A stretch of DNA of 39,024 nt, from assembly GCA_964500395.1 (NCBI GenBank), contig CAZCOO010000005.1, positions 1-39,024 of the forward strand. Direction: 5' to 3'. Within the stretch, counting starts at the first letter, position 1, and every line of letters starts with the position of its first letter. Of the stretch, positions 1 through 39,024 are shown one piece after another. The notes beneath the pieces were generated by a model. That model was not told the origin of the DNA and did not search any database. It worked only from the letters and a program-made list of their open reading frames with translations. This DNA is from an uncultured Verrucomicrobiota bacterium. GTDB lineage: Bacteria > Verrucomicrobiota > Kiritimatiellia > CAZCOO01. Made by a program: the position numbers and the translations under genes.

Positions 1-745
1 GTCTCTGAATATAGTCGTCCAGCTCTCCCGTCAACACGGCGATATTTTTCGGCGTCCCGTTGCGAAGTCTCCCCCGGCCTGGCGCCATAAAGGCCTCTGT
101 GGCGATATAATCGGCATCCACGAGGCATGAGAACATCATCCTGGCAAAAAAAGACAAGCGGAAGGAAGCGTGGGACGGCGACTCCGGGTCTACCAGCGGA
201 GGAAACTCCGGCAACAACATGTCCGACAGCACTGCCGGCGCATGGTCTGTCGGAAAGACGTGTTTCAGCAGGCGTTGTTTCAACCCTGACTGGGTGTATC
301 CGTCATTGTAGTCCGGCAATCCAGCATGATGACCGGCAATCAGATAAGCAAACAGTTGTCCAAAAGGGCTTTGTTCTTGGATGCACTGAGCCCCCGCGGT
401 TGCGTGATCGACTTTTCCATGCATTTCCAGTGTATGGCTATCCTCATCGGAAGCCTGTTTCAGATATGCCTGGAACTCTTCGGAAAATTTCCCCAGATCA
501 TGAAGCAGCCCAATTGCGCGGGCCCATTTTCCCGAGAGTTGGGAGAGGGTGCCACCGGCGGGGAACATCGCTTTGGCGTACTTTTCACAAAGATGCGCAA
601 CCTTGTTCAAATGCCCGTGTTGGGCTTTCAGATTTTCGCAGGCCTGGCATTCACGTGCACAAGAATGGGAATACAGTGGTTCCCATTCGGAAAGCGGAGC
701 GGGTGTACCATCCGGGGATGTTTTGGAGTGGGCATAGAAAGTCAT
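1..745 (-). CDS. cas3: CRISPR-associated Cas3, N-terminal HD nuclease domain (gene starts at 745 and continues off the left edge)
   Basis: Not in the supplied ORF track because it has no stop in the window. My minus-strand translation from ATG 745..743 stays open for 248 codons: MTFYAHSKTSPDG..HLNKVAHLCEKYAKAM..AIGLLHDLGKFSEEFQAYL..HGKVDHATAGAQ..YLIAGHHAGLPDY..FFARMMFSCLVDADYIATEAF. The YAHS start and the LHDLGK, VDH, GHH and DAD..TE motifs are the Cas3 HD signature. GC is clearly lower than in the rest of the window. Confidence 0.85.
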   Translation of the reverse strand, partial: MTFYAHSKTSPDGTPAPLSEWEPLYSHSCARECQACENLKAQHGHLNKVAHLCEKYAKAMFPAGGTLSQLSGKWARAIGLLHDLGKFSEEFQAYLKQASDEDSHTLEMHGKVDHATAGAQCIQEQSPFGQLFAYLIAGHHAGLPDYNDGYTQSGLKQRLLKHVFPTDHAPAVLSDMLLPEFPPLVDPESPSHASFRLSFFARMMFSCLVDADYIATEAFMAPGRGRLRNGTPKNIAVLTGELDDYIQR

Positions 746-999
746 CGCTGCCCACGCTTTGTTCCAGGATGCTGCATGTCTTCTCTCTAGGGCATGACCA
801 TCCTTTACATCAACAAAAACTCTCCCGCGAACCGAGGGCTGCTGATTCCCAAGGCGACACAGGAACTTCTGCCATTATTTCATTACACGTTATCGTGCAA
901 ACGATTACGACAGCCCGCGAACCCGGACAGTATTACGTTACCGTTATCACAGTTTTTTATGCGCTATCGTTTCGGGTTATGCACGTGACGTTGCCGGAT
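746..999. promoter_or_regulatory. AT-rich non-coding region upstream of cas3; could also be a CRISPR leader for the repeat at 1000
   Basis: About 250 nt with no convincing ORF, the lowest GC in the window, and a T6 run at 953-958. Short motifs recur: ATTAC at 882, 904 and 932; CGTTATC at 888 and 942; CCCGCGAACC at 824 and 914. The cas3 promoter must lie here. Confidence 0.45.
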
Positions 1000-1028
1000 C
1001 TTCTCCCCACGCCCGTGGGGATGGTCTT
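1000..1028 (+). repeat. Solitary CRISPR-like repeat (type I-E-family shape): CTTCTCCCCACGCCCGTGGGGATGGTCTT
   Basis: This 29-nt unit has a CCCCACG/CGTGGGG stem followed by a GGGGATGG tail. That is the architecture of I-E repeats as I recall them (E. coli ..CCCCGCGCCAGCGGGGATAAACCG; Thermus GTAGTCCCCACGCGTGTGGGGATGGACCG). Only one copy is present. No second copy lies about 61 nt to either side. It overlaps the gloB stop codon by 1 nt. Confidence 0.4.
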
Positions 1029-1798
1029 TAGAACCGGTCCTTTCGCCGGCGGAGTTCGGCGAAGACGTCGGCGGCGGGGGCATCGGGCATGGCGAGGGCC
1101 TCGCGGACGGCGGGGTGGTCGGCGAGGAGGAAGATGTTGGTTTCTTTTTCCTGTCCGATGGTACTGGGGACGGTGGGCCGCCCCTCCCGCAGTTCCTTCA
1201 GCAGGTGCTCCCGGCGGTGGTGCAGCGGGGCGTAGCCGGGCAGAATGGAGGCGGCGAAGGCGTAGTTCTCTTCGGTGTATTCGTGCCCGCAATACACGAG
1301 CGTGTCCTCCGGCAGGGCGGCGAGTTTCCGGAGGGAGTGCCACATCTGCTGCGGGGTTCCTTCAAACAGGCGTCCGCACCCGCCGACAAAGAGTGCGTCC
1401 CCACTGAAGAGCACCGGGGGCCCGCCGCCGGGCGGCTCGTCGATGATGTAGCTGCAGTCGGCCGATCCGTGACCCGGCGTCTCCACTGCCCGGAGGTGGA
1501 GGCCGCCGCAGGCAAAGGGATCCTCTTCCCCGATCCGGACGGTGCTGCACGGAATCCGGTCATCGCGCGGGGCGACGACGGGGACGTCCCACGCCTGCAG
1601 CAGTTCGGGGACGCCGGCCATGTGGTCGCCATGATGGTGCGTAATGAGGATCCCGCACAGCGATTGTCCGCGGGCCTCCAGCCACTCCCGGACCGGCCTC
1701 GATGCACCGGGATCGACAGCGAGAACCCCGCCCTGCGGGCAGGGTGCGAGGTAGATGTAATTGTCCGTGCGGGCGGGCAGGATTGCGATATCGGTCAT
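1028..1798 (-). CDS. gloB: Hydroxyacylglutathione hydrolase (glyoxalase II), MBL fold
   Basis: [17 protein letters not shown].., the ITHHHGDHMAG metal motif, TPGHGS, and CGHEYT with the C-terminal HAGH-type tail. I place the start at the internal ATG 1798, which forms an ATGA overlap with the upstream gene's stop. The 33-aa N-terminal extension in the ORF track looks like read-through. Confidence 0.9.
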   Translation of the reverse strand: MTDIAILPARTDNYIYLAPCPQGGVLAVDPGASRPVREWLEARGQSLCGILITHHHGDHMAGVPELLQAWDVPVVAPRDDRIPCSTVRIGEEDPFACGGLHLRAVETPGHGSADCSYIIDEPPGGGPPVLFSGDALFVGGCGRLFEGTPQQMWHSLRKLAALPEDTLVYCGHEYTEENYAFAASILPGYAPLHHRREHLLKELREGRPTVPSTIGQEKETNIFLLADHPAVREALAMPDAPAADVFAELRRRKDRF

Positions 1799-2907
1799 GA
1801 CGGGTCTCCCGGGGTGAGGTGCAGGTCTTCGTACAGGGCTTGCAAGATTGCATGGATACGGCGCTGGTGCCGGGGCTCGCCCGGCATCCCGTTGCACACG
1901 ACCGCTCCGGCCAGGCCGTGCCCGGGATCGAGGAATCCGACGGAGGACTGCACCCCTCCGTGGCCGAACGTGTCGGGGCTGCAGTGCGGCCCGTAGCCGT
2001 AGGGCACGAGGCCCCGGCCGAGGTGTTTGTTGTCGGGCAGGAACCCGTAGCCCCAGTCGAGCGGGCAGCCAAAGGTTTCATCCCGCAAGCCAACCCGTTG
2101 CCGGGCCCTGTACCGGCGCACGGTGTCGGCCGAGATCACGGCGTCATCGACTCCCGCCAGGACGTCCCGCACCCGATCGTACAGCCGTCCCAGAAGCCGG
2201 GCCGGACCGCCCGCGCTGCTGCCGGGCCACACCCGGCTCCACCGCCCGGGGCCCGGCGCCGCCTGTGCCGGCCGGATGCCTTCGACCCCGGCTTCAAACA
2301 GTTCCCCCACCCCGCCGGTCTCTTGTCCGTCGACGGAAAACCGGATCTCTTCCAGTCCCCACGGCGACAGGACGAGATCCCGCACGGCGTCTTCGAAGGG
2401 TTGACCGGTCACCCGCTGCAGGATCTCTCCCAGGGCCAGCCAGGTTCCCTGGGCCTGGTAGGCGGCCCGCTCGCCCGGCGTCCAATCCGGCTCGAGTGGA
2501 GCGGTCTCGATCGCGGAGGCCGCCTCCGGCCAGGACTCGGACCTGAGCAACCGGTCTTCGACGGAATGAAACCCCGCCGTGTGAGCCAGGAGGTGGGCCA
2601 ACGAAATGGCGCCTTTCCCCTTTTGCCCGAACGCGGGCCAGTAGCGCTGAACGGGATCGCCGGGGGAGAGTTCGCCGCGCTCGTCCAGGGCGGCGATGGC
2701 GAGGGCGGTGATCGGTTTGCCGGCGGACATCCACGGAAGGGGGGTCTCCACATCCATCGGCTGCCCGGGGCGGACCTCACCCTCGGCATGATCGAGCACG
2801 GGGCCGCCCGGGGTTGAGAGGTAGACCTGGGCGCCCAGGTGCAGGCCCTTCTCCCGGCCTTGCCGCAAGGCGGCCCGCGTCCGCGGCATGGCGCCGGAGT
2901 CGCTCAT
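1795..2907 (-). CDS. Serine hydrolase, beta-lactamase/esterase (class C-like, transpeptidase fold) family
   Basis: An SxxK motif ([10 protein letters not shown]) and the family-typical [11 protein letters not shown]. The start at ATG 2907 makes an ATGA overlap with the macro-domain gene's stop at 2904. The ORF-track version (to 3267) runs through the upstream gene. Confidence 0.75.
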
Positions 2908-3416
2908 GGTGAGAGGCGTTCGCGATAGAGGGAGGCCGTTTCCGCATCGAAGCAGACAAACCGGACCTGCTCCGGCCGTTCGTGCCCGGCCAGCCAGTCT
3001 CGCGTCTCGCGCAGGGCAATCTCCGCGGCGCGCGCTTTCGGGAACCCGTACACGCCGGTGCTGATGGCGGGGAACGAGATCCGGCCGATTCCATATTCTT
3101 CCGCCAGGCGGAGGCAGTGGCGATAGCATTGGGCCAGGGCGTCCTCTTCTCCATGCTGCCCGTCCTGCCAGACCGGCCCCACCGTATGGATTACATACCG
3201 GGCCGGCAGACGGTGGCCGCCGGTGATCCGGGCTTCGCCGGTGGGGCAGCCGTTGAGGCCCCGGCATTCCTCCAGGAGTTCCGGCCCGGCGGCGCGATGG
3301 ATGGCGCCGTCCACGCCGCCGCCGCCGAGGAGGGTGCGGTTGGCGGCATTGACGATGGCGTCGACGTCTTCGCGGGTGATGTCCCCCTCTATGATCTCGA
3401 TTCTGGATTCGCTCAT
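2904..3416 (-). CDS. Macro-domain protein (O-acetyl-ADP-ribose deacetylase / ADP-ribose-binding, YmdB-like)
   Basis: [63 protein letters not shown] is a canonical macro-domain signature. I prefer the ATG at 3416; an alternative GTG lies at 3461. Confidence 0.85.
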
Positions 3417-3520
3417 AGTCCTACTCTCATCGGGTTGCAGGGTGTTCGTCCACTCAACCACAGGGTGTGCGGACGGCGCAAGGGGGAGTGCGGGGCGATG
3501 AGCGGATGCCGGGAGGACCC

Positions 3521-3901
3521 TCAGGCGAGGCGCTGCAGGAGGTCGTGGAAGCGGGGGTCCGTCCGCAGGGACCGGAGGTCCTCGTCGGCCTTCATCCAGC
3601 GGGCATCGCGGTAGCCCTTGTCGAGGGCCGTGTGCAGGGCGTCAAAGGCTTCATCCGCGCACTCGGCGAGGGCGAGGCTGCAGCCGAGATTGTACCAGAC
3701 CCCGGGCTCGTCCGGGCAGAGGCCGGCGAGTCTCCGGTCGAGCGCGAGTCCCTCTGTAATGCGATCGTGGGCGGTGTAGAGTTCCGCGAGCGCCTTGAGG
3801 GTCCGCACGTCCCGCGGCCGGCGCTTGAGGATGGCCTCCAGGAACTGCATTTCACACGCATCGGGATCCGCATGCGTTTGTTGGATCTGTTCGGGCTCCA
3901 T
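3521..3901 (-). CDS. Small TPR-repeat protein
   Basis: 126 aa with TPR-like helices ([64 protein letters not shown]). It sits 13 nt downstream of the OMP gene. Confidence 0.6.
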
Positions 3902-3914
3902 AACGCTTCCCCTC

Positions 3915-4790
3915 TCACCAGTCTACCCGCCAGCCGAATTCGAGTCCGGCGCGTTGCAACTCGTTCTCGGGCCATTCTATATCGACGATGGGGAAAAAGG
4001 GAATCCCGCTTTCACGTGTGGTCTCCCCTCCATCGAGCGACTGATCACTGAACCAGGCCCCGATCCAGAAGGTGTGGGCCGTTTGGGGGGACCAGCCGAG
4101 GCGGATCGAGCCCTCAAGGATCTCGCCGCCGTCGCCGTCGACTTCGCCGAAGGCGCTGTTGTCGGCATGGCTGTACACCACGGCGCCGTACTGGAGGCGC
4201 CCGCCGAGCTGTACATCCGGCGTCAACCGGACCTGCAGCCGGGCGGCCGGGCCCACGGCGAGGATCCGGACGTCTTCGGTCACGCCGCCGGCGAGTCGCT
4301 CTTCTTCGGGGATCAGGACAAAGTCACTCCGGTCGTAGCGTTGAAAGGAGGCCATCCCGGCCAGGGCGGGGGTAAGCTGCATGCGGTCCCCGTGCAGGAG
4401 TGGATATCCGATTTCGCCCTGGAGACGCACCCCGCTGATAAACATGTCGTTTTCCTGGACGAGGCGTCCGGACTCGGTCCAGCGCTCGGTTGTCTCTTCG
4501 CTGATCCATCCCTCAGCGGTGGCGGCCAGGCGCAGCCCCGCGTTGAGCCTCCAGCCGACCCTCCCCCGGATGCCGAGGGTATCGGCTTCCCAGTCGGAGT
4601 CGGTCGGCGACAGGCTGACCTCCTCGGTGTATTCCGCGGAGCCGAATCGCGAGGACAGCTCCAGCGAGCCGCGCGGCCCGGGATCGGGCGGGGCGTCTCC
4701 CCGGGCCTCGGCCCGGGGGATCCCGCAGACCAGGAGCGCGGCGGCGACAACCCGCGCGCGCCCCGACCGGTTACTCCACGGACAGGCCAC
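3915..4790 (-). CDS. Hypothetical outer-membrane beta-barrel protein with signal peptide
   Basis: GTG start. The N-terminal hydrophobic leader is RARVVAAALLVCGIPRAEA. Alternating amphipathic strands rich in G/R/W/Y end in ..GLEFGWRVDW, an aromatic terminal residue typical of OMPs. The start codon directly abuts the gltA stop codon (0-nt spacer). Confidence 0.55.
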   Translation of the reverse strand: MACPWSNRSGRARVVAAALLVCGIPRAEARGDAPPDPGPRGSLELSSRFGSAEYTEEVSLSPTDSDWEADTLGIRGRVGWRLNAGLRLAATAEGWISEETTERWTESGRLVQENDMFISGVRLQGEIGYPLLHGDRMQLTPALAGMASFQRYDRSDFVLIPEEERLAGGVTEDVRILAVGPAARLQVRLTPDVQLGGRLQYGAVVYSHADNSAFGEVDGDGGEILEGSIRLGWSPQTAHTFWIGAWFSDQSLDGGETTRESGIPFFPIVDIEWPENELQRAGLEFGWRVDW

Positions 4791-6101
4791 TCAGCGGCTG
4801 ACCTGCTTGGAGACGAGTTCCTGCGGGATTTCGCCCTGCACATTGGGTCCCACATACACCTGGCGCGGGCGGCCGATGCGGGCCTCGCTGCTGTTGCGCT
4901 GCTCCAGCCAGTGGGCAATCCAGCCCGGGAGCCGGCCGATGGCAAACAGGACGGGGAACATCTTTACGGGGAAGCCCATGGCCCGGTAGGTGATGCCGGT
5001 GTAGTAGTCCACATTGGGATAGAGGTTGCGCTCCTTGAAGTAGTCGTCGTTGAGCGCCGCCTCCTCGAGTTCCATGGCGATATCCAGGAGCGGATCTTTG
5101 GTCCCGAGGGTTTCCAGGACTTCTTTGCAGGACTGTTTGGCGATCTTGGCCCGCGGGTCGTACGCCTTGTATACGCGGTGTCCGAAGCCCATCAGCCGGA
5201 ATCCGCTCTCTTTATTCTTGGCCATCTCCACGACTTTCTGCACGGGGATGTTTTCGTCGTGGATCTGCTGGAGCATCTCCACCACCTTCTGGTTCGCGCC
5301 GCCGTGGAGCGGACCCCAGAGCGCGCTGATGCCCGCGGAGATGGAGGCGTAGAGGTTGGCTCCGGAGCTGCCCACCATGCGCACCACCGAGGTGGAGCAA
5401 TTCTGCTCGTGATCGGCGTGGAGGATCAGCAGCTTGTTCAGGGCCGTGACATGGGTCGGGTCCAGCTCGTATCCGTTGACCGGCGAGTAGAACATCATGT
5501 TGAGAATGTTTTCACAGAAGTTCAGCCGGTACTGCGGGTAGACGTAGGGTTCGCCGACCGACACCTTGTGGGCATAGGCCGCCAGGGTGCGGACCTTGGA
5601 CATCAGCCGCGTGACCGTGATGTCCATCTGCTCGTCGGAGCACTCCAGTTCCGGATAGAAACTGTTCAGGGACTGCACCGTAGCCGACAGGATGGCCATG
5701 GGGTGGGCCCGTTCCGGGAACCGGTGGAAGAAGGTCCGCATGCCTTCGTGAATCATTGCGTGCTCATTGAGCAGTTGCGTGTAATTGCGGGCCTCGTCGT
5801 CGGTGGGGAGCTTGTTGTGGATCAGCAGGTAGGCGACGCGCTTGAAGCTGAGCTTGTCGGCCAGCTCACCGATCGCGTAGCCGCGGTGGCGCAGCGTCCC
5901 CTCTTCCCCGTTGATGAAGGTGATGCCGCTTTCGCAGGAGCCCGTGTTTACGTAGCCGGGATCGAGCGTAATAAACCCGGTATCGCTGCGGAGCTTGCGA
6001 ATGTCGATGGCGCGCTCGCCCTCGGTCCCCTCCAGGATATCCATGGTATAGGTTTTATCATCGTACTCCAGCTTTGCCTGTCCGATTACTTTAGCGTTCA
6101 T
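4791..6101 (-). CDS. gltA: Citrate synthase (type II)
   Basis: MNAKVIGQAKLEYDDKTYTMDILEGTEGERAIDIRKL.. and the signature MGFGHRVYKAYDPRA. The start is the internal ATG at 6101; the ORF-track N-terminal extension is unsupported. Confidence 0.93.
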   Translation of the reverse strand: MNAKVIGQAKLEYDDKTYTMDILEGTEGERAIDIRKLRSDTGFITLDPGYVNTGSCESGITFINGEEGTLRHRGYAIGELADKLSFKRVAYLLIHNKLPTDDEARNYTQLLNEHAMIHEGMRTFFHRFPERAHPMAILSATVQSLNSFYPELECSDEQMDITVTRLMSKVRTLAAYAHKVSVGEPYVYPQYRLNFCENILNMMFYSPVNGYELDPTHVTALNKLLILHADHEQNCSTSVVRMVGSSGANLYASISAGISALWGPLHGGANQKVVEMLQQIHDENIPVQKVVEMAKNKESGFRLMGFGHRVYKAYDPRAKIAKQSCKEVLETLGTKDPLLDIAMELEEAALNDDYFKERNLYPNVDYYTGITYRAMGFPVKMFPVLFAIGRLPGWIAHWLEQRNSSEARIGRPRQVYVGPNVQGEIPQELVSKQVSR

Positions 6102-6350
6102 ATGTCTGCCATCCTGAGGTTGGAGGTTTCCAGTTTCCTTGAAGAACGCGGGTCCTTGCGCAGACCCTCCGCCAAATTCATGTGGGGGTTCTGATTCGCG
6201 CGTTGGGACGACCAACCCCCGGGGGCCGCCGACCGGCTTGGATGCCGACAGATGCCCGGACGGGTACTTCGGGTTCGGAATAGTAGGCCTTTTCCGCGCC
6301 GCTGTCCAATAAGATCAGCACGTCCGGACGCGCCGGTCCGCCCCGGGGCA

Positions 6351-8069
6351 TCAGCCCTCCGCGGGGCGCAGGGCCGCGAGGCGAAGCTGCAGCGAGCGAC
6401 GGCCGCGGAACTCATTCATCTCCGGGTAAACCGCTACATCTAATGGGGACGGGGGTATTTCGACGTCTTTCATGCCGAATCCAATGGCCGACCACTGCTG
6501 TCCGCCGTAGCCGAGCTGCAGCTTGAGGTGCCGATTGCCGACGATCCGGGGCTGCCCGATCACCCGCACCCCGCGGACGGCCCACAATGGTTGCGGGTTT
6601 TCCTGTCCGAAGGGGCGCAGCACATCGAGGTGGGCGACGAGGGCCTCGTCGATCTCGCCGGGCTCCAGCCACCCGTCGAGTTCGAGCTGTGGAATGAGGT
6701 CCTCCTCCCGAAGCTGCTGCCGCACGCACTCGTCAAACCGTTCACGGAAATCGTCCACCCGCCCGGCTTCGATGGAGAGCCCGGCGGCCTGCTGGTGCCC
6801 GCCGTGGGCTGCGAGCAGATCGTCGCAATCCCGGAGGGACTCTGCGAGGTCGAAGCCCGGGATGCTCCGCCCGGATCCCCGTCCCGACTCCCCATCGAGA
6901 GCGATGACAATGCAGGGGCGGTAAAACCGGCGCACCAGCCGGGACGCCACGATCCCGACCACCCCCGGATGCCAGGTATCGGATGCGACGACAATCCCGT
7001 GGAGATCGCCCTGCGTCTGCCGGTCGAGCACCATGGCCTCCGCCTCGCGCAGAATCGACGCTTCGATCGCCTGCCGGTCGCGATTGGCCGCATCGAGTTC
7101 CCGGGCGAGCTCCTCCGGAGTGCGATCGCCGTCGCCGGTCAGGAGGTGCAGGGCATCCATGGCCGTTTCCAGCCGGCCGGCCGCATTGAGCCGCGGGCCG
7201 AGAAAGAAGCCCACATGCTTTTCATCGAGGGGCGGTTTCACGCCGGCCGCCCGGGCCAGCGCCTCGATGCCGGGCGCGGGTCGCCGGTTGAGCCGCTCGA
7301 GCCCGGCCCGGGCCAGGATCCGGTTTTCCCCTGTGAGCGGGACCATGTCGGCGATGGTGCCCAGGGCGACGAGGTCCAGAGAGTCCCGCAGGTCGAACCC
7401 GGGCGGGGGCTCGCCCCCCCGGTCCCGCAGGTCCTTCACCAGGGCGTAGGCGAGTTTAAAGGCGACGCCGACACCCGCGAGATTGCGGAATTCGGCGTCG
7501 TCGCCGAGCTTGGGATTGACCACGGCGGCGGCCGGGGCGACCTCCTCGGCCGGTTCATGGTGATCGGTGATGACCACGTCCACCCCCTGGGCCGCGGCCC
7601 GGCGGACCGAGGCCACGCTGTTGGTGCCGCAATCGACGGTGACGATCAAGTGGGGGGCGTGATCGGCGAGGCAGCGGTCGAGGGCATCGGCCCCCAGGCC
7701 GTAGCCCTCGTCGAGCCGGTTGGGGATAAAGGGCGTGACGTCCCCGCCCAGGGCCTGCAACACCCGGCTCAACAGAGCGGTGGCGGTCACCCCGTCGACA
7801 TCGTAGTCGCCGAACACCACCACGCGCCGGCCGTCGTCGAGGGCCGCACGGATCCGCGCCACCGCCGGGGCCATATCCGGAAGGAGAAACGGATCGCGAA
7901 TTCCGCTCAACCGGGGGGCGAGGAAGCGGTCGAGGGTTTCGGGCCGGTCCACCTCCCGCAGCACCAGGGCCCGGGCGACCGCCCGCGGCACCCCGCAGGC
8001 CGCCGCGAGCTCGGTCACCCGCCCCTCGTCACAGGGGCGGATGATCCATCTGGGAGCGGGCCCGGCCAC
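6351..8069 (-). CDS. recJ: Single-stranded-DNA-specific exonuclease RecJ
   Basis: DHH-family motifs VVVFGDYDVDGVTATALL, VTVDCGT, VITDHH and the DHHA1 motif GGHQQAAG. GTG start at 8069. Confidence 0.9.
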   Translation of the reverse strand: MAGPAPRWIIRPCDEGRVTELAAACGVPRAVARALVLREVDRPETLDRFLAPRLSGIRDPFLLPDMAPAVARIRAALDDGRRVVVFGDYDVDGVTATALLSRVLQALGGDVTPFIPNRLDEGYGLGADALDRCLADHAPHLIVTVDCGTNSVASVRRAAAQGVDVVITDHHEPAEEVAPAAAVVNPKLGDDAEFRNLAGVGVAFKLAYALVKDLRDRGGEPPPGFDLRDSLDLVALGTIADMVPLTGENRILARAGLERLNRRPAPGIEALARAAGVKPPLDEKHVGFFLGPRLNAAGRLETAMDALHLLTGDGDRTPEELARELDAANRDRQAIEASILREAEAMVLDRQTQGDLHGIVVASDTWHPGVVGIVASRLVRRFYRPCIVIALDGESGRGSGRSIPGFDLAESLRDCDDLLAAHGGHQQAAGLSIEAGRVDDFRERFDECVRQQLREEDLIPQLELDGWLEPGEIDEALVAHLDVLRPFGQENPQPLWAVRGVRVIGQPRIVGNRHLKLQLGYGGQQWSAIGFGMKDVEIPPSPLDVAVYPEMNEFRGRRSLQLRLAALRPAEG

Positions 8070-8081
8070 CGAATCGCCGGA

Positions 8082-10607
8082 TCAGCTCTTTTTGGGCTTG
8101 CCGGTCTTTTCCGCCGCGGGGGCCGGATCTTTGTGCCAGAGCAGCATGACCGGGGTGGCCACAAAGATCGAGGAATAGGTCCCCACCAGGATGCCGATAA
8201 AGAGGGCAATGGCAAACTCGTGAATGGCGCCGCCTCCCAGGATGAGCAGCATCACCACACTGAGCAGCGTGGTGATCGAGGTCAGCAGGGTCCGGCTCAA
8301 GGTCTGGTTGATGCTGAGATTGGCGATCTCGGAATACGGTTTGCCCTTGATCAGACTCAGGTCCTCTCGAATGCGGTCGAAGACCACAATGGTGTCGTTG
8401 ACCGAATACCCCACGATCGTCAGCAGGGCGGCGACGATGGGGAGGCTCAACTGGTTGCCGAGCAGGCAGTAGACCCCGACGGTAATGAGGACATCGTGCA
8501 CGAGGGCCGCGATGGCCCCGATGGCAAAGGCGAACTCAAACCGGAATGAGATATAGATCACGATTCCGATGAGAGCCGTGACAATGGCCCAGACCCCTTT
8601 CTTGCGCAGTTCCTCGCCCACCTGGGGGCCGACACTGTCTTCCTTGATCAGGGTGTAGCCCGCCGTATCGTAGGTCTGCTCGATGGTGTCGCGGGCCGTA
8701 GCGCCCTCGTCGAACCCGACCTTGATCTCGAGAAACTCGTCGATCCCCTCGTCATCCCCGGCGCCGAGTTCCTGGTGATACTGGATGAAGGCGCCTTCCA
8801 CGCCCGCCTTCTCCAGGGTTTCGCGAACGTCATCCACCGACTGGCGGTCGTCGTAGCGGAAGGCCAGGGAGGTTCCCCCCGTGAAATCCACGCCAAAATT
8901 ATCCGCCCCGCGATACATAAACACGCCCCAGGTCGCTACGATCAGGATTGCGCTGAGGGCCAGGGCGACGAACCGCTTGTCGGTGAAGCGGATTTTCGTG
9001 TCCTGCACGATGCGGAGCATGCGGAGCTTTTCCACCCGGCCGCCCCGTGCCAGCCAGTCGAAGAACATGCGGGTCACGACCAGCGCGGTGTACATGCTCA
9101 CGATGATGCCTGCACTGAGGGTGACGGCAAACCCGCGGATGGGGCCCGACCCCTGCCAGAAGAGAATGACGGCAGTGATGAGGGTGGTGATATTGGCGTC
9201 GAAAATCGTGCTGAATACCTTGTCGTACCCGGCGGTCACGGCGTGGGCAAAGGTTTTGCCCGCCCGCTGTTCCTCGCGGATCCGCTCGAAGATCAGGACG
9301 TTTGCATCCACGGCCATGCCGATGGTGAGCACGATACCGGCGATCCCGGGCAGGGTCAGGGTGGGCAACTGGGCGCCGCCCCCGCCGGGCGCCCCCGTGA
9401 AGAGCCCGAGAAAACCGGAGGCAATCACCATCCCCAGGGGCAGCAGGAGCATATCCAGCACCAGGGCCGCATTGGCGACAATCCCGGCGAGCCGGTAGTA
9501 GAGCAGCACAAACAGCACCACCGCGATGGCCCCGTACAACAGCGCGCGCATGCCGCTGTCGATGGAATCTTTGCCCAGGGTGGGATCGACGGACCGGGTC
9601 TCCACGATATTGACGGGCGCGGGCAGAGACCCCGCCTGCAGCACGTTGGCCAGGCGCATGGCCTCGGGCACGCTGAACTGCCCGGTGATCTCGGCGCGGC
9701 CGCCGAGGATTTCCTCGTTGATGCGCGGCGCGGAATAGAGGGTATCGTCCAGGACGATCGCCAACAGGCGCCCCACATCGCTGTTGGGATTCTTGGGCCC
9801 GCGGGGGGCATAATCCCGCGTGATGCGGGCAAAGCGCTTGGTCCCTTCGCCGTCGAGTTCGAGGGTCACCCGCGGGGCCCGGGTGACCTGGTGGTAGGCC
9901 ACGTCGGCGTCGACCACCGCCTCGCCCGTAAGCTGCCGGCGCACCTCTACGTAATAGGGCCGGTACACGGTGTTCCCGTCGCGGGTCTCGTTTTCCTCCA
10001 GCATGAATTCGCAGCCGGGCTTGTACTGCCACTTGCGCAGGCGCTCGTAGTAGTCCTGATCCATCTCCGCATCGGGCACGGACTCAAAATCGCGGGCGTA
10101 GACGTCGCCGGTCTGGCTGATCTGGAACCCGGGCGGAGCCAGCCCCTCCTCAAACAGCTCCTGCGTCCATTCCGAGCTGCGCTCGTGGACCAGGCGAAAT
10201 TCCAGGAAGGCCACGCTCATGATGGCCTGGCGCGCGGCGCGGCGCTTCTCTTCGTCGACCCCCGGGAGCTGAACCACGATCCGCTCGCGGCCCTCGTGGG
10301 TGGTGGCGTAGATGATCGGTTCCTCAATGCCGAGCCCGTCCACACGATTGCGGATGACCTCTACGGCATTATCCTGGGCCTTGTCGGCCGCCTCGTTGAC
10401 GCGTTCCCGCAGGGTCTCCCCGGTGATGTCGGGGGTCTCCTCCCGGATCTGTTCCCGGATGCGTTCGCGATCGATTTCGACGGTAAAACTGGTCCCGCCC
10501 TTGAGGTCCAGCCCCAGCTTCACTTTTTCCTGGGGCGGCCACACGATGGAGAGGGACCAGGCGGTCAGACCGACGAGAATGAGCCATTTGACAGTGGTTT
10601 TGTTCAT
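8082..10607 (-). CDS. secDF: Fused protein-export membrane protein SecD/SecF
   Basis: 841 aa: MNKTTVKWLILVGL..LGLDLKGGTSF, then a second GVDFTGGTS module. Two 6-TM RND-like blocks. Confidence 0.92.
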   Translation of the reverse strand: MNKTTVKWLILVGLTAWSLSIVWPPQEKVKLGLDLKGGTSFTVEIDRERIREQIREETPDITGETLRERVNEAADKAQDNAVEVIRNRVDGLGIEEPIIYATTHEGRERIVVQLPGVDEEKRRAARQAIMSVAFLEFRLVHERSSEWTQELFEEGLAPPGFQISQTGDVYARDFESVPDAEMDQDYYERLRKWQYKPGCEFMLEENETRDGNTVYRPYYVEVRRQLTGEAVVDADVAYHQVTRAPRVTLELDGEGTKRFARITRDYAPRGPKNPNSDVGRLLAIVLDDTLYSAPRINEEILGGRAEITGQFSVPEAMRLANVLQAGSLPAPVNIVETRSVDPTLGKDSIDSGMRALLYGAIAVVLFVLLYYRLAGIVANAALVLDMLLLPLGMVIASGFLGLFTGAPGGGGAQLPTLTLPGIAGIVLTIGMAVDANVLIFERIREEQRAGKTFAHAVTAGYDKVFSTIFDANITTLITAVILFWQGSGPIRGFAVTLSAGIIVSMYTALVVTRMFFDWLARGGRVEKLRMLRIVQDTKIRFTDKRFVALALSAILIVATWGVFMYRGADNFGVDFTGGTSLAFRYDDRQSVDDVRETLEKAGVEGAFIQYHQELGAGDDEGIDEFLEIKVGFDEGATARDTIEQTYDTAGYTLIKEDSVGPQVGEELRKKGVWAIVTALIGIVIYISFRFEFAFAIGAIAALVHDVLITVGVYCLLGNQLSLPIVAALLTIVGYSVNDTIVVFDRIREDLSLIKGKPYSEIANLSINQTLSRTLLTSITTLLSVVMLLILGGGAIHEFAIALFIGILVGTYSSIFVATPVMLLWHKDPAPAAEKTGKPKKS

Positions 10608-10650
10608 AGGAATACGTCTCCAGACATACAGGGGTCGATGGGGCGGGCAC

Positions 10651-10998
10651 TCAGGACTGGACGTCCTCGTCCGAGGGGGCCTCCCCCTTGTCCAGCACCT
10701 GGGTCACGGCGCCGCGCGCCACCTCGATCTTGACCTTATCGGCAATCTTGATGGTGAGGATTTTGTCTTTCACATTGGTCACCGTGCCGAGAATGCCGCC
10801 GCCGAACATCACCCGATCCCCGGTCTTGACGGCCTCGAGAAGGGCCTTGCGCTCTTTCTCTTTCCGCTGTTGGGGTCGGATCAGGATGAAATAAAAAATG
10901 GCGATCATGATGGCGAGCCACCCGAACATGAACATCGGGGACTGCTGCTGGGCTCCCTCCCCGCTCGGGGCCGCCATGGCTAACCAGATTCCGTACAT
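10651..10998 (-). CDS. yajC: Preprotein translocase subunit YajC
   Basis: ..IMIAIFYFILIRPQQRKEKERKALLEAVKTGDRVMFGGGILGTVTNV is a typical YajC core. It holds the conserved position between tgt and secDF. Confidence 0.88.
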   Translation of the reverse strand: MYGIWLAMAAPSGEGAQQQSPMFMFGWLAIMIAIFYFILIRPQQRKEKERKALLEAVKTGDRVMFGGGILGTVTNVKDKILTIKIADKVKIEVARGAVTQVLDKGEAPSDEDVQS

Positions 10999-11011
10999 AC
11001 CTCTGCTCTCC

Positions 11012-12151
11012 TCACAGTTTCGCGCGGACGCCCGCGCTCGTTTCGTTGTAGGCTTCCTGAAACTTCTCCCGGTAGGCGGAAAATTCGCCCTGTCGAATGG
11101 CGTTTCGCGCCTCCCGCATCACCGTCTCGTAGAAAAATAAATTGTGCAGGGTCAGCAGCTTGACCCCCAGAATCTCATCCACATTCAGCAGATGCCGGAT
11201 GTAGGCCCGACTGAACCGCGTGCAGACCGGGCATTCGCACCCCTCTTCCACGGGCCGCGGATCGTCCCGAAACCGTCCCGCCTTCACCGGCAGGCGGCCG
11301 GAGCGCGTGAACGCCGACCCGTTCCGGGCACAACGCGTAGGCATGACACAATCGAACATGTCCACGCCCGCCGCCACGGCATCCAGCACCTGCGTCAGCA
11401 ACCCCACACCCATGAGATACCGGGGCTGGTGCGCGGGCAGGTGCGCCACCGTATCGTTCACGCCGCGCCGGATCAATTCCTCCGGCTCGCCCACGCTCAC
11501 GCCTCCGATCGCGTACCCGTCAAATCCCAGGGTCTGCAGATCCCGGGCACAGTCCGCGCGCAGGTCCGGCCAGATGCCGCCCTGCACAATGCCGAACACC
11601 AACTGCCCGTCCGCCCGCGGCTGGGCCGCACACGAAGCCGCCCATGCTAGGGTCCGCTCCACGGCTTGGCAAGCGTATTCCCGCTCGCAGGGGTACGGCG
11701 GACATTCATCAAAGACCATGGCAATATCGGAGCCCAACTGCCGCTGAATGGCCATGGCCTCGACCGGGCCGATAAAGCGTTCCCGGCCGTCCACCGCAGA
11801 CCGGAAGAGGACGCCGTCGGGCCGGATCTGCCGGCAGTCCGAGAGGCTGAAGACCTGGAAGCCCCCGCTGTCGGTGAGGATGGCGCCCGACCACCCCATA
11901 AAGCGGTGGAGCCCGCCCAGGCCGGCGATCAAGTCCGCCCCCGGCCGCTCGTTCAGGTGATAGGTGTTGGACAGGATGATGGATATCCCCAGGGCTTCGA
12001 GTTCCGCGGGGTCCATGGCCTTGACCGTGGCGTGGGTGCCCACCGGCATAAAGGTCGGTGTCTCCACCGGTCCGTGCGCGGTGTGGAGACAGGCGGTGCG
12101 GGCCCGGGAGGCCGCGTCCGAGGCATCAATCTGGAAGGTGCCGGGTTTCAT
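11012..12151 (-). CDS. tgt: Queuine tRNA-ribosyltransferase (tRNA-guanine transglycosylase)
   Basis: VETPTFMPVGTHATVK, ILSNTYHL, TDSGGFQVFS, YLMGVG, and the Zn site CECPVC..H. I prefer the start at ATG 12151 (MKPGTFQ..). Confidence 0.92.
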   Translation of the reverse strand: MKPGTFQIDASDAASRARTACLHTAHGPVETPTFMPVGTHATVKAMDPAELEALGISIILSNTYHLNERPGADLIAGLGGLHRFMGWSGAILTDSGGFQVFSLSDCRQIRPDGVLFRSAVDGRERFIGPVEAMAIQRQLGSDIAMVFDECPPYPCEREYACQAVERTLAWAASCAAQPRADGQLVFGIVQGGIWPDLRADCARDLQTLGFDGYAIGGVSVGEPEELIRRGVNDTVAHLPAHQPRYLMGVGLLTQVLDAVAAGVDMFDCVMPTRCARNGSAFTRSGRLPVKAGRFRDDPRPVEEGCECPVCTRFSRAYIRHLLNVDEILGVKLLTLHNLFFYETVMREARNAIRQGEFSAYREKFQEAYNETSAGVRAKL

Positions 12152-12300
12152 AATTCGTGTCGGGATCCCATGCAGATCCGGTAGAGTGCAGATTCCCGGC
12201 CCCGGGGGCAAGGATGGAGATGCGGGGGAGCCGGCGGGCCCGGGAGGCTCGGGGCGGGCACACGCGAATCCGGCGTACGTGGACCCTGCGGGATCACAGG

Positions 12301-12320
12301 GAAAAAACGGCGCACCGTGT
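12301..12320 (-). terminator. Possible weak intrinsic terminator after the HAMP gene
   Basis: The minus strand reads ACGGTGCGCCGTTTTTT starting 12 nt after the stop codon: a 4-bp stem (ACGG/CCGT) followed by a U6 tract. A T6 run is rare in this GC-rich DNA, but the stem is short. Confidence 0.3.
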
Positions 12321-12331
12321 CTCCCCGGCCC

Positions 12332-13276
12332 TCACTCCGCCCCCGGTCGCTTCAACATGCGCTGCAGGCGGGCCGCGGTGAGGTTGAACCGCCTGGCAAA
12401 ATGCCGGGACTCGGCATCCCCGGATTCTTCCAGCTCCACCGGGAAATCGCCGGCGCCGAGACGCGTCAGGGCTTCGGCCCACGCGGCCCGGCGGCGGTCG
12501 TCCGCCCTCTTCCGCCACACAAGAAGACCCGTCATACCGGCTCCCAGGAGAATCAGAAGCCCCCCGATTCCCCCCTGCACGGTGCCGAAGGCCCGGTTTC
12601 GAATCCCGACTGCCCGCTCCTCTCCCTGCTCGACGATTCTGTGCAGCCGGGCCTCGAGCCGGTGGGCGAGCGCCTCCTTCAACGCCCGCTCATTGACCGA
12701 CACACACACCATCCGCTCCGCCCCCTCTACCCGGCGGGCGACGGAAAAGACTTCCATGCCGGGGAACTGCCGGGTATCCGGCGTCCGATGGGTCCAGGCA
12801 ACGGATCCGGAAGGGGGACGCGGATGGAGGGTATCCCGCCAGGCCGGCATCGCTTTATGCCACCGGTACAGCGACCGCTCCGCGCGGGGAATCACTCGTT
12901 CCGCCAGAATGTCAGGGCCGTCCCACACCGCGATATGATGAGGGACACGGGGCCCGTCGCCGGGCTCCGGCGACAGGAGGGACCGGCTCAGCGAGTCCAG
13001 AATCCGGCGCATCTCCTCCGCACCGGACGCGCCCTGCAAACGGAGGGACAGCAGCTCGGCGAGCCCCCGGGCCCGGGACCGCACCAACGCCTCCATCCGA
13101 TCGGCGAGGGCATCCCGATCCCAGCGGGACAGTTCGCGGAGGCGTTGCCTTGTCATCTCCTGGTGCGCGGCATGCAGTTCGCCCGCAGCCTGGAGAGCGA
13201 CAAGCAGGGACCCCGCGCCCATCAGGCCCAGCAGAACCAGGCCCGCTATAGCCGTACGCTTTGGGAATCCGCCCAT
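12332..13276 (-). CDS. Membrane sensor-like protein: TM, periplasmic domain of about 200 aa, TM, HAMP, with no output domain
   Basis: TM1 is TAIAGLVLLGLMGAGSLLVAL and TM2 is GGIGGLLILLGAGMTGLLVW. A HAMP-like segment follows (RKRADDRRRAAWAEALTRLGAGDFPVELEESGDAESRHFARRFNLTAARL), and the protein ends about 10 aa later. Confidence 0.6.
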   Translation of the reverse strand: MGGFPKRTAIAGLVLLGLMGAGSLLVALQAAGELHAAHQEMTRQRLRELSRWDRDALADRMEALVRSRARGLAELLSLRLQGASGAEEMRRILDSLSRSLLSPEPGDGPRVPHHIAVWDGPDILAERVIPRAERSLYRWHKAMPAWRDTLHPRPPSGSVAWTHRTPDTRQFPGMEVFSVARRVEGAERMVCVSVNERALKEALAHRLEARLHRIVEQGEERAVGIRNRAFGTVQGGIGGLLILLGAGMTGLLVWRKRADDRRRAAWAEALTRLGAGDFPVELEESGDAESRHFARRFNLTAARLQRMLKRPGAE

Positions 13277-13372
13277 GTGGAGGTTGTACCCGCGGAGGAC
13301 GGAGAGGGCAAGCGTTCAGCCGGCGGGTTCGCCCTTTTCCCTCCGGGCCCGCATCACGGCCGGCGTCTGCAC

Positions 13373-13409
13373 TTCTTCCCGGCAGGGCGGTTTGGCCTCA
13401 AGCCGGCGA
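13373..13409. repeat. Intergenic palindromic element, copy A (TTCTTCCCGGCAGGGCGGTTTGGCCTCAAGCCGGCGA)
   Basis: 32/37 identical to 38960..38996. The imperfect arm positions keep pairing as G-U on plus-strand RNA. It lies 24 nt past the TPR-porin stop and 96 nt upstream of the HAMP gene's start. Confidence 0.7.
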
Positions 13410-13435
13410 CTTCTTTTCGCGCGGCGCGGACGGGA

Positions 13436-16400
13436 TCAGAACCGGACCTGGAGCGCTACCCGCCAGGTATCCCGTTCGTAATCGGGTGTCTCGAAGTGGC
13501 TCACCGACCCCAGCAGAGAGAGCCGGCGGGTGAGCCGCAGGTCCGCATTGAGGCGGGCGCCCCATACGAATTTCCAGTCCCCATCCCCTTCGCGCGCATA
13601 CCCGGCCTCGCCGCTGGTGGTATAGTGCAGCAGCCGGTACGTGCCCCGCAGCGCGGCATAGAGCTGGTGTTTCTGGAGTTCCTCGGGCGCGTAGTACTCG
13701 TCCGGGTCCCGGTCGCTGTCCGCAAACCGGAACCGGTACCCTGCCCCGAGGTACGGCCACTCCTGCAGGCGGCGGACAATGCGGCCGTTCACCATGTACG
13801 TATCGTTTTCATCGGTGCGCAGAATCGCGAATCCATTCGCGTAGACATCCCACAGGTCCAGCGCGCGGGAATAGGTGTACAGGCCGAATTGATCGAACAG
13901 GATCTCGTCCCGGACCGCCTCGATGGTCTCGACCTGGTCGCGCCACCATTCCAGCTCGACATACCCGCTGAACGGGCGATTCGGCAGATGCACGTTGGCG
14001 CGGCCGCCGAGGTGGTCGTCGATCTCCGGGTTGTCAAAATCCATCCACCACAACTCGCCCCGCAACCACTGCTGCGGAAAATAAAACCAGAGGAGGTCGC
14101 CGCCGGTGCGGATGCCCTCTTCCACGCCCAGCCCGTCCCGCGTCCAGCGATTGTAGTCTCCGAACAGGCCGAGGCGGAGATGATCGCTGACAAACCCGTG
14201 CGCACGGGCTCCGTCCCGCTCGAAGGTCCTCTCGTCGGAGTCCTCCCAGCCGCGCGCGTCGACTTCGAGCTGGAGGCGTTTCTTGTTCTCGGCCCGATCG
14301 AGCGCGTCCTGGATCTTTTCATCATCCGGGGCCAGGTCCCGGGCGTTCCGCAGATGCTCGAGCGCACTGGGCAGGTCGCCCTGCTGGTATGCATTGGCCC
14401 CCCAGTTGAACTCGACCTGGAGGGGATCGGCGCCCAGGTCCCGGACCTCCCGGAACCACCGGTTGGCCCGGACGTGCTGACGGTGCCAGTACAAAACCTT
14501 GGCCAATTCCAGCTTGGCCCGGATCAGGGGATTGCCCTCGCTGATGTGGGCTACCACATTGGTTGCCCCCCAATACGGGGCGACCGATTTTGCGGGCAGG
14601 CGGAGGGGGTCCCGCTCCGGCCCCATGAATCCGCTGTCGTCGAGAAAGAGGGCATAATCAAAGAACTCCTCCGCGGCCTCGTGCAGGACTTCCAGCGAGT
14701 CCGGCTCTGTATCCAGCGAAAAGTGGCCGTAGTCGCCCGATGGATAGAACAGAATCTTCGGCCCCTCGCCGGGGAGCTGCTCCGCGGCGGCGGCGAGGGC
14801 GTTCCGAACCCGGTCGCGCATCTCGTCGAGGGTTTCCCGCCGGCCCTCTTCATAGAGGCGGTGTGTCAGCGGGTTGCCGCGGACGCCCTCCGCGTTGACG
14901 GGGCGGCGCTCATCGTCGGGCGGGCCGCTGCCGGCGATCTGCCAGCGCGGGGACTGGAGGATCTCCCGGTAGGCCAGGCCGCCCTCGCCGGTTCCGAACT
15001 GGAAGCGAAGATAGGACGGCTCCCCGGCAAGAACCGCGCGGATATCGTGCTCCTTGAGCAACGTGTCCAGGTCGGGAATGGCGCTGCTCTCCGGCTCCAC
15101 CAGCACCAGCACAACCCGTTTTTCCCGGGCATCGGGATCGACGTCCTCCCCGATGTGCAGGAACGAAAACCCGTTGCTGGTAATGGCCTGAACATGGTCC
15201 GCCACCTGCTTCACCGAGTTAAACCCCGGATAGTCGCATGCGGTGACATTGCGGTAGGCGAGCACGGGAACCGCCTGCGAGGGGTGCGGCTCGGACACAT
15301 CCGCCAGCTCGCGGATGGCGGGCCGGAATTGCTCGTCCTCCGCGAGGGAAATCGCATGCCGGCGGATGGTCTCGATATCCCACGGCCGCTGATCGACCAG
15401 TGCGTCCGCATAGTCGAGGGCCTCCTGGAAGGCTTCCCGCCGCGAGGCGAGTTCGCGGAGGCGAAGCAGGGCGGGGAAGAATTCCGGATTGCGGGCCAGC
15501 AGGTCCTCGTAGGTGTGCTGGGCATTGGTCCACTGCTCCATGCCGAGATAGGCCCGCCCGACGGCCCGGGCCATGGGGACATAGCCCGGATCCTGTTCCA
15601 GATAGGCGCGGGAATCCGCGAGCGTGGTCTCCCAATCCTCCAGGTACTCAGCCAGCTCGGAGCGCAGCCGGTACAGAAGAATGGATGGATGGGTCTGGAT
15701 GCCCAGGGTGGCCCAGTCGAAGGCGGCCTCCCGGTTGGCCAGGGCCGATTCGAGCTCGGCCAGGGAGTAGTATACTTTCTCGTTCGGATTCAGATCGGCC
15801 AGTTCTTCGAGAATGGTACGGGCTTCGCCCGGCTGACAGAGTTTCTTGAGCGTCTCGGCGGTCTCGAGCCCGTAGTAGGTCACCTCGGGCGAGGTGTAGT
15901 GCGCCATGTACCAGATATTCAGGGCCTCGGAGAGGTTCCCGAGCCGGCTCAGCATGTGGGCCAGCTCGGAACGGAATTCTTCCCGGCCCAGCTCGACCTG
16001 GCGTTCGAACCAGGCGGCCTCCCGGGCGGCGGCTTCAAAGCGGTCGGCGTCGATCAGCAGATCGAATAACTGGGCGCGGAGAAAGGGCTGCTCAGGATCC
16101 GCGGCGAGGCTGGCGGCAAACCGTTCGATCGCGGTATCGTCATCCTCATCCCACAGGGCGCGCTTTCCCTGCAGCCGCAGCTCGGCGGCCTGGGGCAGGT
16201 CCTTTTCCAGCGCGCGCTCGAGCACGGTCCGCGCTTCATCGGGCCGGTTGAGCCGTTCGGCCAGTTCGATGGTTTTCACCCACAATGAACGGGACGGATC
16301 GCGCTCGAGAACGCGCCGGTAGAGGGTGTAGGCGCGGGCAAACCGCCGGCCCTCGAACAGGTAGTCGGCGAAGCCCTGCAGGATATCCGTCACGCGGGAA

Positions 16401-18169
16401 ACGTAGTCGGGGCGCTCCTGCAGGATTTCATCCACCCGGTCCACCAGGGGAAGCAGGCTGGGCTCTTCGTCACAGAGGTAGGCGATCTCGAGGAAGACAT
16501 CAATCTCCAGCAGGGGCGCCTCGGCCAGCCGCTCCTGCACCCAGCGCTCCACGTAGCGGGTGCTCTGGCCGCAGTGGGCATTGAGGGCGCGCGCATAGGC
16601 CAGGTAGAGCCCGGCCCGGGCCGGGTCGTCGTCCCGCTCCCAGGCCCGCTGGAGAAACGGCATGGCCGCCACCAGCCGGTTTTTTTCCACCAGGAGGGAG
16701 CCGAACTCATACCAGGACAATGCGGGGGCCCACGTGCGGAAGAGTTCGAGGGCCCGGTCGGTCTCGTGGTTTTCCACGAGCAGGGCGAGGACCTGGGCCA
16801 TGGTATCGTGCCGGGCGGCAAGCTCCTGGTCGCGCAGGGCTGTGTCCCAGGCTTCGATGGCGGCCTCCGGCCGTTCCTTGACCCAGTACGACCACCCGAG
16901 ATCCCGCCAGGCCGCCGTCCGGGACGGATCGAGTTCCACCTGGCGGCGCAGGAGTTCAATTCGCTTGTCGACTTCTTTTACGCGCCCGGCGCGATTGGCC
17001 AGGGCCCGGATCAGGTGGCGGCGGACGCGTTCGTCGTCGGGATGGTCCGCATGCAGTGCCTCCAGAATGTCGATGGCCTCCCGATCGTTCTCTTTTTCCC
17101 CGGCGTGCAGGGCGCGGGCCAGCCCCTGGATATAGGCGACATCATCGGTATCGACCGCCTGAAGAAACGCATCGGCGGCGGCGCGCCCCTCCGTATCGAG
17201 GAGCAGCCGGGTCTTCAGGATGAGGCCCCGGCGATGGTCCGGGGCGCTCTCCAAAACTCGGTCGAGGGTGGCCAGGGCCTTGCCGGTCTCGCCGCCGTCC
17301 AGATACGCCTCGGAGGCCCAGAACCACCAGGAGGCCGGCGGGGCATCCGCGGCCTCGGCGGTCTCTACCCAGGTGCGAGCCGCGCGCAGGGGTTCGCGAT
17401 TGTGCCGGTAGGCCCAGCCCAGGTTGACGCGGGCCTGCAACCAGTCCGGCCGCAGGGTGACGGCGCGTTCGTAGGCCTCGACGGCAGGCCGGGGCGCCCG
17501 GGCCTGCAGGTGGCGGTCGCCGAGTACGCTCCAGGCCAGGGCGGTGAGGTTGCTTTGAACCGCATTTGTCGGGGCCAGACCGGCGACCGTCGCCTTTCCG
17601 GGGGCGGGCGCCACGGCCAGTTCGCACACGGCGTGGGCCGCCTGCTGAAGACCCTCCCGGGGGGCCGTCTGGGCCCATCGCGAGGCGAGGAGGGTCACCA
17701 TGTTGGTATCCCCGCCGGCCCAGGCCGTCTGCAGCATGCGCTGAACCGAGGACGGGGAGATCAATTCGATCTCCTCATCGGGCAGCGCCATCCACTGGGT
17801 GCGGATGCGGTGCCGCTTCCCCGTCTCCATCCACATCAAGAATTGCCATTCCCGAATCTCTATGGGCTCGGACACGCCCAGATCCAGCGCCGTATCGAAG
17901 GCCTCCTCCGCCTCTTCGTATTCTTCCCGCAGCATTTGCACCCGGCCGAGCTGGGCCCAGGCGGCCGGGTACGCCGGATCCAGGGACACCGCCCGCCGGG
18001 CCAGATCCAGCGCCTCGCCGTACTGTTGCGCGCCCAGCCGCTCCCGGCTTTCGTGCAGGACCTCGCGCACAGAGACGACGTCATCAGCGGCCCGCCCGGA
18101 GGCGCCGAACAGCCCGCCCAGCATGCAAACACCTGCCAGAACCATCCATATTCTCGAACGCCTCATCAC
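13436..18169 (-). CDS. Giant secreted TPR scaffold with an embedded CE4-like insert and a C-terminal outer-membrane beta-barrel (PgaA/PelB/BcsC-like exporter)
   Basis: 1,577 aa. The signal peptide is MMRRSRIWMVLAGVCMLGGLFGASGRAADD. TPR-type helices span about aa 40-960 and 1210-1295. A non-TPR insert at aa 965-1200 (nt 14570..15277) resembles a polysaccharide-deacetylase fold (VPVLAYRNV.., KRVVLVLVEPESSAIPDLDTLLKEHDIRAVLA, ILFYPSGDYG). The last 275 aa or so are alternating beta-strands ending in ..RVALQVRF. The GTG at 18169 or ATG at 18166 overlaps the upstream stop. Confidence 0.75.
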   Translation of the reverse strand: MMRRSRIWMVLAGVCMLGGLFGASGRAADDVVSVREVLHESRERLGAQQYGEALDLARRAVSLDPAYPAAWAQLGRVQMLREEYEEAEEAFDTALDLGVSEPIEIREWQFLMWMETGKRHRIRTQWMALPDEEIELISPSSVQRMLQTAWAGGDTNMVTLLASRWAQTAPREGLQQAAHAVCELAVAPAPGKATVAGLAPTNAVQSNLTALAWSVLGDRHLQARAPRPAVEAYERAVTLRPDWLQARVNLGWAYRHNREPLRAARTWVETAEAADAPPASWWFWASEAYLDGGETGKALATLDRVLESAPDHRRGLILKTRLLLDTEGRAAADAFLQAVDTDDVAYIQGLARALHAGEKENDREAIDILEALHADHPDDERVRRHLIRALANRAGRVKEVDKRIELLRRQVELDPSRTAAWRDLGWSYWVKERPEAAIEAWDTALRDQELAARHDTMAQVLALLVENHETDRALELFRTWAPALSWYEFGSLLVEKNRLVAAMPFLQRAWERDDDPARAGLYLAYARALNAHCGQSTRYVERWVQERLAEAPLLEIDVFLEIAYLCDEEPSLLPLVDRVDEILQERPDYVSRVTDILQGFADYLFEGRRFARAYTLYRRVLERDPSRSLWVKTIELAERLNRPDEARTVLERALEKDLPQAAELRLQGKRALWDEDDDTAIERFAASLAADPEQPFLRAQLFDLLIDADRFEAAAREAAWFERQVELGREEFRSELAHMLSRLGNLSEALNIWYMAHYTSPEVTYYGLETAETLKKLCQPGEARTILEELADLNPNEKVYYSLAELESALANREAAFDWATLGIQTHPSILLYRLRSELAEYLEDWETTLADSRAYLEQDPGYVPMARAVGRAYLGMEQWTNAQHTYEDLLARNPEFFPALLRLRELASRREAFQEALDYADALVDQRPWDIETIRRHAISLAEDEQFRPAIRELADVSEPHPSQAVPVLAYRNVTACDYPGFNSVKQVADHVQAITSNGFSFLHIGEDVDPDAREKRVVLVLVEPESSAIPDLDTLLKEHDIRAVLAGEPSYLRFQFGTGEGGLAYREILQSPRWQIAGSGPPDDERRPVNAEGVRGNPLTHRLYEEGRRETLDEMRDRVRNALAAAAEQLPGEGPKILFYPSGDYGHFSLDTEPDSLEVLHEAAEEFFDYALFLDDSGFMGPERDPLRLPAKSVAPYWGATNVVAHISEGNPLIRAKLELAKVLYWHRQHVRANRWFREVRDLGADPLQVEFNWGANAYQQGDLPSALEHLRNARDLAPDDEKIQDALDRAENKKRLQLEVDARGWEDSDERTFERDGARAHGFVSDHLRLGLFGDYNRWTRDGLGVEEGIRTGGDLLWFYFPQQWLRGELWWMDFDNPEIDDHLGGRANVHLPNRPFSGYVELEWWRDQVETIEAVRDEILFDQFGLYTYSRALDLWDVYANGFAILRTDENDTYMVNGRIVRRLQEWPYLGAGYRFRFADSDRDPDEYYAPEELQKHQLYAALRGTYRLLHYTTSGEAGYAREGDGDWKFVWGARLNADLRLTRRLSLLGSVSHFETPDYERDTWRVALQVRF

Positions 18170-20130
18170 TCTGCCTCTCTCTTTGCCGACCGGAGGGCCT
18201 CCGACCGCATCGCCCCCGCCACGCCGTACGGCCGATCCGCGAGGCGGAGGCCCTCGGCGACGAGATGATGGGCGGGGATGTGATACATGAGGGCCTCGAG
18301 GGCCTCTCTCTGCTGCGGCCCCTCCGTGATCAACAGAATCCCCGGCGCGGGATCGGGGGGACTCTCGGCAATGGAGAGGGCCGTTTCGGGCGAGATGATG
18401 CTCACGATCTGGACGGCTTCAGCCCGGCAGGCCTCGATCAGCTTCGGGTGGTACCCCGATACGGCGATGGAATCGATGAGCGCCCCCATCAGCGGGTCAT
18501 CGCGCACGGCCCGGAGTTCGCTCATCACCGCCTCCACCTGCTGGAGGTCGAGTTCGCCGGCCGGGTTGATCCTCGGGATGGCGGCGATTCCCTCGGCCGC
18601 CGCGGCCAGCACCGCATCCCGGCGGGACCGGGACAGGTCAAACTCGGGACGTTCTTCCATCCCGAACCAGGGGGGCACCCAGTAGGTCACCCGCCGGCGG
18701 ACATCGTCGGGCAGTTCCAGCAGCGCGGGGCCGACCAGGTACAGCGGGGGCAGCGCCTCCGCCTCAAAATCGTACAGGGTCACGGCGCCCTCGTCTTCGT
18801 GAATAAACTGAATCTTGCCGTGGTCGACGGTTCTGGAGACCGGGGCCGGATCGATCACGGCGGTGCCGTCACAGCTCACCCACAGCCGATTGCGCTTGAT
18901 CCGCACCTCGACGGTGTGGCGGTTGGTGGGGCCCTCCGTATAGGGATGCCAGGCAACCGTGTGCATCTGGTTGTAGAGGCGCTCCTGGATGCGCATCCCT
19001 TCGGCTGAGGAGGTCAGCCGGATGTACGCATGGGGCCCGGCGAAACGGAGATACAGGCAGGCGAGACCGTCCCCGCGGAGCTGCCAGGAAAACCGGATCC
19101 GGGCATCCATCCAGTCGCTGCTGCCGCGAAGCAGCACCCGGCCGTCCGGAGCGATCCGCACGCCTCCCTCGCGCTCCGCCACAGGGCCTTCGGCAAACCA
19201 GCGCTCCCCCGTGGAGATGTAGTCGACGGAGGTGAGGTTCGGGGAAAACCGTTCAATCTCCGCCAGGAGGTCCTCCCCCGTCCAATCCCCCCGGGCGCGC
19301 AGGCGGGTCAGGTGATAGGGATTGTCACGCAGGCCATTAAAGGGATCCCCGCTGCCGGTTATCGCGAGCTGATGGTAATCCCGCACGACCTGGCGATTGA
19401 GCTGGGCCGCCATGGGATCGGCGAGCCGGCCCGTCCCGGGATCGGCAAAGGGGTACAGATAGAGGAGGGGCGGGGCGCCGCCCGTCGTCAGCAGCTCGGC
19501 GGCCGTCCGGTAATCTTCCGTGACCCGGCGGGCAAATTCTTCTTCGGTCTCCCGGCGGCCCTTGTGCCATTTGCGATTGCTGAGGAAATGCCCCTCCAGC
19601 CTCGACTCATCGATGGCAATGGTTTTGTTTGCATCGTGTCCCATGCTGGCCAGGGTCCAGTGGTCCATGCCGGCGATCTTCCCGATGTCGCCCTCTTTCA
19701 CCTGGTGGTGCCCCCACTCGTCCGTGACAAACGTGGGAACGGCCATCACGGCGCTGTAGCCGAAGTGTTGCAGGATCGGCGTCGACCGGATGAGGCTGTC
19801 CTTCCGTCCGCCCTCAAAGATCAGCAGGACCGCCTTCTCCGGCAAGGGCGTGCCTTCGCGGTAAAACCGCAGGACATCTCCGGGCGTGATGGTCTTGAAT
19901 CCCGCCCCATGCAATGCGCCGAGCTGTTCATTCAGGCGGCCCGGGCTCACGTAGCGCGGATCCTCATCCCGGGTAATCCCCTCGTAGGACACGGCGTAGA
20001 ACCCCTTCCAGGAGTGCCACGCCTCCGGCTCCCGCTCCGGCTCGGGCTTGGGGCGGAGGAGATACCAGGCATAGCCCACGACGATCAGCGTGACCACGAA
20101 CCACTGGAAGAGGACAAACACTTTTTTCAT
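18166..20130 (-). CDS. Membrane-anchored polysaccharide-deacetylase-like (CE4) protein with degenerate catalytic motif, plus a jelly-roll (LamG/DUF1080-like) domain and a C-terminal domain of unknown function
   Basis: The N-terminal TM is MKKVFVLFQWFVVTLIVVGYAWYLL. The CE4-like core is KAVLLIFEGGRKDSLIRSTPILQHFGYSAVMAV..LASMGHD..LYLYPFADPG. FEGG (nt 19807..19818) stands where NodB motif 1 has FDDG. The middle domain is RIRFSWQLRGDG..LYLRF..VEVRIKRNRLWVSCDGTAVID..GKIQFIHEDEGAVTLYDFE. The ATG at 20130 forms an ATGA overlap with the synthase gene's stop. Confidence 0.65.
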   Translation of the reverse strand: MKKVFVLFQWFVVTLIVVGYAWYLLRPKPEPEREPEAWHSWKGFYAVSYEGITRDEDPRYVSPGRLNEQLGALHGAGFKTITPGDVLRFYREGTPLPEKAVLLIFEGGRKDSLIRSTPILQHFGYSAVMAVPTFVTDEWGHHQVKEGDIGKIAGMDHWTLASMGHDANKTIAIDESRLEGHFLSNRKWHKGRRETEEEFARRVTEDYRTAAELLTTGGAPPLLYLYPFADPGTGRLADPMAAQLNRQVVRDYHQLAITGSGDPFNGLRDNPYHLTRLRARGDWTGEDLLAEIERFSPNLTSVDYISTGERWFAEGPVAEREGGVRIAPDGRVLLRGSSDWMDARIRFSWQLRGDGLACLYLRFAGPHAYIRLTSSAEGMRIQERLYNQMHTVAWHPYTEGPTNRHTVEVRIKRNRLWVSCDGTAVIDPAPVSRTVDHGKIQFIHEDEGAVTLYDFEAEALPPLYLVGPALLELPDDVRRRVTYWVPPWFGMEERPEFDLSRSRRDAVLAAAAEGIAAIPRINPAGELDLQQVEAVMSELRAVRDDPLMGALIDSIAVSGYHPKLIEACRAEAVQIVSIISPETALSIAESPPDPAPGILLITEGPQQREALEALMYHIPAHHLVAEGLRLADRPYGVAGAMRSEALRSAKREAE

Positions 20131-21791
20131 GCCGCAGCTTCCTTCTTCTCCCGGGTCCCCCACTCCGGCGTCCAGAAGGTGATGACGGCCCAGGGCAACT
20201 GCCAGACCAGCACGAGAAGATAAAAATAGCAGAAAAACACCCCGTAGCCCCAGAGCGCGGACCGGCGGGCAAAGAGGTAACTCGTACTCATCAGCGAACT
20301 CATGAGCAGAATCCCGAACAGGTAGATCAGGGGCGTGCCGTGATGGAAAAACGGCACATAGATCAAGGCCCGGAAGACGATGGCCGGACTCAGCACGGGC
20401 AGAATCAAGCCCAGGTAGAAGGACAGGGACATCAGCGGCTGACGCCGCCAGAAAAAGCCGCAGGCCCGAATGGATTCCCGGAACCAGGACCGCTTCCAGC
20501 GCATCTGCTGGCGCAAAAAGGTCCGGTAGTCTTCCGGCACGATCGTGGTACAGCGGGAGCGTGAATCGTACTTCAGCTTGTGCCCGGCCTTGAGGAGAAA
20601 ATTCGTAATCGAGCGATCGTCGCCGAAGGTGGCCGGGGACCCGAGGAACGTCTGCTTCACCCAGGGCTCGAGGAACGGCTCCAGGGTACTGCGGCGGTAC
20701 GCGGAGAGCGGGCCGGAAAGACAGGTAATGGAGTCAAAGATGCTCTCCGCGCCCTTCATAATGCGAAACCCGATGTAGTACCGCACCGCCTGCATCTTGG
20801 TGAGCATATTGTCCCAGGCGTTTTCCACATCGCAATGGCCGGTAACCGCCGCGACCTCTTCGTCCTGAAACCCGTCCACGAGATTGCGGATGGCATTGGT
20901 TTCCAGAAAACTGTCCGAATCGATAAAGATGACGATCTCGCCGGTCGTGATGCGGGTGCCCGCCACCAGGCCGTCCCGTTTGCCCTGCGATTCTTCGAAG
21001 TTGATAATGGTCAATTCCGGGTATTTCTCCCGCGCCCGGTTCATCGCCGCGAGGGTGGCATCCGTACTCCCGTCATTGATGGCCACAACCTCCATCTTGT
21101 CTGCCGGGTACCGGCTTTCCATCACCTGCATGATGGTTCGCTCGATGTGCTCTTCCTCGTTCTTGGTGGGGATGATGACCGAAACCGTCGGCAGGTCCTC
21201 CCGGGGTTTCGGCGGGCGGTAGAACCCGGCGAAGAGAAACCGGCTCACCAGGTACCCGCCCACGGTGAGGCTGTAGAGGAAAATGGGGACGTCGAACCAG
21301 AAGTAGTACAGGTTGCCGTACTTAATGAGCAGGATGAGACTGATGGTCAGAAAGCAGCCGATCACCGCGCCCCAGCGCAGATACGTCCAGGTGGTGCGGG
21401 CGAGCCGCCGGCTGAGCGACTCGCTGAACTGCACCCCCGCGATTCCCGCGGCCTCGTCGTGCCGGCGAATCTCGGCATCGAGTTCGTACTGCCGGTTCTG
21501 AAACTCCTCCGGCATGGCCGCTTCGGGTACCTTGAAGCGAAGCTTGACCCGCTTCTCGCCGCCCGGCAACTCCACATTCTCGAGGCGCAGCCCGCCATCG
21601 GAGATGTCGGACGCGGTCCCCGTGAAGACCTGTTCGGTCTCCCCCTGCCCCACGATGATTTCCACGGGAAAGTCGACCCGGTAGCGGGAGTATTGCCGCC
21701 GATCGCTGGGATCGGGCCTCGCCAGGGCGCGCAGTCGCCGATCCTGAATCTTATGAGGGACCTTTCCCCCGGTATTGTCTTCGCCGTTCAT
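20127..21791 (-). CDS. N-terminal PilZ domain fused to a processive family-2 glycosyltransferase of the hyaluronan/chitin (HasA/NodC) synthase type
   Basis: PilZ motifs are RRQYSR (nt 21684..21701) and DISDGG (nt 21591..21608). GT2 motifs are VSVIIPTKNEE, INDGSTD, FIDSDS, CLSGPLSAYRR, GDDRSITNF and QQMRWKRSWFRES (QQMRW at nt 20496..20510). TM helices flank the GT domain. The GDDR..TN and QQxRWxxSxFRES strings closely resemble streptococcal HasA as I recall it. Confidence 0.8.
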   Translation of the reverse strand: MNGEDNTGGKVPHKIQDRRLRALARPDPSDRRQYSRYRVDFPVEIIVGQGETEQVFTGTASDISDGGLRLENVELPGGEKRVKLRFKVPEAAMPEEFQNRQYELDAEIRRHDEAAGIAGVQFSESLSRRLARTTWTYLRWGAVIGCFLTISLILLIKYGNLYYFWFDVPIFLYSLTVGGYLVSRFLFAGFYRPPKPREDLPTVSVIIPTKNEEEHIERTIMQVMESRYPADKMEVVAINDGSTDATLAAMNRAREKYPELTIINFEESQGKRDGLVAGTRITTGEIVIFIDSDSFLETNAIRNLVDGFQDEEVAAVTGHCDVENAWDNMLTKMQAVRYYIGFRIMKGAESIFDSITCLSGPLSAYRRSTLEPFLEPWVKQTFLGSPATFGDDRSITNFLLKAGHKLKYDSRSRCTTIVPEDYRTFLRQQMRWKRSWFRESIRACGFFWRRQPLMSLSFYLGLILPVLSPAIVFRALIYVPFFHHGTPLIYLFGILLMSSLMSTSYLFARRSALWGYGVFFCYFYLLVLVWQLPWAVITFWTPEWGTREKKEAAA

Positions 21792-21946
21792 GTCTCCCCC
21801 AACATGGTCTGGCCGACCGGCTCGTTTCTATGTCCAGAATATCCTGTCACGCCGTAAGATACAGCACATATTTTCAAAATTTCCCCCCTGCCTGTTCGGA
21901 CGAGTTCGCCATTGGTTTTCCGGCACAACTTTGCTAGAGAGTCCCC
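21792..21946. promoter_or_regulatory. Divergent intergenic control region between the synthase operon and the GGDEF/HD-GYP regulator gene
   Basis: 155 nt, locally AT-richer (..ATATTTTCAAAATTTCCCC..), flanked by two outward-facing start codons. Both promoters must lie here. I could not define a convincing consensus promoter. Confidence 0.5.
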
Positions 21947-24547
21947 ATGGCCGAGTATCCTGAAACAAGCGCAAATGTTGCGGGCCGTCCTTCACGGTCG
22001 ACGGATCCCCTTCCCTCCCCCCAACGGATTCTCGTCCTCGATGACGACCGGCACATCCGCCGCATCATGCGGCGGCGGTTGCGGGAATCCGGATGCGATG
22101 TGACCACTGTAGCCAACGGACGTGAAGGATTGCAAGCCCTCCTTCGCGATGACTACGATGTTGCCGTCGTCGACCTCCGCATGCAGGAAATGGACGGCAT
22201 GGCCTTTGTCCAGGAGGCCCTGAAGATCTGGCCGTGGCTTCAGATTATCATCTGCAGCGGGTACCTCGATGAGGACGTCATCCGCCAGGCGGAGGCCCTG
22301 GGCGTATCGCATGTGCTGTCCAAGCCGGTGGAGTACGATTCATTCGCGGCCCTGGTACGACGCCTGGCAGAGACATCGAAATCCGAGGGCGCTCGGGGCC
22401 GCCATCCCCCGGAACGGCTGCAGCAGCAGCTTCGGCTTCTCCGGCAGATTACCGAATCCGGTCTTCATGAACGAAACCTGCCCGCCGCCCTCAACCGGTT
22501 GGGAGACGGGCTGACCCAGCTACTCCCCGCCGATCTGCTGGGCATCCTGGTCACGGAAAACTCGGACTGCACGCTGTTCCTTCGGCCCCACCGCATCCCG
22601 GAGCCGCACCATATTTCCGATATCAAATCTCACATGTCGAATCGGTACCAGGCGCTCAGCGGCGAGCCCCTGCCCCTTCATTACATGCAACTGGACATCA
22701 AGCCGGCACGGGTCGAGGAGGAGTCCGATATTGAGCAGTTCGGAACCATTGTGTCGGTCCCCATCATCTCCGACGACCAGGTCCACGGGCTGATCACCCT
22801 GTGCTCGGGCGAGGCCGACGCCTACTCGCCTTCCGATATTGCCTTTCTCTACCAGACGTCCAACCAGCTCTCGACCATCCTCGTCGCCCTCGGGGAAATC
22901 CGGAGCATGGCCATTCGGGACAGCCTCACGGGCCTCTACAACCGGCGCCATCTGGACGAACAGCTCGAGCGCATGTGGCTGCTCTCCCGGCGCTATCACC
23001 ACCCCATGGCCGTGCTGGCGGTGGATCTCGACCATTTCAAGGACATCAATGACTCGCTCGGCCATGCCGTAGGCGATGAGGTGATCAAGGAATTTGCCGA
23101 CCTGCTCAAGACCGAAACCCGGGCCTCCGACATCCTCGCCCGGCACGGAGGCGATGAGTTTTTGATCGTCCTCTCGCAGGCCAATGTAGAGGAAGCGGAA
23201 GGGCTGGCCACGCGGATGCTGGAGAAGGTCCGCGAGCATCCGTTCCTGTCGCAGGACCACTCCCTGGCGCTCACCGCCTCGATCGGCGTCGCCCTGTACC
23301 GGCCGGAGCGGGGCGCGCTGTCGCATGAAGACCTGGTGCATCAGGCCGACCAGGCGCTCTACCTCGCCAAACAGGAAGGGCGCAACCGGATGGCCGTGTA
23401 CCGCACCGAGCACGATGCCCCGGTGGAAGAGGAGCCCGTCGAGTCGCCGGAAACGGACCCGCCCCCGGAACGATCCCGCTCGAGCGTGAAGGCCCGCGTT
23501 CTGGTCGTGGACGACGAGGCCAGCGTCATCCGCATTCTTCATCGCATGTTGGTGCGCGAGGGGTACGACATCCTGTCGGCTCAGTCTGTGGAGGAGGCCA
23601 TTCCCCTGCTGCAGGAGCACCGGGGCCATATCGATATATTGCTCACGGATCTCGCCCTCCCCACGAGCGACGGGTTCGAAATGCTTCGCCAGGCGCAGGA
23701 GCGGGATCCCCGCATGGTCCGGATCGTGATCAGCGGCTACGTCACCGCCGACAATGCCATTTCCGCGCTGCGCCACGGCGCCTACGACTTCGTGCAGAAG
23801 CCCTTCGTGCGCGAACAGCTCCTGGCCCAGCTCGACCGCGCCCTGGAGTATCGAACCCTGCTGCGGGAAAACGACCTCTACCGCAATCACCTGGAGGACA
23901 TGATCCGGGCCAAGAGCGCCGAGGTCACCACGGCCCTGAACCAGATCAAAACCTCCTATGAATTTACCCTGGAAACGATGGTGGCCATGCTGGATGCGCG
24001 GGAGTACGAGACCAGCCGGCACAGTCTGCGGGTGCGGGAACTCACGGAAGTGCTGGCACGCCACATGGGCATCGAGCCCCCCGAACTCGACGATATCGCC
24101 CGCGGCGCCCTGTTGCACGACATCGGGAAAATCGGGATCCCGGATGCCATCCTTCAGAAGCCCGGCCAACTGACCCCGGAAGAGTGGGACACCATGAAGC
24201 GCCATCCGGAAATCGGCTACCGGTTTCTGAAATCGAGCCCCTTCCTCAAGGACTCGGCCGAGATTGTGCTCTCCCACCATGAGAAGTACAGCGGGGGCGG
24301 CTATCCCCGGGGGCTCAAGGGGACGGACATCTGCCTCGGGGCCCGCATCTTTTCCGTGATCGATGCCTACGATGCGATCCGCTCCCCGCGGGTGTACAAA
24401 CCGTCGCTGCCGCGGGAACAGGCCGAACAGGAAATCCGCTCTCAATCCGGCAAGCAGTTCGACCCCGATGTCGTGGACGCATTCCTCTCCATCATTCCGG
24501 AGATCGAGCGGCGCGGGCAGTGGAGCGACTCCGGCCTGCAGACCTGA
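21947..24547 (+). CDS. Hybrid response regulator REC-GAF-GGDEF-REC-HD-GYP (c-di-GMP synthase plus phosphodiesterase)
   Basis: REC1 is RILVLDDD..DVAVVDLRMQEMDG..SKP. A GAF-like segment spans about aa 170-320. The GGDEF domain has an I-site (RASD, then 5 aa, then GGDEF at nt 23147..23161). REC2 is RVLVVDDE..DILLTDLALPTSDG..QKPF. The HD-GYP domain has LLHDIGKIGIPD and HHEKYSGGGYPRGL. Confidence 0.88.
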   Translation: MAEYPETSANVAGRPSRSTDPLPSPQRILVLDDDRHIRRIMRRRLRESGCDVTTVANGREGLQALLRDDYDVAVVDLRMQEMDGMAFVQEALKIWPWLQIIICSGYLDEDVIRQAEALGVSHVLSKPVEYDSFAALVRRLAETSKSEGARGRHPPERLQQQLRLLRQITESGLHERNLPAALNRLGDGLTQLLPADLLGILVTENSDCTLFLRPHRIPEPHHISDIKSHMSNRYQALSGEPLPLHYMQLDIKPARVEEESDIEQFGTIVSVPIISDDQVHGLITLCSGEADAYSPSDIAFLYQTSNQLSTILVALGEIRSMAIRDSLTGLYNRRHLDEQLERMWLLSRRYHHPMAVLAVDLDHFKDINDSLGHAVGDEVIKEFADLLKTETRASDILARHGGDEFLIVLSQANVEEAEGLATRMLEKVREHPFLSQDHSLALTASIGVALYRPERGALSHEDLVHQADQALYLAKQEGRNRMAVYRTEHDAPVEEEPVESPETDPPPERSRSSVKARVLVVDDEASVIRILHRMLVREGYDILSAQSVEEAIPLLQEHRGHIDILLTDLALPTSDGFEMLRQAQERDPRMVRIVISGYVTADNAISALRHGAYDFVQKPFVREQLLAQLDRALEYRTLLRENDLYRNHLEDMIRAKSAEVTTALNQIKTSYEFTLETMVAMLDAREYETSRHSLRVRELTEVLARHMGIEPPELDDIARGALLHDIGKIGIPDAILQKPGQLTPEEWDTMKRHPEIGYRFLKSSPFLKDSAEIVLSHHEKYSGGGYPRGLKGTDICLGARIFSVIDAYDAIRSPRVYKPSLPREQAEQEIRSQSGKQFDPDVVDAFLSIIPEIERRGQWSDSGLQT

Positions 24548-24554
24548 GCGGGGT

Positions 24555-27240
<2,686 letters not shown>

Positions 27241-27251
<11 letters not shown>

Positions 27252-28842
27252 TGCGTTCGCCATCCTTGTGCTGGGTCTCATCCAGAAAGAGCTTGTATTC
27301 CACGCTGTCGACCAGCGCCTCCCAGGACGCCTCGATAATATTTTCCGAAACCCCGACCGTGCTCCAGCGATTGGGCCCGTCGCTCGACTCGATGAGCACC
27401 CGGGTGCGGGCCGCGGTGTGCTCTTCCGGGTCCAGAATGCGCACCCGGTAGTCGGTGAGGACGACATCGGCGATCTGCGGGTAAAAGCGGGTCAGGGCCT
27501 TGCGCAGGGCCGTATCCAGGGCATTGACGGGACCGTCCCCTTCCCCCGCCATATGCTCCTGTTCGCCATCCACGTTGAGCTTGATGGTCGCCTCCGTCAG
27601 GGACGGGTCTTCCGGCCCCCGCTTTTCCACGATGACGCGAAACCCTTCCAGGTTGAAAAACGGTCGATGGGCCCGGAGGACTTTCTGGATCAGAATCTTG
27701 AAGGAGGCCTCCGCCGCCTCGAACTCGTACCCCTCCTTTTCCAGCCGCTCCAGCTCGCTCAAGACCTGCCGCACCTCGGGCGAGGATTTATCCATCTTCA
27801 GCCCCATCTCCGCGGCCTTCATGAACACATTGCTGCCCCCGGACAGCTCGGAGATCAGGATCCGGCGTTCGCTGCCGACCTGCTGCGGGTCCACATGTTC
27901 GAAGCTGTGGGGATTCTTCCGCACCCCGTCCACATGCATCCCCGCCTTGTGGGCAAAGGCGCTGTCCCCCACAAAGGGAAGCTTCTTATTGGGCCGGTGG
28001 TTGCTCAGTTCATCGACCACGCGGGAGACGGACTTCAGCTTGGTCAGCCGCTCCGGGTCGTCGAGGCAGGTCATATCCATCTTCAGCACGATATTGGGAA
28101 TGATGGAGCAGAGATTGGCATTGCCGCATCGCTCCCCGTACCCGTTGATCGTGCCCTGCACGTGCACGGCCCCGGCGCGCAGAGCGGCCAGGGAATTGGC
28201 CACTCCGCATTCGGAGTCGTTGTGGGAGTGAATGCCCAGGGGGGTGTCGAGCCGGCCGCCGACTTCTTCTGTAACACGGGCGATGTCGTGGGGCAGCGTT
28301 CCCCCGTTGGTATCGCACAGGACGAGCCGGTCGGCGCCGCCCCGGGCCGCGGCCTCGAGGGTCCCGATCGCATACGCCGGGTTGTCCCCGTAGCCGTCAA
28401 AGAAGTGCTCGGCGTCGTAGATCACCTCCCGGCCCTGTTCCTTCAGGAACCGGACCGAATCCTCGATCATGGCGAGGTTTTCTTCGTCCGTGGTCTTCAG
28501 CACCTCGTGCACGTGCAGCAACCAACTCTTGCCGAAGATGGTCACCACCGGCGTCCCGGCCTGTACCAGGGCCTGCAAACCCTTGTCCTGGTGCGGCTGG
28601 ATCCGGGCCCGGCGGGTACTTCCGAAGGCGGCAATCCGGGCGTGTCGCAGCGGCTCCTTCTGCATGCTCTGGAAGAAGGCCAGATCTTTGGGGTTCGACG
28701 CGGCAAAGCCGCCCTCGATGTAGTCGACCCCCATGTCATCGAGAATCCTGGCGATGCGGATCTTCCCGCCGATGGAAAACGACACCCCTTCCCCCTGGGC
28801 GCCGTCCCGCAATGTCGTGTCATAGATCTCGATGCGCTTCAT
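27241..28842 (-). CDS. cimA: (R)-citramalate synthase (2-isopropylmalate synthase family, long form)
   Basis: MKRIEIYDTTLRDGAQGEGVSF..YIEGGFAASNPKD..AAFGSTRRA..LCDTNGG..HSHNDSECGVANSLAA..GTINGYGERCGNANLC, plus a C-terminal LeuA-dimer-like regulatory domain. It is close to CimA sequences such as the Geobacter type as I recall them. Confidence 0.85.
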
Positions 28843-28906
28843 GGTCTGTCCTCGCAATCTGCTCGCGGAGGGGCCGGGCCCGATGCGCCCTTCCCGTTGC
28901 GCGTTC

Positions 28907-30133
28907 TCAGTCGTCCCCGATCATCTCCAGCTCAAAGGTGTCGTGAAGGATCCGGGTGGCTTGCTCCGCATGCTCCTTATCGATCACAACCGAGATTTTG
29001 ATTTCCGAGGTGGAGATCATTTCGATATTGATGTTGTTCTTTGCCAGCGCATCGAATACCCGGAAGGCAATGCCGGAATGGCTGCGCATCCCGACGCCCA
29101 CCACGCTGACCTTGGCCATGTCGTCATCGTAGAAGACCCCCTTGGCCTTGATCTCTTTCAGGAGCTTGTCCATGGCATCCCGCGTCCACTGCAGATCGCT
29201 TTCGGGCACGGTGAAGGACATGTTGGTCACACCCTCTTCGCTGACGTTCTGGACAATCATATCCACGTTGATATTGGCCGCGGAGAGCTCCTTGAAGATC
29301 AGGGCGGCGATTCCGGGTTCATCCGGCACGCTCTGGATGGTGACTTTGACCTGACTTTTATCCGCGGCGACACCGCGTACGACAATCTCTTCCATGTTTT
29401 CCACCTCTTCTTTTACAATGGTTCCGGGTTCAAAGGTAAAGCTGGAGAGCACTTCCAGTTCCACGCCAAACTTCTTCGCGAACTCGACGGCGCGGGACTG
29501 GAGGACCTTGGCGCCGAGACTGGCGAGTTCCAGCATTTCATCGTAGGAGATTTCCGCCAGCTTCCTCGCGTTGGGCACGGCGCGGGGATCGGCCGTGTAC
29601 ACGCCGTCCACATCGGTATAGATCTGGCAGCGATCGGCCTGTACCGCCGCCGCCATCGCCACCGCCGAGGTGTCCGATCCGCCCCGCCCGAGGGTGGCGA
29701 TATCCTGGGTGGGGGTCAACCCCTGGAAGCCGGCCACGATCACCACATTGCCCTCGTCCAAATTGGCCTTGAGGCGGTCGGGATTGATCCCCGTGATCTT
29801 CGCCTTGGTGTGGAAGACATCGGTGGTGATCCCGGCCTGGGGGCCGGTCATGGAAACCGCTTCCACGCCCATGTTGTGCAGGGCCATGGCCAGTATGGCC
29901 ACGGAGATCTGTTCGCCGGAGGAGAGCAGCATATCCATCTCCCGTTCGTCGGGCTCCGACGTCACTTCCCGCGCCAGCGACACCAGGTTGTCGGTGGTCT
30001 TCCCCATGGCGCTGACCACGACCACCACCTGGTGGCCGTCGTCCACCGCCTGCTTGATTCGGCCGGCCACGCGCTTCATACATTCCGCGTCGGCAACCGA
30101 ACTGCCTCCGTATTTTTGCACAAACAACGCCAC
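28907..30133 (-). CDS. lysC: Aspartate kinase
   Basis: MALFVQKYGGSSVA..VVVVSAMGKTTD..GGSDTSAVA.., followed by two ACT domains. The GTG start overlaps the upstream TAG by 1 nt. Confidence 0.92.
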   Translation of the reverse strand: MALFVQKYGGSSVADAECMKRVAGRIKQAVDDGHQVVVVVSAMGKTTDNLVSLAREVTSEPDEREMDMLLSSGEQISVAILAMALHNMGVEAVSMTGPQAGITTDVFHTKAKITGINPDRLKANLDEGNVVIVAGFQGLTPTQDIATLGRGGSDTSAVAMAAAVQADRCQIYTDVDGVYTADPRAVPNARKLAEISYDEMLELASLGAKVLQSRAVEFAKKFGVELEVLSSFTFEPGTIVKEEVENMEEIVVRGVAADKSQVKVTIQSVPDEPGIAALIFKELSAANINVDMIVQNVSEEGVTNMSFTVPESDLQWTRDAMDKLLKEIKAKGVFYDDDMAKVSVVGVGMRSHSGIAFRVFDALAKNNINIEMISTSEIKISVVIDKEHAEQATRILHDTFELEMIGDD

Positions 30134-31326
30134 TACATCGTCCTCCTGAGTAATTGCCGGACCTCATCGGCACGCACATCACCGATGGATCCCGATGCAC
30201 ACATTCGTTCGTCCCAATGCGACACTGCGTCGGGCTCTACATCCTCTCCCGAGACCACCATGGGAACGTATCCCGGTTCGGGCCGGCCGGTTTCCGAGGA
30301 GACGAGGCTGTCCGTCGTCATCAACAGCCGCCAGGGCCGATAGGCGGACAGGACCGAAAGCATCGGCGCCAGAACCGATTGGTCCAGGCGTTCCAGCGCC
30401 CGCACCTTGTCGGCCCCCTCTGTCCCGTAGCGTCCCGGTTCCCGGGGCGCCTGCACGTAGAGCATCAAAATGTCCGATTGCCGCAAGAGTTCTACCAGCC
30501 GGGGTATTCTAAAGACCGGGCGGTCTGCTTCAAGCTCCTTCCACGGGTCCGCCACATCGAGTTGCTCCATGCCGGTCAGCACCGCCAGTCCCCGGGCCAG
30601 GGGGCTGCGGCTGACCATGACCCCCGGCTCGGGCAGCGTGGTCCGGACCGGATCGGGCATGGGCCCGCCTCCCCAGGGGAGGAGCGCATTCGCGGGGTTT
30701 TCTCCGAGATCGACCCGGACATCATTCGCCGGATGGGCCTCCAGCACCGCGCGCGACCGCTCCAGCAGGTCATGCAGGGTGTCGCGCCCGGATAGACCGG
30801 GCAGGAGTCGATCGATCGCCTCCCCCTCCCGGAGACCGGGGGGATCCCCCGCCGGAAGGTCCGTCCGCCCCTGCCGGTCCACCGCCAGGGCCGCGCCGCC
30901 CTCCAGCAGCACCAGGTCCCACCCCGCCTCTTTCCAGAGGGGGGCGAGGTCCTTCAACAGCATGCGGGTCTCTTCTTCGCGCAACCCCGGGGTGCGGCAG
31001 TCCGATAGAATGTCCCCGTCAAACGTGGCAAAATTGACGCGGTAGACCCACGTCCCCACGGGCAGGGACAACCCGAGACCCGCCGCTTCTACCGGCCCCC
31101 TGAAGAGTCCCCGGGTCTCCTCGCGCGAAATCCCCAGGTAGCGGGCGAGATACATCTCATTGCGCCATTCCCAGCCCTGCTTCACCGGGCCGATCCGGCC
31201 GGCGGCGCCGAGGGTGGCGAGACGGCTCGCCTCCGGGCAGACCGACACCTCCAGCGGCGTCCTGTCCCCGAGATCCGCGAGGGGACGGTCCGCGGCGCCC
31301 TCCCAGATGATCAGGATCCGTTTCAT
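30133..31326 (-). CDS. ApgM-family (archaeal-type cofactor-independent phosphoglycerate mutase-like, alkaline-phosphatase superfamily) protein with apparently degenerate metal/nucleophile residues
   Basis: MKRILIIWEGAADRPLADLGDRTPLEVS..FRGPVEAAGLGL..RVNFATFDG.. aligns by eye with the ApgM N-terminus (..ILLIGDGMADRPL..TPLE..). DG is replaced by EG, I see no GSD nucleophile motif, APREPGRYG stands where DEAGH is expected, and TTDS stands where GDH is expected. Confidence 0.65.
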   Translation of the reverse strand: MKRILIIWEGAADRPLADLGDRTPLEVSVCPEASRLATLGAAGRIGPVKQGWEWRNEMYLARYLGISREETRGLFRGPVEAAGLGLSLPVGTWVYRVNFATFDGDILSDCRTPGLREEETRMLLKDLAPLWKEAGWDLVLLEGGAALAVDRQGRTDLPAGDPPGLREGEAIDRLLPGLSGRDTLHDLLERSRAVLEAHPANDVRVDLGENPANALLPWGGGPMPDPVRTTLPEPGVMVSRSPLARGLAVLTGMEQLDVADPWKELEADRPVFRIPRLVELLRQSDILMLYVQAPREPGRYGTEGADKVRALERLDQSVLAPMLSVLSAYRPWRLLMTTDSLVSSETGRPEPGYVPMVVSGEDVEPDAVSHWDERMCASGSIGDVRADEVRQLLRRTM

Positions 31327-31452
31327 ACCCGGCGGGCCCGCTCCCCGTTCCGCGCACCGGCCCGGGTCCGGGAACGCGGGGGCGGCCTCCGTCCGTCATG
31401 TCGAGCTTGTCGAGACATCTCTGCCTCCCGGGGGTAGGATGCGGTTTGCGCC

Positions 31453-32751
31453 CTACAGGTCTTCAATCCTGTATCGCAGGGTGGACGCCCCGGCGATTTC
31501 CAGCGCGTCAATGTCCTGCAGGGCCGTCTGGATCAACGCCTCGGTCGTCGGCTGGGTGATAATAATGACGGGCACATAGTCGGATAACATTTTTTCCTTC
31601 TGCACAATCGAAGCGATGCTGACCCGGTTGTTCCCCAGGATCTGCGTCACCCATCCCAGGGCCCCCGGGTTGTCCTGCAGGGTCAACCGCAGGTAGTACC
31701 GGCTCTCAATATCGCCCAGGGCCCGGGGGCGGGTGTCGGGCGAGTGGTTCAGGAACGCGGGGACCCGCCCCATCGCGCCCGAGGCGATGTTGCGGGCGGC
31801 CTCGGCAATATCCCCGATCACCGCGCTCGCAGTGGGTTCCCGACCGGCTCCTTTTCCGTAATACATGGTTTCCCCGACGATATCGCCGTGCACCATCACG
31901 CTGTTGAATACCCCGTTGACCTTGGCCAGGAGATGGCTCTCCGGAATCAGCGTGGGCTGCACGCGGGCCTCGACCTGACCCTCGACCATCTTAATGACCG
32001 AAAGCAGTTTGATTCGGTACCCCAGGGACCGGGCAAAGGTGATGTCGATGGGGTCGATGTCGCGAATGCCCTCGATGGACAGATCGTCCATCCGCAACGG
32101 GAATCCGTACGCCAGCGAGGCCAGCACCGCGGTCTTGTGGGCGGTGTCGAAGCCGTCGATATCCAGGCCGGGCTCCGCCTCTGCATACCCCGCGGCCTGG
32201 GCATCCGACAACACGTCCCAGAAGGAGACGCCGGGCTCGGCCTCCATCCGGGTCAGGATATAATTGCAGGTGCCGTTCAGAATGCCGTAAATCGCCTCGA
32301 TGTGGTTTCCGATCAACCCCTCCCGCAGAGAGCGGATGATCGGGATCCCCCCCGCAACGCTCGCCTCGTAGAACAGGTCCGCATGGTTCTCTTCGGCCGC
32401 GGCGTAGAGTTCTTCTCCACGCTCCGCCAGCAGGGCCTTGTTTGCCGTCACCACGGATTTTCCGTTGCGCAGCGCGCTCAGAATCATATCCGCGGCCACG
32501 CCGGTTCCCCCGACCAGCTCCACCACAATCTGAATCTCGGGATCGTCGAGCACGGCATCGGCATCGTCGGTGAGCAGCTCGGGGTCGACCTCCATCCCCC
32601 GGTCATAGGCGAGATCTTTGTCAGCCACCCGCTTGAGATACAGGGGCAGATCGGTCCGGCGACGGATCAAATCGCCGTTTCGCAGCAATCCATCCACCAC
32701 CCCGGCCCCAACCGTGCCGAAACCGATGATTCCAACCCCGATGTTGTTCAT
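31453..32751 (-). CDS. hom: Homoserine dehydrogenase with C-terminal ACT domain
   Basis: MNNIGVGIIGFGTVGAGVV.., the NAD-binding fold, the catalytic region ..ASVAGGIPII..LNGTCNYIL.., and an ACT-like C-terminus (YYLRLTLQDNPGALG). Start at ATG 32751. Confidence 0.92.
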   Translation of the reverse strand: MNNIGVGIIGFGTVGAGVVDGLLRNGDLIRRRTDLPLYLKRVADKDLAYDRGMEVDPELLTDDADAVLDDPEIQIVVELVGGTGVAADMILSALRNGKSVVTANKALLAERGEELYAAAEENHADLFYEASVAGGIPIIRSLREGLIGNHIEAIYGILNGTCNYILTRMEAEPGVSFWDVLSDAQAAGYAEAEPGLDIDGFDTAHKTAVLASLAYGFPLRMDDLSIEGIRDIDPIDITFARSLGYRIKLLSVIKMVEGQVEARVQPTLIPESHLLAKVNGVFNSVMVHGDIVGETMYYGKGAGREPTASAVIGDIAEAARNIASGAMGRVPAFLNHSPDTRPRALGDIESRYYLRLTLQDNPGALGWVTQILGNNRVSIASIVQKEKMLSDYVPVIIITQPTTEALIQTALQDIDALEIAGASTLRYRIEDL

Positions 32752-32960
32752 GTGGCATGCCTCAATTCGTGAAAATGATACACATCCCGTCACTGGGAGC
32801 GGGCGATGCTACCGGTTCGCATAAGCGACGCAAGAAGATTCTCCCCGGCGGGTCGGCAAAAATGGGGAGGCGCGGCCGGCGGGATGACCGCCTGCGGGGG
32901 AGAGCCTTCCATTCGGGGGAGGCGCCGCTTCGCCCCGCCGCCGTTGCACCGCCCCCCGGC

Positions 32961-33605
32961 TCAGGCCGAGGGCGCCGGATCAACAGCGGCGCGCATGGCA
33001 GTCCGCAGCGTCTGGATCTCTACCGGCTTTTCCAGAATCCCGTTGATGGTGCCGTCGTTTCGCATCTCTTCGGGAATTTCGGAGGAAAAGCCCGTCATCA
33101 CCAGGACCCGGCAATCGGGGCGCATGCGCCGAATTTCCGACAGGGTCTGCAACCCGTGCTGCCCCGGCATGAGGAGGTCCAGCAGAACCACCTGGATGCC
33201 CTTGTTCTTGGTCAACAGGTGAAGCGCCTCGTACCCGGTTTCCGCTTCGTAAATCGCGGCATCCTGTCCGAGGGCCCGGGTCACCAGGGCACGGGACGAG
33301 GAATCGTCGTCCACAACCAGGACGGACACGCCTCCCGGTTTCGGGGCGTCTGCATCCGGCTTTCCCGGCCCCATTTTTTCGTCCGTACGGGCAAATTCCA
33401 ACAGGCTTTCCGGAACAAACATGCCGTTCGTCTGCATGAAATTGACCAGATCCGACGGGCGGATCAGGTTGGTCCGGCCGGGCGTAGTGTACGCCCCCAG
33501 TTTTCCCGAGCGCACCCACGTGTAGAGGGTGTTGCGGGACACACCACAAAACTTGGCGGCTTCGGGCACGGTGAGAAATTGCGGATGTTGATCAAAGCGT
33601 TTCAT
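32961..33605 (-). CDS. Response regulator with N-terminal excisionase/MerR-type HTH and C-terminal receiver domain
   Basis: The HTH is FLTVPEAAKFCGVSRNTLYTWVRSGKLGAY. The REC domain is VLVVDDDSSSR..VVLLDLLMPGQHG..VLVMTGFS..EKP. Start at ATG 33605, preceded by GGAGA. Confidence 0.75.
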   Translation of the reverse strand: MKRFDQHPQFLTVPEAAKFCGVSRNTLYTWVRSGKLGAYTTPGRTNLIRPSDLVNFMQTNGMFVPESLLEFARTDEKMGPGKPDADAPKPGGVSVLVVDDDSSSRALVTRALGQDAAIYEAETGYEALHLLTKNKGIQVVLLDLLMPGQHGLQTLSEIRRMRPDCRVLVMTGFSSEIPEEMRNDGTINGILEKPVEIQTLRTAMRAAVDPAPSA

Positions 33606-33630
33606 AACCATCTCCCCGGAGAAAAGAGCC

Positions 33631-33659
33631 ACCATATTCCAAAATGTAATGAATGGAAA
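33631..33659 (-). promoter_or_regulatory. Candidate sigma70-like promoter for the HTH-REC gene (TTTCCA-17 nt-TATGGT)
   Basis: It lies in the most AT-rich intergenic stretch of the window (33606-33689). Motif match only, and the promoter rules of this phylum are unknown to me. Confidence 0.25.
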
Positions 33660-33689
33660 GGAAAATTAAGAAATAATTTTTCGAGTGAT

Positions 33690-34391
33690 TCATCGATATA
33701 GCGGGTCCGTCAGCCCGGCCTCCTCGAATCCCCGTTGCCGCAGACGGCAACTGTCGCACACGCCGCAGGGGCGGCCGTCGGCCCGGGGGTTGTAACAACT
33801 GTGGGTCAATCCGTAATCAACGTCCAGCTCGACCCCCCGGCGGATAATCTCTTTTTTGGTCATTCGGATCAGCGGGGCGTGGACCCGGAAGGCGGCCCCT
33901 TCGCGTCCGGCGCGGGTCCCGAGCCGGACCGTTTCTTCAAAGGCCCGGACAAAATCCTCCCGACAATCGGGATATCCACTGTAGTCAATGGCGTTGGCGC
34001 CGAAAAAGATATCCCGCGCCCCCAGAACCTCGGCCCAGCCGGAGGCGACCGAGAGAAAGATCAGGTTGCGGGCGGGAACGTAGGTGATGGGGATCCCCTC
34101 GCCCTCGAGGTCCCGGTCCGTGGGGACATCCTCGTCCCCCGTCAGCGCCGATCCGCCCCAGGCGCGCAGGTCCAGGGACAATTCGATGTGCCGGCGAACG
34201 TCCATGGCCTTGGCTACGCGCCGGGCCGCCGCGATTTCCACTTCGTGGCGCTGCCCGTAGTGGAGGGTCAGGGCGTAACACACAAACCCCGCGGCCTTGG
34301 CCTCGGCCAGCACCGTGGCCGAATCGAGCCCCCCCGAGAGGAGAACCACTGCATTGCGAGCATCCGTTGTTTGTGCAGTTGCCGATGTCAT
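33690..34391 (-). CDS. queC: 7-cyano-7-deazaguanine synthase
   Basis: AVVLLSGGLDSATV (PP-loop SGGxDS), ..GANAIDYSGYPDCR.., and a C-terminal Zn cluster ..HSCY..CGVCDSCRLR. Start at ATG 34391. Confidence 0.92.
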   Translation of the reverse strand: MTSATAQTTDARNAVVLLSGGLDSATVLAEAKAAGFVCYALTLHYGQRHEVEIAAARRVAKAMDVRRHIELSLDLRAWGGSALTGDEDVPTDRDLEGEGIPITYVPARNLIFLSVASGWAEVLGARDIFFGANAIDYSGYPDCREDFVRAFEETVRLGTRAGREGAAFRVHAPLIRMTKKEIIRRGVELDVDYGLTHSCYNPRADGRPCGVCDSCRLRQRGFEEAGLTDPLYR

Positions 34392-34514
34392 AGTTCGCCC
34401 CCGATCCGTAAAGTCGTAAAGTGGCGCCGGTGTCTCATGTGGAGGCCCCCCGTTCCCCGGAGGGCGCGCCGAGGCCGTCCGGCAGGCCAACCCGGCCTCC
34501 GAGAAAAGACCGGA

Positions 34515-36359
34515 TCATCCGTCCTCCGGCAGAGCGTCCGCGGCAATGGTTCGCCTGGAGACCTTCTGCAGCGGGATGCAATCCACGGGGCAGACCTCGG
34601 CGCAGGCCCCGCAGCGGATACACTGGTTCTGATCGATAAAGAGCAGATTGTAGTCCCGGTTGCTCGTCGAGGGCGTCCAGCCCGTAATGCGGCCCTCTTC
34701 GTCCTTGTGCAGTTCGGAGATCTTCACAATGCAGCCTTCGACCGGCTTCACCTTGAGACACCGGTCGCAGTAAATGCACAGGTCGTTGTCGATCTCGTAC
34801 TTGTAGTGGCACAAATAACAGCGGCGTGCCTCGGTGCGCGCCGCGGGCCAGTCGTATCCCGTTTCCACCTCGTCGTCGAGTCCGCGCTTTGTGTCCGGCA
34901 GGGTGGGCATGGACTGGCGGGGGATTTCGTCCATTTCGCGGGTCCGTCCGGTATCCGCGGCATCTTCGATCACCGCAACCTCCCGAAGTCGATCCTTGCC
35001 CATGAGTCCGCGGTCAACCGCCATGGCGCACGTGCGGGCGTGGCCGATGGCGTCGATCAGAGACGCGGACCCGGAGGTCAGGTCTCCGGTGATGTACAAT
35101 CCGTCCACCGGCGTCTCCGGTGCGGTGCCCCGCTTCGGCGCCCCATCCCGGCCGAATATCGCCTCGGCCAGGGCCGCCGGCCAGGCCCCCGGATCCCGAA
35201 CCTGTCCGGTGCCCAGCAGCACCGTGTCGACGTCCACCGTGAACTCGCTGCCGTCCACCGGCCGCGGGCGGGCCCGGCCCGATTCATCGGCCTCGACCAT
35301 TTCGGTCCGCTGCAGGACCGCGCGGCGGAGCGCGCCGCCCTCGCCCTCGAAGGCAACCGGGGCCACCAGGGTGTCGAACGCGATGCCCTCGTCCCGCATA
35401 TCGGTCAATTCATGGCCGGTGATGTACATCTCCGTCTCGGTTCGGCGATACGCCATGCGGACGGATTCGGCCCCGAGCCGCCGGGCTGTGCGGGCGCAGT
35501 CCACGGCCGTAAACCCGCCCCCGATGACCAGCACCCGGTGCCCGACGGTTTCCGCATGGCCCGCGTTCACATTCTGCAGGAACGGCAGACCGTGCCGCAC
35601 CCCGTCCAGATCCACGCCGGGAAGGTCCGGCACATACGGCTTCAGCGCCCCGGTAGCCAGGATGACCGCGTCGGCTCCGTCCCGCACCTCCTCCAGGGTC
35701 TTGTCCCGGCCGATTTCCACCCCGCAGCAAATCTCCACCCCGGCCGCCTCCACCTGAGCCACCTCCCGGCGGACGATCTCGGGGGGCAGCCGGAATGCCG
35801 GAATCCCCTGGATCATCAGCCCGCCCGCCTCCCGGTATCGCTCGTACACGGTGACAGCATGGCCGAGCCGGACGAGTTCCCGGGCCGCCGCCAGGCCGGC
35901 CGCGCCTCCCCCGATCACCGCCACCCGTTTCCCGCTGGGCGGAAAGATCGGCGGCAACACCACCGGCTCGCTGCGCTTCATAAACTCATCGGCGGATCGC
36001 TTGGCAAAGCAGATCGCCACGGACTCGCCCAACCCTTCCCATCCGTGACGGCAGGCGGGCTCGCACGGCCGCGTACATACCCGCCCGAGCACGGCGGGGA
36101 ATACATTGTCGCGCAGGTTGATCCGGTAGGCCCTCTCCGGGTCATCGTGGGCAATCGCATCCAGATAGGCGGGGATATCGGTGCCCGCCGGGCACGCCGC
36201 CTGGCAGGGGATATTGGCATCGAGCCACTGGAAATCCTGCGGCCGGGTGCCCACCCCCTCTTCGACGGAGCATACAAACTCTTCCCGCGTGGGGGCGCCG
36301 GCCTGCAAACGACCGGTGTCGGGACTGTCAGCATGATAAAAGCCGGTTGGGCGCGGCAT
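34515..36359 (-). CDS. GltD-family NAD(P)H-dependent FAD/Fe-S oxidoreductase fused to a C-terminal 2x[4Fe-4S] ferredoxin domain
   Basis: An N-terminal GltD-type Fe-S region (IPCQAACPAGTDIPAYL..CTRPCEPACRHG). Two dinucleotide folds (RVAVIGGGAAGLAAA; RVLVIGGGFTAVDCA). C-terminal cysteines CYLCHYKYEIDNDLCIYCDRC and CIRCGACAEVCPVDC. Confidence 0.75.
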   Translation of the reverse strand: MPRPTGFYHADSPDTGRLQAGAPTREEFVCSVEEGVGTRPQDFQWLDANIPCQAACPAGTDIPAYLDAIAHDDPERAYRINLRDNVFPAVLGRVCTRPCEPACRHGWEGLGESVAICFAKRSADEFMKRSEPVVLPPIFPPSGKRVAVIGGGAAGLAAARELVRLGHAVTVYERYREAGGLMIQGIPAFRLPPEIVRREVAQVEAAGVEICCGVEIGRDKTLEEVRDGADAVILATGALKPYVPDLPGVDLDGVRHGLPFLQNVNAGHAETVGHRVLVIGGGFTAVDCARTARRLGAESVRMAYRRTETEMYITGHELTDMRDEGIAFDTLVAPVAFEGEGGALRRAVLQRTEMVEADESGRARPRPVDGSEFTVDVDTVLLGTGQVRDPGAWPAALAEAIFGRDGAPKRGTAPETPVDGLYITGDLTSGSASLIDAIGHARTCAMAVDRGLMGKDRLREVAVIEDAADTGRTREMDEIPRQSMPTLPDTKRGLDDEVETGYDWPAARTEARRCYLCHYKYEIDNDLCIYCDRCLKVKPVEGCIVKISELHKDEEGRITGWTPSTSNRDYNLLFIDQNQCIRCGACAEVCPVDCIPLQKVSRRTIAADALPEDG

Positions 36360-36471
36360 GGCGGAACAGGACCTCCTGCTGGGGACTCTTGCATTGCATC
36401 ACGCGCTGTCGCATCATATAAGACGCACTGTTTACTAGTGGAATCCCTGATACGGACACGGCGCCGAACGT

Positions 36472-37842
36472 ATGTCGAAACAATACCATATCTGGACTAT
36501 CGGCTGTCAAATGAACGAGGCCGATTCGCGTCATCTGGGCTCCCAGCTCGAGTCGCTGGGCTATCGGCAGACCGACCGGTCGCAGGCGGCCGATCTGGTG
36601 GTCCTGAATACCTGCGTGGTTCGGCAACAGGCCGAAGACAAGGCGGTGGGCAAACTCCAGCACCTCCGTCAGCTCAAGATGAAGAACCCGGACCTGACCG
36701 TGGCGCTGATGGGGTGCATGGTCGGCATGCGGGAAGCCCCGCGTCTGCGCGAGCGGTTTCCCTTTGTGGACGTCTTCATGCCGCCGTCTGAAACCGAGCC
36801 GCTCCTCGAACACCTCGCCGAACGCGGGGAAGGCGATGCCGCCCACCTCCGCGACACCCGGGAAAAGGCCGTCCGCAGCGCCATCCAGGATGAAGAACAC
36901 ATCCTGCCCGCCCTGCAGCAGGGCAAAGCGGTGACGGCTCATGTCCCCATCGTTCTCGGCTGCTCCCACGCCTGCACCTTCTGCATCATCCCCTACCGCC
37001 GCGGGGCCGAACGAAGCAAGCCGCGCGGCGACATTCTCCACGAGGTCCGGCGACTGGTCGATCAAGGGGTGCGCGAAGTCACGCTTCTCGGCCAGATCGT
37101 CGACCGGTACGGGCTCGACCTCGACGAGCCTGGAGACCTCGCCGACCTGCTTCAGGATGTCGCCGACGTCCCCGGTCTCGCCCGGGTCCGCTTTCTCACC
37201 AGTCACCCCAACTGGATGACCGACCGCCTGATCGACACCGTGGCCGGGCATCCCGTCATTTGCCCGCAGTTCGAAATCCCGTCCCAGGCCGGCAGCAACA
37301 CCGTTCTCGAACGGATGAAGCGCGGGTACAGCATCCAGGAGTACGAGGCCGTGGTCGACCGCATCCGCGACCGCGCCCCGGATGCCGCCATCCACACCGA
37401 CATCATCGTGGGCTTTCCCGGGGAGACCGAAGAGGAGTTCCAGGCGACGGTGGACCATCTCGAACGGGTGCAGGCCGACAAGGTGCACCTGGCCAAATAC
37501 TCCGAGCGCCCCAAGACCATCGCCGGCCGCAAGATGACCGACGATGTCCCCGAAGACGAAAAGGAGCGGCGGCGGATCGTCATCGACACCCTCCAGACCC
37601 GCATCCAGGAGCGGGCCATGGCGCGCCTCGAAGGGCACACGGTCGAGGTGCTGGTCGAAGGCCGGGATGAAAAGCGCAACCGCTGGCGGGGCCGAACCCC
37701 CCAGGCCAAGCTCGTCTTCTTTCCCGATGAAGATCGCGACCGGCTGGGCCGGCTTGTACGAGTCCACCTCGAGCAATCCAGCCCCTACTCCTTTGTCGGG
37801 CGGCCCGCGGACACCCCGGCGCAGGCTCACGCCGCGGGATGA
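36472..37842 (+). CDS. miaB: tRNA-2-methylthio-N6-dimethylallyladenosine synthase (radical SAM methylthiotransferase)
   Basis: MSKQYHIWTIGCQMNEADS.., the radical-SAM CSHACTFC, and a TRAM-like C-terminus. Confidence 0.9.
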   Translation: MSKQYHIWTIGCQMNEADSRHLGSQLESLGYRQTDRSQAADLVVLNTCVVRQQAEDKAVGKLQHLRQLKMKNPDLTVALMGCMVGMREAPRLRERFPFVDVFMPPSETEPLLEHLAERGEGDAAHLRDTREKAVRSAIQDEEHILPALQQGKAVTAHVPIVLGCSHACTFCIIPYRRGAERSKPRGDILHEVRRLVDQGVREVTLLGQIVDRYGLDLDEPGDLADLLQDVADVPGLARVRFLTSHPNWMTDRLIDTVAGHPVICPQFEIPSQAGSNTVLERMKRGYSIQEYEAVVDRIRDRAPDAAIHTDIIVGFPGETEEEFQATVDHLERVQADKVHLAKYSERPKTIAGRKMTDDVPEDEKERRRIVIDTLQTRIQERAMARLEGHTVEVLVEGRDEKRNRWRGRTPQAKLVFFPDEDRDRLGRLVRVHLEQSSPYSFVGRPADTPAQAHAAG

Positions 37843-38189
37843 AGGGGCCCCGCCGCCATCCCCCGCCGCTGCCGAACGAATCCCGGCCCCGGCTCACGCG
37901 CGGGTTCGCCCTCCTGCTCTCCGCGCTCGCCTATCCGGGCGCCGGCCAGTGGGCGCTGGGGCGGCGCAAGAGCGGGCTGGCCTGGATTCTCATCTTCACC
38001 GCGGTCCTCATCCCCGCCCTGCTATACACCATCCTCTGGGGACACGAGATCCTCTCCGCCCTGTATTCCCTGGACACCAACCACGCCGGCCGGCCCTTCC
38101 CCACCGGCTGGTGGCTGACGGCCCTCGCCCTCTACCTGGCATGCCTGCTGGATGCCGTGCGCACCCGCGGGCCGGAGCCCGGACGGTGA
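37839..38189 (+). CDS. Small hypothetical membrane protein (2-3 TM)
   Basis: ATGA overlap with the miaB stop. Hydrophobic helices are FALLLSALAYPGAGQWAL, LAWILIFTAVLIPALLY and WWLTALALYLACLL. I recognise no family. Confidence 0.45.
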   Translation: MKGPRRHPPPLPNESRPRLTRGFALLLSALAYPGAGQWALGRRKSGLAWILIFTAVLIPALLYTILWGHEILSALYSLDTNHAGRPFPTGWWLTALALYLACLLDAVRTRGPEPGR

Positions 38190-38214
38190 CGCAGCACAAC
38201 GCGCTGGAGCCCCC

Positions 38215-38856
38215 TCATCCTGCGAACGGGAGGATCAGCGCCCGGCCGAACTGCATCGCCATGTGTGCGATTGTGCGCCCGCTTCCCCAGATCCACCCCA
38301 GAACCGGCGTCATGATGATAATCACCAGGCACGCCCAGGACAGCATCCCCAGGTGCGGCTCCACTTTCCTGCGGAGATCCGGAAGAAGCGCGGACAGGGT
38401 CTGCCATCCGTCGAGAGGCGGCATGGGGAGAAGGTTCAGAATCAACAGCGCCCCGTTGGTCATCGCACCGATATAGCAGAAATGGACAATGCCGTCGGCC
38501 GCCCCCAGGGGGGCCGCCGCCCCGGCGAGCGCGCCAAACCCGAGTGCCAGCCCCAGGTTGGCGGCCGGCCCCGCCAGGGCCACGCCGGCCGCTCCGCGTG
38601 CCGTCAGCCGCCGGTCGTCCACCGGCACCATCCCCCAGGCAATGCCGATCAACAGCAACATGCCAATGGAAATCGGCCCCATCTGCACCAGCGGATTCAA
38701 GGTCAGGTGTCCCTCCTCCGCCGCCGTGTCGTCGCCGAGGTGCAGCGCCGCGGCCGCATGCGAGTACTCGTGGAGGCTGATGGAAAACGCGACAATCCCC
38801 ACCCAGGCCAGGTAGAGACCCGGGTCCTCAAAGAGCGTCTGGATAAAAAGTGTCAT
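38215..38856 (-). CDS. Site-2 protease family (peptidase M50) membrane metalloprotease
   Basis: An HExxH motif within a TM helix (SLHEYSHAAAA) and NLLPMPPLDG. I prefer the start at ATG 38856 (MTLFIQTLF..). Confidence 0.8.
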   Translation of the reverse strand: MTLFIQTLFEDPGLYLAWVGIVAFSISLHEYSHAAAALHLGDDTAAEEGHLTLNPLVQMGPISIGMLLLIGIAWGMVPVDDRRLTARGAAGVALAGPAANLGLALGFGALAGAAAPLGAADGIVHFCYIGAMTNGALLILNLLPMPPLDGWQTLSALLPDLRRKVEPHLGMLSWACLVIIIMTPVLGWIWGSGRTIAHMAMQFGRALILPFAG

Positions 38857-38959
38857 ACGGCATTCCCTCAACCATTGGACCGGTCACCTTACCCCCAGAG
38901 CCGAGCGCGGGAAAAGCCTCAACCGGTTTCTGGAACCGAAGGCATGACGCCGTCCTCTT

Positions 38960-38996
38960 TTCTTCCCGATAGGGCGGCTTGGCCCCAAGCCGCCGA
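38960..38996. repeat. Intergenic palindromic element, copy B (TTCTTCCCGATAGGGCGGCTTGGCCCCAAGCCGCCGA)
   Basis: 32/37 identical to 13373..13409. It has perfect 10-bp inverted arms GGCGGCTTGG/CCAAGCCGCC. It lies about 105 nt upstream of the M50 protease start. Confidence 0.7.
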
Positions 38997-39024
38997 ATCC
39001 CTCTTCCGGCCGGCTCGGGCATGA

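Follow-up and report, generated by a model that had tools for sequence, protein, structure and literature searches.

A partial type I-C cas3 gene in a low-GC segment at a contig edge beside gloB in an uncultured Verrucomicrobiota bacterium

In type I CRISPR-Cas systems, target-bound Cascade recruits Cas3, the helicase of which reels the non-target strand into an HD site that cuts it. An array period of 61 nt is a hallmark of subtype I-E, and the 3' tail of repeats of the I-E family gives the 5' handle of the crRNA. In I-E loci that have their array upstream of cas3, the sense strand of the array points away from that gene. Solitary repeats are also found next to cas genes, where they belong to regulatory RNAs of the CreR type and similar solitary-repeat RNAs. 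For the gene considered here, a PDB search at E ≤ 0.01 matches two entries only, namely 8G9U chain P and 8ZNS chain A, both with E of about 3e-22. These two entries are NlaCas3, the type I-C Cas3 of Neisseria lactamica (PMC11417383, the paper depositing 8ZNS).

The gene lies at the very start of a 39,024-nucleotide stretch of DNA from an uncultured Verrucomicrobiota bacterium (the window), and its features are collected in Table 1. It begins at the ATG at position 745, which is the first start codon past the upstream in-frame stop, and runs for 248 residues toward base 1 of the window, without a stop codon and thus with an open 3' end. The sequence-only reading that drew attention to this region had argued that a cas3 5' end was missed by the ORF track because its frame leaves the window, and an ORF listing that allows open ends recovers exactly such a gene. 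Because base 1 of the window is also base 1 of its contig (C5), it is the end of the contig that truncates the gene, and not merely the edge of the window. The annotation is thereby corrected: a genuine defence gene was concealed at the contig edge.

Table 1. Features at the left end of the window (strand relative to the window; residue numbers are those of the cas3 translation)
Feature	Position	Strand	Basis or remark
cas3, first 248 codons	2..745	-	open-ended ORF; TIGR01596; PF18019; PADLOC Cas3c; PDB 8g9u_P and 8zns_A; invariant catalytic columns
Clade-specific N-terminal extension of cas3	residues 1-44		
HD nuclease domain of cas3	residues 45-220		followed by the start of the linker
Non-coding DNA upstream of cas3, GC 0.51	746..999	.	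sigma-70-like site within
Solitary 29-nt CRISPR repeat, I-E family, with hairpin, 3' end degenerate	1000..1028	+	closes the low-GC segment
gloB-type hydroxyacylglutathione hydrolase, first core gene	1028..1798	-	PF16123, PF00753
55 bases identical to the end of contig C139, branch point	1030..1084	.	contig-end comparison

The fragment matches the cas3_HD profile TIGR01596 with 96.2 bits (cut-off 43.45) over profile positions 4-177 of 178, and the Cas3_HD family PF18019 with 42.3 bits (cut-off 23.1). The motifs that had been picked out by eye as a full HD-nuclease set (YAHS, LHDLGK, VDH, GHH, and LVDADYIATE) are all present. In an alignment of the fragment with 11 full-length Cas3 homologues (12 sequences), they fall on invariant columns, and the invariant residues include H6, H45, H82-D83, D113-H114, H139-H140, D210, and D212. 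The metal-binding pattern of the HD superfamily (H...HD...H...HH...D) is complete, and the same residues align to NlaCas3. As part of a complete Cas3, the fragment would be expected, from its intact ligands, to supply the metal-dependent HD site for nicking and degrading the displaced strand.

The fragment continues for 28 residues beyond the HD profile, and these are in register with the linker of homologues in which the HD domain is fused to a helicase, including the invariant R228. This register match makes a fused HD-helicase the likely full form of the protein. Judged in this way, the complete gene likely has its HD domain fused to an SF2 helicase, with the helicase two-thirds beyond the contig end.

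The HD profile is preceded by an N-terminal extension (window 610-745, minus strand; residues 1-45) that is conserved in this Cas3 clade. Its invariant residues are F3, A5, H6, W21, E22, C33, C36, H43, and H45, which give a CxxC...HGH pattern that could be a metal binder.

As regards subtype, the PADLOC profiles for Cas3c score 120 and 108 bits on the fragment, compared with at most 45 bits for Cas3b and 32 bits for Cas3e. Alignment to the N. lactamica protein covers the HD domain (residues 45-220) only, as the helicase and C-terminal domains of the window protein lie off the contig. Within this domain there are several indels, and all metal-binding and catalytic motifs are common to both proteins, whereas the window Cas3 has about 23 extra N-terminal residues, with the conserved CxxC...HGH. 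By these comparisons, the fragment is an ordinary member of the type I-C Cas3 group, with no new mechanism.

Homologues were sought among 5.8 billion proteins, considering only those of at least 435 aa. The search returned thousands of relatives, of which 120 were listed. The listed proteins are 507-863 aa long (all but two at least 748 aa), carry fused DEAD, ResIII, and Cas3-like_C domains, and are 39-50% identical to the fragment, with about 49%-50% for the best full-length protein among the matches listed. No near-identical cas3 gene was found in public assemblies.

Five homologue loci, all metagenomic, were fetched (L003, L005, L059, L060, and L061, for proteins P0001, P0007, P0013, P0027, and P0080). 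These proteins are about 43%-49% identical to the fragment over 92%-98% of its length and have the same N-terminal extension. In all five loci, cas3 opens a complete type I-C operon, in which it is followed on the same strand by Cas5d, Csd1 (Cas8c), Cas7, Cas4 (absent from one locus), Cas1, and Cas2. In L003, the operon is succeeded by an array of typical I-C repeats with the ending ATTGAAAC, and in L005 a single I-C repeat with the same ending is seen downstream of cas2 before the locus ends. Since the architecture of the homologue loci is so uniform, we predict that cas5c-cas8c-cas7c-cas4-cas1-cas2 and an array should lie to the left of the window.

The closest I-C loci have some additional features. 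Directly upstream of cas3, four of the five loci have a divergent gene for a BrxR/WYL-type regulator (L004:714-1064, L005:7949-8827, L059:7976-8797, and L061:1-435), whereas the window has none there and has instead a lone I-E-type repeat and gloB. Between cas3 and cas5c, solitary I-C-type repeats occur on the strand opposite to cas3, next to PIN/RHH toxin-antitoxin-like gene pairs (L003 at about 2800-2840, and L005 at about 9440-9480 and 12400-12440; the same sites are seen in L004 and L006). One further repeat of this kind lies upstream of cas3 in L005. In appearance, these repeats resemble solitary-repeat or CreR-type elements described before.

The rest of the operon was sought in the genome bin, which comprises 278 contigs (2.78 Mb) and is 89% complete. 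None of its contigs overlaps the start of the window at any k from 15 to 127, and tblastn of two sets of I-C proteins against all 278 contigs found the cas3 fragment only. A Cas1 profile had no match in the genome (the same search finds Cas1 in seven of 14 control genomes). Of the two profiles that the sequence-only reading had suggested, the HD profile matches as reported above; for the cas3_core helicase profile (TIGR01587), the highest score elsewhere in the genome, 44.8 bits, stays below the cut-off of 102, and the sub-threshold matches are generic helicases. Proteins from loci that carry the I-E-family repeat were also used as tblastn queries, and no match to Cas7e, Cas5, or Cas1 was found in the genome.

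A k-mer scan of the genome for CRISPR arrays found only repeats that are not CRISPR, and no array of the I-C kind, the repeats of which measure about 32-33 nt and terminate in the ATTGAAAC handle, is present, although such an array may be unassembled. Three tandem hairpin-bearing units of about 50-60 nt occur at a contig start (G000:C217:1-260); their spacing is irregular and they are not a CRISPR array.

Related genomes offered no alternative route to the missing sequence. A scan of JGI metagenomes with six exact 8-residue peptides found no relative, and an exact-protein look-up of GloB gave no match. For the Tgt protein, which is also encoded on C5, no relative exceeds 70% identity, from which it appears that the species is confined to one assembly; the named matches of Tgt are from Kiritimatiellia and Verrucomicrobia, and the available reference genomes are related to the host only at the class level.

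The remaining cas genes, and probably arrays, had been expected to the left of the window. Such a layout is reasonable given the five homologue loci, but none of these parts was found in the 278 contigs, and the sole CRISPR repeat is on the right-hand side of cas3, its family being I-E rather than I-C. Helicase pieces, Cas1, Cascade genes of either subtype (I-C or I-E), and arrays are all absent from the other 277 contigs, and it is from the homologue loci that we infer a CRISPR-Cas island beyond the contig end. A lone cas3 fragment of this type should not be scored as a complete system.

It could also be that there is nothing more to find, because the gene is an orphan: either a stand-alone HD protein (Cas3'') or a remnant of cas3 that stayed behind when the locus was lost. 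A genome without any other cas gene is what this would leave, the adjoining solitary repeat resembles the decayed end of a lost array, and the regulator gene that precedes cas3 in most homologue loci is absent. Yet all 248 codons are open and every catalytic residue is intact, and the 28 residues that follow the HD profile keep the register of fused linkers, R228 included. Moreover, there is no stand-alone form among the closest relatives listed (proteins of at least 435 aa). We consider an orphan or decayed gene to be decidedly improbable.

The region that holds the fragment differs sharply in composition from the rest of the genome. In 300-base windows, GC is 0.51-0.57 to the left of about position 1050 and 0.67-0.73 to the right. 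Bases 1-1000 have a GC of 0.529, compared with a genome mean of 0.647 (z = -3.4), and only 13 of the 5123 1-kb windows of the whole genome are as low. Third-position GC (GC3) is 0.58 for cas3 and 0.83 for the neighboring gloB. The drop in GC to the left of about position 1000 that was read from the letters is thus real. To the right of the boundary are core genes, for a beta-lactamase-fold hydrolase, a macro-domain protein, citrate synthase, RecJ, SecDF, and Tgt. Regarding marks of mobility, there is no tRNA in the window and no integrase or meaningful direct repeat at the boundary, the one end of the segment that is visible.

Incidentally, many of the lowest-GC 1-kb windows of the genome (G000) are also at contig starts (the first 1 kb of C191, C149, C181, C20, C126, C268, and C57), which suggests that several foreign or variable segments break the assembly.

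The position of the boundary could be defined precisely through a second contig. The first 55 bases of C139, on the opposite strand, are exactly those of window 1030-1084, and beyond them the two contigs have nothing in common. Exact 55-base overlaps between contig ends are common in this assembly (54 matches from 556 contig ends), and as they are the norm here, the shared stretch can be recognized as a branch point of the assembly graph. The stop codon of gloB is kept in both versions, as TAA in the window and as TGA in C139, and the change from low-GC to core composition falls at 1029/1030, at this stop codon. The boundary that had been placed at about 1000-1028 is thereby refined. It should be noted that C139 is in the same bin, has a genome-typical GC of 0.645, and carries ordinary genes.

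The simplest reading of the branch is strain-level polymorphism, with part of the population carrying a foreign segment beside gloB. The foreign-composition segment is at least 1029 bp long and ends exactly at the gloB stop codon. In the population, gloB would then have two alternative downstream neighbors, the cas3 segment and C139, and it is this alternative neighbor that leads us to regard the cas3 segment as strain-variable. The segment is probably an accessory (defence) region derived from a donor of lower GC. Horizontal acquisition, as proposed by the sequence-only reading, fits both the foreign composition and the alternative neighbor in C139; the horizontal origin itself we infer from these two features.

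The same branch point might instead be where an error was made, that is, the assembly or binning may have produced a chimera in which bases 1-1029 come from another strain or organism of the sample, so that cas3 would lie outside the main lineage of this genome. The segment is short and contig-terminal, its GC departs from the genome mean by 12 points, and C139, with normal GC and in the same bin, competes for the junction through an exact 55-mer. The bin has no other CRISPR-Cas part, and the join coincides with a CRISPR repeat of 29 nt. However, the assembly used overlaps of 55 bases, which a 29-nt repeat does not reach, so the repeat alone cannot create the join, and there is no other copy of it in the bin. 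Exact identity over the last 55 bases of gloB, in which both versions retain a stop codon (TAA or TGA), is what would be expected of strain variants of one species and not of unrelated organisms. Furthermore, the family of the repeat, like the closest relatives of the Cas3, is from the superphylum of the host, to which the named Tgt relatives (Kiritimatiellia, Verrucomicrobia) also point. Overall, we regard a chimera as unlikely, while recognizing that a 1029-bp segment at a contig end and a graph branch counts against our preferred explanation and could originate from a co-assembled strain.

Considering all of this, we hold it likely that window positions 2-745, as the 5' third of a cas3 gene of type I-C, lie in a foreign, strain-variable segment, with the operon and array predicted to the left. 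The host population would accordingly be polymorphic for a CRISPR-Cas region beside gloB. For genome mining, the case illustrates how CRISPR-Cas islands can be lost from metagenome bins through their composition and through strain variability.

The segment is closed by the solitary repeat, which ends one base before the shared 55-mer. Its 20-nt core was found in 38 stretches of other genomes, mostly in arrays with a 61-nt period, and these stretches are chiefly from Kiritimatiellia, Lentisphaeria, Chthoniobacterales, and other Verrucomicrobiota. Against the consensus from Chthoniobacterales, 26 of 29 positions agree in the window copy, the mismatches being the first base and the last two. Compared with I-E-family arrays of Kiritimatiellia, Lentisphaeria, and Chthoniobacterales (for example L018, L025, L017, and L038), the matching positions include all of the hairpin and the four bases (ATGG) with which the 3' tail begins. 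The arrays differ from the window in that the window has a single copy, with neither spacer nor partner repeat, in a genome without an I-E cas gene. No second copy of the repeat exists in the genome, and a search of bases 1-1100 for a degenerate second repeat gave next-best matches of 15-18 of 29, within the range of shuffled sequences (up to 19). With one copy only, the site is not a CRISPR array, for which at least two repeats and a spacer are needed. The decay at its 3' end is like that of terminal repeats in arrays of the same family, and the repeat is probably what remains of the end of an I-E array; its subtype differs from that of the adjoining cas3.

The presence of a genuine I-E-family repeat beside the gene does raise the question of whether cas3 itself belongs to an I-E-like system, with positions 1000-1028 being the first repeat of a divergent I-E array and 746-999 its leader. 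The orientation would suit this, as the sense strand of the repeat faces away from cas3. However, the decayed 3' end fits a terminal repeat and not a first one, no second repeat follows in bases 1-1100, and the Cas3e profile scores far below that of Cas3c (32 versus 120 bits). Five genomes with arrays of this repeat were compared as well: four have no match to the fragment's Cas3 at E ≤ 0.001, and the match in the fifth is weak (E 7.8e-5, over 47 residues). As for the leader, a comparison with those of 17 arrays that have the same repeat revealed no common motif in the 110 nt upstream or in the 254 bases between the repeat and cas3, and the idea of a leader is not supported. An I-E affiliation of this cas3 thus seems highly improbable.

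Two other roles for the repeat were considered. A role of the hairpin as a terminator for gloB is not supported, as no T-run follows it on the gloB strand and its fold is not better than those of shuffled sequences (z = -0.86). As with CreR-type RNAs, a single repeat precedes cas3, here by about 255 nt; unlike them, it is of a family (I-E) that does not correspond to that of the gene (I-C), and no I-E Cascade is present. A CreR-type regulator was rejected because of this mismatch of subtypes and because its would-be guide, downstream of the repeat, is the 3' end of gloB, which also occurs in the C139 variant that lacks the repeat. Rfam searches of the repeat and the upstream region found no family, only sub-threshold noise.

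Within the stretch between the repeat and cas3, there is a candidate sigma-70-like promoter at 901-874 (minus strand), about 130 nt before the ATG, with nine of 12 consensus matches and an extended TG; it is a consensus match only. A 64-codon ORF at 794-988 (plus strand), divergent from cas3, lies inside the same low-GC intergenic stretch.

Regions in which the two subtypes are mixed recur in this group, as can be seen from I-E arrays that run into I-C repeats. In L022, at about 1415-1585 (minus strand), three I-C repeats with a 66-nt period, ending in GGATTGAAAC, come right after the last I-E repeat, and there is a hybrid at the join. In L024, one I-C-type repeat with the same GGATTGAAAC ending (5043-5071, plus strand) lies 10 nt past the last I-E repeat. 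The I-C and I-E systems of the group may thus share one array region. There is a slim chance that the low-GC patch in the window is the edge of such a composite I-C and I-E region in a deep-branching, Kiritimatiellia-like lineage. The I-E repeat would in that event be the exact breakpoint for gain or loss of the entire CRISPR region between strains (through recombination, or a deletion ending at the repeat); as an alternative, it may be a zero-spacer acquisition unit.

Finally, two loci from Kiritimatiellia (L038:3403-7998 and L051:3163-7909, both minus strand) encode, in this order, a HEAT-repeat protein, Cas7e (CT1975), Cas5, Cas1, and a protein of 270-290 aa with an RNase_H_2 exonuclease-like domain, after which comes an I-E-type array. 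In both, the gap between cas5 and cas1 is too small for cas6e, and these loci may represent an unusual I-E variant.

Follow-up and report, generated by a model that had tools for sequence, protein, structure and literature searches.

A solitary type I-E-family CRISPR repeat at the exact edge of a low-GC island headed by a type I-C-like cas3 gene

Introduction

In 2023, an examination of cas loci detected standalone repeat-like sequences in 25-29% of the untranslated regions that adjoin cas3 in I-E, I-D and I-F1 loci, and described their origin as sporadic. Certain type I loci are enriched in such repeats close to cas3, where they can have a function, and many of them belong to mini-arrays of two repeats, with a spacer that pairs with a cas promoter (Shmakov et al. 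2023, bioRxiv 10.1101/2023.03.03.530964). In the same year, solitary repeats carried by mobile elements (phages and plasmids) were described that can act as RNA anti-CRISPRs, or Racrs (Camara-Wilpert et al. 2023, PMC10651486). The repeat that is the subject of this study is a further example of the standalone, or orphan, repeats already known from cas loci, and is unusual in only two respects: its subtype does not match that of the neighboring cas gene, and it is positioned exactly at the junction of a genomic island.

The stretch of DNA that was analysed (hereafter ‘the window’) comprises positions 1 to 39,024 of contig C5, from a metagenome-assembled genome (MAG) of 278 contigs and 2.78 Mb that is 89% complete and that contains no contig shorter than 1.7 kb. 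Contig C5 begins inside a cas3 gene, and its left end is organized as follows.

2-745, minus strand: 5' part of a type I-C-like cas3 gene, encoding the HD nuclease domain, 248 codons, truncated by the contig start
746-999, no strand assigned: intergenic region between cas3 and the repeat, 254 nt, 50.0% GC
1000-1028, plus strand: lone CRISPR repeat of the type I-E family in crRNA orientation, CTTCTCCCCACGCCCGTGGGGATGGTCTT
1028-1798, minus strand: native gloB gene, encoding hydroxyacylglutathione hydrolase (TIGR03413, 276.8 bits; cut-off 200.8)
1029/1030, no strand assigned: fork of two haplotypes, with common gloB sequence to the right and either the island (C5) or native high-GC DNA (contig C139) to the left

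Identity of the repeat

Type I-E repeats were recognized by a length of 29 nt, a GC stem with a tetraloop, a GGGGATGG-type 3' handle, and similarity to repeats from arrays located beside I-E cas operons. The sequence CTTCTCCCCACGCCCGTGGGGATGGTCTT is predicted to fold into a 7-bp stem (1004-1010 paired with 1015-1021) with a GCCC loop, at -12.8 kcal/mol, and its 20-base core, CCCCACGCCCGTGGGGATGG, was found as an exact match in 38 public loci of a species-representative genome collection, the majority of which are arrays with a 61-nt period. The hosts of these arrays are MAGs of Kiritimatiellia, Chthoniobacterales, Lentisphaeria and other Verrucomicrobiota; the core is also present in Nocardiopsis and Azospirillum. 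The commonest full repeats among the core-bearing loci were GTTTTCCCCACGCCCGTGGGGATGGTCCG and GTTCTCCCCACGCCCGTGGGGATGGTCCG. The latter makes up long arrays in Chthoniobacterales MAGs and shares 26 of 29 positions with the window 29-mer (the mismatches are at positions 1, 28 and 29). The operon context of the core-bearing arrays was checked at two loci: one array (L030) lies directly 3' of an I-E operon encoding Cse1, Cse2, Cas6e, Cas7e (CT1975), Cas5, Cas1 and Cas2 (CT1978), and the other (L009) lies directly 3' of I-E genes among which Cas5, Cas1 and Cas2 are visible. Judged by its sequence and fold, the window 29-mer is thus a genuine type I-E-family repeat, as a preliminary description of this DNA had proposed. 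The preliminary description had also likened the core of the 29-mer to the Thermus I-E repeat, which would agree with it at approximately 21 of 29 positions. An Rfam scan of positions 600-1300 was uninformative, with the hairpin scoring 15.8 bits against Chlorobi-1, far under the cut-off of 50.

The same comparisons bear on the suggestion that the element is merely a hairpin or terminator that happens to lie downstream of gloB. While a simple scan did report 1004-1021 together with TGGTCTTTAG as terminator-like on the plus strand, the gloB strand has no T-run after the stem, the island-free haplotype represented by contig C139 has no such hairpin after gloB, and an exact 20-base core shared with 38 loci, together with 26/29 identity to real repeats, could not arise by chance in 39 kb. 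A coincidental hairpin is therefore excluded for practical purposes, and retains virtually no probability.

The adjoining cas3 gene

The cas3 fragment matched the TIGR01596 cas3_HD model at 96 bits and two Cas3 chains in the PDB with E values of ~1e-22, and its PADLOC matches were to Cas3c of type I-C (120 and 108 bits) as opposed to Cas3e (32 bits). Its best full-length relatives in a set of 5.8 billion proteins were 46-49% identical; no Cas3 relative exceeded 50% identity in that set, and for that reason no sister strain was at hand. Contigs were fetched for three relatives, all of which carry operons of the form cas3-cas5d-csd1 (cas8c)-cas7-(cas4)-cas1-cas2, and two of the relatives' I-C operons are accompanied by arrays of canonical I-C repeats (for example GTCGCGCCCTTCACGGGGCGCGCGGATTGAAAC) that have a period of 66-68 and end in GGATTGAAAC. 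A Cas3 protein was assigned to type I-C when its best matches were to Cas3c models and its nearest relatives resided in cas5c-cas8c-cas7 operons with I-C repeats; both were found for the N-terminal 248 residues that are available here, and the adjacent cas3 accordingly classifies as type I-C, not I-E.

Given the Cas3c score and the I-C relatives, it follows that the repeat and the cas3 gene come from different systems. The pairing is also not conserved, because the I-E-like core was absent from the five nearest I-C cas3 loci. When the window Cas3 fragment was searched against five genomes that contain I-E arrays of the window repeat family, four gave no match and the fifth gave a match of 22.7 bits; a search for Csd1 in genomes with I-E arrays returned no match, but is uninformative, as its control was equally without a match. 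The preliminary description had entertained the idea that the cas locus uses the repeat class of the 29-mer, and had specified in advance that a cas locus of another subtype would refute it; since the visible cas3 is of type I-C, that idea was abandoned.

The region between cas3 and the repeat

The intergenic region had previously been singled out as the most AT-rich non-coding stretch of the locus, in the arrangement expected of a CRISPR leader. Numerically that statement holds, as the lowest-GC 254-nt segment of the 39 kb starts at position 718; as a leader trait it does not, because the adjoining cas3 coding sequence is also just 53.8% GC (58% at third codon positions, GC3), which makes the low GC a property of the island and not of a leader. 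Several shorter features were located within the region.

874-901, minus strand: sigma-70-like promoter match directed toward cas3, TTTGCA-16-AATAAT with an extended -10 TG (a consensus match only)
883-896, plus strand: short recurring motif TTACACGTTATCGT
935-944, plus strand: short recurring motif ACGTTACCGT
957-970, plus strand: short recurring motif TTATGCGCTATCGT

The three motifs were recovered by a repeat-family search (families D1 and D5); they are short, resemble ACGTTAYCGT, and are distributed around the cas3-directed promoter-like site, and may be putative operators or regulator binding sites. No other promoter-like site was found on either strand in 600-1200, and thus none on the plus strand upstream of the repeat.

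In the PVC leaders that accompany the window repeat family, a TCTTTGACAA..TGAATA box is found approximately 60-70 nt upstream and an (A/T)TGTTGG box at the repeat junction, and these boxes are common to most of 20 relatives. A leader was therefore expected to display these boxes (that is, a TCTTTGACAA-type -35 region and (A/T)TGTTGG), a promoter directed toward the repeat, and a place after cas2. In the window, the boxes TCTTTGACAA, TTGTTGGA and ATGTTGG were absent from both strands of 700-1000 with one mismatch allowed, no promoter match was present on the plus strand, and the neighboring gene is a divergent cas3. A blastn comparison of 746-1028 with the array loci matched the repeat alone and not the region upstream of it. 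A profile built from 20 leaders also gave no match when searched with nhmmer, a run whose sensitivity is doubtful, as it missed 12 bases of repeat too; the explicit motif searches were relied upon for that reason. An I-C-type handle, GGATTGAAAC, was likewise not found in 746-999, and its matches elsewhere were at chance level. Taken as a whole, 746-999 most probably serves the I-C cas3 gene as its upstream region or promoter, and not as an I-E leader.

The search was extended to cas genes elsewhere in the MAG. Neither Cas1 (PF01867) nor Cas6e (PF08798) had a match in it, and a tblastn search of the MAG with all 944 ORFs of the fetched CRISPR loci (L008-L050) recovered only the cas3 fragment and housekeeping genes. 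A complete type I-E system, comprising Cas6e, Cascade and I-E Cas1-Cas2, was thus not found in an assembly that is 89% complete and in which the island is cut by the contig end; I-E genes or an array could be present in the unseen part of the island.

These results weigh on the proposal that the locus is a true empty array, in which 746-999 would be a divergent leader and the repeat would stand ready for an I-E Cas1-Cas2 encoded deeper in the island. According to the preliminary description, a leader and one repeat are sufficient for spacer acquisition in E. coli, and loci of that form do occur in the class to which the window belongs. One of them (contig G403:C224; L064:639-1444) contains an I-E cas2 (PF09707), an 80-nt leader with the family boxes, and one canonical repeat, GTTTTCCCCACGCCCGTGGGGATGTTCCG, at 995-1023, followed by convergent queD and queC genes, and appears to be either an empty array or a collapsed one. 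The window, by comparison, has no leader boxes, no cas2 beside the repeat and a degenerate 3' repeat end, its promoter-like site faces a cas3 gene of type I-C (120 versus 32 bits), and, beyond that fragment, the MAG yielded neither Cas1 nor Cas6e nor any further cas gene. The leader-and-empty-array reading of the preliminary description was consequently not sustained, and is considered very improbable.

Solitary state of the repeat

A CRISPR array was taken to consist of at least two repeats with spacers of regular length, and one copy alone was found. No further copy of the repeat was present in the 39-kb window or in the 2.78-Mb MAG with up to 8 mismatches allowed, in agreement with the earlier claim of a sole repeat, and a generic scan for regularly spaced repeats identified no array of the window repeat in the MAG. 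A degenerate second copy was also not found in 746-999, where the best ungapped match (13 of 29 positions) fell below the mean for shuffled sequence (14.8). A 10-mer in 746-774, CTGCCCACGC, resembles the beginning of the repeat, and was rejected as a degraded copy when the remainder proved unalignable. On the other side, the site at which a downstream partner would be expected (1061-1089) is gloB coding sequence, of which 1061-1084 is also present on the island-free contig C139. A standalone repeat was defined as a sequence that matches a CRISPR repeat over 16 bp or more and that is solitary, intergenic and outside any array; the window repeat has each of these properties, and differs from the usual standalone repeat in that its subtype does not match that of its own locus.

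The regular-spacing scan also flagged hairpin repeats on two other contigs of the MAG, C262 and C217, both of which are unrelated to the window repeat. At the end of the former contig (G000:C262:2177-2339; L083) are three copies of a 27-32-nt GC hairpin element, CCTGCCAGACGAGCTGGCAGGGGTCTT, comprising a direct pair at a distance of 67 nt and a single inverted copy; the element has the appearance of a REP-like sequence and not of a CRISPR, and its 3' GGTCTT probably resembles the end of the lone repeat by chance. At the start of the latter (G000:C217:1-260) are three units of approximately 50 nt, with a hairpin, CACACGCTCCCTCTGCGAGGGAAGCGTGT, at irregular spacing. A scan of metagenomes for the exact 27-mer recovered one unrelated contig (L051:13380-13600; JGI10211J34971_10001319), on which C(T/C)TCTCCCCACGCCCGTGGGGATGGTCC units form a degenerate array with three copies and with ‘spacers’ that are nearly identical to one another, which suggests tandem duplication rather than spacer acquisition.

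The junction with gloB

The gloB gene is 67.9% GC (GC3 82.5%), and base 1028 is the last base of both the repeat and the gloB stop codon, in keeping with the previous observation that the repeat abuts that gene. The GC content is 50-54% to the left of position 1000 versus 65% to the right, across the rest of the window. The first 55 bases of contig C139 (minus strand) are 100% identical to window positions 1030-1084, and this 55-base overlap, between two contigs of one MAG, would be expected at a branch point if a de Bruijn assembler had been run with k = 55. On C5 gloB ends in TAA, on C139 it ends in TGA, and the C139 DNA that leads up to gloB is native-looking, at 64% GC. Because the two contigs diverge at 1029/1030, the repeat represents the exact edge of the low-GC island; the fork further indicates that two haplotypes were present in the sample, one with the island and one without it, and hence that the island is carried by only some of the sampled genomes. 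Positions 1-800 of C139 (L007) contain gloB and, approximately 140 nt beyond it and in the same direction, a gene encoding a membrane protein of 58 residues, as well as an ORF of 120 residues, and the genes past gloB must have been displaced by the island in the island-bearing haplotype. No tRNA was found at the island junction, no microhomology beyond chance was evident when the junction sequences were read directly, and no contig in the MAG extends C5 to the left. Among the four readings that the preliminary description had put forward, that of an island boundary fits best, given that the divergence of C139 coincides with the end of the repeat.

Related loci in the class

With up to one mismatch allowed, the core was found in 16 of 400 sampled genomes of the window's class, mostly in arrays of 4-91 copies. 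In one Kiritimatiellia MAG (L015:5004-5070; JBAZEM010000005.1), a single I-C-type repeat (...GGCACGCCCCCCGCGCGGGGGCGTGGATTGAAAC) begins 5 nt after the end of a long I-E array and precedes a toxin-antitoxin-like gene pair, an arrangement that is a mirror image of the window in that a lone repeat of the other subtype is positioned at the end of an array. This locus and the I-E operon of L030 described above derive from the same MAG (G120), which is classed together with the genome of the window and thereby places the latter in Kiritimatiellia; a search for Csd1 in that genome gave no match, and nor did its control.

Origin of the lone repeat

At positions 28-29 the window repeat has TT where the canonical sequence has CG. 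Related arrays open with canonical repeats and close with repeats that are divergent at their 3' ends (for example ...GGGGATGGTTTG, ...GGGGATGGTCTG, ...GGGGATAGTAAT and ...GGGGATGTCGGT), and the TT-for-CG end of the window repeat looks like that of a decayed last repeat, from which we infer that it formerly occupied that position in an array. The reading that we favor, and to which we assign about an even chance, is that the element is a relic trailer-end repeat of a lost or severed I-E array, now at the border of a strain-variable island headed by an I-C cas3. In such a scenario, recombination would have eliminated the I-E array or cut its trailer-end repeat off from the array body, and the leftover repeat would now be the outermost sequence of a low-GC CRISPR-Cas island that was gained by horizontal transfer, is present in part of the sampled population, and has the type I-C cas3 as its first visible gene. 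The repeat would have no immune role at present, as the assembly lacks a spacer, a matching Cas6e or Cascade, and an I-E Cas1-Cas2; at most, it might supply the gloB mRNA with a GC hairpin just after the stop codon. We infer that the repeat is now inert, while noting that a degenerate 3' end is no proof of that.

An assembly artefact would account for the same features differently: a real I-E array between 999 and 1029 might have been collapsed to a single repeat by the metagenome assembler, with the 5' part of the resulting sequence contributed by the first repeat and the 3' part by the last, a hybrid that would look exactly like the window 29-mer. The MAG is fragmented into 278 contigs, and the repeat is located at an assembly fork, where strain heterogeneity is present. 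This explanation is also kept alive by a second lone repeat, in another MAG of the same class, that likewise lies approximately 1 kb from a contig start, at 995 in G403:C224 as compared with 1000 in the window. The 55-base contig overlap, however, implies that the final k was probably 55 and exceeded the 29-nt repeat, so that, given the behavior of de Bruijn assemblers, a join of leader, repeat and trailer would have required real reads that span it. The family leader boxes are lacking from 746-999, the repeat abuts a cas3 of type I-C, and no other contig of the MAG, which contains none below 1.7 kb, bears the repeat. Collapse of an array is accordingly regarded as unlikely.

Possible functions of the repeat

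A solitary repeat might alternatively be functional if it were transcribed and bound by I-E Cas6e or Cascade, acting either as a crRNA-like regulator or as a Racr-like RNA decoy that weakens resident I-E systems to the benefit of the island. Apart from its final two bases, the window repeat retains an intact hairpin and Cas6e-side handle; I-E, I-D and I-F1 loci show a clustering of standalone repeats around cas3; and RNA anti-CRISPRs can take the form of solitary repeats carried by mobile elements (PMC10651486). Potential targets for a decoy also exist, given that the I-E core is found in 16 of the 400 class genomes. The expectation for a CreA/CreR-like mini-array was a degraded second repeat approximately one spacer away and a spacer partly complementary to a promoter of the locus, and that for a Racr was carriage by a virus or plasmid, a promoter immediately upstream, and binding by a Cas protein. 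Against a functional repeat, no promoter-like site was found upstream on the plus strand and no degraded second repeat was found; the longest complementarity between the 32-nt flanks of the repeat and positions 1-967 (which include the cas3-directed promoter match) was 6-9 nt, as compared with maxima of 9-12 nt in shuffled sequence, and was thus not above chance. In addition, no I-E proteins were found in the MAG, the island shows no sign of being a mobile element and has no tRNA at its junction, and the five nearest I-C cas3 loci contain no I-E-like repeat. The regulatory RNA of the cas operon that had been suggested at the outset is therefore unsupported, and a functional role in either form is held to be distinctly unlikely.

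A more speculative idea, which we consider improbable, is that an island-borne I-E repeat serves as a cross-subtype RNA decoy that disarms the I-E systems common in the class and thereby allows an island with a type I-C system to become established, or as a crossover point for the swapping of CRISPR-Cas modules. The latter is hinted at by the fact that the island ends exactly at the repeat, and by the lone I-C-type repeat that follows the I-E array in L015.

Implications

If the favored reading of a relic trailer-end repeat is correct, the locus preserves a small piece of CRISPR natural history, in which an island headed by an I-C gene bears at its border, as a lone repeat, the trace of a former I-E array. 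For annotation it carries a caution, namely that a repeat and the cas gene beside it may be parts of different systems. The locus also provides a clean example of a CRISPR-Cas island in part of a natural population, with its junction resolved to within a few bases, and a hint that the gain, loss or exchange of cas modules may occur at array ends. Were I-E proteins found to bind the expressed repeat, repeat mimicry would extend to chromosomal islands with a rival CRISPR subtype; were the far end of the island found to bear an I-E operon or array with CTTCTCCCCACG... repeats, the I-C module would have split an I-E locus.

Comparison with known systems

The locus shares with the standalone repeats of Shmakov et al. 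(2023) the absence of an array, an intergenic position and a place beside cas3. It differs from them in subtype, as their repeats match their own locus while the window combines an I-E repeat with an I-C cas3, and it differs from the mini-arrays in that study in having no second repeat and no match to a promoter. With Racrs it shares a solitary repeat, of a subtype that is present in the host clade, on acquired DNA. A typical Racr candidate, however, is encoded by a virus or plasmid immediately 3' of a promoter, in many cases with acr genes nearby, whereas the window has no plus-strand promoter match or mobile-element evidence and its visible neighbor is cas3.

Within the class, the leader and single repeat of G403:C224 resemble the window in that a lone I-E repeat of the same family has a cas gene on one side and a convergent housekeeping gene on the other; the former locus has an I-E cas2, leader boxes (TTCTTTGAAAT... 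and ...ATGTTGCT) and a canonical TCCG end, none of which the window possesses. Finally, the window repeat differs from I-E trailer-end repeats in that it has no attached array and stands alone at a junction with native DNA, and it resembles them in that its stem and 5' part are intact and its final bases have diverged.

Follow-up and report, generated by a model that had tools for sequence, protein, structure and literature searches.

In the PgaABCD system of E. coli, which makes poly-beta-1,6-GlcNAc, one operon under c-di-GMP control encodes a GT2 synthase (PgaC, with PgaD), a periplasmic protein whose CE4 fold is of the PgaB type, and an exporter that joins a TPR region to a barrel. The cellulose system BcsA-BcsB-BcsC also has a large TPR-barrel exporter; its processive synthase is fused to a PilZ domain, and the membrane-anchored periplasmic partner is built of carbohydrate-binding-like and alpha/beta domains. 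The alginate (Alg8/Alg44/AlgK/AlgE) and Pel (PelA-G) machines are synthase-dependent and c-di-GMP-gated too, with TPR scaffolds and an outer-membrane pore, but in alginate the PilZ domain belongs to a co-polymerase distinct from the synthase and the TPR protein is distinct from the porin, and Pel relies on a GT4 enzyme and a degenerate-GGDEF receptor. The c-di-GMP receptor of E. coli NfrB is an MshEN-type domain rather than PilZ. By annotation (see also PMC8669469), NfrB-NfrA-YbcH combines a c-di-GMP-activated GT2 synthase with a large partner in the outer membrane and an auxiliary protein in the periplasm; Alg44 carries an N-terminal PilZ domain (PMC8461298). Class I hyaluronan synthases (HAS), NodC and chitin synthases have a transmembrane pair followed by a GT domain, with DxD, GDDR and QQxRW in the catalytic core and a C-terminal WGTR; none is known to have a PilZ domain, or to come with a dedicated periplasmic partner and TPR-barrel exporter.

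We analysed a window of 39,024 nucleotides (GCA_964500395.1, contig CAZCOO010000005.1, positions 1-39,024) from an uncultured Verrucomicrobiota bacterium (Kiritimatiellia; CAZCOO01), in which three genes form a cassette (Table 1). We propose, with a probability of about 0.7, that the locus encodes a synthase-dependent exopolysaccharide system controlled directly by c-di-GMP. The initial annotation had seen in it the logic of the Bcs, Pga, Pel and Alg systems carried out with differing parts, and nearly all of its specific claims were upheld. Neither alginate nor Pel is known to have an HAS-type synthase or CE4 modules that lack the metal site. Neither gene 2 nor gene 3 is named by a family in Pfam or NCBIfam, and full-text literature searches found no characterised member. 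The cassette is conserved, resembles known biofilm-polysaccharide machines in logic and differs from them in part list, and we found no studied example of it.

Table 1. Positions of the cassette, its domains and the neighbouring regulator in the window
Feature	Coordinates	Strand	Evidence
Gene 1, 554-aa inner-membrane synthase	20127..21791	-	Pfam, NCBIfam, PDB matches, transmembrane scan
PilZ domain, gene 1 residues 30-133	21393..21704	-	Pfam PF07238, E 2.1e-10
GT2 catalytic domain, gene 1 residues ~194-440	20472..21212	-	Pfam, PDB matches, motif conservation
Gene 2, 654-aa periplasmic partner, N-terminal membrane anchor	18166..20130	-	Junction, AlphaFold pLDDT 89, adjacency
PgaB-type CE4-fold domain, gene 2 residues ~40-295	19246..20013	-	Foldseek, PgaB/BpsB alignment, conservation
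Beta-sandwich domain, CBM66/concanavalin-like, gene 2 residues ~310-466	18733..19203	-	Foldseek
C-terminal alpha/beta domain, gene 2 residues ~480-654	18169..18693	-	Model secondary structure
Gene 3, 1,577-aa secreted TPR scaffold with CE4-like insert and C-terminal barrel (probable)	13436..18169	-	Pfam, junction, homologues
TPR region, gene 3 residues ~30-960	15290..18082	-	Many Pfam TPR family matches
CE4-like insert, gene 3 residues ~967-1214	14528..15271	-	hhalign, profile, tblastn, alignment
C-terminal outer-membrane beta-barrel (probable), gene 3 residues ~1308-1577	13439..14248	-	Pfam, C-terminal residue, strand alternation
Divergent intergenic region, gene 1/gene 5	21792..21946	.	155 nt, from sequence
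Gene 5, 866-aa REC-GAF-GGDEF-REC-HD-GYP enzyme, divergent from gene 1	21947..24547	+	Pfam, motifs, homologues

Layout and conservation of the cassette

The three open reading frames lie where they were originally called, and they overlap on the minus strand as had been claimed for translational coupling: the stop of gene 1 and the start of gene 2 share ATGA at 20127-20130, and the stop of gene 2 overlaps the GTG start of gene 3 (GTGA/TGATG, 18164-18169). Start/stop overlaps identical in kind occur in the closest relative, locus L085. Conservation of the gene neighbourhood, a check set beforehand, came out strongly in favour of the system: of 80 related loci, 79 have gene 2 immediately after the synthase, and they are spread over Verrucomicrobiota, Kiritimatiellia, Thermodesulfovibrionales, Desulfovibrionaceae, Planctomycetota, Acidobacteriota, Clostridia, Bacilli and Negativicutes, a recurrence across phyla that makes the gene order more than chance. 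Gene 3 forms a cluster of 37 loci, the window included, all of them from non-Firmicute (diderm) lineages, in which homologues of 1,250-1,667 aa follow gene 2. The barrel is absent from Firmicute loci; two Planctomycetota loci (L040, L042) have synthase and gene 2 but lack gene 3, and in the Kiritimatiellia loci L008 and L014 a TPR protein alone stands in place of gene 3. Synthase and gene 2, a pair that Firmicutes have too, make up the core of the system.

Sequence and Pfam verified the divergent GGDEF/HD-GYP enzyme (gene 5) and its 155-nt distance from gene 1. Both promoters presumably lie within this gap, in which searches found no sigma-70 consensus and no Rfam element. The GGDEF, RxxD, HD and GYP motifs of gene 5 are all intact, L008, L014, L023 and L085 have full-length homologues of it next to the synthase, and c-di-GMP enzymes recur beside the cassette in relatives; gene 5 is probably the local source and sink of c-di-GMP. 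A HAMP-only sensor had also been proposed after the porin, but this gene (gene 4) has no Pfam match at E<=10 and is not conserved among related loci, and we do not count it as a HAMP protein or as a member of the system.

The PilZ-GT2 synthase

Gene 1 runs from a PilZ domain through two transmembrane helices and a GT2 domain to a C-terminal transmembrane bundle with a terminal WGTR. The N-terminal position of PilZ, already recognised in the initial annotation, is ahead of the first transmembrane helix, whereas in the Bcs synthase the domain is C-terminal. It contains R31-R32-x3-R36 (RRxxxR) and D62-x-S64-x2-G67 (DxSxxG); R31, R36, G67 and D/N at position 62 are each kept in 81/81 aligned homologues and S64 in 79/81, and the second Arg of RRxxxR varies in many. 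We infer that this domain binds c-di-GMP.

Pfam GT2 and Chitin_synth_2 matches cover residues 194-541, and the catalytic motifs (D240, D244, D291-S-D293, SGPxxxYR, G390-DDR, and QQMRWKRS at 428-435) are invariant in all 81 homologues. The best solved-structure matches are hyaluronan synthases (8smm, 7sp7; best E 5.5e-37), and NodC gives the top NCBIfam score at 172 bits, followed by PgaC (136 bits) and CelA (47 bits), gene 1 falling far short of the cutoffs for NodC (550 bits) and PgaC (422 bits). As judged from sequence, and as first proposed, gene 1 is a GT2 of the hyaluronan/chitin-synthase/NodC type, hyaluronan synthases and NodC being closer to it than PgaC or BcsA. The cassette differs from Pga in having an HAS/NodC-type synthase with a fused PilZ domain in place of PgaC/PgaD, and from Bcs in its GT2 subfamily.

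The CE4-like partner and the TPR protein with a probable barrel

A single N-terminal transmembrane helix is found in gene 2 by transmembrane scan and in its high-confidence AlphaFold model. Pfam gives no match, and NCBIfam only a weak one to the N-terminal part of PgaB (54 bits, where the PgaB cutoff is 923). The first domain of the model matches 3vus, 4u10 and 5bu6 in Foldseek (TM 0.74-0.79) and superposes on the N-terminal CE4 domain of PgaB at TM 0.79, in agreement with the original description of a membrane-anchored CE4-like protein. Unlike PgaB, it has no Asp/His/His metal site: the PgaB motif FDDG aligns with FEGG and the metal-binding histidines with M163 and N168, and these histidines are missing from every clade. 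At the positions of the CE4 catalytic motifs stand instead E106, G107, R109 and K110, invariant in the 24 closest homologues, and H165, the commonest residue at its site in that clade and Tyr in Firmicutes. Across the wider family, Firmicutes included, E106, R109, W158, E194, R202, N265 and R276 are conserved (at least 90%), and the D-D position reads E-D in the Firmicute orthologues. The absence of Asp-Asp from both CE4-like modules, as first noted, extends to the canonical catalytic and metal residues of both; to this we add that the gene 2 site has been re-tooled around its own invariant residues, and has not simply degenerated.

Such a strongly conserved set of polar and charged residues in the old active-site region could reflect catalysis, not binding. 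The same machine would then carry CE4-like modules that are active, non-canonical, metal-independent enzymes, working on the polymer as deacetylase, esterase, lyase or hydrolase; the E-D pair of the Firmicute orthologues fits this, as does a large family under selection (920 representatives at E<=1e-30). We consider it unlikely, given that both metal-binding histidines are gone in all clades, that the gene 3 copy is variable at motif 1, and that relatives usually encode separate canonical deacetylases and a GH18-like hydrolase, which suggests that such jobs are done by other proteins. The likeliest role of gene 2 is that of a guide or partner subunit resembling BcsB, not that of a classical deacetylase.

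In the remainder of gene 2, a beta-sandwich and an alpha/beta domain replace the GH153 domain of PgaB; the anchoring in the inner membrane is a further difference from the Pga system. The sandwich matches CBM66 4b1m (TMt 0.74) and lectin-like folds in Foldseek, and nothing in Pfam; the alpha/beta domain has no PDB sequence match and is similar neither to the C-terminal domain of PgaB nor to BcsB. Gene 2 also differs from BcsB in being anchored by its N-terminus, and the locus has no BcsZ-type GH8.

Gene 3 begins with a signal peptide (residues 1-27, hydrophobic at 7-25). The module that had been reported as inserted within this TPR-porin protein aligns in hhalign with the CE4-like domain of gene 2 (probability 99.7%, E 7e-26), its profile matches PgaB 4u10 (E 6e-6) and 6go1, and by tblastn it cross-matches gene 2 in L008 and L014; it is a paralogue of that domain, and has no counterpart in the Pga exporter. 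The C-terminus is probably an outer-membrane beta-barrel: Pfam OMP_b-brl matches 15 of 26 homologues (best E 8.8e-7; window copy, E 0.034), 25 of the 26 end in F or W and the remaining one in F-R, and strand-like alternation is enriched. The AlphaFold model has a pLDDT of 39 in this part. Profile comparison detected no significant similarity to PgaA (probability 0.6%) or NfrA (0.1%), and a weak similarity to BcsC, at the level of a YY(A/S)P(Q/E)E motif at the barrel end.

Proposed pathway and polymer

We suggest that gene 5 sets local c-di-GMP in response to phosphorylation, and that gene 1 builds from a UDP-N-acetylhexosamine (probably UDP-GlcNAc), perhaps together with a second sugar, a beta-linked chain that, by homology to HAS and chitin synthases, would thread through the transmembrane channel of the synthase itself. 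Anchored beside it, gene 2 would take up the chain in the periplasm with its re-tooled, metal-free CE4 groove, CBM-like sandwich and alpha/beta domain. The TPR solenoid of gene 3 would bridge the periplasm and hold a second CE4-like module, more degenerate than the first, close to the outer membrane; the C-terminal barrel of gene 3 would export the chain.

Relatives offer clues to the polymer: 47 of the 80 related loci have a GH18-like gene whose catalytic motif is D-x-D/E-x-D-Y-E, about 59 have canonical Polysacc_deac_1 genes, and 25 Firmicute loci have a TviB-like UDP-GlcNAc 6-dehydrogenase. The frequent pairing with hydrolase and deacetylases points to a beta-linked N-acetylhexosamine polymer. 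GH18, canonical deacetylase and sugar-nucleotide genes were looked for in the window and none was found, so the assignment leans on relatives.

It is doubtful that the product is instead hyaluronan-like, or otherwise an acidic heteropolymer with uronic acid rather than a chitin-like homopolymer. The kinship of gene 1 to hyaluronan synthases is matched by a NodC score at least equal to that for HAS, and the GDDR, QQxRW and WGTR motifs common to gene 1 and class I HAS occur in chitin synthases too. The conserved Arg/Lys of gene 2 could bind carboxylates, and in Firmicute loci the TviB-like dehydrogenase gene lies directly upstream of the synthase, but no nucleotide-sugar dehydrogenase is found in the window or in the Gram-negative related loci.

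It is improbable that the locus is a divergent PNAG system of the Pga type that makes poly-beta-1,6-GlcNAc, in which gene 1 would be a variant of PgaC, gene 2 a PgaB that has decayed and gene 3 a variant of PgaA. The parts and their order do resemble pgaC-pgaB-pgaA, PgaB is the closest structure to the gene 2 N-terminal domain, gene 1 partially matches PgaC_IcaA, and a published survey noted divergent pga-like operons in environmental bacteria (PMC7112194). Against this, NodC and HAS structures outscore PgaC for gene 1, PgaD is missing, gene 2 falls far below the PgaB cutoff and lacks both the catalytic residues and GH153, the barrel is unlike that of PgaA, and the enzymes beside the system in relatives are GH18-like, not GH153.

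That the synthase makes short NodC-like chito-oligosaccharide signals, with genes 2 and 3 serving another purpose, is hardly credible: NodC is the top NCBIfam match, but well below its cutoff and with no nod-type acyl- or deacetylase genes beside it, and gene 1 has N- and C-terminal transmembrane segments as in channel-forming HAS, and its translation is coupled to that of a periplasmic partner and a predicted outer-membrane exporter.

A putative c-di-GMP-gated synthase and its neighborhood

The region carries four minus-strand ORFs and one plus-strand ORF (genes 1 to 5; table), as initially annotated. The coupling proposed for genes 1 to 3 is borne out: the gene 1 stop overlaps the ATG of gene 2 (20130, MKKVF...) as ATGA, and the gene 2 stop overlaps the GTG/ATG start of gene 3 (18169/18166) as GTGATG. 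Divergent gene 5 starts 155 nt from the gene 1 start, and a 159-nt gap separates gene 3 from gene 4. Housekeeping genes flank the region, with citrate synthase, recJ, secDF, and tgt on one side, and valS, a leuA-like gene, aspartokinase, and homoserine dehydrogenase on the other. Rfam and tRNA scans of the region returned no RNA family, c-di-GMP riboswitches included, and no tRNA, and promoter and terminator scans of it were uninformative. GC content dips to 0.60-0.63 across gene 1 and the beginning of gene 5 (window 19000-23000), against 0.66-0.68 over gene 3. Three very long ORFs without family matches, lying opposite real genes, are typical high-GC antisense artifacts; three ORFs of 314-500 aa without Pfam matches may be real genes of unassigned function or artifacts.

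Features of the region, with positions of comparable genes in related loci (L-numbers)
Feature	Position	Strand	Details
Gene 1, synthase	20127-21791	-	554 aa
PilZ domain	gene 1 residues 30-133		Pfam E 2.1e-10, 41 bits, cutoff 22.5
GT2, Glyco_tranf_2_3, Chitin_synth_2	gene 1 residues 194-541		Pfam
Gene 2, partner	18166-20130	-	654 aa
Transmembrane helix	gene 2 residues 2-25		AlphaFold model
Alpha/beta domain	gene 2 residues ~40-295		AlphaFold model
Beta-sandwich	gene 2 residues ~310-466		AlphaFold model
Further alpha/beta domain	gene 2 residues ~480-654		AlphaFold model
Gene 3, predicted TPR exporter	13436-18169	-	1,577 aa
Candidate barrel	gene 3 residues ~1308-1577		
Gene 4	12332-13276	-	314 aa
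Gene 5	21947-24547	+	866 aa
Very long ORF	3795-6194	+	no family match; opposite citrate synthase
Very long ORF	12317-16069	+	no family match; opposite gene 3
Very long ORF	24363-27338	+	no family match; opposite valS
ORF	127-1407	+	no Pfam match
ORF	32757-33701	+	no Pfam match
ORF	36328-37830	-	no Pfam match
Firmicute-order locus	L052 5760-14620		
Firmicute-order locus	L053 7632-15124		
Firmicute-order loci	L045, L056, others		
Negativicutes TPR protein	L051 14944-17205		
Negativicutes TPR protein	L052 ~2400-5735		upstream
Negativicutes TPR proteins	L074, L076, L077		

Gene 1 had been described as a processive GT2 resembling HasA/NodC, with PilZ at its N-terminus, and its Pfam, NCBIfam, and PDB matches agree. 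The Chitin_synth_2 match reaches E 1.8e-20 (Pfam), and the best PDB matches are hyaluronan synthases (HAS; E 5.5e-37 to 4.8e-34), among them Xenopus HAS1 8smm (E 5.5e-37) and Chlorella-virus HAS 7sp7 (E 1e-34); in the same search BcsA reached E ~1e-6 at best, over a short stretch only. Invariant across an alignment of 81 homologues are D240, D244, D291-S-D293, S359-G-P...Y365-R, G390-D-D-R, and Q428-Q-M-R-W-K-R-S, and the C-terminal WGTR aligns with the WGTR of HAS. Thus the DxD, G(E/D)DR, Q(Q/R)xRW, and C-terminal WGT(R/K) motifs of the class I HAS/NodC/chitin synthase clade of GT2 are all present, and by its sequence gene 1 is a member of that clade. It falls in no characterized equivalog of the clade, as its NodC score is 172 bits against a cutoff of 550 (NCBIfam).

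The PilZ domain reads RRQYSR ... DISDGG, matching RRxxxR and DxSxxG, with the receptor motifs RxxxR and (D/N)xSxxG at R32-QYS-R36 (after R31) and D62-I-S-D-G-G67. Among the 81 homologues R31, R36, and G67 are invariant, S64 is kept in 79, and position 62 is always D or N; this domain would be expected to bind c-di-GMP. In a hydropathy scan a single clear transmembrane segment stands out at 138-156, with three or four more at 461-537 and a weaker second N-terminal helix, judged by eye, at 166-190; two helices between PilZ and glycosyltransferase would leave both domains cytoplasmic. With transmembrane segments on both sides of its GT2 domain and homology to channel-forming HAS, the synthase likely also translocates its chain.

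Gene 5 encodes REC, GAF, GGDEF, REC, and HD-GYP domains (Pfam), with an intact GGDEF motif, an RxxD inhibitory site five residues upstream, and HD and HHExxxGGGYP motifs. Gene 4, with two transmembrane segments followed by a short cytoplasmic tail of 60 residues, had been read as a HAMP-only sensor. This reading was not upheld: the tail is HAMP-like by eye only, and the protein has no Pfam match even at E<=10, nor any NCBIfam match. Neither the 80 related loci nor the closest relative contains a counterpart, and gene 4 is probably not part of the polysaccharide system.

Deacetylase-like folds in the partner and the predicted exporter

Gene 2 has no match at all in Pfam, and matches PgaB weakly over its N-terminus (54 bits, cutoff 923; NCBIfam). 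An AlphaFold model from a 24-sequence alignment (pLDDT 89, pTM 0.87) predicts a membrane anchor followed by the domains in the table. In Foldseek searches of the PDB the first of these matched the CE4 deacetylase domains of PgaB, BpsB, and IcaB (TM 0.79 for both 3vus and 4u10, 0.74 for 5bu6), and the beta-sandwich matched CBM66 and lectin-like folds; the last domain matched no PDB sequence and resembles neither BcsB nor the C-terminal domain of PgaB.

In CE4 esterases motif 1, (T/F)DD, provides the catalytic base and a metal-binding Asp, and motif 2, H-x4-H, provides metal ligands. Neither motif is present in gene 2, where FEGG and M-G-H-D-A-N are found instead, as expected from the earlier remark that the canonical Asp-Asp is missing. 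HMMER alignments set PgaB LTFDDGYQS opposite LIFEGGRKD, and BpsB SHSHNLH opposite SMGHDAN, so that the base/metal Asp pair corresponds to E106-G107 and the metal His pair to M163 and N168. On these alignments the site is not a product of simple decay, because homologues conserve a defined set of residues: E106, G107, R109, and K110 are invariant and M163 nearly invariant in the 24 closest homologues, and among 76 orthologues from all clades E106, R109, W158, G164, E194, R202, N265, and R276 are at least 90% conserved in both Gram-negative and Firmicute groups, most of them at 100% in the former. Firmicute orthologues read F-E-D-G-R, likewise without the histidine pair.

The most likely role of gene 2 is that of an obligate partner, receiving and guiding the chain in the way that BcsB serves BcsA. 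Its translational coupling to the synthase, presence with the synthase in almost every genome, and anchor in the same membrane argue for this role, as does the combination of a sugar-binding groove lacking a metal site with a CBM-like sandwich and an alpha/beta domain. The alternative is that the re-tooled site, with its conserved residues, is catalytic by another mechanism; we favor the guiding role.

Among 1.84 billion representative proteins the gene 2 profile found, at thresholds of E<=1e-30 and E<=1e-10, 920 and 2,413 relatives, respectively. It also matches the N-terminal ~400 residues of nine proteins of 1,236-1,337 aa (P0245, P0249, P0255, P0261, P0267, P0272, P0278, P0280, and P0282).

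Gene 3 starts with a typical signal peptide (residues 7-25 hydrophobic), and many Pfam TPR families match from residue 45 to ~950 and again near 1250. The CE4-like module placed inside this TPR protein by the initial annotation is present at ~967-1214, a stretch that matches gene 2 residues 44-295 at 99.7% probability (E 7e-26; profile-profile). A word-indexed search for homologues of the C-terminus gave one relative, and tblastn on fetched loci was used instead; the last 640 residues were aligned with 25 homologues from related loci. Over positions 23-221 the resulting profile matches PgaB of Aggregatibacter (4u10, E 6e-6) and the deacetylase-like protein 6go1, and in two Kiritimatiellia loci (L008, L014) gene 3 residues 965-1214, as a tblastn query, hit the local gene 2 directly. 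Together these matches identify the insert and the CE4-like domain of gene 2 as paralogues. It too is without the canonical Asp-Asp, its motif-1 position varying among homologues.

Indirect evidence suggests that the last ~270 residues form an outer-membrane beta-barrel. They contain about a dozen strand-like segments, with hydrophobic alternation at roughly twice the frequency seen in the TPR part; 25 of 26 homologues end in Phe or Trp, and the remaining one in F-R; and OMP_b-brl (Pfam) matches 15 of the 26 (best E 8.8e-7; window copy E 0.034). Also among the indications is the protein's absence from all Firmicute loci. An AlphaFold model of the C-terminal 640 residues, made from a two-sequence alignment, had a pLDDT of 39. 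One homologue matches Pfam PgaA_barrel at E 0.072, and comparison of the barrel region itself gave a probability of 0.6% for E. coli PgaA (hhalign) and 0.1% for E. coli NfrA (profile comparison). The match to E. coli BcsC is weak and suggestive only (probability 7%, E 0.005), and falls on a conserved (D/G)-x-Y-Y-(A/S)-P-(E/Q)-E near the barrel end. There an invariant EYYAPEEL (gene 3 ~1490-1500, window 13700-13760) lies opposite GYYSPQEY near the end of the BcsC barrel, a statistically weak similarity that hints at distant common ancestry of the two exporters.

Distribution of the cassette and its predicted polymer

A scan of one genome per species revealed at least 566 loci with synthase relatives, and the best 80 of these were fetched and compared by tblastn and ORF clustering. 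Because overlapping spurious frames made ORF clusters noisy in high-GC Desulfovibrionaceae loci, accessory-gene counts are from tblastn. The synthase keeps its neighbors, with a gene 2 homologue directly downstream in 79 of the 80 loci. The carriers belong to Verrucomicrobiota, Kiritimatiellia, Lentisphaeraceae, Thermodesulfovibrionales, Desulfobacterales, Desulfovibrionaceae (including several cultured Solidesulfovibrio), Planctomycetota, Acidobacteriota, Clostridia, Bacilli (Paenibacillus, Lactobacillus, Cohnella), and Negativicutes (Sporomusa, Pelosinus). Metagenome-assembled genomes of the PVC group and Thermodesulfovibrionales supply the nearest homologues.

A gene 3 homologue of 1,250-1,667 aa comes next in 37 non-Firmicute loci (window counted), and tblastn found none in the Firmicute loci among the best 80. 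Most loci without gene 3 end at a contig boundary. The true exceptions are two Planctomycetota loci (L040, L042), where synthase and gene 2 are present and the 8 kb downstream contains no gene 3 homologue, and two Kiritimatiellia loci (L008 13553-15163, L014 13559-15148), in which a 529-536-aa TPR-only protein with neither CE4-like insert nor barrel takes its place. In another Planctomycetota locus (L037) the gene 3 homologue is present after an extra 2-kb gap. Loci from Negativicutes, which are diderm Firmicutes, have other TPR proteins despite having no gene 3 homologue (table).

The closest relative (L085; JGI metagenome contig 3300015615, 7215-18367), with a 67% identical synthase, shares all four genes of the module: a divergent REC-GAF-GGDEF-REC-HD-GYP gene, synthase, partner, and exporter, with overlapping starts and stops. 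Its gene 3 is followed by histidine-biosynthesis genes and its flanks are entirely different from those of the window, as if the module moved as a unit. The synthase also has a full-length gene 5 homologue next to it in L008, L014, and L023, and several more loci have further GGDEF or HD-GYP genes nearby.

The window contains no sugar-nucleotide gene, GH18-like hydrolase, canonical CE4 deacetylase, or TviB-like gene. Among related loci, a GH18-like gene is found in 47 of 80, directly after gene 2 (Firmicutes) or gene 3 (Desulfovibrionaceae, Planctomycetota), and the encoded proteins retain the D-x-(D/E)-x-D-Y-E catalytic motif. In GH18 enzymes the substrate's own 2-acetamido group takes part in catalysis. 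This chemistry, together with the HAS/NodC/chitin-synthase-type core, points to a beta-linked N-acetylhexosamine polymer as the product. Canonical Polysacc_deac_1 genes occur in 33 Firmicute, 15 Desulfovibrionaceae-type, and 11 close-clade loci, and a TviB-like dehydrogenase (UDP-GlcNAc 6-dehydrogenase; 413, 375 bits) lies directly upstream of or near the synthase in 25 Firmicute loci, where the polymer is perhaps partly oxidized to uronic acid. The Firmicute order of TviB-like dehydrogenase, 2-3-CE4-domain protein, PilZ-synthase, gene 2 orthologue, and GH18-like protein suggests a deacetylated, possibly uronic-acid-containing N-acetylhexosamine polymer.

Relation to known synthase-dependent systems

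In the mechanism that we propose, c-di-GMP would bind the receptor on the synthase, which would polymerize and translocate the chain; the periplasmic partner would handle the chain, and the TPR-barrel protein would then export it. Known synthase-dependent exopolysaccharide systems share this logic of receptor on synthase, periplasmic partner, and TPR-barrel export. The principle is familiar; the parts and their arrangement are not.

The claim that these parts differ from those of Pga (the PNAG system) and Bcs (the cellulose system) proved correct for synthase type, partner, and exporter alike. Pga pairs a PgaC-type synthase with PgaD, whereas gene 1 scores 136 bits against a cutoff of 422 for PgaC_IcaA (TIGR03937; NCBIfam), and there is no small PgaD-like gene between or after the cassette genes. 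PgaB joins a CE4 domain with Asp-His-His to a C-terminal GH153 domain; gene 2 shares the fold only (TM 0.79), and its C-terminal domain is unrelated. The gene 3 barrel region is not PgaA-type. BcsA has its PilZ domain at the C-terminus, in contrast to the N-terminal PilZ of gene 1, which scores 47 bits against 699 for CelA (NCBIfam); the gene 2 C-terminal domain matches BcsB at a profile probability of only 0.5%, and gene 3 does not qualify as a BcsC. Likeness to class I HAS/NodC/chitin synthases is confined to the catalytic core.

Gene 2, the gene 3 insert, and the barrel all fall outside the curated families of Pfam and NCBIfam, and homologues are annotated as "glycosyltransferase," "hyaluronan synthase," "polysaccharide deacetylase family protein," or "hypothetical protein." In openly accessible full-text literature we found no description of a PilZ-HAS/NodC-type synthase or of this cassette. 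We put at roughly one in two the probability that the cassette represents an unrecognized, phylum-spanning class beside cellulose, PNAG, alginate, Pel, and Nfr, in which a HAS/chitin-synthase-type enzyme under direct c-di-GMP control by way of an N-terminal PilZ domain makes a chitin-like or acidic N-acetylhexosamine polymer, and metal-site-less deacetylase folds are re-used twice for polymer handling, at the inner membrane (gene 2) and in the exporter (gene 3).

To our knowledge, understanding of synthase-dependent polysaccharide systems is limited to a handful, and these shape most thinking on c-di-GMP-driven biofilm matrices. The cassette would be an additional system with its own synthase clade, receptor position, and periplasmic partner, widespread among species-representative genomes, and it suggests that a regulated matrix polymer resembling chitin or hyaluronan is made by bacteria. 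It would offer a clean case of enzyme folds re-used after loss of a catalytic metal site, and a natural comparison of PilZ gating between HAS-type and cellulose-type synthases. Its carriers include little-studied groups (Verrucomicrobiota, Kiritimatiellia, sulfate reducers, Planctomycetota) and culturable Firmicutes; genetics is feasible in the culturable Solidesulfovibrio, Sporomusa, Paenibacillus, and Clostridium argentinense.

Two candidate relatives were ruled out: the L. acidophilus Gts operon, considered as a PilZ-glycosyltransferase relative, has a degenerate EAL receptor and a BcsA-like glycosyltransferase, and C. difficile CD2545 belongs to clostridial cellulose synthase work. The systematic survey of synthase-dependent operons is limited to those for cellulose, acetylated cellulose, PNAG, Pel, and alginate, and mentions divergent pga-like operons in environmental bacteria (PMC7112194), some of which might include members of the present family.

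Follow-up and report, generated by a model that had tools for sequence, protein, structure and literature searches.

The last gene of a three-gene operon from an uncultured Verrucomicrobiota bacterium encodes a predicted outer membrane protein of 1,577 amino acids with an unusual architecture. According to structure prediction, a domain with the PgaB-type CE4 (NodB) fold is inserted into its array of tetratricopeptide repeats (TPRs), three repeats before a C-terminal 16-stranded beta-barrel. We regard it as probable that this porin carries out the outer membrane export step of a compact exopolysaccharide system that depends on a synthase and is controlled by c-di-GMP, and that the insert is a pseudo-deacetylase, which likely serves as a clamp or guide for the glycan. 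The gene is located in a window of 39,024 nucleotides, the whole stretch of DNA that was analysed, and comprises the following features:

13436..18169, minus strand: gene of the TPR-CE4-TPR-porin of the outer membrane (open reading frame of 1,577 codons)
18089..18169, minus strand: putative signal peptide, approximately residues 1 to 27 (MRRSRIWMVLAGVCMLGGLFGASGRA/ADD), inferred from reading the sequence by eye
15290..18082, minus strand: long periplasmic TPR region, approximately residues 30 to 960 (TPR matches of Pfam and NCBIfam; model helices at residues 864 to 959)
14570..15277, minus strand: inserted PgaB-type CE4 (NodB-fold) domain, residues 965 to 1200, 236 amino acids (model, Foldseek and profile)
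14282..14569, minus strand: three outer-membrane-proximal TPRs, residues 1201 to 1296, which join the insert to the barrel (six model helices at residues 1202 to 1295)
13439..14281, minus strand: 16-strand beta-barrel porin, residues 1297 to 1577, with a C-terminal Phe (DSSP on the model, Foldseek)

The open reading frame is present as claimed in a preliminary description of this DNA, and the sequence landmarks quoted there are found at their expected places: VPVLAYRNV corresponds to residues 967 to 975, the string starting with KRVVLVLVEPESS begins at residue 1017, LVLVEPES covers residues 1021 to 1028 (15086..15109), ILFYPSGDYG covers residues 1139 to 1148, the boundaries of the insert agree with the nucleotide positions listed above, and the protein ends in ...VALQVRF. 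The public gene call (P0002) starts one codon later with the ATG at position 18166, which yields a protein of 1,576 amino acids, and it is this ATG that is overlapped by the TGA stop codon of the neighbouring gene. With 38 to 47% identity, the C-terminal 638 amino acids can be aligned over their full length in 48 other proteins and in 39 species genomes. An assembly chimera or a fused gene call could be excluded by this conservation, and the arrangement is therefore not an artefact.

In Pfam and NCBIfam, only TPR families match the porin, with the best stretches located between residues 45 and 953 and again between residues 1222 and 1290. The former stretch agrees with the approximately 920 residues of TPRs that had been proposed to follow the signal peptide, whereby HMM matches are the sole source for the first 860 residues. 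Among homologues, the length of the TPR region upstream of the insert ranges from 413 to 1,053 amino acids. The AlphaFold2 model, which covers residues 860 to 1577 only, has a pLDDT of 92.2 and a pTM of 0.90 and consists of TPR helices up to residue 959, a domain of alternating strands and helices between residues 967 and 1195, and 16 strands between residues 1300 and 1576. The six helices between residues 1202 and 1295 represent three TPRs; the repeats thus resume behind the insert, as had been suggested from the sequence. The NCBIfam matches at residues 1222 to 1290 fall into this barrel-proximal segment, whose length is 96 to 97 amino acids throughout the family. The last 275 residues or so had been described as a barrel, and DSSP indeed assigns 16 strands, which were modelled with pLDDT values of 94 to 98. 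Using Foldseek, the TPR-barrel part could be matched to BcsC (9b8a, E = 3e-11, and 6tzk), PgaA (4y25, TM-score 0.73) and PelB (9h80_M), with E-values for these four structures of 3e-11 to 5e-9. The protein consequently has the layout of the PgaA/BcsC/PelB type, namely a 16-strand barrel at the C-terminus with a TPR array ahead of it, and it is about twice as long as E. coli PgaA (807 amino acids), as had been noted. The kinship of the barrel to PgaA, BcsC and PelB is structural only; classification as a sequence-level homologue of PgaA was considered and rejected, since a comparison of the TPR-barrel profile with E. coli PgaA by hhalign yielded a non-significant probability of 0.3%.

The CE4 nature of the insert is detected only when its structure is modelled or when the family is used as a profile. 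Pfam PF01522 does not match the single insert sequence, and searches of the whole porin with Pfam, NCBIfam and phmmer against the PDB returned TPRs only and no CE4 signal. By contrast, Foldseek aligned the modelled insert with the N-terminal deacetylase domain of PgaB (4u10; E = 1.4e-10, TM-score 0.72 to 0.73) and with PplD (6dq3; TM-score 0.71 to 0.72). The insert profile also matched 4u10, the PgaB deacetylase domain of A. actinomycetemcomitans, when compared with the PDB (E = 4.1e-11), and hhalign linked the insert to E. coli PgaB (E = 2.5e-5) and to the CE4 domain of the neighbouring protein in the operon (probability 99.75%, E = 2.5e-27). The proposal of a CE4/NodB module was thereby borne out: the segment is predicted to adopt the PgaB-type CE4 fold rather than additional helical repeats or an unrelated fold.

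Three independent alignments gave the same correspondence between the active site of PgaB and the insert: H55 is replaced by R973, D114 by V1024, D115 by E1025, H184 by S1081 and H189 by D1086. In motif 1, the catalytic Asp is hence a Val and the metal-binding Asp a Glu. It had been stated that LVEPE stands in place of TFDDG; the motif is indeed replaced at this site, but the register was off by one residue, and TFDDG corresponds to V-L-V-E-P. The same positions have been lost across 41 family members. The column of the catalytic base (D114) contains V, I, E, A or L, that of the metal ligand H184 contains S, G, T, A or R, and that of H189 is a gap or variable, and none of the 41 sequences has a His in either of the latter two columns. 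The catalytic acid H55, which is part of the motif S-W-H in PgaB and of Y-H in active relatives, is found as VLAY-R973 in the window protein, and R, D, Q, S, G or N occupy this column. Of the canonical CE4 set, only the metal-binding Asp (D115) persists (D in 26, N in 5, E in 4 and Q in 4 of the 41 members), and it is acidic in 30 of them. The family-wide absence of the His-His metal pair, the base Asp and the acid His supports the earlier view that the insert is probably non-catalytic. Altered catalytic residues on a NodB fold are also a feature of BA0330 and BA0331 of Bacillus anthracis, which we take to be pseudo-enzymes (4v33 is among the matches of the insert profile); these are free-standing cell-wall lipoproteins of a Gram-positive bacterium, whereas the domain described here resides within an export porin.

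While the canonical residues disappeared, other parts of the insert became fixed. The motifs YPGRN, GNPLTH and SLDT are invariant and specific for this branch, and the conserved motifs directly follow beta strands on the face that carries the active site in canonical CE4 domains. The mean pairwise identity of the insert is 0.40 compared to 0.36 for the upstream TPRs, 30 of its 236 positions are at least 95% conserved, its length is restricted to 216 to 240 amino acids in members from several phyla, and none of 49 family members has lost it, which suggests that the insert is under purifying selection. This bears on the idea that the domain is the decaying remnant of a deacetylase that was once active, with no present function other than leaving the scaffold undisturbed. 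Such a relic would be expected to lack the canonical catalytic residues, and the long branch leading to the degenerate clade in the domain tree would also fit; however, the constant length, the retention in 49 of 49 members, the gain of invariant motifs and a conservation across phyla that does not fall below that of the flanking TPRs make decay highly improbable, and this reading is already disfavoured. The pseudo-deacetylase reading is favoured because the two catalytic residues (Asp and His) and both metal-binding His residues are gone, while the loops of the former active-site face are conserved and carry the new motifs.

At least 32 related cluster representatives have the same barrel and the same insert position but retain the canonical YH, TFDD and HxxxxH motifs. 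All of them match the TPR-barrel module of the window porin with E-values of 1e-11 to 1e-43, and most of these alignments run from end to end; nine end-to-end alignments have E-values of 1e-21 to 1e-43. The domain order of these relatives (e.g., P0148 in locus L045, P0133 and P0128) is that of the window porin, and in most of them the distance from the insert to the C-terminus is likewise around 370 to 400 amino acids. Their operons encode an orthologous GT2 synthase (46.5% identity) in the same three-gene order. Unlike the window protein, they match Pfam PF01522 and are adjoined by a GH18 gene, and their synthase lacks a PilZ domain in the two loci examined, whereas the window synthase is fused to one. 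In the databases, these proteins are merely annotated as "tetratricopeptide repeat protein". Judged by its motifs, their embedded CE4 domain probably serves as a de-N-acetylase that acts on the polymer at its exit site. The existence of relatives with a full set of motifs points to the window branch being a pseudoenzyme derivative, and the CE4-porin fusion appears to be old and widespread rather than a one-off event.

A separate canonical CE4 gene is located just downstream of the porin gene in 16 of 30 sister loci, which is in keeping with the embedded copy having given up the chemistry. Neither a GH18 gene nor an accessory CE4 gene is present in the cassette of the window itself, and no orthologue of the accessory CE4 was found in the window genome, which is 89% complete. 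The sole gene of this genome that scores above the family cut-off of PF01522, located on contig 86, was considered as a candidate and turned out to be unrelated to the accessory CE4 of the sister loci.

Loss of the canonical residues is not proof that all catalysis has been lost, and H1103, D1146, D1153 and D1177, which are invariant or nearly so, could make up another site. The insert might therefore still be an enzyme with a rebuilt centre, for instance of His1103 together with Asp1146, Asp1153 or Asp1177, which modifies or deacetylates the polymer at the pore. Such an enzyme would be in line with GNPLTH, GDYGQxSLDT and DDxGF being invariant or nearly invariant in the degenerate branch and placed on the former active-site face of the model, with the acidic residue in the D115 column and with the missing accessory CE4 of the window genome. 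However, the other four canonical catalytic and metal positions are variable and not merely substituted, and in about half of the sister loci an active insert would leave no need for the canonical CE4 enzyme encoded next to the porin. Moreover, to our knowledge, no CE4 enzyme with the residue set of the insert is known to be active. An active insert is thus considered unlikely, and the pseudo-deacetylase remains the preferred reading.

The porin gene is preceded by the genes of a PilZ-fused GT2 synthase and of a membrane-anchored protein, in this order. The surrounding features are as follows:

18166..20130, minus strand: inner-membrane-anchored partner protein, 654 amino acids (NCBIfam PgaB, model, Foldseek)
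20127..21791, minus strand: processive GT2 synthase with an N-terminal PilZ domain (c-di-GMP receptor), 554 amino acids (Pfam)
21947..24547, plus strand: divergently encoded GAF-GGDEF-receiver-HD-GYP protein (Pfam domains)
12332..13276, minus strand: open reading frame of 314 amino acids downstream of the porin gene (no Pfam match; an NCBIfam match below threshold only)

An ATGA overlap links the synthase gene to that of the 654-amino acid partner, and the start/stop overlaps indicate that all three genes are translationally coupled. The three-gene cassette is conserved in three further loci (L001, L003 and L004), and the same gene order is found in L045; the 314-amino acid open reading frame has no counterpart at the same position in L001, L003 and L004.

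The partner protein consists of a transmembrane helix, a CE4 domain resembling the N-terminal domain of PgaB, a lectin-like beta-sandwich and an alpha/beta domain (pLDDT of the model 91). It matches the NCBIfam PgaB model (E = 1e-14), its family profile matches E. coli PgaB (3vus; E = 1.8e-20), and Foldseek retrieved 3vus and 4u10, both with a TM-score of 0.80, as well as CBM66 and VIP36. Its CE4 domain carries FEGGRKD where TFDDG is expected and is degenerate by column counts. The preliminary description had contrasted the separate deacetylases of known systems with a copy fused into the scaffold: a CE4 domain is indeed present inside the porin, but a separate PgaB-like protein, which is likewise degenerate, is also encoded in the operon. 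By their sequences, the CE4 domain of the partner and the insert are paralogues. A recent duplication of the neighbouring domain was rejected as the origin of the insert, as the two form separate clades in the domain tree (support of 100 for the CE4 family of the neighbour and 99 for the degenerate porin inserts); this tree was built with FastTree only and does not resolve the deep branching order.

In E. coli, the deacetylase domain of PgaB binds to the outer-membrane-proximal TPRs of PgaA, a protein-protein contact at the same position as the insert (PMC9384988). It is conceivable that the insert is mainly a protein-protein dock for the CE4-like or another domain of the partner, which would bridge the two membranes and not bind glycans. 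Besides the E. coli precedent, this would suit the paralogy of the two domains and the fact that they are invariably encoded together in a single, translationally coupled operon. However, conservation is found on the loops of the substrate groove, a placement more usual for ligand binding, and glycan binding is compatible with a docking role; docking as the main function is therefore rated as very unlikely, and a glycan clamp or guide is still preferred.

The operon of the porin encodes a processive, membrane-bound GT2 synthase. Pfam identifies a PilZ domain (residues 30 to 133) and a GT2/Chitin_synth_2 domain in this enzyme, NCBIfam returns NodC (2e-50) and PgaC (2e-39), both under the cut-offs of the models, and the PDB search returns hyaluronan synthases (E = 5e-37). 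The scores against the hyaluronan synthase, NodC and PgaC models are similar and all below the curated cut-offs, and within these limits hyaluronan synthase and NodC seem to be nearer relatives of the synthase than PgaC is. No PgaD gene is present at this locus. Since the synthase is nearer to hyaluronan synthase and NodC and PgaD is missing, the locus is not a pga operon; the pair of PgaC and PgaD and a PgaB with a GH153 domain, which are hallmarks of pgaABCD, were not found here, and the C-terminal half of the partner is instead formed by the beta-sandwich and the alpha/beta domain. The divergently encoded GAF-GGDEF-receiver-HD-GYP protein is likely to provide the c-di-GMP input to the cassette.

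In the proposed mechanism, binding of c-di-GMP to the PilZ domain would control the GT2 synthase. The synthase, which resembles hyaluronan synthase, NodC and chitin synthases, would produce a polymer that probably contains GlcNAc and push it through the inner membrane, where the anchored periplasmic partner with its degenerate CE4 and lectin-like domains would receive the chain. The porin with its long TPR superhelix would then lead the chain across the periplasm, until it meets the built-in CE4 domain three TPRs ahead of the 16-strand barrel. Positioned just under the pore, the insert would most likely clamp or guide the glycan by binding it, and it might also offer the partner a place to dock.

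One of the closest parallels is PgaA-PgaB, the E. coli export porin for PNAG together with the de-N-acetylase docked on it. It likewise has a periplasmic arm of TPRs in front of a 16-strand barrel, depends on a GT2 synthase under c-di-GMP control, and has a CE4 domain of the PgaB-N type at the outer-membrane-proximal TPRs, which is attached non-covalently in E. coli (PMC9384988) and covalently here. In contrast to PgaA-PgaB, the embedded CE4 domain of the window lacks the catalytic and metal-binding residues, and the porin is twice as long and has no sequence similarity to PgaA. The synthase also differs from that of the Pga system in being hyaluronan synthase/NodC-like and PilZ-fused and in lacking PgaD, and the partner has lectin-like and alpha/beta domains in place of the GH153 domain of E. 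coli PgaB. PelB-PelA and BcsC share the design of TPRs and a 16-strand porin with a modifying enzyme associated with the TPRs; however, the enzyme is separate or fused end-on in these systems, whereas it lies inside the TPR array here. The enzyme classes (GH8 in cellulose, CE4-like plus GH166 in Pel) and the polymers differ as well. The nearest precedent is Zymomonas BcsZC, in which a periplasmic enzyme is fused to the porin (PMC7112194). E. coli NfrA-NfrB, which exports a surface glycan, is likewise a compact, c-di-GMP-gated GT2 synthase system with a TPR-type outer membrane protein (PMC8669472); it is set apart by another c-di-GMP receptor domain, and no embedded CE4 domain is reported for it. 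A literature search found no publication on a TPR-porin with an internal CE4 domain, be it degenerate or intact.

Pull-downs have led to the inference that the porin TPRs next to the outer membrane are where the modifying enzyme has to be placed. In the present porins, a PgaB-type domain is fused at this spot, and it exists in active-looking and inactive-looking versions on one homologous scaffold. These porins form a natural pair to ask whether export requires the polymer to be modified at the pore mouth, and the degenerate ones offer a way to ask what a non-catalytic CE4 fold does at the pore. The hyaluronan/chitin/NodC-type synthase and the GH18 genes in the operons of the relatives suggest that bacteria may use the system to export a chitin- or chitosan-like polymer across the outer membrane, a route of which no description was found in the literature. 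Tentatively, the cassettes could even stand for a class of diderm systems, not described so far, that export chitin- or hyaluronan-like polymers and have the polymer-modifying CE4 domain built into the porin; rather than merely having decayed, the insert of this branch would have been re-tooled, with its new invariant motifs YPGRN, GNPLTH and SLDT, to a new kind of glycan gate or lectin or to a non-canonical enzyme, and a PilZ fusion would have brought the whole pathway under direct control by c-di-GMP. The hosts are uncultured members of the Verrucomicrobiota/Kiritimatiellia, Lentisphaerae, Thermodesulfovibrionales and Aminicenantes, and with this range the polymer may be a common but unstudied component of environmental matrices.

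The minus-strand open reading frame of the TPR-porin is open for 1,577 codons, and the public gene call (P0002, 1,576 aa) begins one codon later, at the next ATG. The motifs that the preliminary description had quoted from this protein are all present in the translated frame, at the residue and nucleotide positions it had assigned to them. A GAGG-type ribosome-binding site lies 5' of the porin start. The porin gene is the last of a three-gene cassette with the following surroundings:

8082-10607: one 841-aa protein, SecD and SecF fused
12332-13276, minus strand: 314-aa open reading frame that follows the porin gene after a gap of 159 nt
13436..18169, minus strand: porin, with the CE4-like insert at aa 965-1200
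18166..20130, minus strand: membrane-anchored partner protein, 654 aa
20127..21791, minus strand: synthase, a GT2 with a PilZ domain at its N-terminus (Pfam)
21947..24547, divergent from the synthase gene: GAF-GGDEF-receiver-HD-GYP regulator

The A of the porin ATG is shared with the TGA stop of the partner gene (GTGATG; overlap TGATG, 18164-18169), and the start codon of the partner gene overlaps the synthase stop codon (ATGA, 20127-20133), which suggests that translation of the three genes is tightly coupled.

Pfam and NCBIfam detect only TPR families in the porin, most strongly in stretches between aa 45 and 953 and at aa 1222-1290, and a phmmer search against the PDB matched TPR proteins alone. 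An AlphaFold2 model of aa 860-1577, built from an alignment of 41 sequences, reached a mean pLDDT of 92.2 and a pTM of 0.90. Its architecture and closest structural matches are as follows.

Architecture of the porin model (DSSP) and Foldseek matches in the PDB
Up to aa 959: TPR helices
aa 967-1195: alternating strand/helix domain; PgaB deacetylase domain 4u10 (E 1.4e-10, TM 0.73), PplD 6dq3 (TM 0.72)
aa 1202-1295: six helices, forming three TPRs
aa 1300-1576: sixteen beta strands
TPR-barrel as a whole: BcsC 9b8a (E 3e-11) and 6tzk (E 4e-9), PgaA barrel 4y25 (TM 0.73), PelB 9h80_M (E 4.7e-9)

Thus, the insert adopts a CE4 fold rather than additional helical repeats or an unrelated fold, and the C-terminal region is a beta-barrel, both as proposed from the sequence. 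Profile comparisons agree: a profile of 23 insert sequences matches 4u10 at E 4.1e-11 and the polysaccharide deacetylase(-like) structures 6go1 (E 1.2e-4), 4v33 and 4hd5, the last two with weaker scores (E ~0.02). The genome encodes exactly two copies of the domain, the insert and the CE4 domain of the partner; hhalign aligns aa 968-1205 of the insert with aa 45-288 of the partner family (probability 99.75%, E 2.5e-27).

Three independent alignments (HMMER to 4u10, hhalign to E. coli MG1655 PgaB, and hmmalign) agree on the residue mapping between insert and E. coli PgaB, whose catalytic residues we take to have the roles listed.

PgaB catalytic positions in the window porin and in its family of 41
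H55 (acid): R973; R, D, Q, S, G or N in the family
D114 (base): V1024; V, I, E, A or L
D115 (metal): E1025; D in 26, N in 5, E in 4, Q in 4
H184 (metal): S1081; S, G, T, A or R
H189 (metal): D1086; gap or variable

As judged from the alignment, the canonical CE4 machinery is missing across this whole degenerate family. By its conservation, the domain is nevertheless not decaying despite the loss of these motifs: its mean pairwise identity is 0.40 (upstream TPRs, 0.36; barrel, 0.45), its length stays within 216-240 aa, and 30 of its 236 positions are at least 95% conserved. That the insert is a mere relic is accordingly given a very small chance. Invariant or nearly invariant are Y972, G1098-N-P-L-T-H1103, E1112, R1120, P1143-x-G-D-Y-G-Q-x-S-L-D1153 and D1177-D-x-G-F; model and alignment place the invariant motifs straight after beta strands, on the face of the CE4 substrate groove. 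YPGRN, GNPLTH and SLDT are specific to the window's branch. That the groove face has stayed conserved and new motifs have arisen speaks for a ligand-handling role that has been kept, in which the insert would act as a glycan clamp or guide and possibly also dock the partner. An enzyme working by non-canonical catalysis, on residues other than those lost, we regard as unlikely; a purely protein-docking function, for a domain conserved on its groove face, seems somewhat less likely still.

In its model (pLDDT 91.1), the partner consists of a membrane helix at the N-terminus, a CE4 domain resembling PgaB-N (TM 0.80 with both 3vus and 4u10), a beta-sandwich of the CBM66/VIP36 kind, seen in the model and in structure matches, and an alpha/beta domain. 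The partner family matches E. coli PgaB 3vus at E 1.8e-20. Its predicted CE4 domain is non-canonical too, with FEGGRKD at the TFDDG position and His55 missing. E106, R109, K110 and D111 are nearly invariant there, the histidines of SMGH and GHFL are conserved, and the domain could have an unusual site of its own. The closest PDB matches of the synthase are hyaluronan synthases (E 5e-37); in NCBIfam it hits NodC (2e-50) and PgaC (2e-39), both far under the cut-offs, and with E. coli PgaC it shares 28% identity. The three-gene order is kept in L001, L003 and L004, loci that are 39-45% identical. In L003, a PAS-GGDEF-HD gene directly follows the porin gene; together with the GAF-GGDEF-receiver-HD-GYP gene of the window, this makes two examined loci in which c-di-GMP enzymes are associated with the cassette. 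We read the porin as the protein that exports the polymer through the outer membrane in an exopolysaccharide system that is synthase-dependent and c-di-GMP-gated. The 314-aa open reading frame has no Pfam match and only a sub-threshold NCBIfam match, and a counterpart is absent at that position in L001, L003 and L004; the remaining genes of the window are housekeeping genes.

A query of aa 940-1577 retrieved 48 other proteins of 38-47% identity, each covering 100% of the query. In BLAST, the C-terminal module of ~635 aa (insert, three TPRs and barrel) is constant in length and always ends the protein, and among homologues the N-terminal TPR arm is between 413 and 1,053 aa long. A scan with one genome per species yielded 39 loci, all from uncultured genomes, in Verrucomicrobiota, Kiritimatiellia, Lentisphaerae, Thermodesulfovibrionales, Aminicenantes and Syntrophorhabdus. 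The Tgt encoded in the window shares 65-67% identity with proteins of Verrucomicrobia and Kiritimatiellia, a group to which the host probably belongs.

Members of the degenerate family often carry a canonical stand-alone CE4 gene (about 320-356 aa; motifs FDDG and THTYHH), convergent and just 3' of the porin gene (L001, L004-L006, L009, L010, L012-L015, L019, L023-L025, L033, L035-L037 and L043). Among the 30 species loci whose sequence continues for 1.2 kb or more past the porin gene, 16 have this accessory CE4 and four a GH18 gene. The window has neither, and no orthologue of the accessory CE4 was found in its genome (89% complete); the sole PF01522 gene over the family cut-off in that genome is unrelated to it.

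An exhaustive search with the insert profile returned 1,171 cluster representatives at E <= 1e-3, 46 of them at E <= 1e-30. The best 150 of the 1,171 include many more long proteins (about 820-1,680 aa), annotated solely as 'tetratricopeptide repeat protein', with the domain ~370-400 aa before the C-terminus. These match the window's TPR-barrel profile, mostly end to end (E 1e-11 to 1e-43) and in several cases partially. At least 32 of these representatives retain every canonical CE4 motif (VLLYH, ITFDD, QSHxxxxH and FPxGDYGQ), for example P0128, P0133, P0148, P0179, P0191, P0197, P0203, P0213 and P0220. In a domain tree made with FastTree only, whose deep nodes are unresolved, the window's clade has as its sister (support 99) another degenerate clade, marked by LVIGRSxP and LALTDYxPP and made up of proteins of about 1,580-1,625 aa. 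The members of this second clade (P0121, P0130, P0132, P0151, P0165, P0166 and P0218) have barrels very like the window's (E 1e-56 to 1e-90). Canonical motifs are the ancestral state of CE4 domains, and the intact versions have a homologous barrel, with the domain inserted at the same point; most simply, therefore, an active deacetylase would have been inserted once, and the lineage of the window would later have lost the catalytic function.

In E. coli, the deacetylase domain of PgaB binds to the TPRs of PgaA nearest the outer membrane, where it is stimulated (PMC9384988); in the porin family, in contrast, the equivalent domain is hard-wired at the corresponding position, with three TPRs between it and the pore. 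The parts are of known kinds (TPR-porin, CE4 fold, PilZ-gated GT2), and it is the arrangement, a CE4 domain within a porin TPR array in active-looking and inactive-looking forms, that appears new to us. Our literature searches found no description of a CE4 domain inserted in a porin TPR array; the nearest precedent, Zymomonas BcsZC, is an end-on fusion (PMC7112194), whereas here the CE4 domain lies inside the array. This arrangement should interest those who study exopolysaccharide secretion.

Two loci of the intact type were inspected. L045 encodes, in order, a chitin-synthase-like GT2 without PilZ (46.5% identical to the window synthase), a 688-aa partner (4932-6998), a 1,231-aa porin with a PF01522 match (7001-10696) and a GH18 protein, whose gene overlaps the porin stop. 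The partner CE4 is degenerate (LLAIVAGYRQ), and the porin-embedded CE4 retains YH, TFDD and HxxxxH; here the working deacetylase looks to be the embedded domain, with roles split between partner and porin. The P0133 locus has the same order; near it lie GH18, a gene of the UDP-glucose/GDP-mannose-dehydrogenase family and a GlmS-like gene (GATase and SIS domains). The GH18 genes of relatives and the affinity of the GT2 to HAS, NodC and chitin synthases suggest by inference a beta-linked, GlcNAc-containing and possibly chitin-like polymer. Some porins may hold two embedded CE4 domains, since the insert profile matches two stretches each in P0117, P0119, P0122, P0123 and P0124 (about 1,670-1,680 aa, Lentisphaerota); in P0119 and P0124 the best stretch lies at ~aa 435-665, compared with the usual ~1045-1305.

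Follow-up and report, generated by a model that had tools for sequence, protein, structure and literature searches.

A hyaluronan synthase-like enzyme with an N-terminal PilZ domain in a predicted c-di-GMP-gated exopolysaccharide operon of an uncultured Verrucomicrobiota bacterium

Synthase-dependent exopolysaccharides are builders of bacterial biofilms, and every characterised system that we know of (cellulose, alginate, PNAG, Pel) has its own way of coupling c-di-GMP to polymerisation. A sequence-only reading of 39,024 nucleotides of DNA from an uncultured Verrucomicrobiota bacterium (contig CAZCOO010000005.1; hereafter the window) had proposed that one of its genes encodes a processive synthase of the HasA/NodC type carrying a PilZ domain at its N-terminus. 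We wanted to know whether this is the case, and to what kind of system such an enzyme would belong. The answer that we favour, with a probability of about 0.6, is that the synthase is the inner-membrane enzyme of a synthase-dependent exopolysaccharide system that is gated by c-di-GMP via the PilZ domain and uses a PgaB-like protein and a TPR/barrel protein for export.

The synthase gene is located at positions 20127..21791 (stop codon included) of the minus strand, starts with ATG and encodes a protein of 554 aa. Its GC3 (0.82) is like that of the other genes of the window, and it is a real gene. All motif strings previously quoted for the protein are present in the translation at the claimed residues: RRQYSR (31-36), DISDGG (62-67), INDGSTD (238-244), DSDS (291-294), GDDRSITNF (390-398) and QQMRWKRSWFRES (428-440). 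The translation, Pfam, NCBIfam, PDB sequence matches, an AF2 model (pLDDT 89.4, pTM 0.88) and Foldseek define it as a PilZ-HAS-like processive GT2 synthase with four parts, all encoded on the minus strand. The PilZ domain (aa 30-133, 21393..21704) is joined to the GT domain by two N-terminal transmembrane (TM) helices (aa 126-189, 21225..21416), a stretch that aligns with TMH1-2 of XlHAS1 (PDB sequence match, domain 1). The cytosolic GT-A catalytic domain with its interface helices (aa 194-444, 20460..21212) is delimited by Pfam GT2 models, invariant columns and a motif alignment, and the C-terminal TM helices (aa 452-537) plus a terminal WGTR gating-loop motif (together 20151..20438) by AF2 helices and alignment. 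Judging from the Pfam scores and the conserved motif residues, the domains and motifs of the synthase are beyond chance.

In an HMM search, PF07238 matched aa 30-133 with 41.3 bits (E=2.1e-10), exceeding the gathering score of 22.5. The translation contains both canonical c-di-GMP motifs, R32-QYS-R36 (RxxxR; aa 31-36, 21684-21701) and D62-I-S64-DG-G67 (DxSxxG; aa 62-67, 21591-21608, minus strand). Among 59 homologues with 54-66% identity, residues R31, R32, R36, S64 and G67 do not vary, and D62 is conserved in at least 90%; a DRR sequence (aa 17-19) and R25, just upstream of the motif region, are also conserved. The AF2 model has six PilZ strands (37-47, 54-63, 67-71, 81-87, 101-112 and 117-122), and the barrel is followed by a helix (126-162) that runs on as TM1 and by a second TM helix (168-189). 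Hence, the PilZ domain lies upstream of the first TM helices, as had been claimed, and this PilZ-first order predicts a different allosteric geometry.

A cautionary precedent against assuming c-di-GMP control from intact PilZ motifs is RiGT2, whose PilZ domain has both motifs and is required for activity, yet c-di-GMP was neither bound nor needed in vitro and did not stimulate the enzyme (PMC10374906). RiGT2 speaks for the view that the PilZ domain of the synthase has lost its signalling role and serves as a structural or interaction module, leaving an enzyme that is constitutive or regulated by transcription only. So does the alignment of the Desulfovibrionaceae and Firmicute branches of the family, in which the RxxxR spacing is non-canonical or interrupted, and because of which c-di-GMP control may not be family-wide and is perhaps absent in some branches. 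Against this view, both motifs are invariant in the branch of the window across 54-66% identity, and the adjacent DGC/HD-GYP gene is intact and conserved; we consider it very unlikely for the synthase described here. The neighbouring gene (21947..24547, plus strand), divergent from and upstream of the synthase gene, encodes according to Pfam a REC-GAF-GGDEF-REC-HD-GYP protein in which GGDEF, the RxxD I-site (RASD), HDIGK and GGGYP are intact. It is found at the same position in four relatives (loci L007, L019, L028 and L086), and its product is a probable local c-di-GMP synthase/phosphodiesterase. The two genes are separated by a 155-bp divergent intergenic region (21792..21946) presumed to hold their promoters; a promoter scan of this region stayed at chance level, and Rfam gave no match in the window and no riboswitch in the region.

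Overlapping start and stop codons couple the synthase translationally to two further genes on the minus strand. The first (18166..20130), whose start ATG overlaps the synthase stop codon (ATGA), encodes a membrane-anchored periplasmic partner of 654 aa, and the second (13436..18169), whose start overlaps the partner stop codon (GTGATG), encodes a secreted protein of 1,577 aa with TPR Pfam matches. The partner is composed of a PgaB/IcaB-like CE4-fold domain, a lectin/CBM-like beta-sandwich and a C-terminal alpha/beta domain. It matches PgaB in the PDB (3vus, 7e-10) and E. coli PgaB in BLASTP (6e-14), and its AF2 model (pLDDT 91) retrieved PgaB-N (TM-score 0.79) and CBM66 with Foldseek. An internal paralogue of its PgaB-like domain is present at aa ~966-1240 of the TPR protein (BLASTP 4e-11). 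Thus, where the sequence-only reading spoke of CE4-like partners, a PgaB-N-like domain is indeed found in both downstream proteins, but without conservation of the Asp-His-His metal site of CE4 enzymes. Across 81 sequences, the position of PgaB D114 always carries Glu, that of D115 Gly or Asp and that of H184 Met or Asn, and that of H189 varies; the CE4 model PF01522 gave no match in the partner even at E up to 10. A role of the partner as CE4 deacetylase was rejected, since the Asp-Asp (TFDDG) and His-x-x-x-x-His motifs are not kept even though the fold is PgaB-like. Because the catalytic metal triad is missing, deacetylation is unsupported for the window and these partners lend little support to an N-acetylated polymer.

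The TPR protein ends in a domain of ~270 aa that is conserved in the alignment and terminates in RF, and for which no homologue was detected, the PgaA barrel included. The protein is probably a periplasmic scaffold plus an outer-membrane export barrel. Of a synthase-dependent secretion set, the synthase, the PilZ domain and the TPRs are seen in the operon; the C-terminal domain ending in RF is what suggests the barrel.

We then considered how widespread this organisation is. The PilZ-HAS-like synthases comprise more than 3,000 clusters at 90% identity from at least 522 species; the fusion is not rare, but defines a large and widely distributed family, and databases call its members just "glycosyltransferase" or "hyaluronan synthase". 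Our literature search retrieved no description of an N-terminal PilZ-HAS fusion and no published study of the three-gene operon. The partner gene is located downstream of the synthase gene in 79 of the 80 related loci (all but L029), and the TPR protein that follows it is conserved in the Gram-negative loci. The order synthase-partner-TPR is kept in Verrucomicrobiota, Kiritimatiellia, Lentisphaerae, Thermodesulfovibrionales, Aminicenantes, Desulfovibrionaceae and Planctomycetota. The Firmicute operons additionally contain true multi-domain CE4 deacetylases and a TviB-like UDP-GlcNAc 6-dehydrogenase (451 bits, versus 46-151 bits for UDP-Glc dehydrogenase models). These genes hint at a polymer of amino sugar and uronic acid, and they are better evidence for an N-acetylated polymer than the CE4-like partners of the window. 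A search of the window genes bore out the earlier statement that no UDP-glucose dehydrogenase is encoded there, and no sugar-nucleotide genes were found in the window.

As expected from its motifs, the GT domain is HAS/NodC-like rather than cellulose synthase-like; motifs, predicted fold, sequence scores and a neighbour-joining (NJ) tree agree on this, with PgaC and BcsA being more distant. Pfam detected Glycos_transf_2 (E=2.5e-27) and Chitin_synth_2 (E=1.8e-20), the best PDB sequence matches are Xenopus HAS1 (5.5e-37) and Chlorella-virus HAS (1e-34), and the best 13 Foldseek matches are all HAS. The GT core is 41% identical to Bacillus HasA, 34-36% to eukaryotic and viral HAS, 32% to NodC, 25% to PgaC and 17% to BcsA. 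An alignment of GT motifs with those of HAS, NodC, PgaC and BcsA placed the GT-A residues at D240, D291-S-D293, G390-D-D-R393 and Q428-Q-x-R-W432. The HAS motifs GDDR, QQMRW and WGTR are present, while DxDT reads DSDS and GLYG reads FLYS. In HAS, gating is by the WGTR/WGTSGRK loop, which is essential (PMC11750622); in the synthase WGTR occupies aa 544-547 (20151-20162, minus strand), and W544 and R547 are invariant in the 59 homologues. The synthase also has the membrane-embedded GT2 layout of class I HAS (Chlorella virus HAS, Xenopus HAS1, streptococcal/Bacillus HasA), namely two N-terminal TM helices, GT-A, interface helices and a C-terminal TM bundle, together with the motifs DxD, C-x-SGPL, GDDR, QQxRWxKSxxRE and the WGTR loop, at which the pXO1 HasA reading frame also ends. 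Unlike class I HAS, it has a PilZ domain of ~125 aa at its N-terminus. In the NJ tree, based on 182 columns only, the family comes out as monophyletic in 200/200 bootstraps, is grouped with HAS and NodC apart from PgaC in 184/200, and joins three HAS sequences, as sister and not nested, in 123/200. The GT domain is thus in a clade of its own, and the literature search brought up no characterised clade that has this fusion.

Could the synthase be a genuine hyaluronan synthase, the IMG/JGI name, making GlcA-GlcNAc hyaluronan under c-di-GMP control? Many family members are so named by JGI, HAS structures are the top fold and sequence matches, and all HAS motifs but GLYG are found, with DxDT as DSDS. 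In addition, R337 and K346 align with R287 and R296 of XlHAS1, which lie near GlcA-2 in the nascent chain (PMC11750622), and NodC has Glu at the R337/R287 position; the R337 match also speaks for the reading that we favour. We nevertheless regard this as quite improbable: the family is a separate clade with a core identity to HAS of 34-41% and 123/200 support for grouping with the three HAS sequences. The window lacks a UDP-glucose 6-dehydrogenase, which the hasA-galU-dehydrogenase cluster of pXO1 contains, and where relatives carry a dehydrogenase, it is of the TviB-like and not the UDP-Glc 6-DH type. Finally, known has operons, in which hasB/hasC accompany the synthase, have no PgaB-like, CE4 or GH18-like partners and no TPR exporter, and none is present in the pXO1 has cluster.

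NCBIfam gave 172 bits for NodC, 136 for PgaC and 47 for CelA, all far under the family cut-offs. NodC (TIGR04242; 171.7 bits versus a cut-off of 550) covers model positions 43-394 of 395, and NodC and the synthase are alike in core length and in ending just past the gating-loop position. However, NodC has GEDR, CCGPC and DWLSR where the synthase has GDDR, LSGPL and WGTR; the gene has no nodA/nodB neighbours, and the export machinery implies a polymer. PgaC/IcaA (TIGR03937; 135.6 bits versus 422.3) was rejected as well, with 28% identity to E. coli PgaC over 260 aa and no PgaD-like gene present, as was BcsA (TIGR03030; 47.4 bits versus 699), in which PilZ follows the GT domain.

The three-gene layout itself, parallel to pgaC-pgaB-pgaA, raises the possibility of a divergent PNAG (Pga-type) or chitin-like homopolymer system, in which a GlcNAc-only synthase works with PgaB-/PgaA-like partners and PilZ has replaced PgaD as the c-di-GMP sensor. 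The N-domain of the partner is nearest to PgaB, IcaB and BpsB, NodC and PgaC are the top NCBIfam matches, and UDP-GlcNAc requires no dedicated precursor gene, consistent with the window. Yet those matches are the ones far below cut-off, the GT core is closer to HasA (41%) than to PgaC (25%), which lacks GDDR and WGTR, the PgaB catalytic set D114/D115/H184/H189 is missing in the partner, PgaA barrel homology was not found, and the TviB-like dehydrogenase of the Firmicute operons argues for an acidic sugar. On balance we think that such a homopolymer system is unlikely.

The operon is a real and so far uncharacterised variant of the c-di-GMP-gated synthase-dependent exopolysaccharide systems, with the gating being predicted. 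In the reading that we favour, the HAS-type GT2 would polymerise a UDP-sugar, most likely UDP-GlcNAc and possibly alternating with a uronic acid, and thread the chain through its own TM channel. The cytosolic PilZ domain, fused to TM helix 1, would bind c-di-GMP via R32xxxR36 and D62xS64xxG67 and thereby release the synthase from a resting state, probably in that the C-terminal WGTR gating loop or the active-site entrance becomes free. The mechanistic precedent for a gating loop under PilZ control is BcsA, also a processive GT2 synthase-translocase to which a PilZ domain is covalently fused and which works in a TPR/porin export system; its PilZ is C-terminal, after that loop, rather than N-terminal before TM1, it has TED and FxVTxK instead of GDDR and WGTR, and no BcsB homologue is found in the system described here. 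In Alg8/Alg44, too, a GT2 polymerase is controlled by an N-terminal cytosolic PilZ with a TM segment behind it, and export is via a TPR protein and a porin, but there PilZ is on the separate Alg44, which has a periplasmic HlyD-like domain. The nascent chain would be handed to the co-translated, membrane-anchored PgaB-like/lectin-like periplasmic protein and would leave the cell via the TPR-scaffold/outer-membrane-barrel protein, while the divergently encoded GGDEF/HD-GYP enzyme may supply and remove c-di-GMP locally. The gene order matches that of the c-di-GMP-dependent PgaABCD system (synthase, PgaB-like periplasmic protein, TPR outer-membrane protein), which differs in having PgaD, a synthase that is not HAS-like, a PgaB with the CE4 triad but without the TM anchor, beta-sandwich and C-terminal domain of the partner, and a barrel with no detectable homology to the putative one here.

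It is possible, although somewhat short of an even chance, that this synthase is the founding example of a distinct, widespread class of c-di-GMP-gated exopolysaccharide machines, with a HAS-family synthase whose own N-terminal PilZ controls its C-terminal WGTR loop, an undescribed amino-sugar/uronic-acid polymer (e.g., GlcNAc/GlcNAcA) and a PgaB-like protein re-purposed in its catalysis. The family would bring a HAS-type enzyme into the list of c-di-GMP-coupled synthases and offer a natural experiment in allostery, in which the sensor domain type of BcsA sits at the other end of a homologous synthase. It might also be a source of bacterial HAS-like enzymes with a small-molecule switch that make new glycosaminoglycan-like polymers. 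Members are found in PVC bacteria, in Desulfovibrionaceae and Planctomycetota, and in many Firmicutes (among them Sporomusa, Pelosinus, Pectinatus, Paenibacillus and Lactobacillus equicursoris), and since these include cultured, tractable organisms (Solidesulfovibrio, Sporomusa, Paenibacillus, Lactobacillus equicursoris), the questions are directly testable.

The synthase gene (20127..21791, minus strand) has an ATG start codon and codes for a protein of 554 aa, in a window with a G+C content of ~65% and with coding sequences mostly on the minus strand. A sequence-only reading of this DNA had described the product as a HasA/NodC-like synthase whose PilZ domain is N-terminal, and every motif string that it quoted is present in the translated ORF at the position assigned to it. 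HMM searches, which that reading had proposed, showed that PF07238 and GT2 models both match the synthase. Pfam detected a PilZ domain (PF07238) at aa 30-133 (E=2.1e-10; 41.3 bits versus a gathering score of 22.5), together with Glycos_transf_2 (aa 204-370, E=2.5e-27), Glyco_tranf_2_3 (E=1e-26) and Chitin_synth_2 (aa 219-541, E=1.8e-20). The synthase was aligned with 59 homologues that are 54-66% identical to it. Invariant in this alignment are the PilZ residues R31, R32, R36, S64 and G67, the GT residues D240, D291-S292-D293, G390-D391-D392-R393 and Q428-Q429-x-R431-W432, and the C-terminal W544 and R547. The AF2 model generated from the same alignment (mean pLDDT 89.4, pTM 0.88) contains a six-stranded barrel (aa 37-122), a long helix continuing as TM1 (aa 126-162), TM2 (aa 168-189), a GT-A domain with interface helices (aa 203-444) and a C-terminal helical bundle (aa 452-537). 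The Pfam match, the invariant motifs and the modelled barrel all uphold the assignment of an N-terminal PilZ domain.

The HMM scores obtained with NCBIfam rank NodC (171.7 bits, cut-off 550) above PgaC/IcaA (135.6 bits, cut-off 422) and CelA (47 bits, cut-off 699). All three scores are below the cut-offs, which places the synthase outside each of these curated families. Its top sequence matches in the PDB are Xenopus HAS1 (XlHAS1, 5.5e-37) and the Chlorella-virus HAS (CvHAS, 1e-34), with BcsA at 2.9e-6. When the AF2 model was used as a Foldseek query, the best 13 matches were HAS structures without exception (E down to 2e-22), followed by BcsA (~1e-14) and chitin synthases (~1e-12). For a phylogeny, S. 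medicae NodC, B. anthracis pXO1 HasA and E. coli PgaC and BcsA were taken from annotated records, and the HAS segments of XlHAS1 and CvHAS from the PDB sequence matches. Over 182 core columns, the window protein shares 41% of its residues with HasA, 36% with CvHAS, 34% with XlHAS1, 32% with NodC, 25% with PgaC and 17% with BcsA. In an NJ tree based on these columns (200 bootstraps, BcsA as root), the PilZ-bearing family is monophyletic in 200/200 bootstraps; it groups with the three HAS sequences in 123/200, and with HAS and NodC, to the exclusion of PgaC, in 184/200. The tree covers HasA, NodC, PgaC and BcsA from among the references that the sequence-only reading had suggested, and the synthase sides with HAS and NodC. 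NCBIfam, PDB, Foldseek, core identity and the NJ tree thus agree with the earlier claim that HAS and NodC are nearer to the synthase than cellulose synthase. By the membership tests the synthase falls outside BcsA, PgaC and NodC, and at most it is sister to HAS.

The likeness to HAS extends to individual motifs. In a motif alignment the synthase has the HAS-type C-L-SGPL, GDDR, QQxRWKRSWFRE and terminal WGTR, whereas NodC reads CCGPC, GEDR and DWLSR at the SGPL, GDDR and WGTR sites. The gating loop of HAS is WGTSGRK/R, or WGTRG in CvHAS, and in XlHAS1 the residues R287 and R296 lie near GlcA-2 of the nascent chain (PMC11750622). The corresponding positions are R337 and K346 in the window protein, and NodC has Glu at the first of them.

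According to the predicted topology, the PilZ domain, the GT domain and the WGTR tail at the C-terminus of the synthase share the cytosolic side. The gating loop of BcsA is kept at rest by the first arginine of RxxxR until c-di-GMP binds (PMC10374906), and c-di-GMP would release the gating loop of the synthase in an analogous manner. The PilZ domain of BcsA directly follows the gating loop, whereas that of the synthase is N-terminal: the sensor would be tethered to TM1 and the gating loop would be a free C-terminal tail, and the contacts would therefore have to differ from those in BcsA. Intact PilZ motifs do not guarantee binding, as seen for RiGT2 of Romboutsia (PMC10374906). By analogy, this is a system that would work like known c-di-GMP-gated synthase-dependent systems. 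Divergently upstream of the synthase lies a gene (21947..24547, plus strand) for a REC-GAF-GGDEF-REC-HD-GYP protein with intact GGDEF, RxxD I-site, HD and GYP motifs. No Rfam match to a c-di-GMP riboswitch or other RNA element was obtained anywhere in the window, and a promoter and terminator scan of positions 12000-24700 gave counts at chance level.

The stop codon of the synthase gene overlaps the ATG of the partner gene (GCATGAAA), which spans positions 18166-20130 (minus strand) and encodes 654 aa. The partner has no Pfam match, even at E values up to 10, and scores 35-54 bits with the NCBIfam PgaB models, well under the cut-off. It matches the deacetylase domain at the N-terminus of PgaB (PDB 3vus, 7e-10; E. 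coli PgaB, BLASTP 6e-14). Its AF2 model (pLDDT 91.2, pTM 0.90) comprises an N-terminal TM helix, a PgaB-N-like alpha/beta domain that superposes on PgaB-N, IcaB, BpsB and PplD (TM-score ~0.8), a beta-sandwich resembling CBM66 and lectins, and a C-terminal alpha/beta domain. Across 81 aligned members of the partner family, D114 of PgaB is replaced by an invariant Glu, D115 by Gly/Asp and H184 by Met/Asn, and H189 is variable; E117, R120, G175, E205 and R213 are invariant, and W169 is 98% conserved. Since the fold is PgaB-like and the CE4 catalytic set is not kept, the partner is PgaB-like and no canonical deacetylase.

The stop codon of the partner gene in turn overlaps the start (GTGATG) of the gene for the TPR protein (13436-18169, minus strand; 1,577 aa), which has a signal-peptide-like N-terminus and many TPRs. 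A paralogue of the PgaB-like domain of the partner lies inside it (aa ~966-1240, window 14450-15270; BLASTP 4e-11), and the degenerate CE4 fold is therefore present twice in the operon. Hence, the CE4-like partners of the sequence-only reading stand as regards the PgaB-type domain, found in both proteins, but not as regards the CE4 catalytic set, which is absent from the partner. The C-terminal domain of the TPR protein (~270 aa) is conserved and ends in R-F or R-I in 10/10 aligned sequences. By analogy with PgaA, BcsC, PelB and AlgK-AlgE, it is taken to be a putative outer-membrane barrel. A profile search of the PDB returned TPR matches only. Homology to PgaA itself was rejected: BLASTP gave no match, and the C-terminal profile, compared with PgaA by hhalign, reached a probability of 0.2%.

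The window proteins were compared by tblastn with 80 related loci. In 79 of these, all except L029, the synthase is followed by the partner, and in the Gram-negative loci the TPR protein comes after the partner. The GGDEF/HD-GYP gene occupies the same divergent position in loci L007, L019 and L028 (43-45% full-length identity). It is also present in the closest relative, JGI metagenome contig L086 (synthase 67% identical), where the four-gene unit is flanked by housekeeping genes. Three operon types were distinguished. Type A, in Firmicutes, combines the PilZ-synthase and the partner with a weak GH18-like protein; nearly all loci also encode a large protein bearing two to three true CE4 domains (PF01522), and most a nucleotide-sugar dehydrogenase. 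Type B, in Desulfovibrionaceae and Planctomycetota, consists of synthase, partner, TPR protein and GH18-like protein, and type C, in PVC and other Gram-negatives including the window, of synthase, partner and TPR protein.

With the TviB model (UDP-GlcNAc C-6 dehydrogenase) the dehydrogenase of type A reaches 451 bits, compared with 233 bits for UDP-ManNAc dehydrogenase and 46-151 bits for UDP-glucose dehydrogenase models. Of the hints at the family's polymers this is the best: they would contain an N-acetyl-amino sugar together with the uronic acid of that sugar. For the window, which lacks such a gene, the hint is indirect. The earlier statement that the window holds no UDP-glucose dehydrogenase proved correct, and it contains no sugar-nucleotide gene. 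In the Firmicute operons of Sporomusa (L054:5760-14620), Lactobacillus equicursoris (L049:5262-14629) and Paenibacillus (L082:5988-13618), the PilZ-synthase/partner pair has around it a GH18-like gene and a gene for a large true CE4 deacetylase, with 2-3 CE4 stretches in L054 and L049. A TviB-like UDP-GlcNAc 6-dehydrogenase goes with them in L054 and L049; it does not show in the gene table of L082, which is incomplete, with an unannotated gap at 7466-8812. This combination of dehydrogenase, deacetylase and GH18-like gene suggests a partly deacetylated GlcNAc/GlcNAcA-type polymer as the Gram-positive product.

Far from being a singular oddity, the synthase gene of the window is a typical member of a family that is large and uncharacterised. 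At E<1e-10, a protein search gave more than 3,165 clusters (90% identity level), and PF07238 and GT2 models match 118 of the best 120; the N-terminal module alone (aa 1-195) matches 66 representatives (50% level, E<1e-3). At least 522 stretches among GTDB contigs (one genome per species) contain a relative. Hosts include Verrucomicrobiota, Kiritimatiellia, Lentisphaerae, Thermodesulfovibrionales, Aminicenantes, Gemmatimonadales and Planctomycetota, cultured Solidesulfovibrio species and many Firmicutes (Sporomusa, Pelosinus, Pectinatus, Sporanaerobium, Lactobacillus equicursoris), and one member is located on a megaplasmid of Paenibacillus cellulositrophicus. Among 20 aligned sequences from all three operon types, [D/N]xSxxG is present in all and the canonical RxxxR is limited to the window's own branch. 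The motif is longer by one residue in Solidesulfovibrio proteins, and Firmicute proteins have "DRRG", an insert (~20 aa in most) and then "GxRY". Ahead of the PilZ barrel, aa 17-36 of the synthase (window 21684-21743) contain a near-invariant duplicated "DRR" (D17R18R19, D30R31R32) plus R25, and the arginines here outnumber those of the standard RxxxR; the upstream DRR (17-19) and R25 are also conserved in the family alignments. These extra arginines might serve c-di-GMP dimer binding or belong to an autoinhibitory tail.

In databases, family members carry no other name than "glycosyltransferase" (NCBI) or "hyaluronan synthase" (JGI). Full-text searches, in a literature that leaves out most subscription papers, turned up no account of a HAS/NodC-like synthase with PilZ at its N-terminus, and PilZ censuses, c-di-GMP reviews and a census of synthase-dependent operons do not mention the fusion; publications outside the literature covered may do so. 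Two candidates for an equivalent system were discarded: the gts operon of Lactobacillus acidophilus is Pss-like, its receptor being of the degenerate-EAL type and its BcsA-like GT lacking PilZ, and RiGT2 is BcsA-like with a C-terminal PilZ domain.

The remainder of the window is housekeeping (tgt, yajC, secDF, recJ, citrate synthase, valS, leuA-like, aspartokinase, hom, queC and others). A 314-aa ORF (12332-13276, minus strand) was rejected as a fourth operon gene, since a homologue is absent from all 80 related loci and L086. It has no Pfam or NCBIfam match, contains two TM segments and, at the C-terminus, a HAMP-like tail but no output domain, and may be a truncated sensor. Beyond it, ~1.2 kb downstream of the EPS operon, lies tgt-yajC-secDF, with secD and secF fused (841 aa). 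The queuosine-pathway genes tgt (11012-12211, minus strand) and queC (33690-34490, minus strand) are ~21 kb apart. A response regulator (32961-33635, minus strand) has an unusual order, an N-terminal excisionase-type HTH_17 preceding a C-terminal receiver domain. Finally, a protein identical to the 554-aa synthase is encoded on L087 (Logan SRR13334647), a short contig of 2045 bp that comes from a separate, independent public sequencing run, and the organism was therefore present in at least that sample. The neighbouring valS is only 47-49% identical to its counterparts in Kiritimatiellia and Verrucomicrobiota MAGs.
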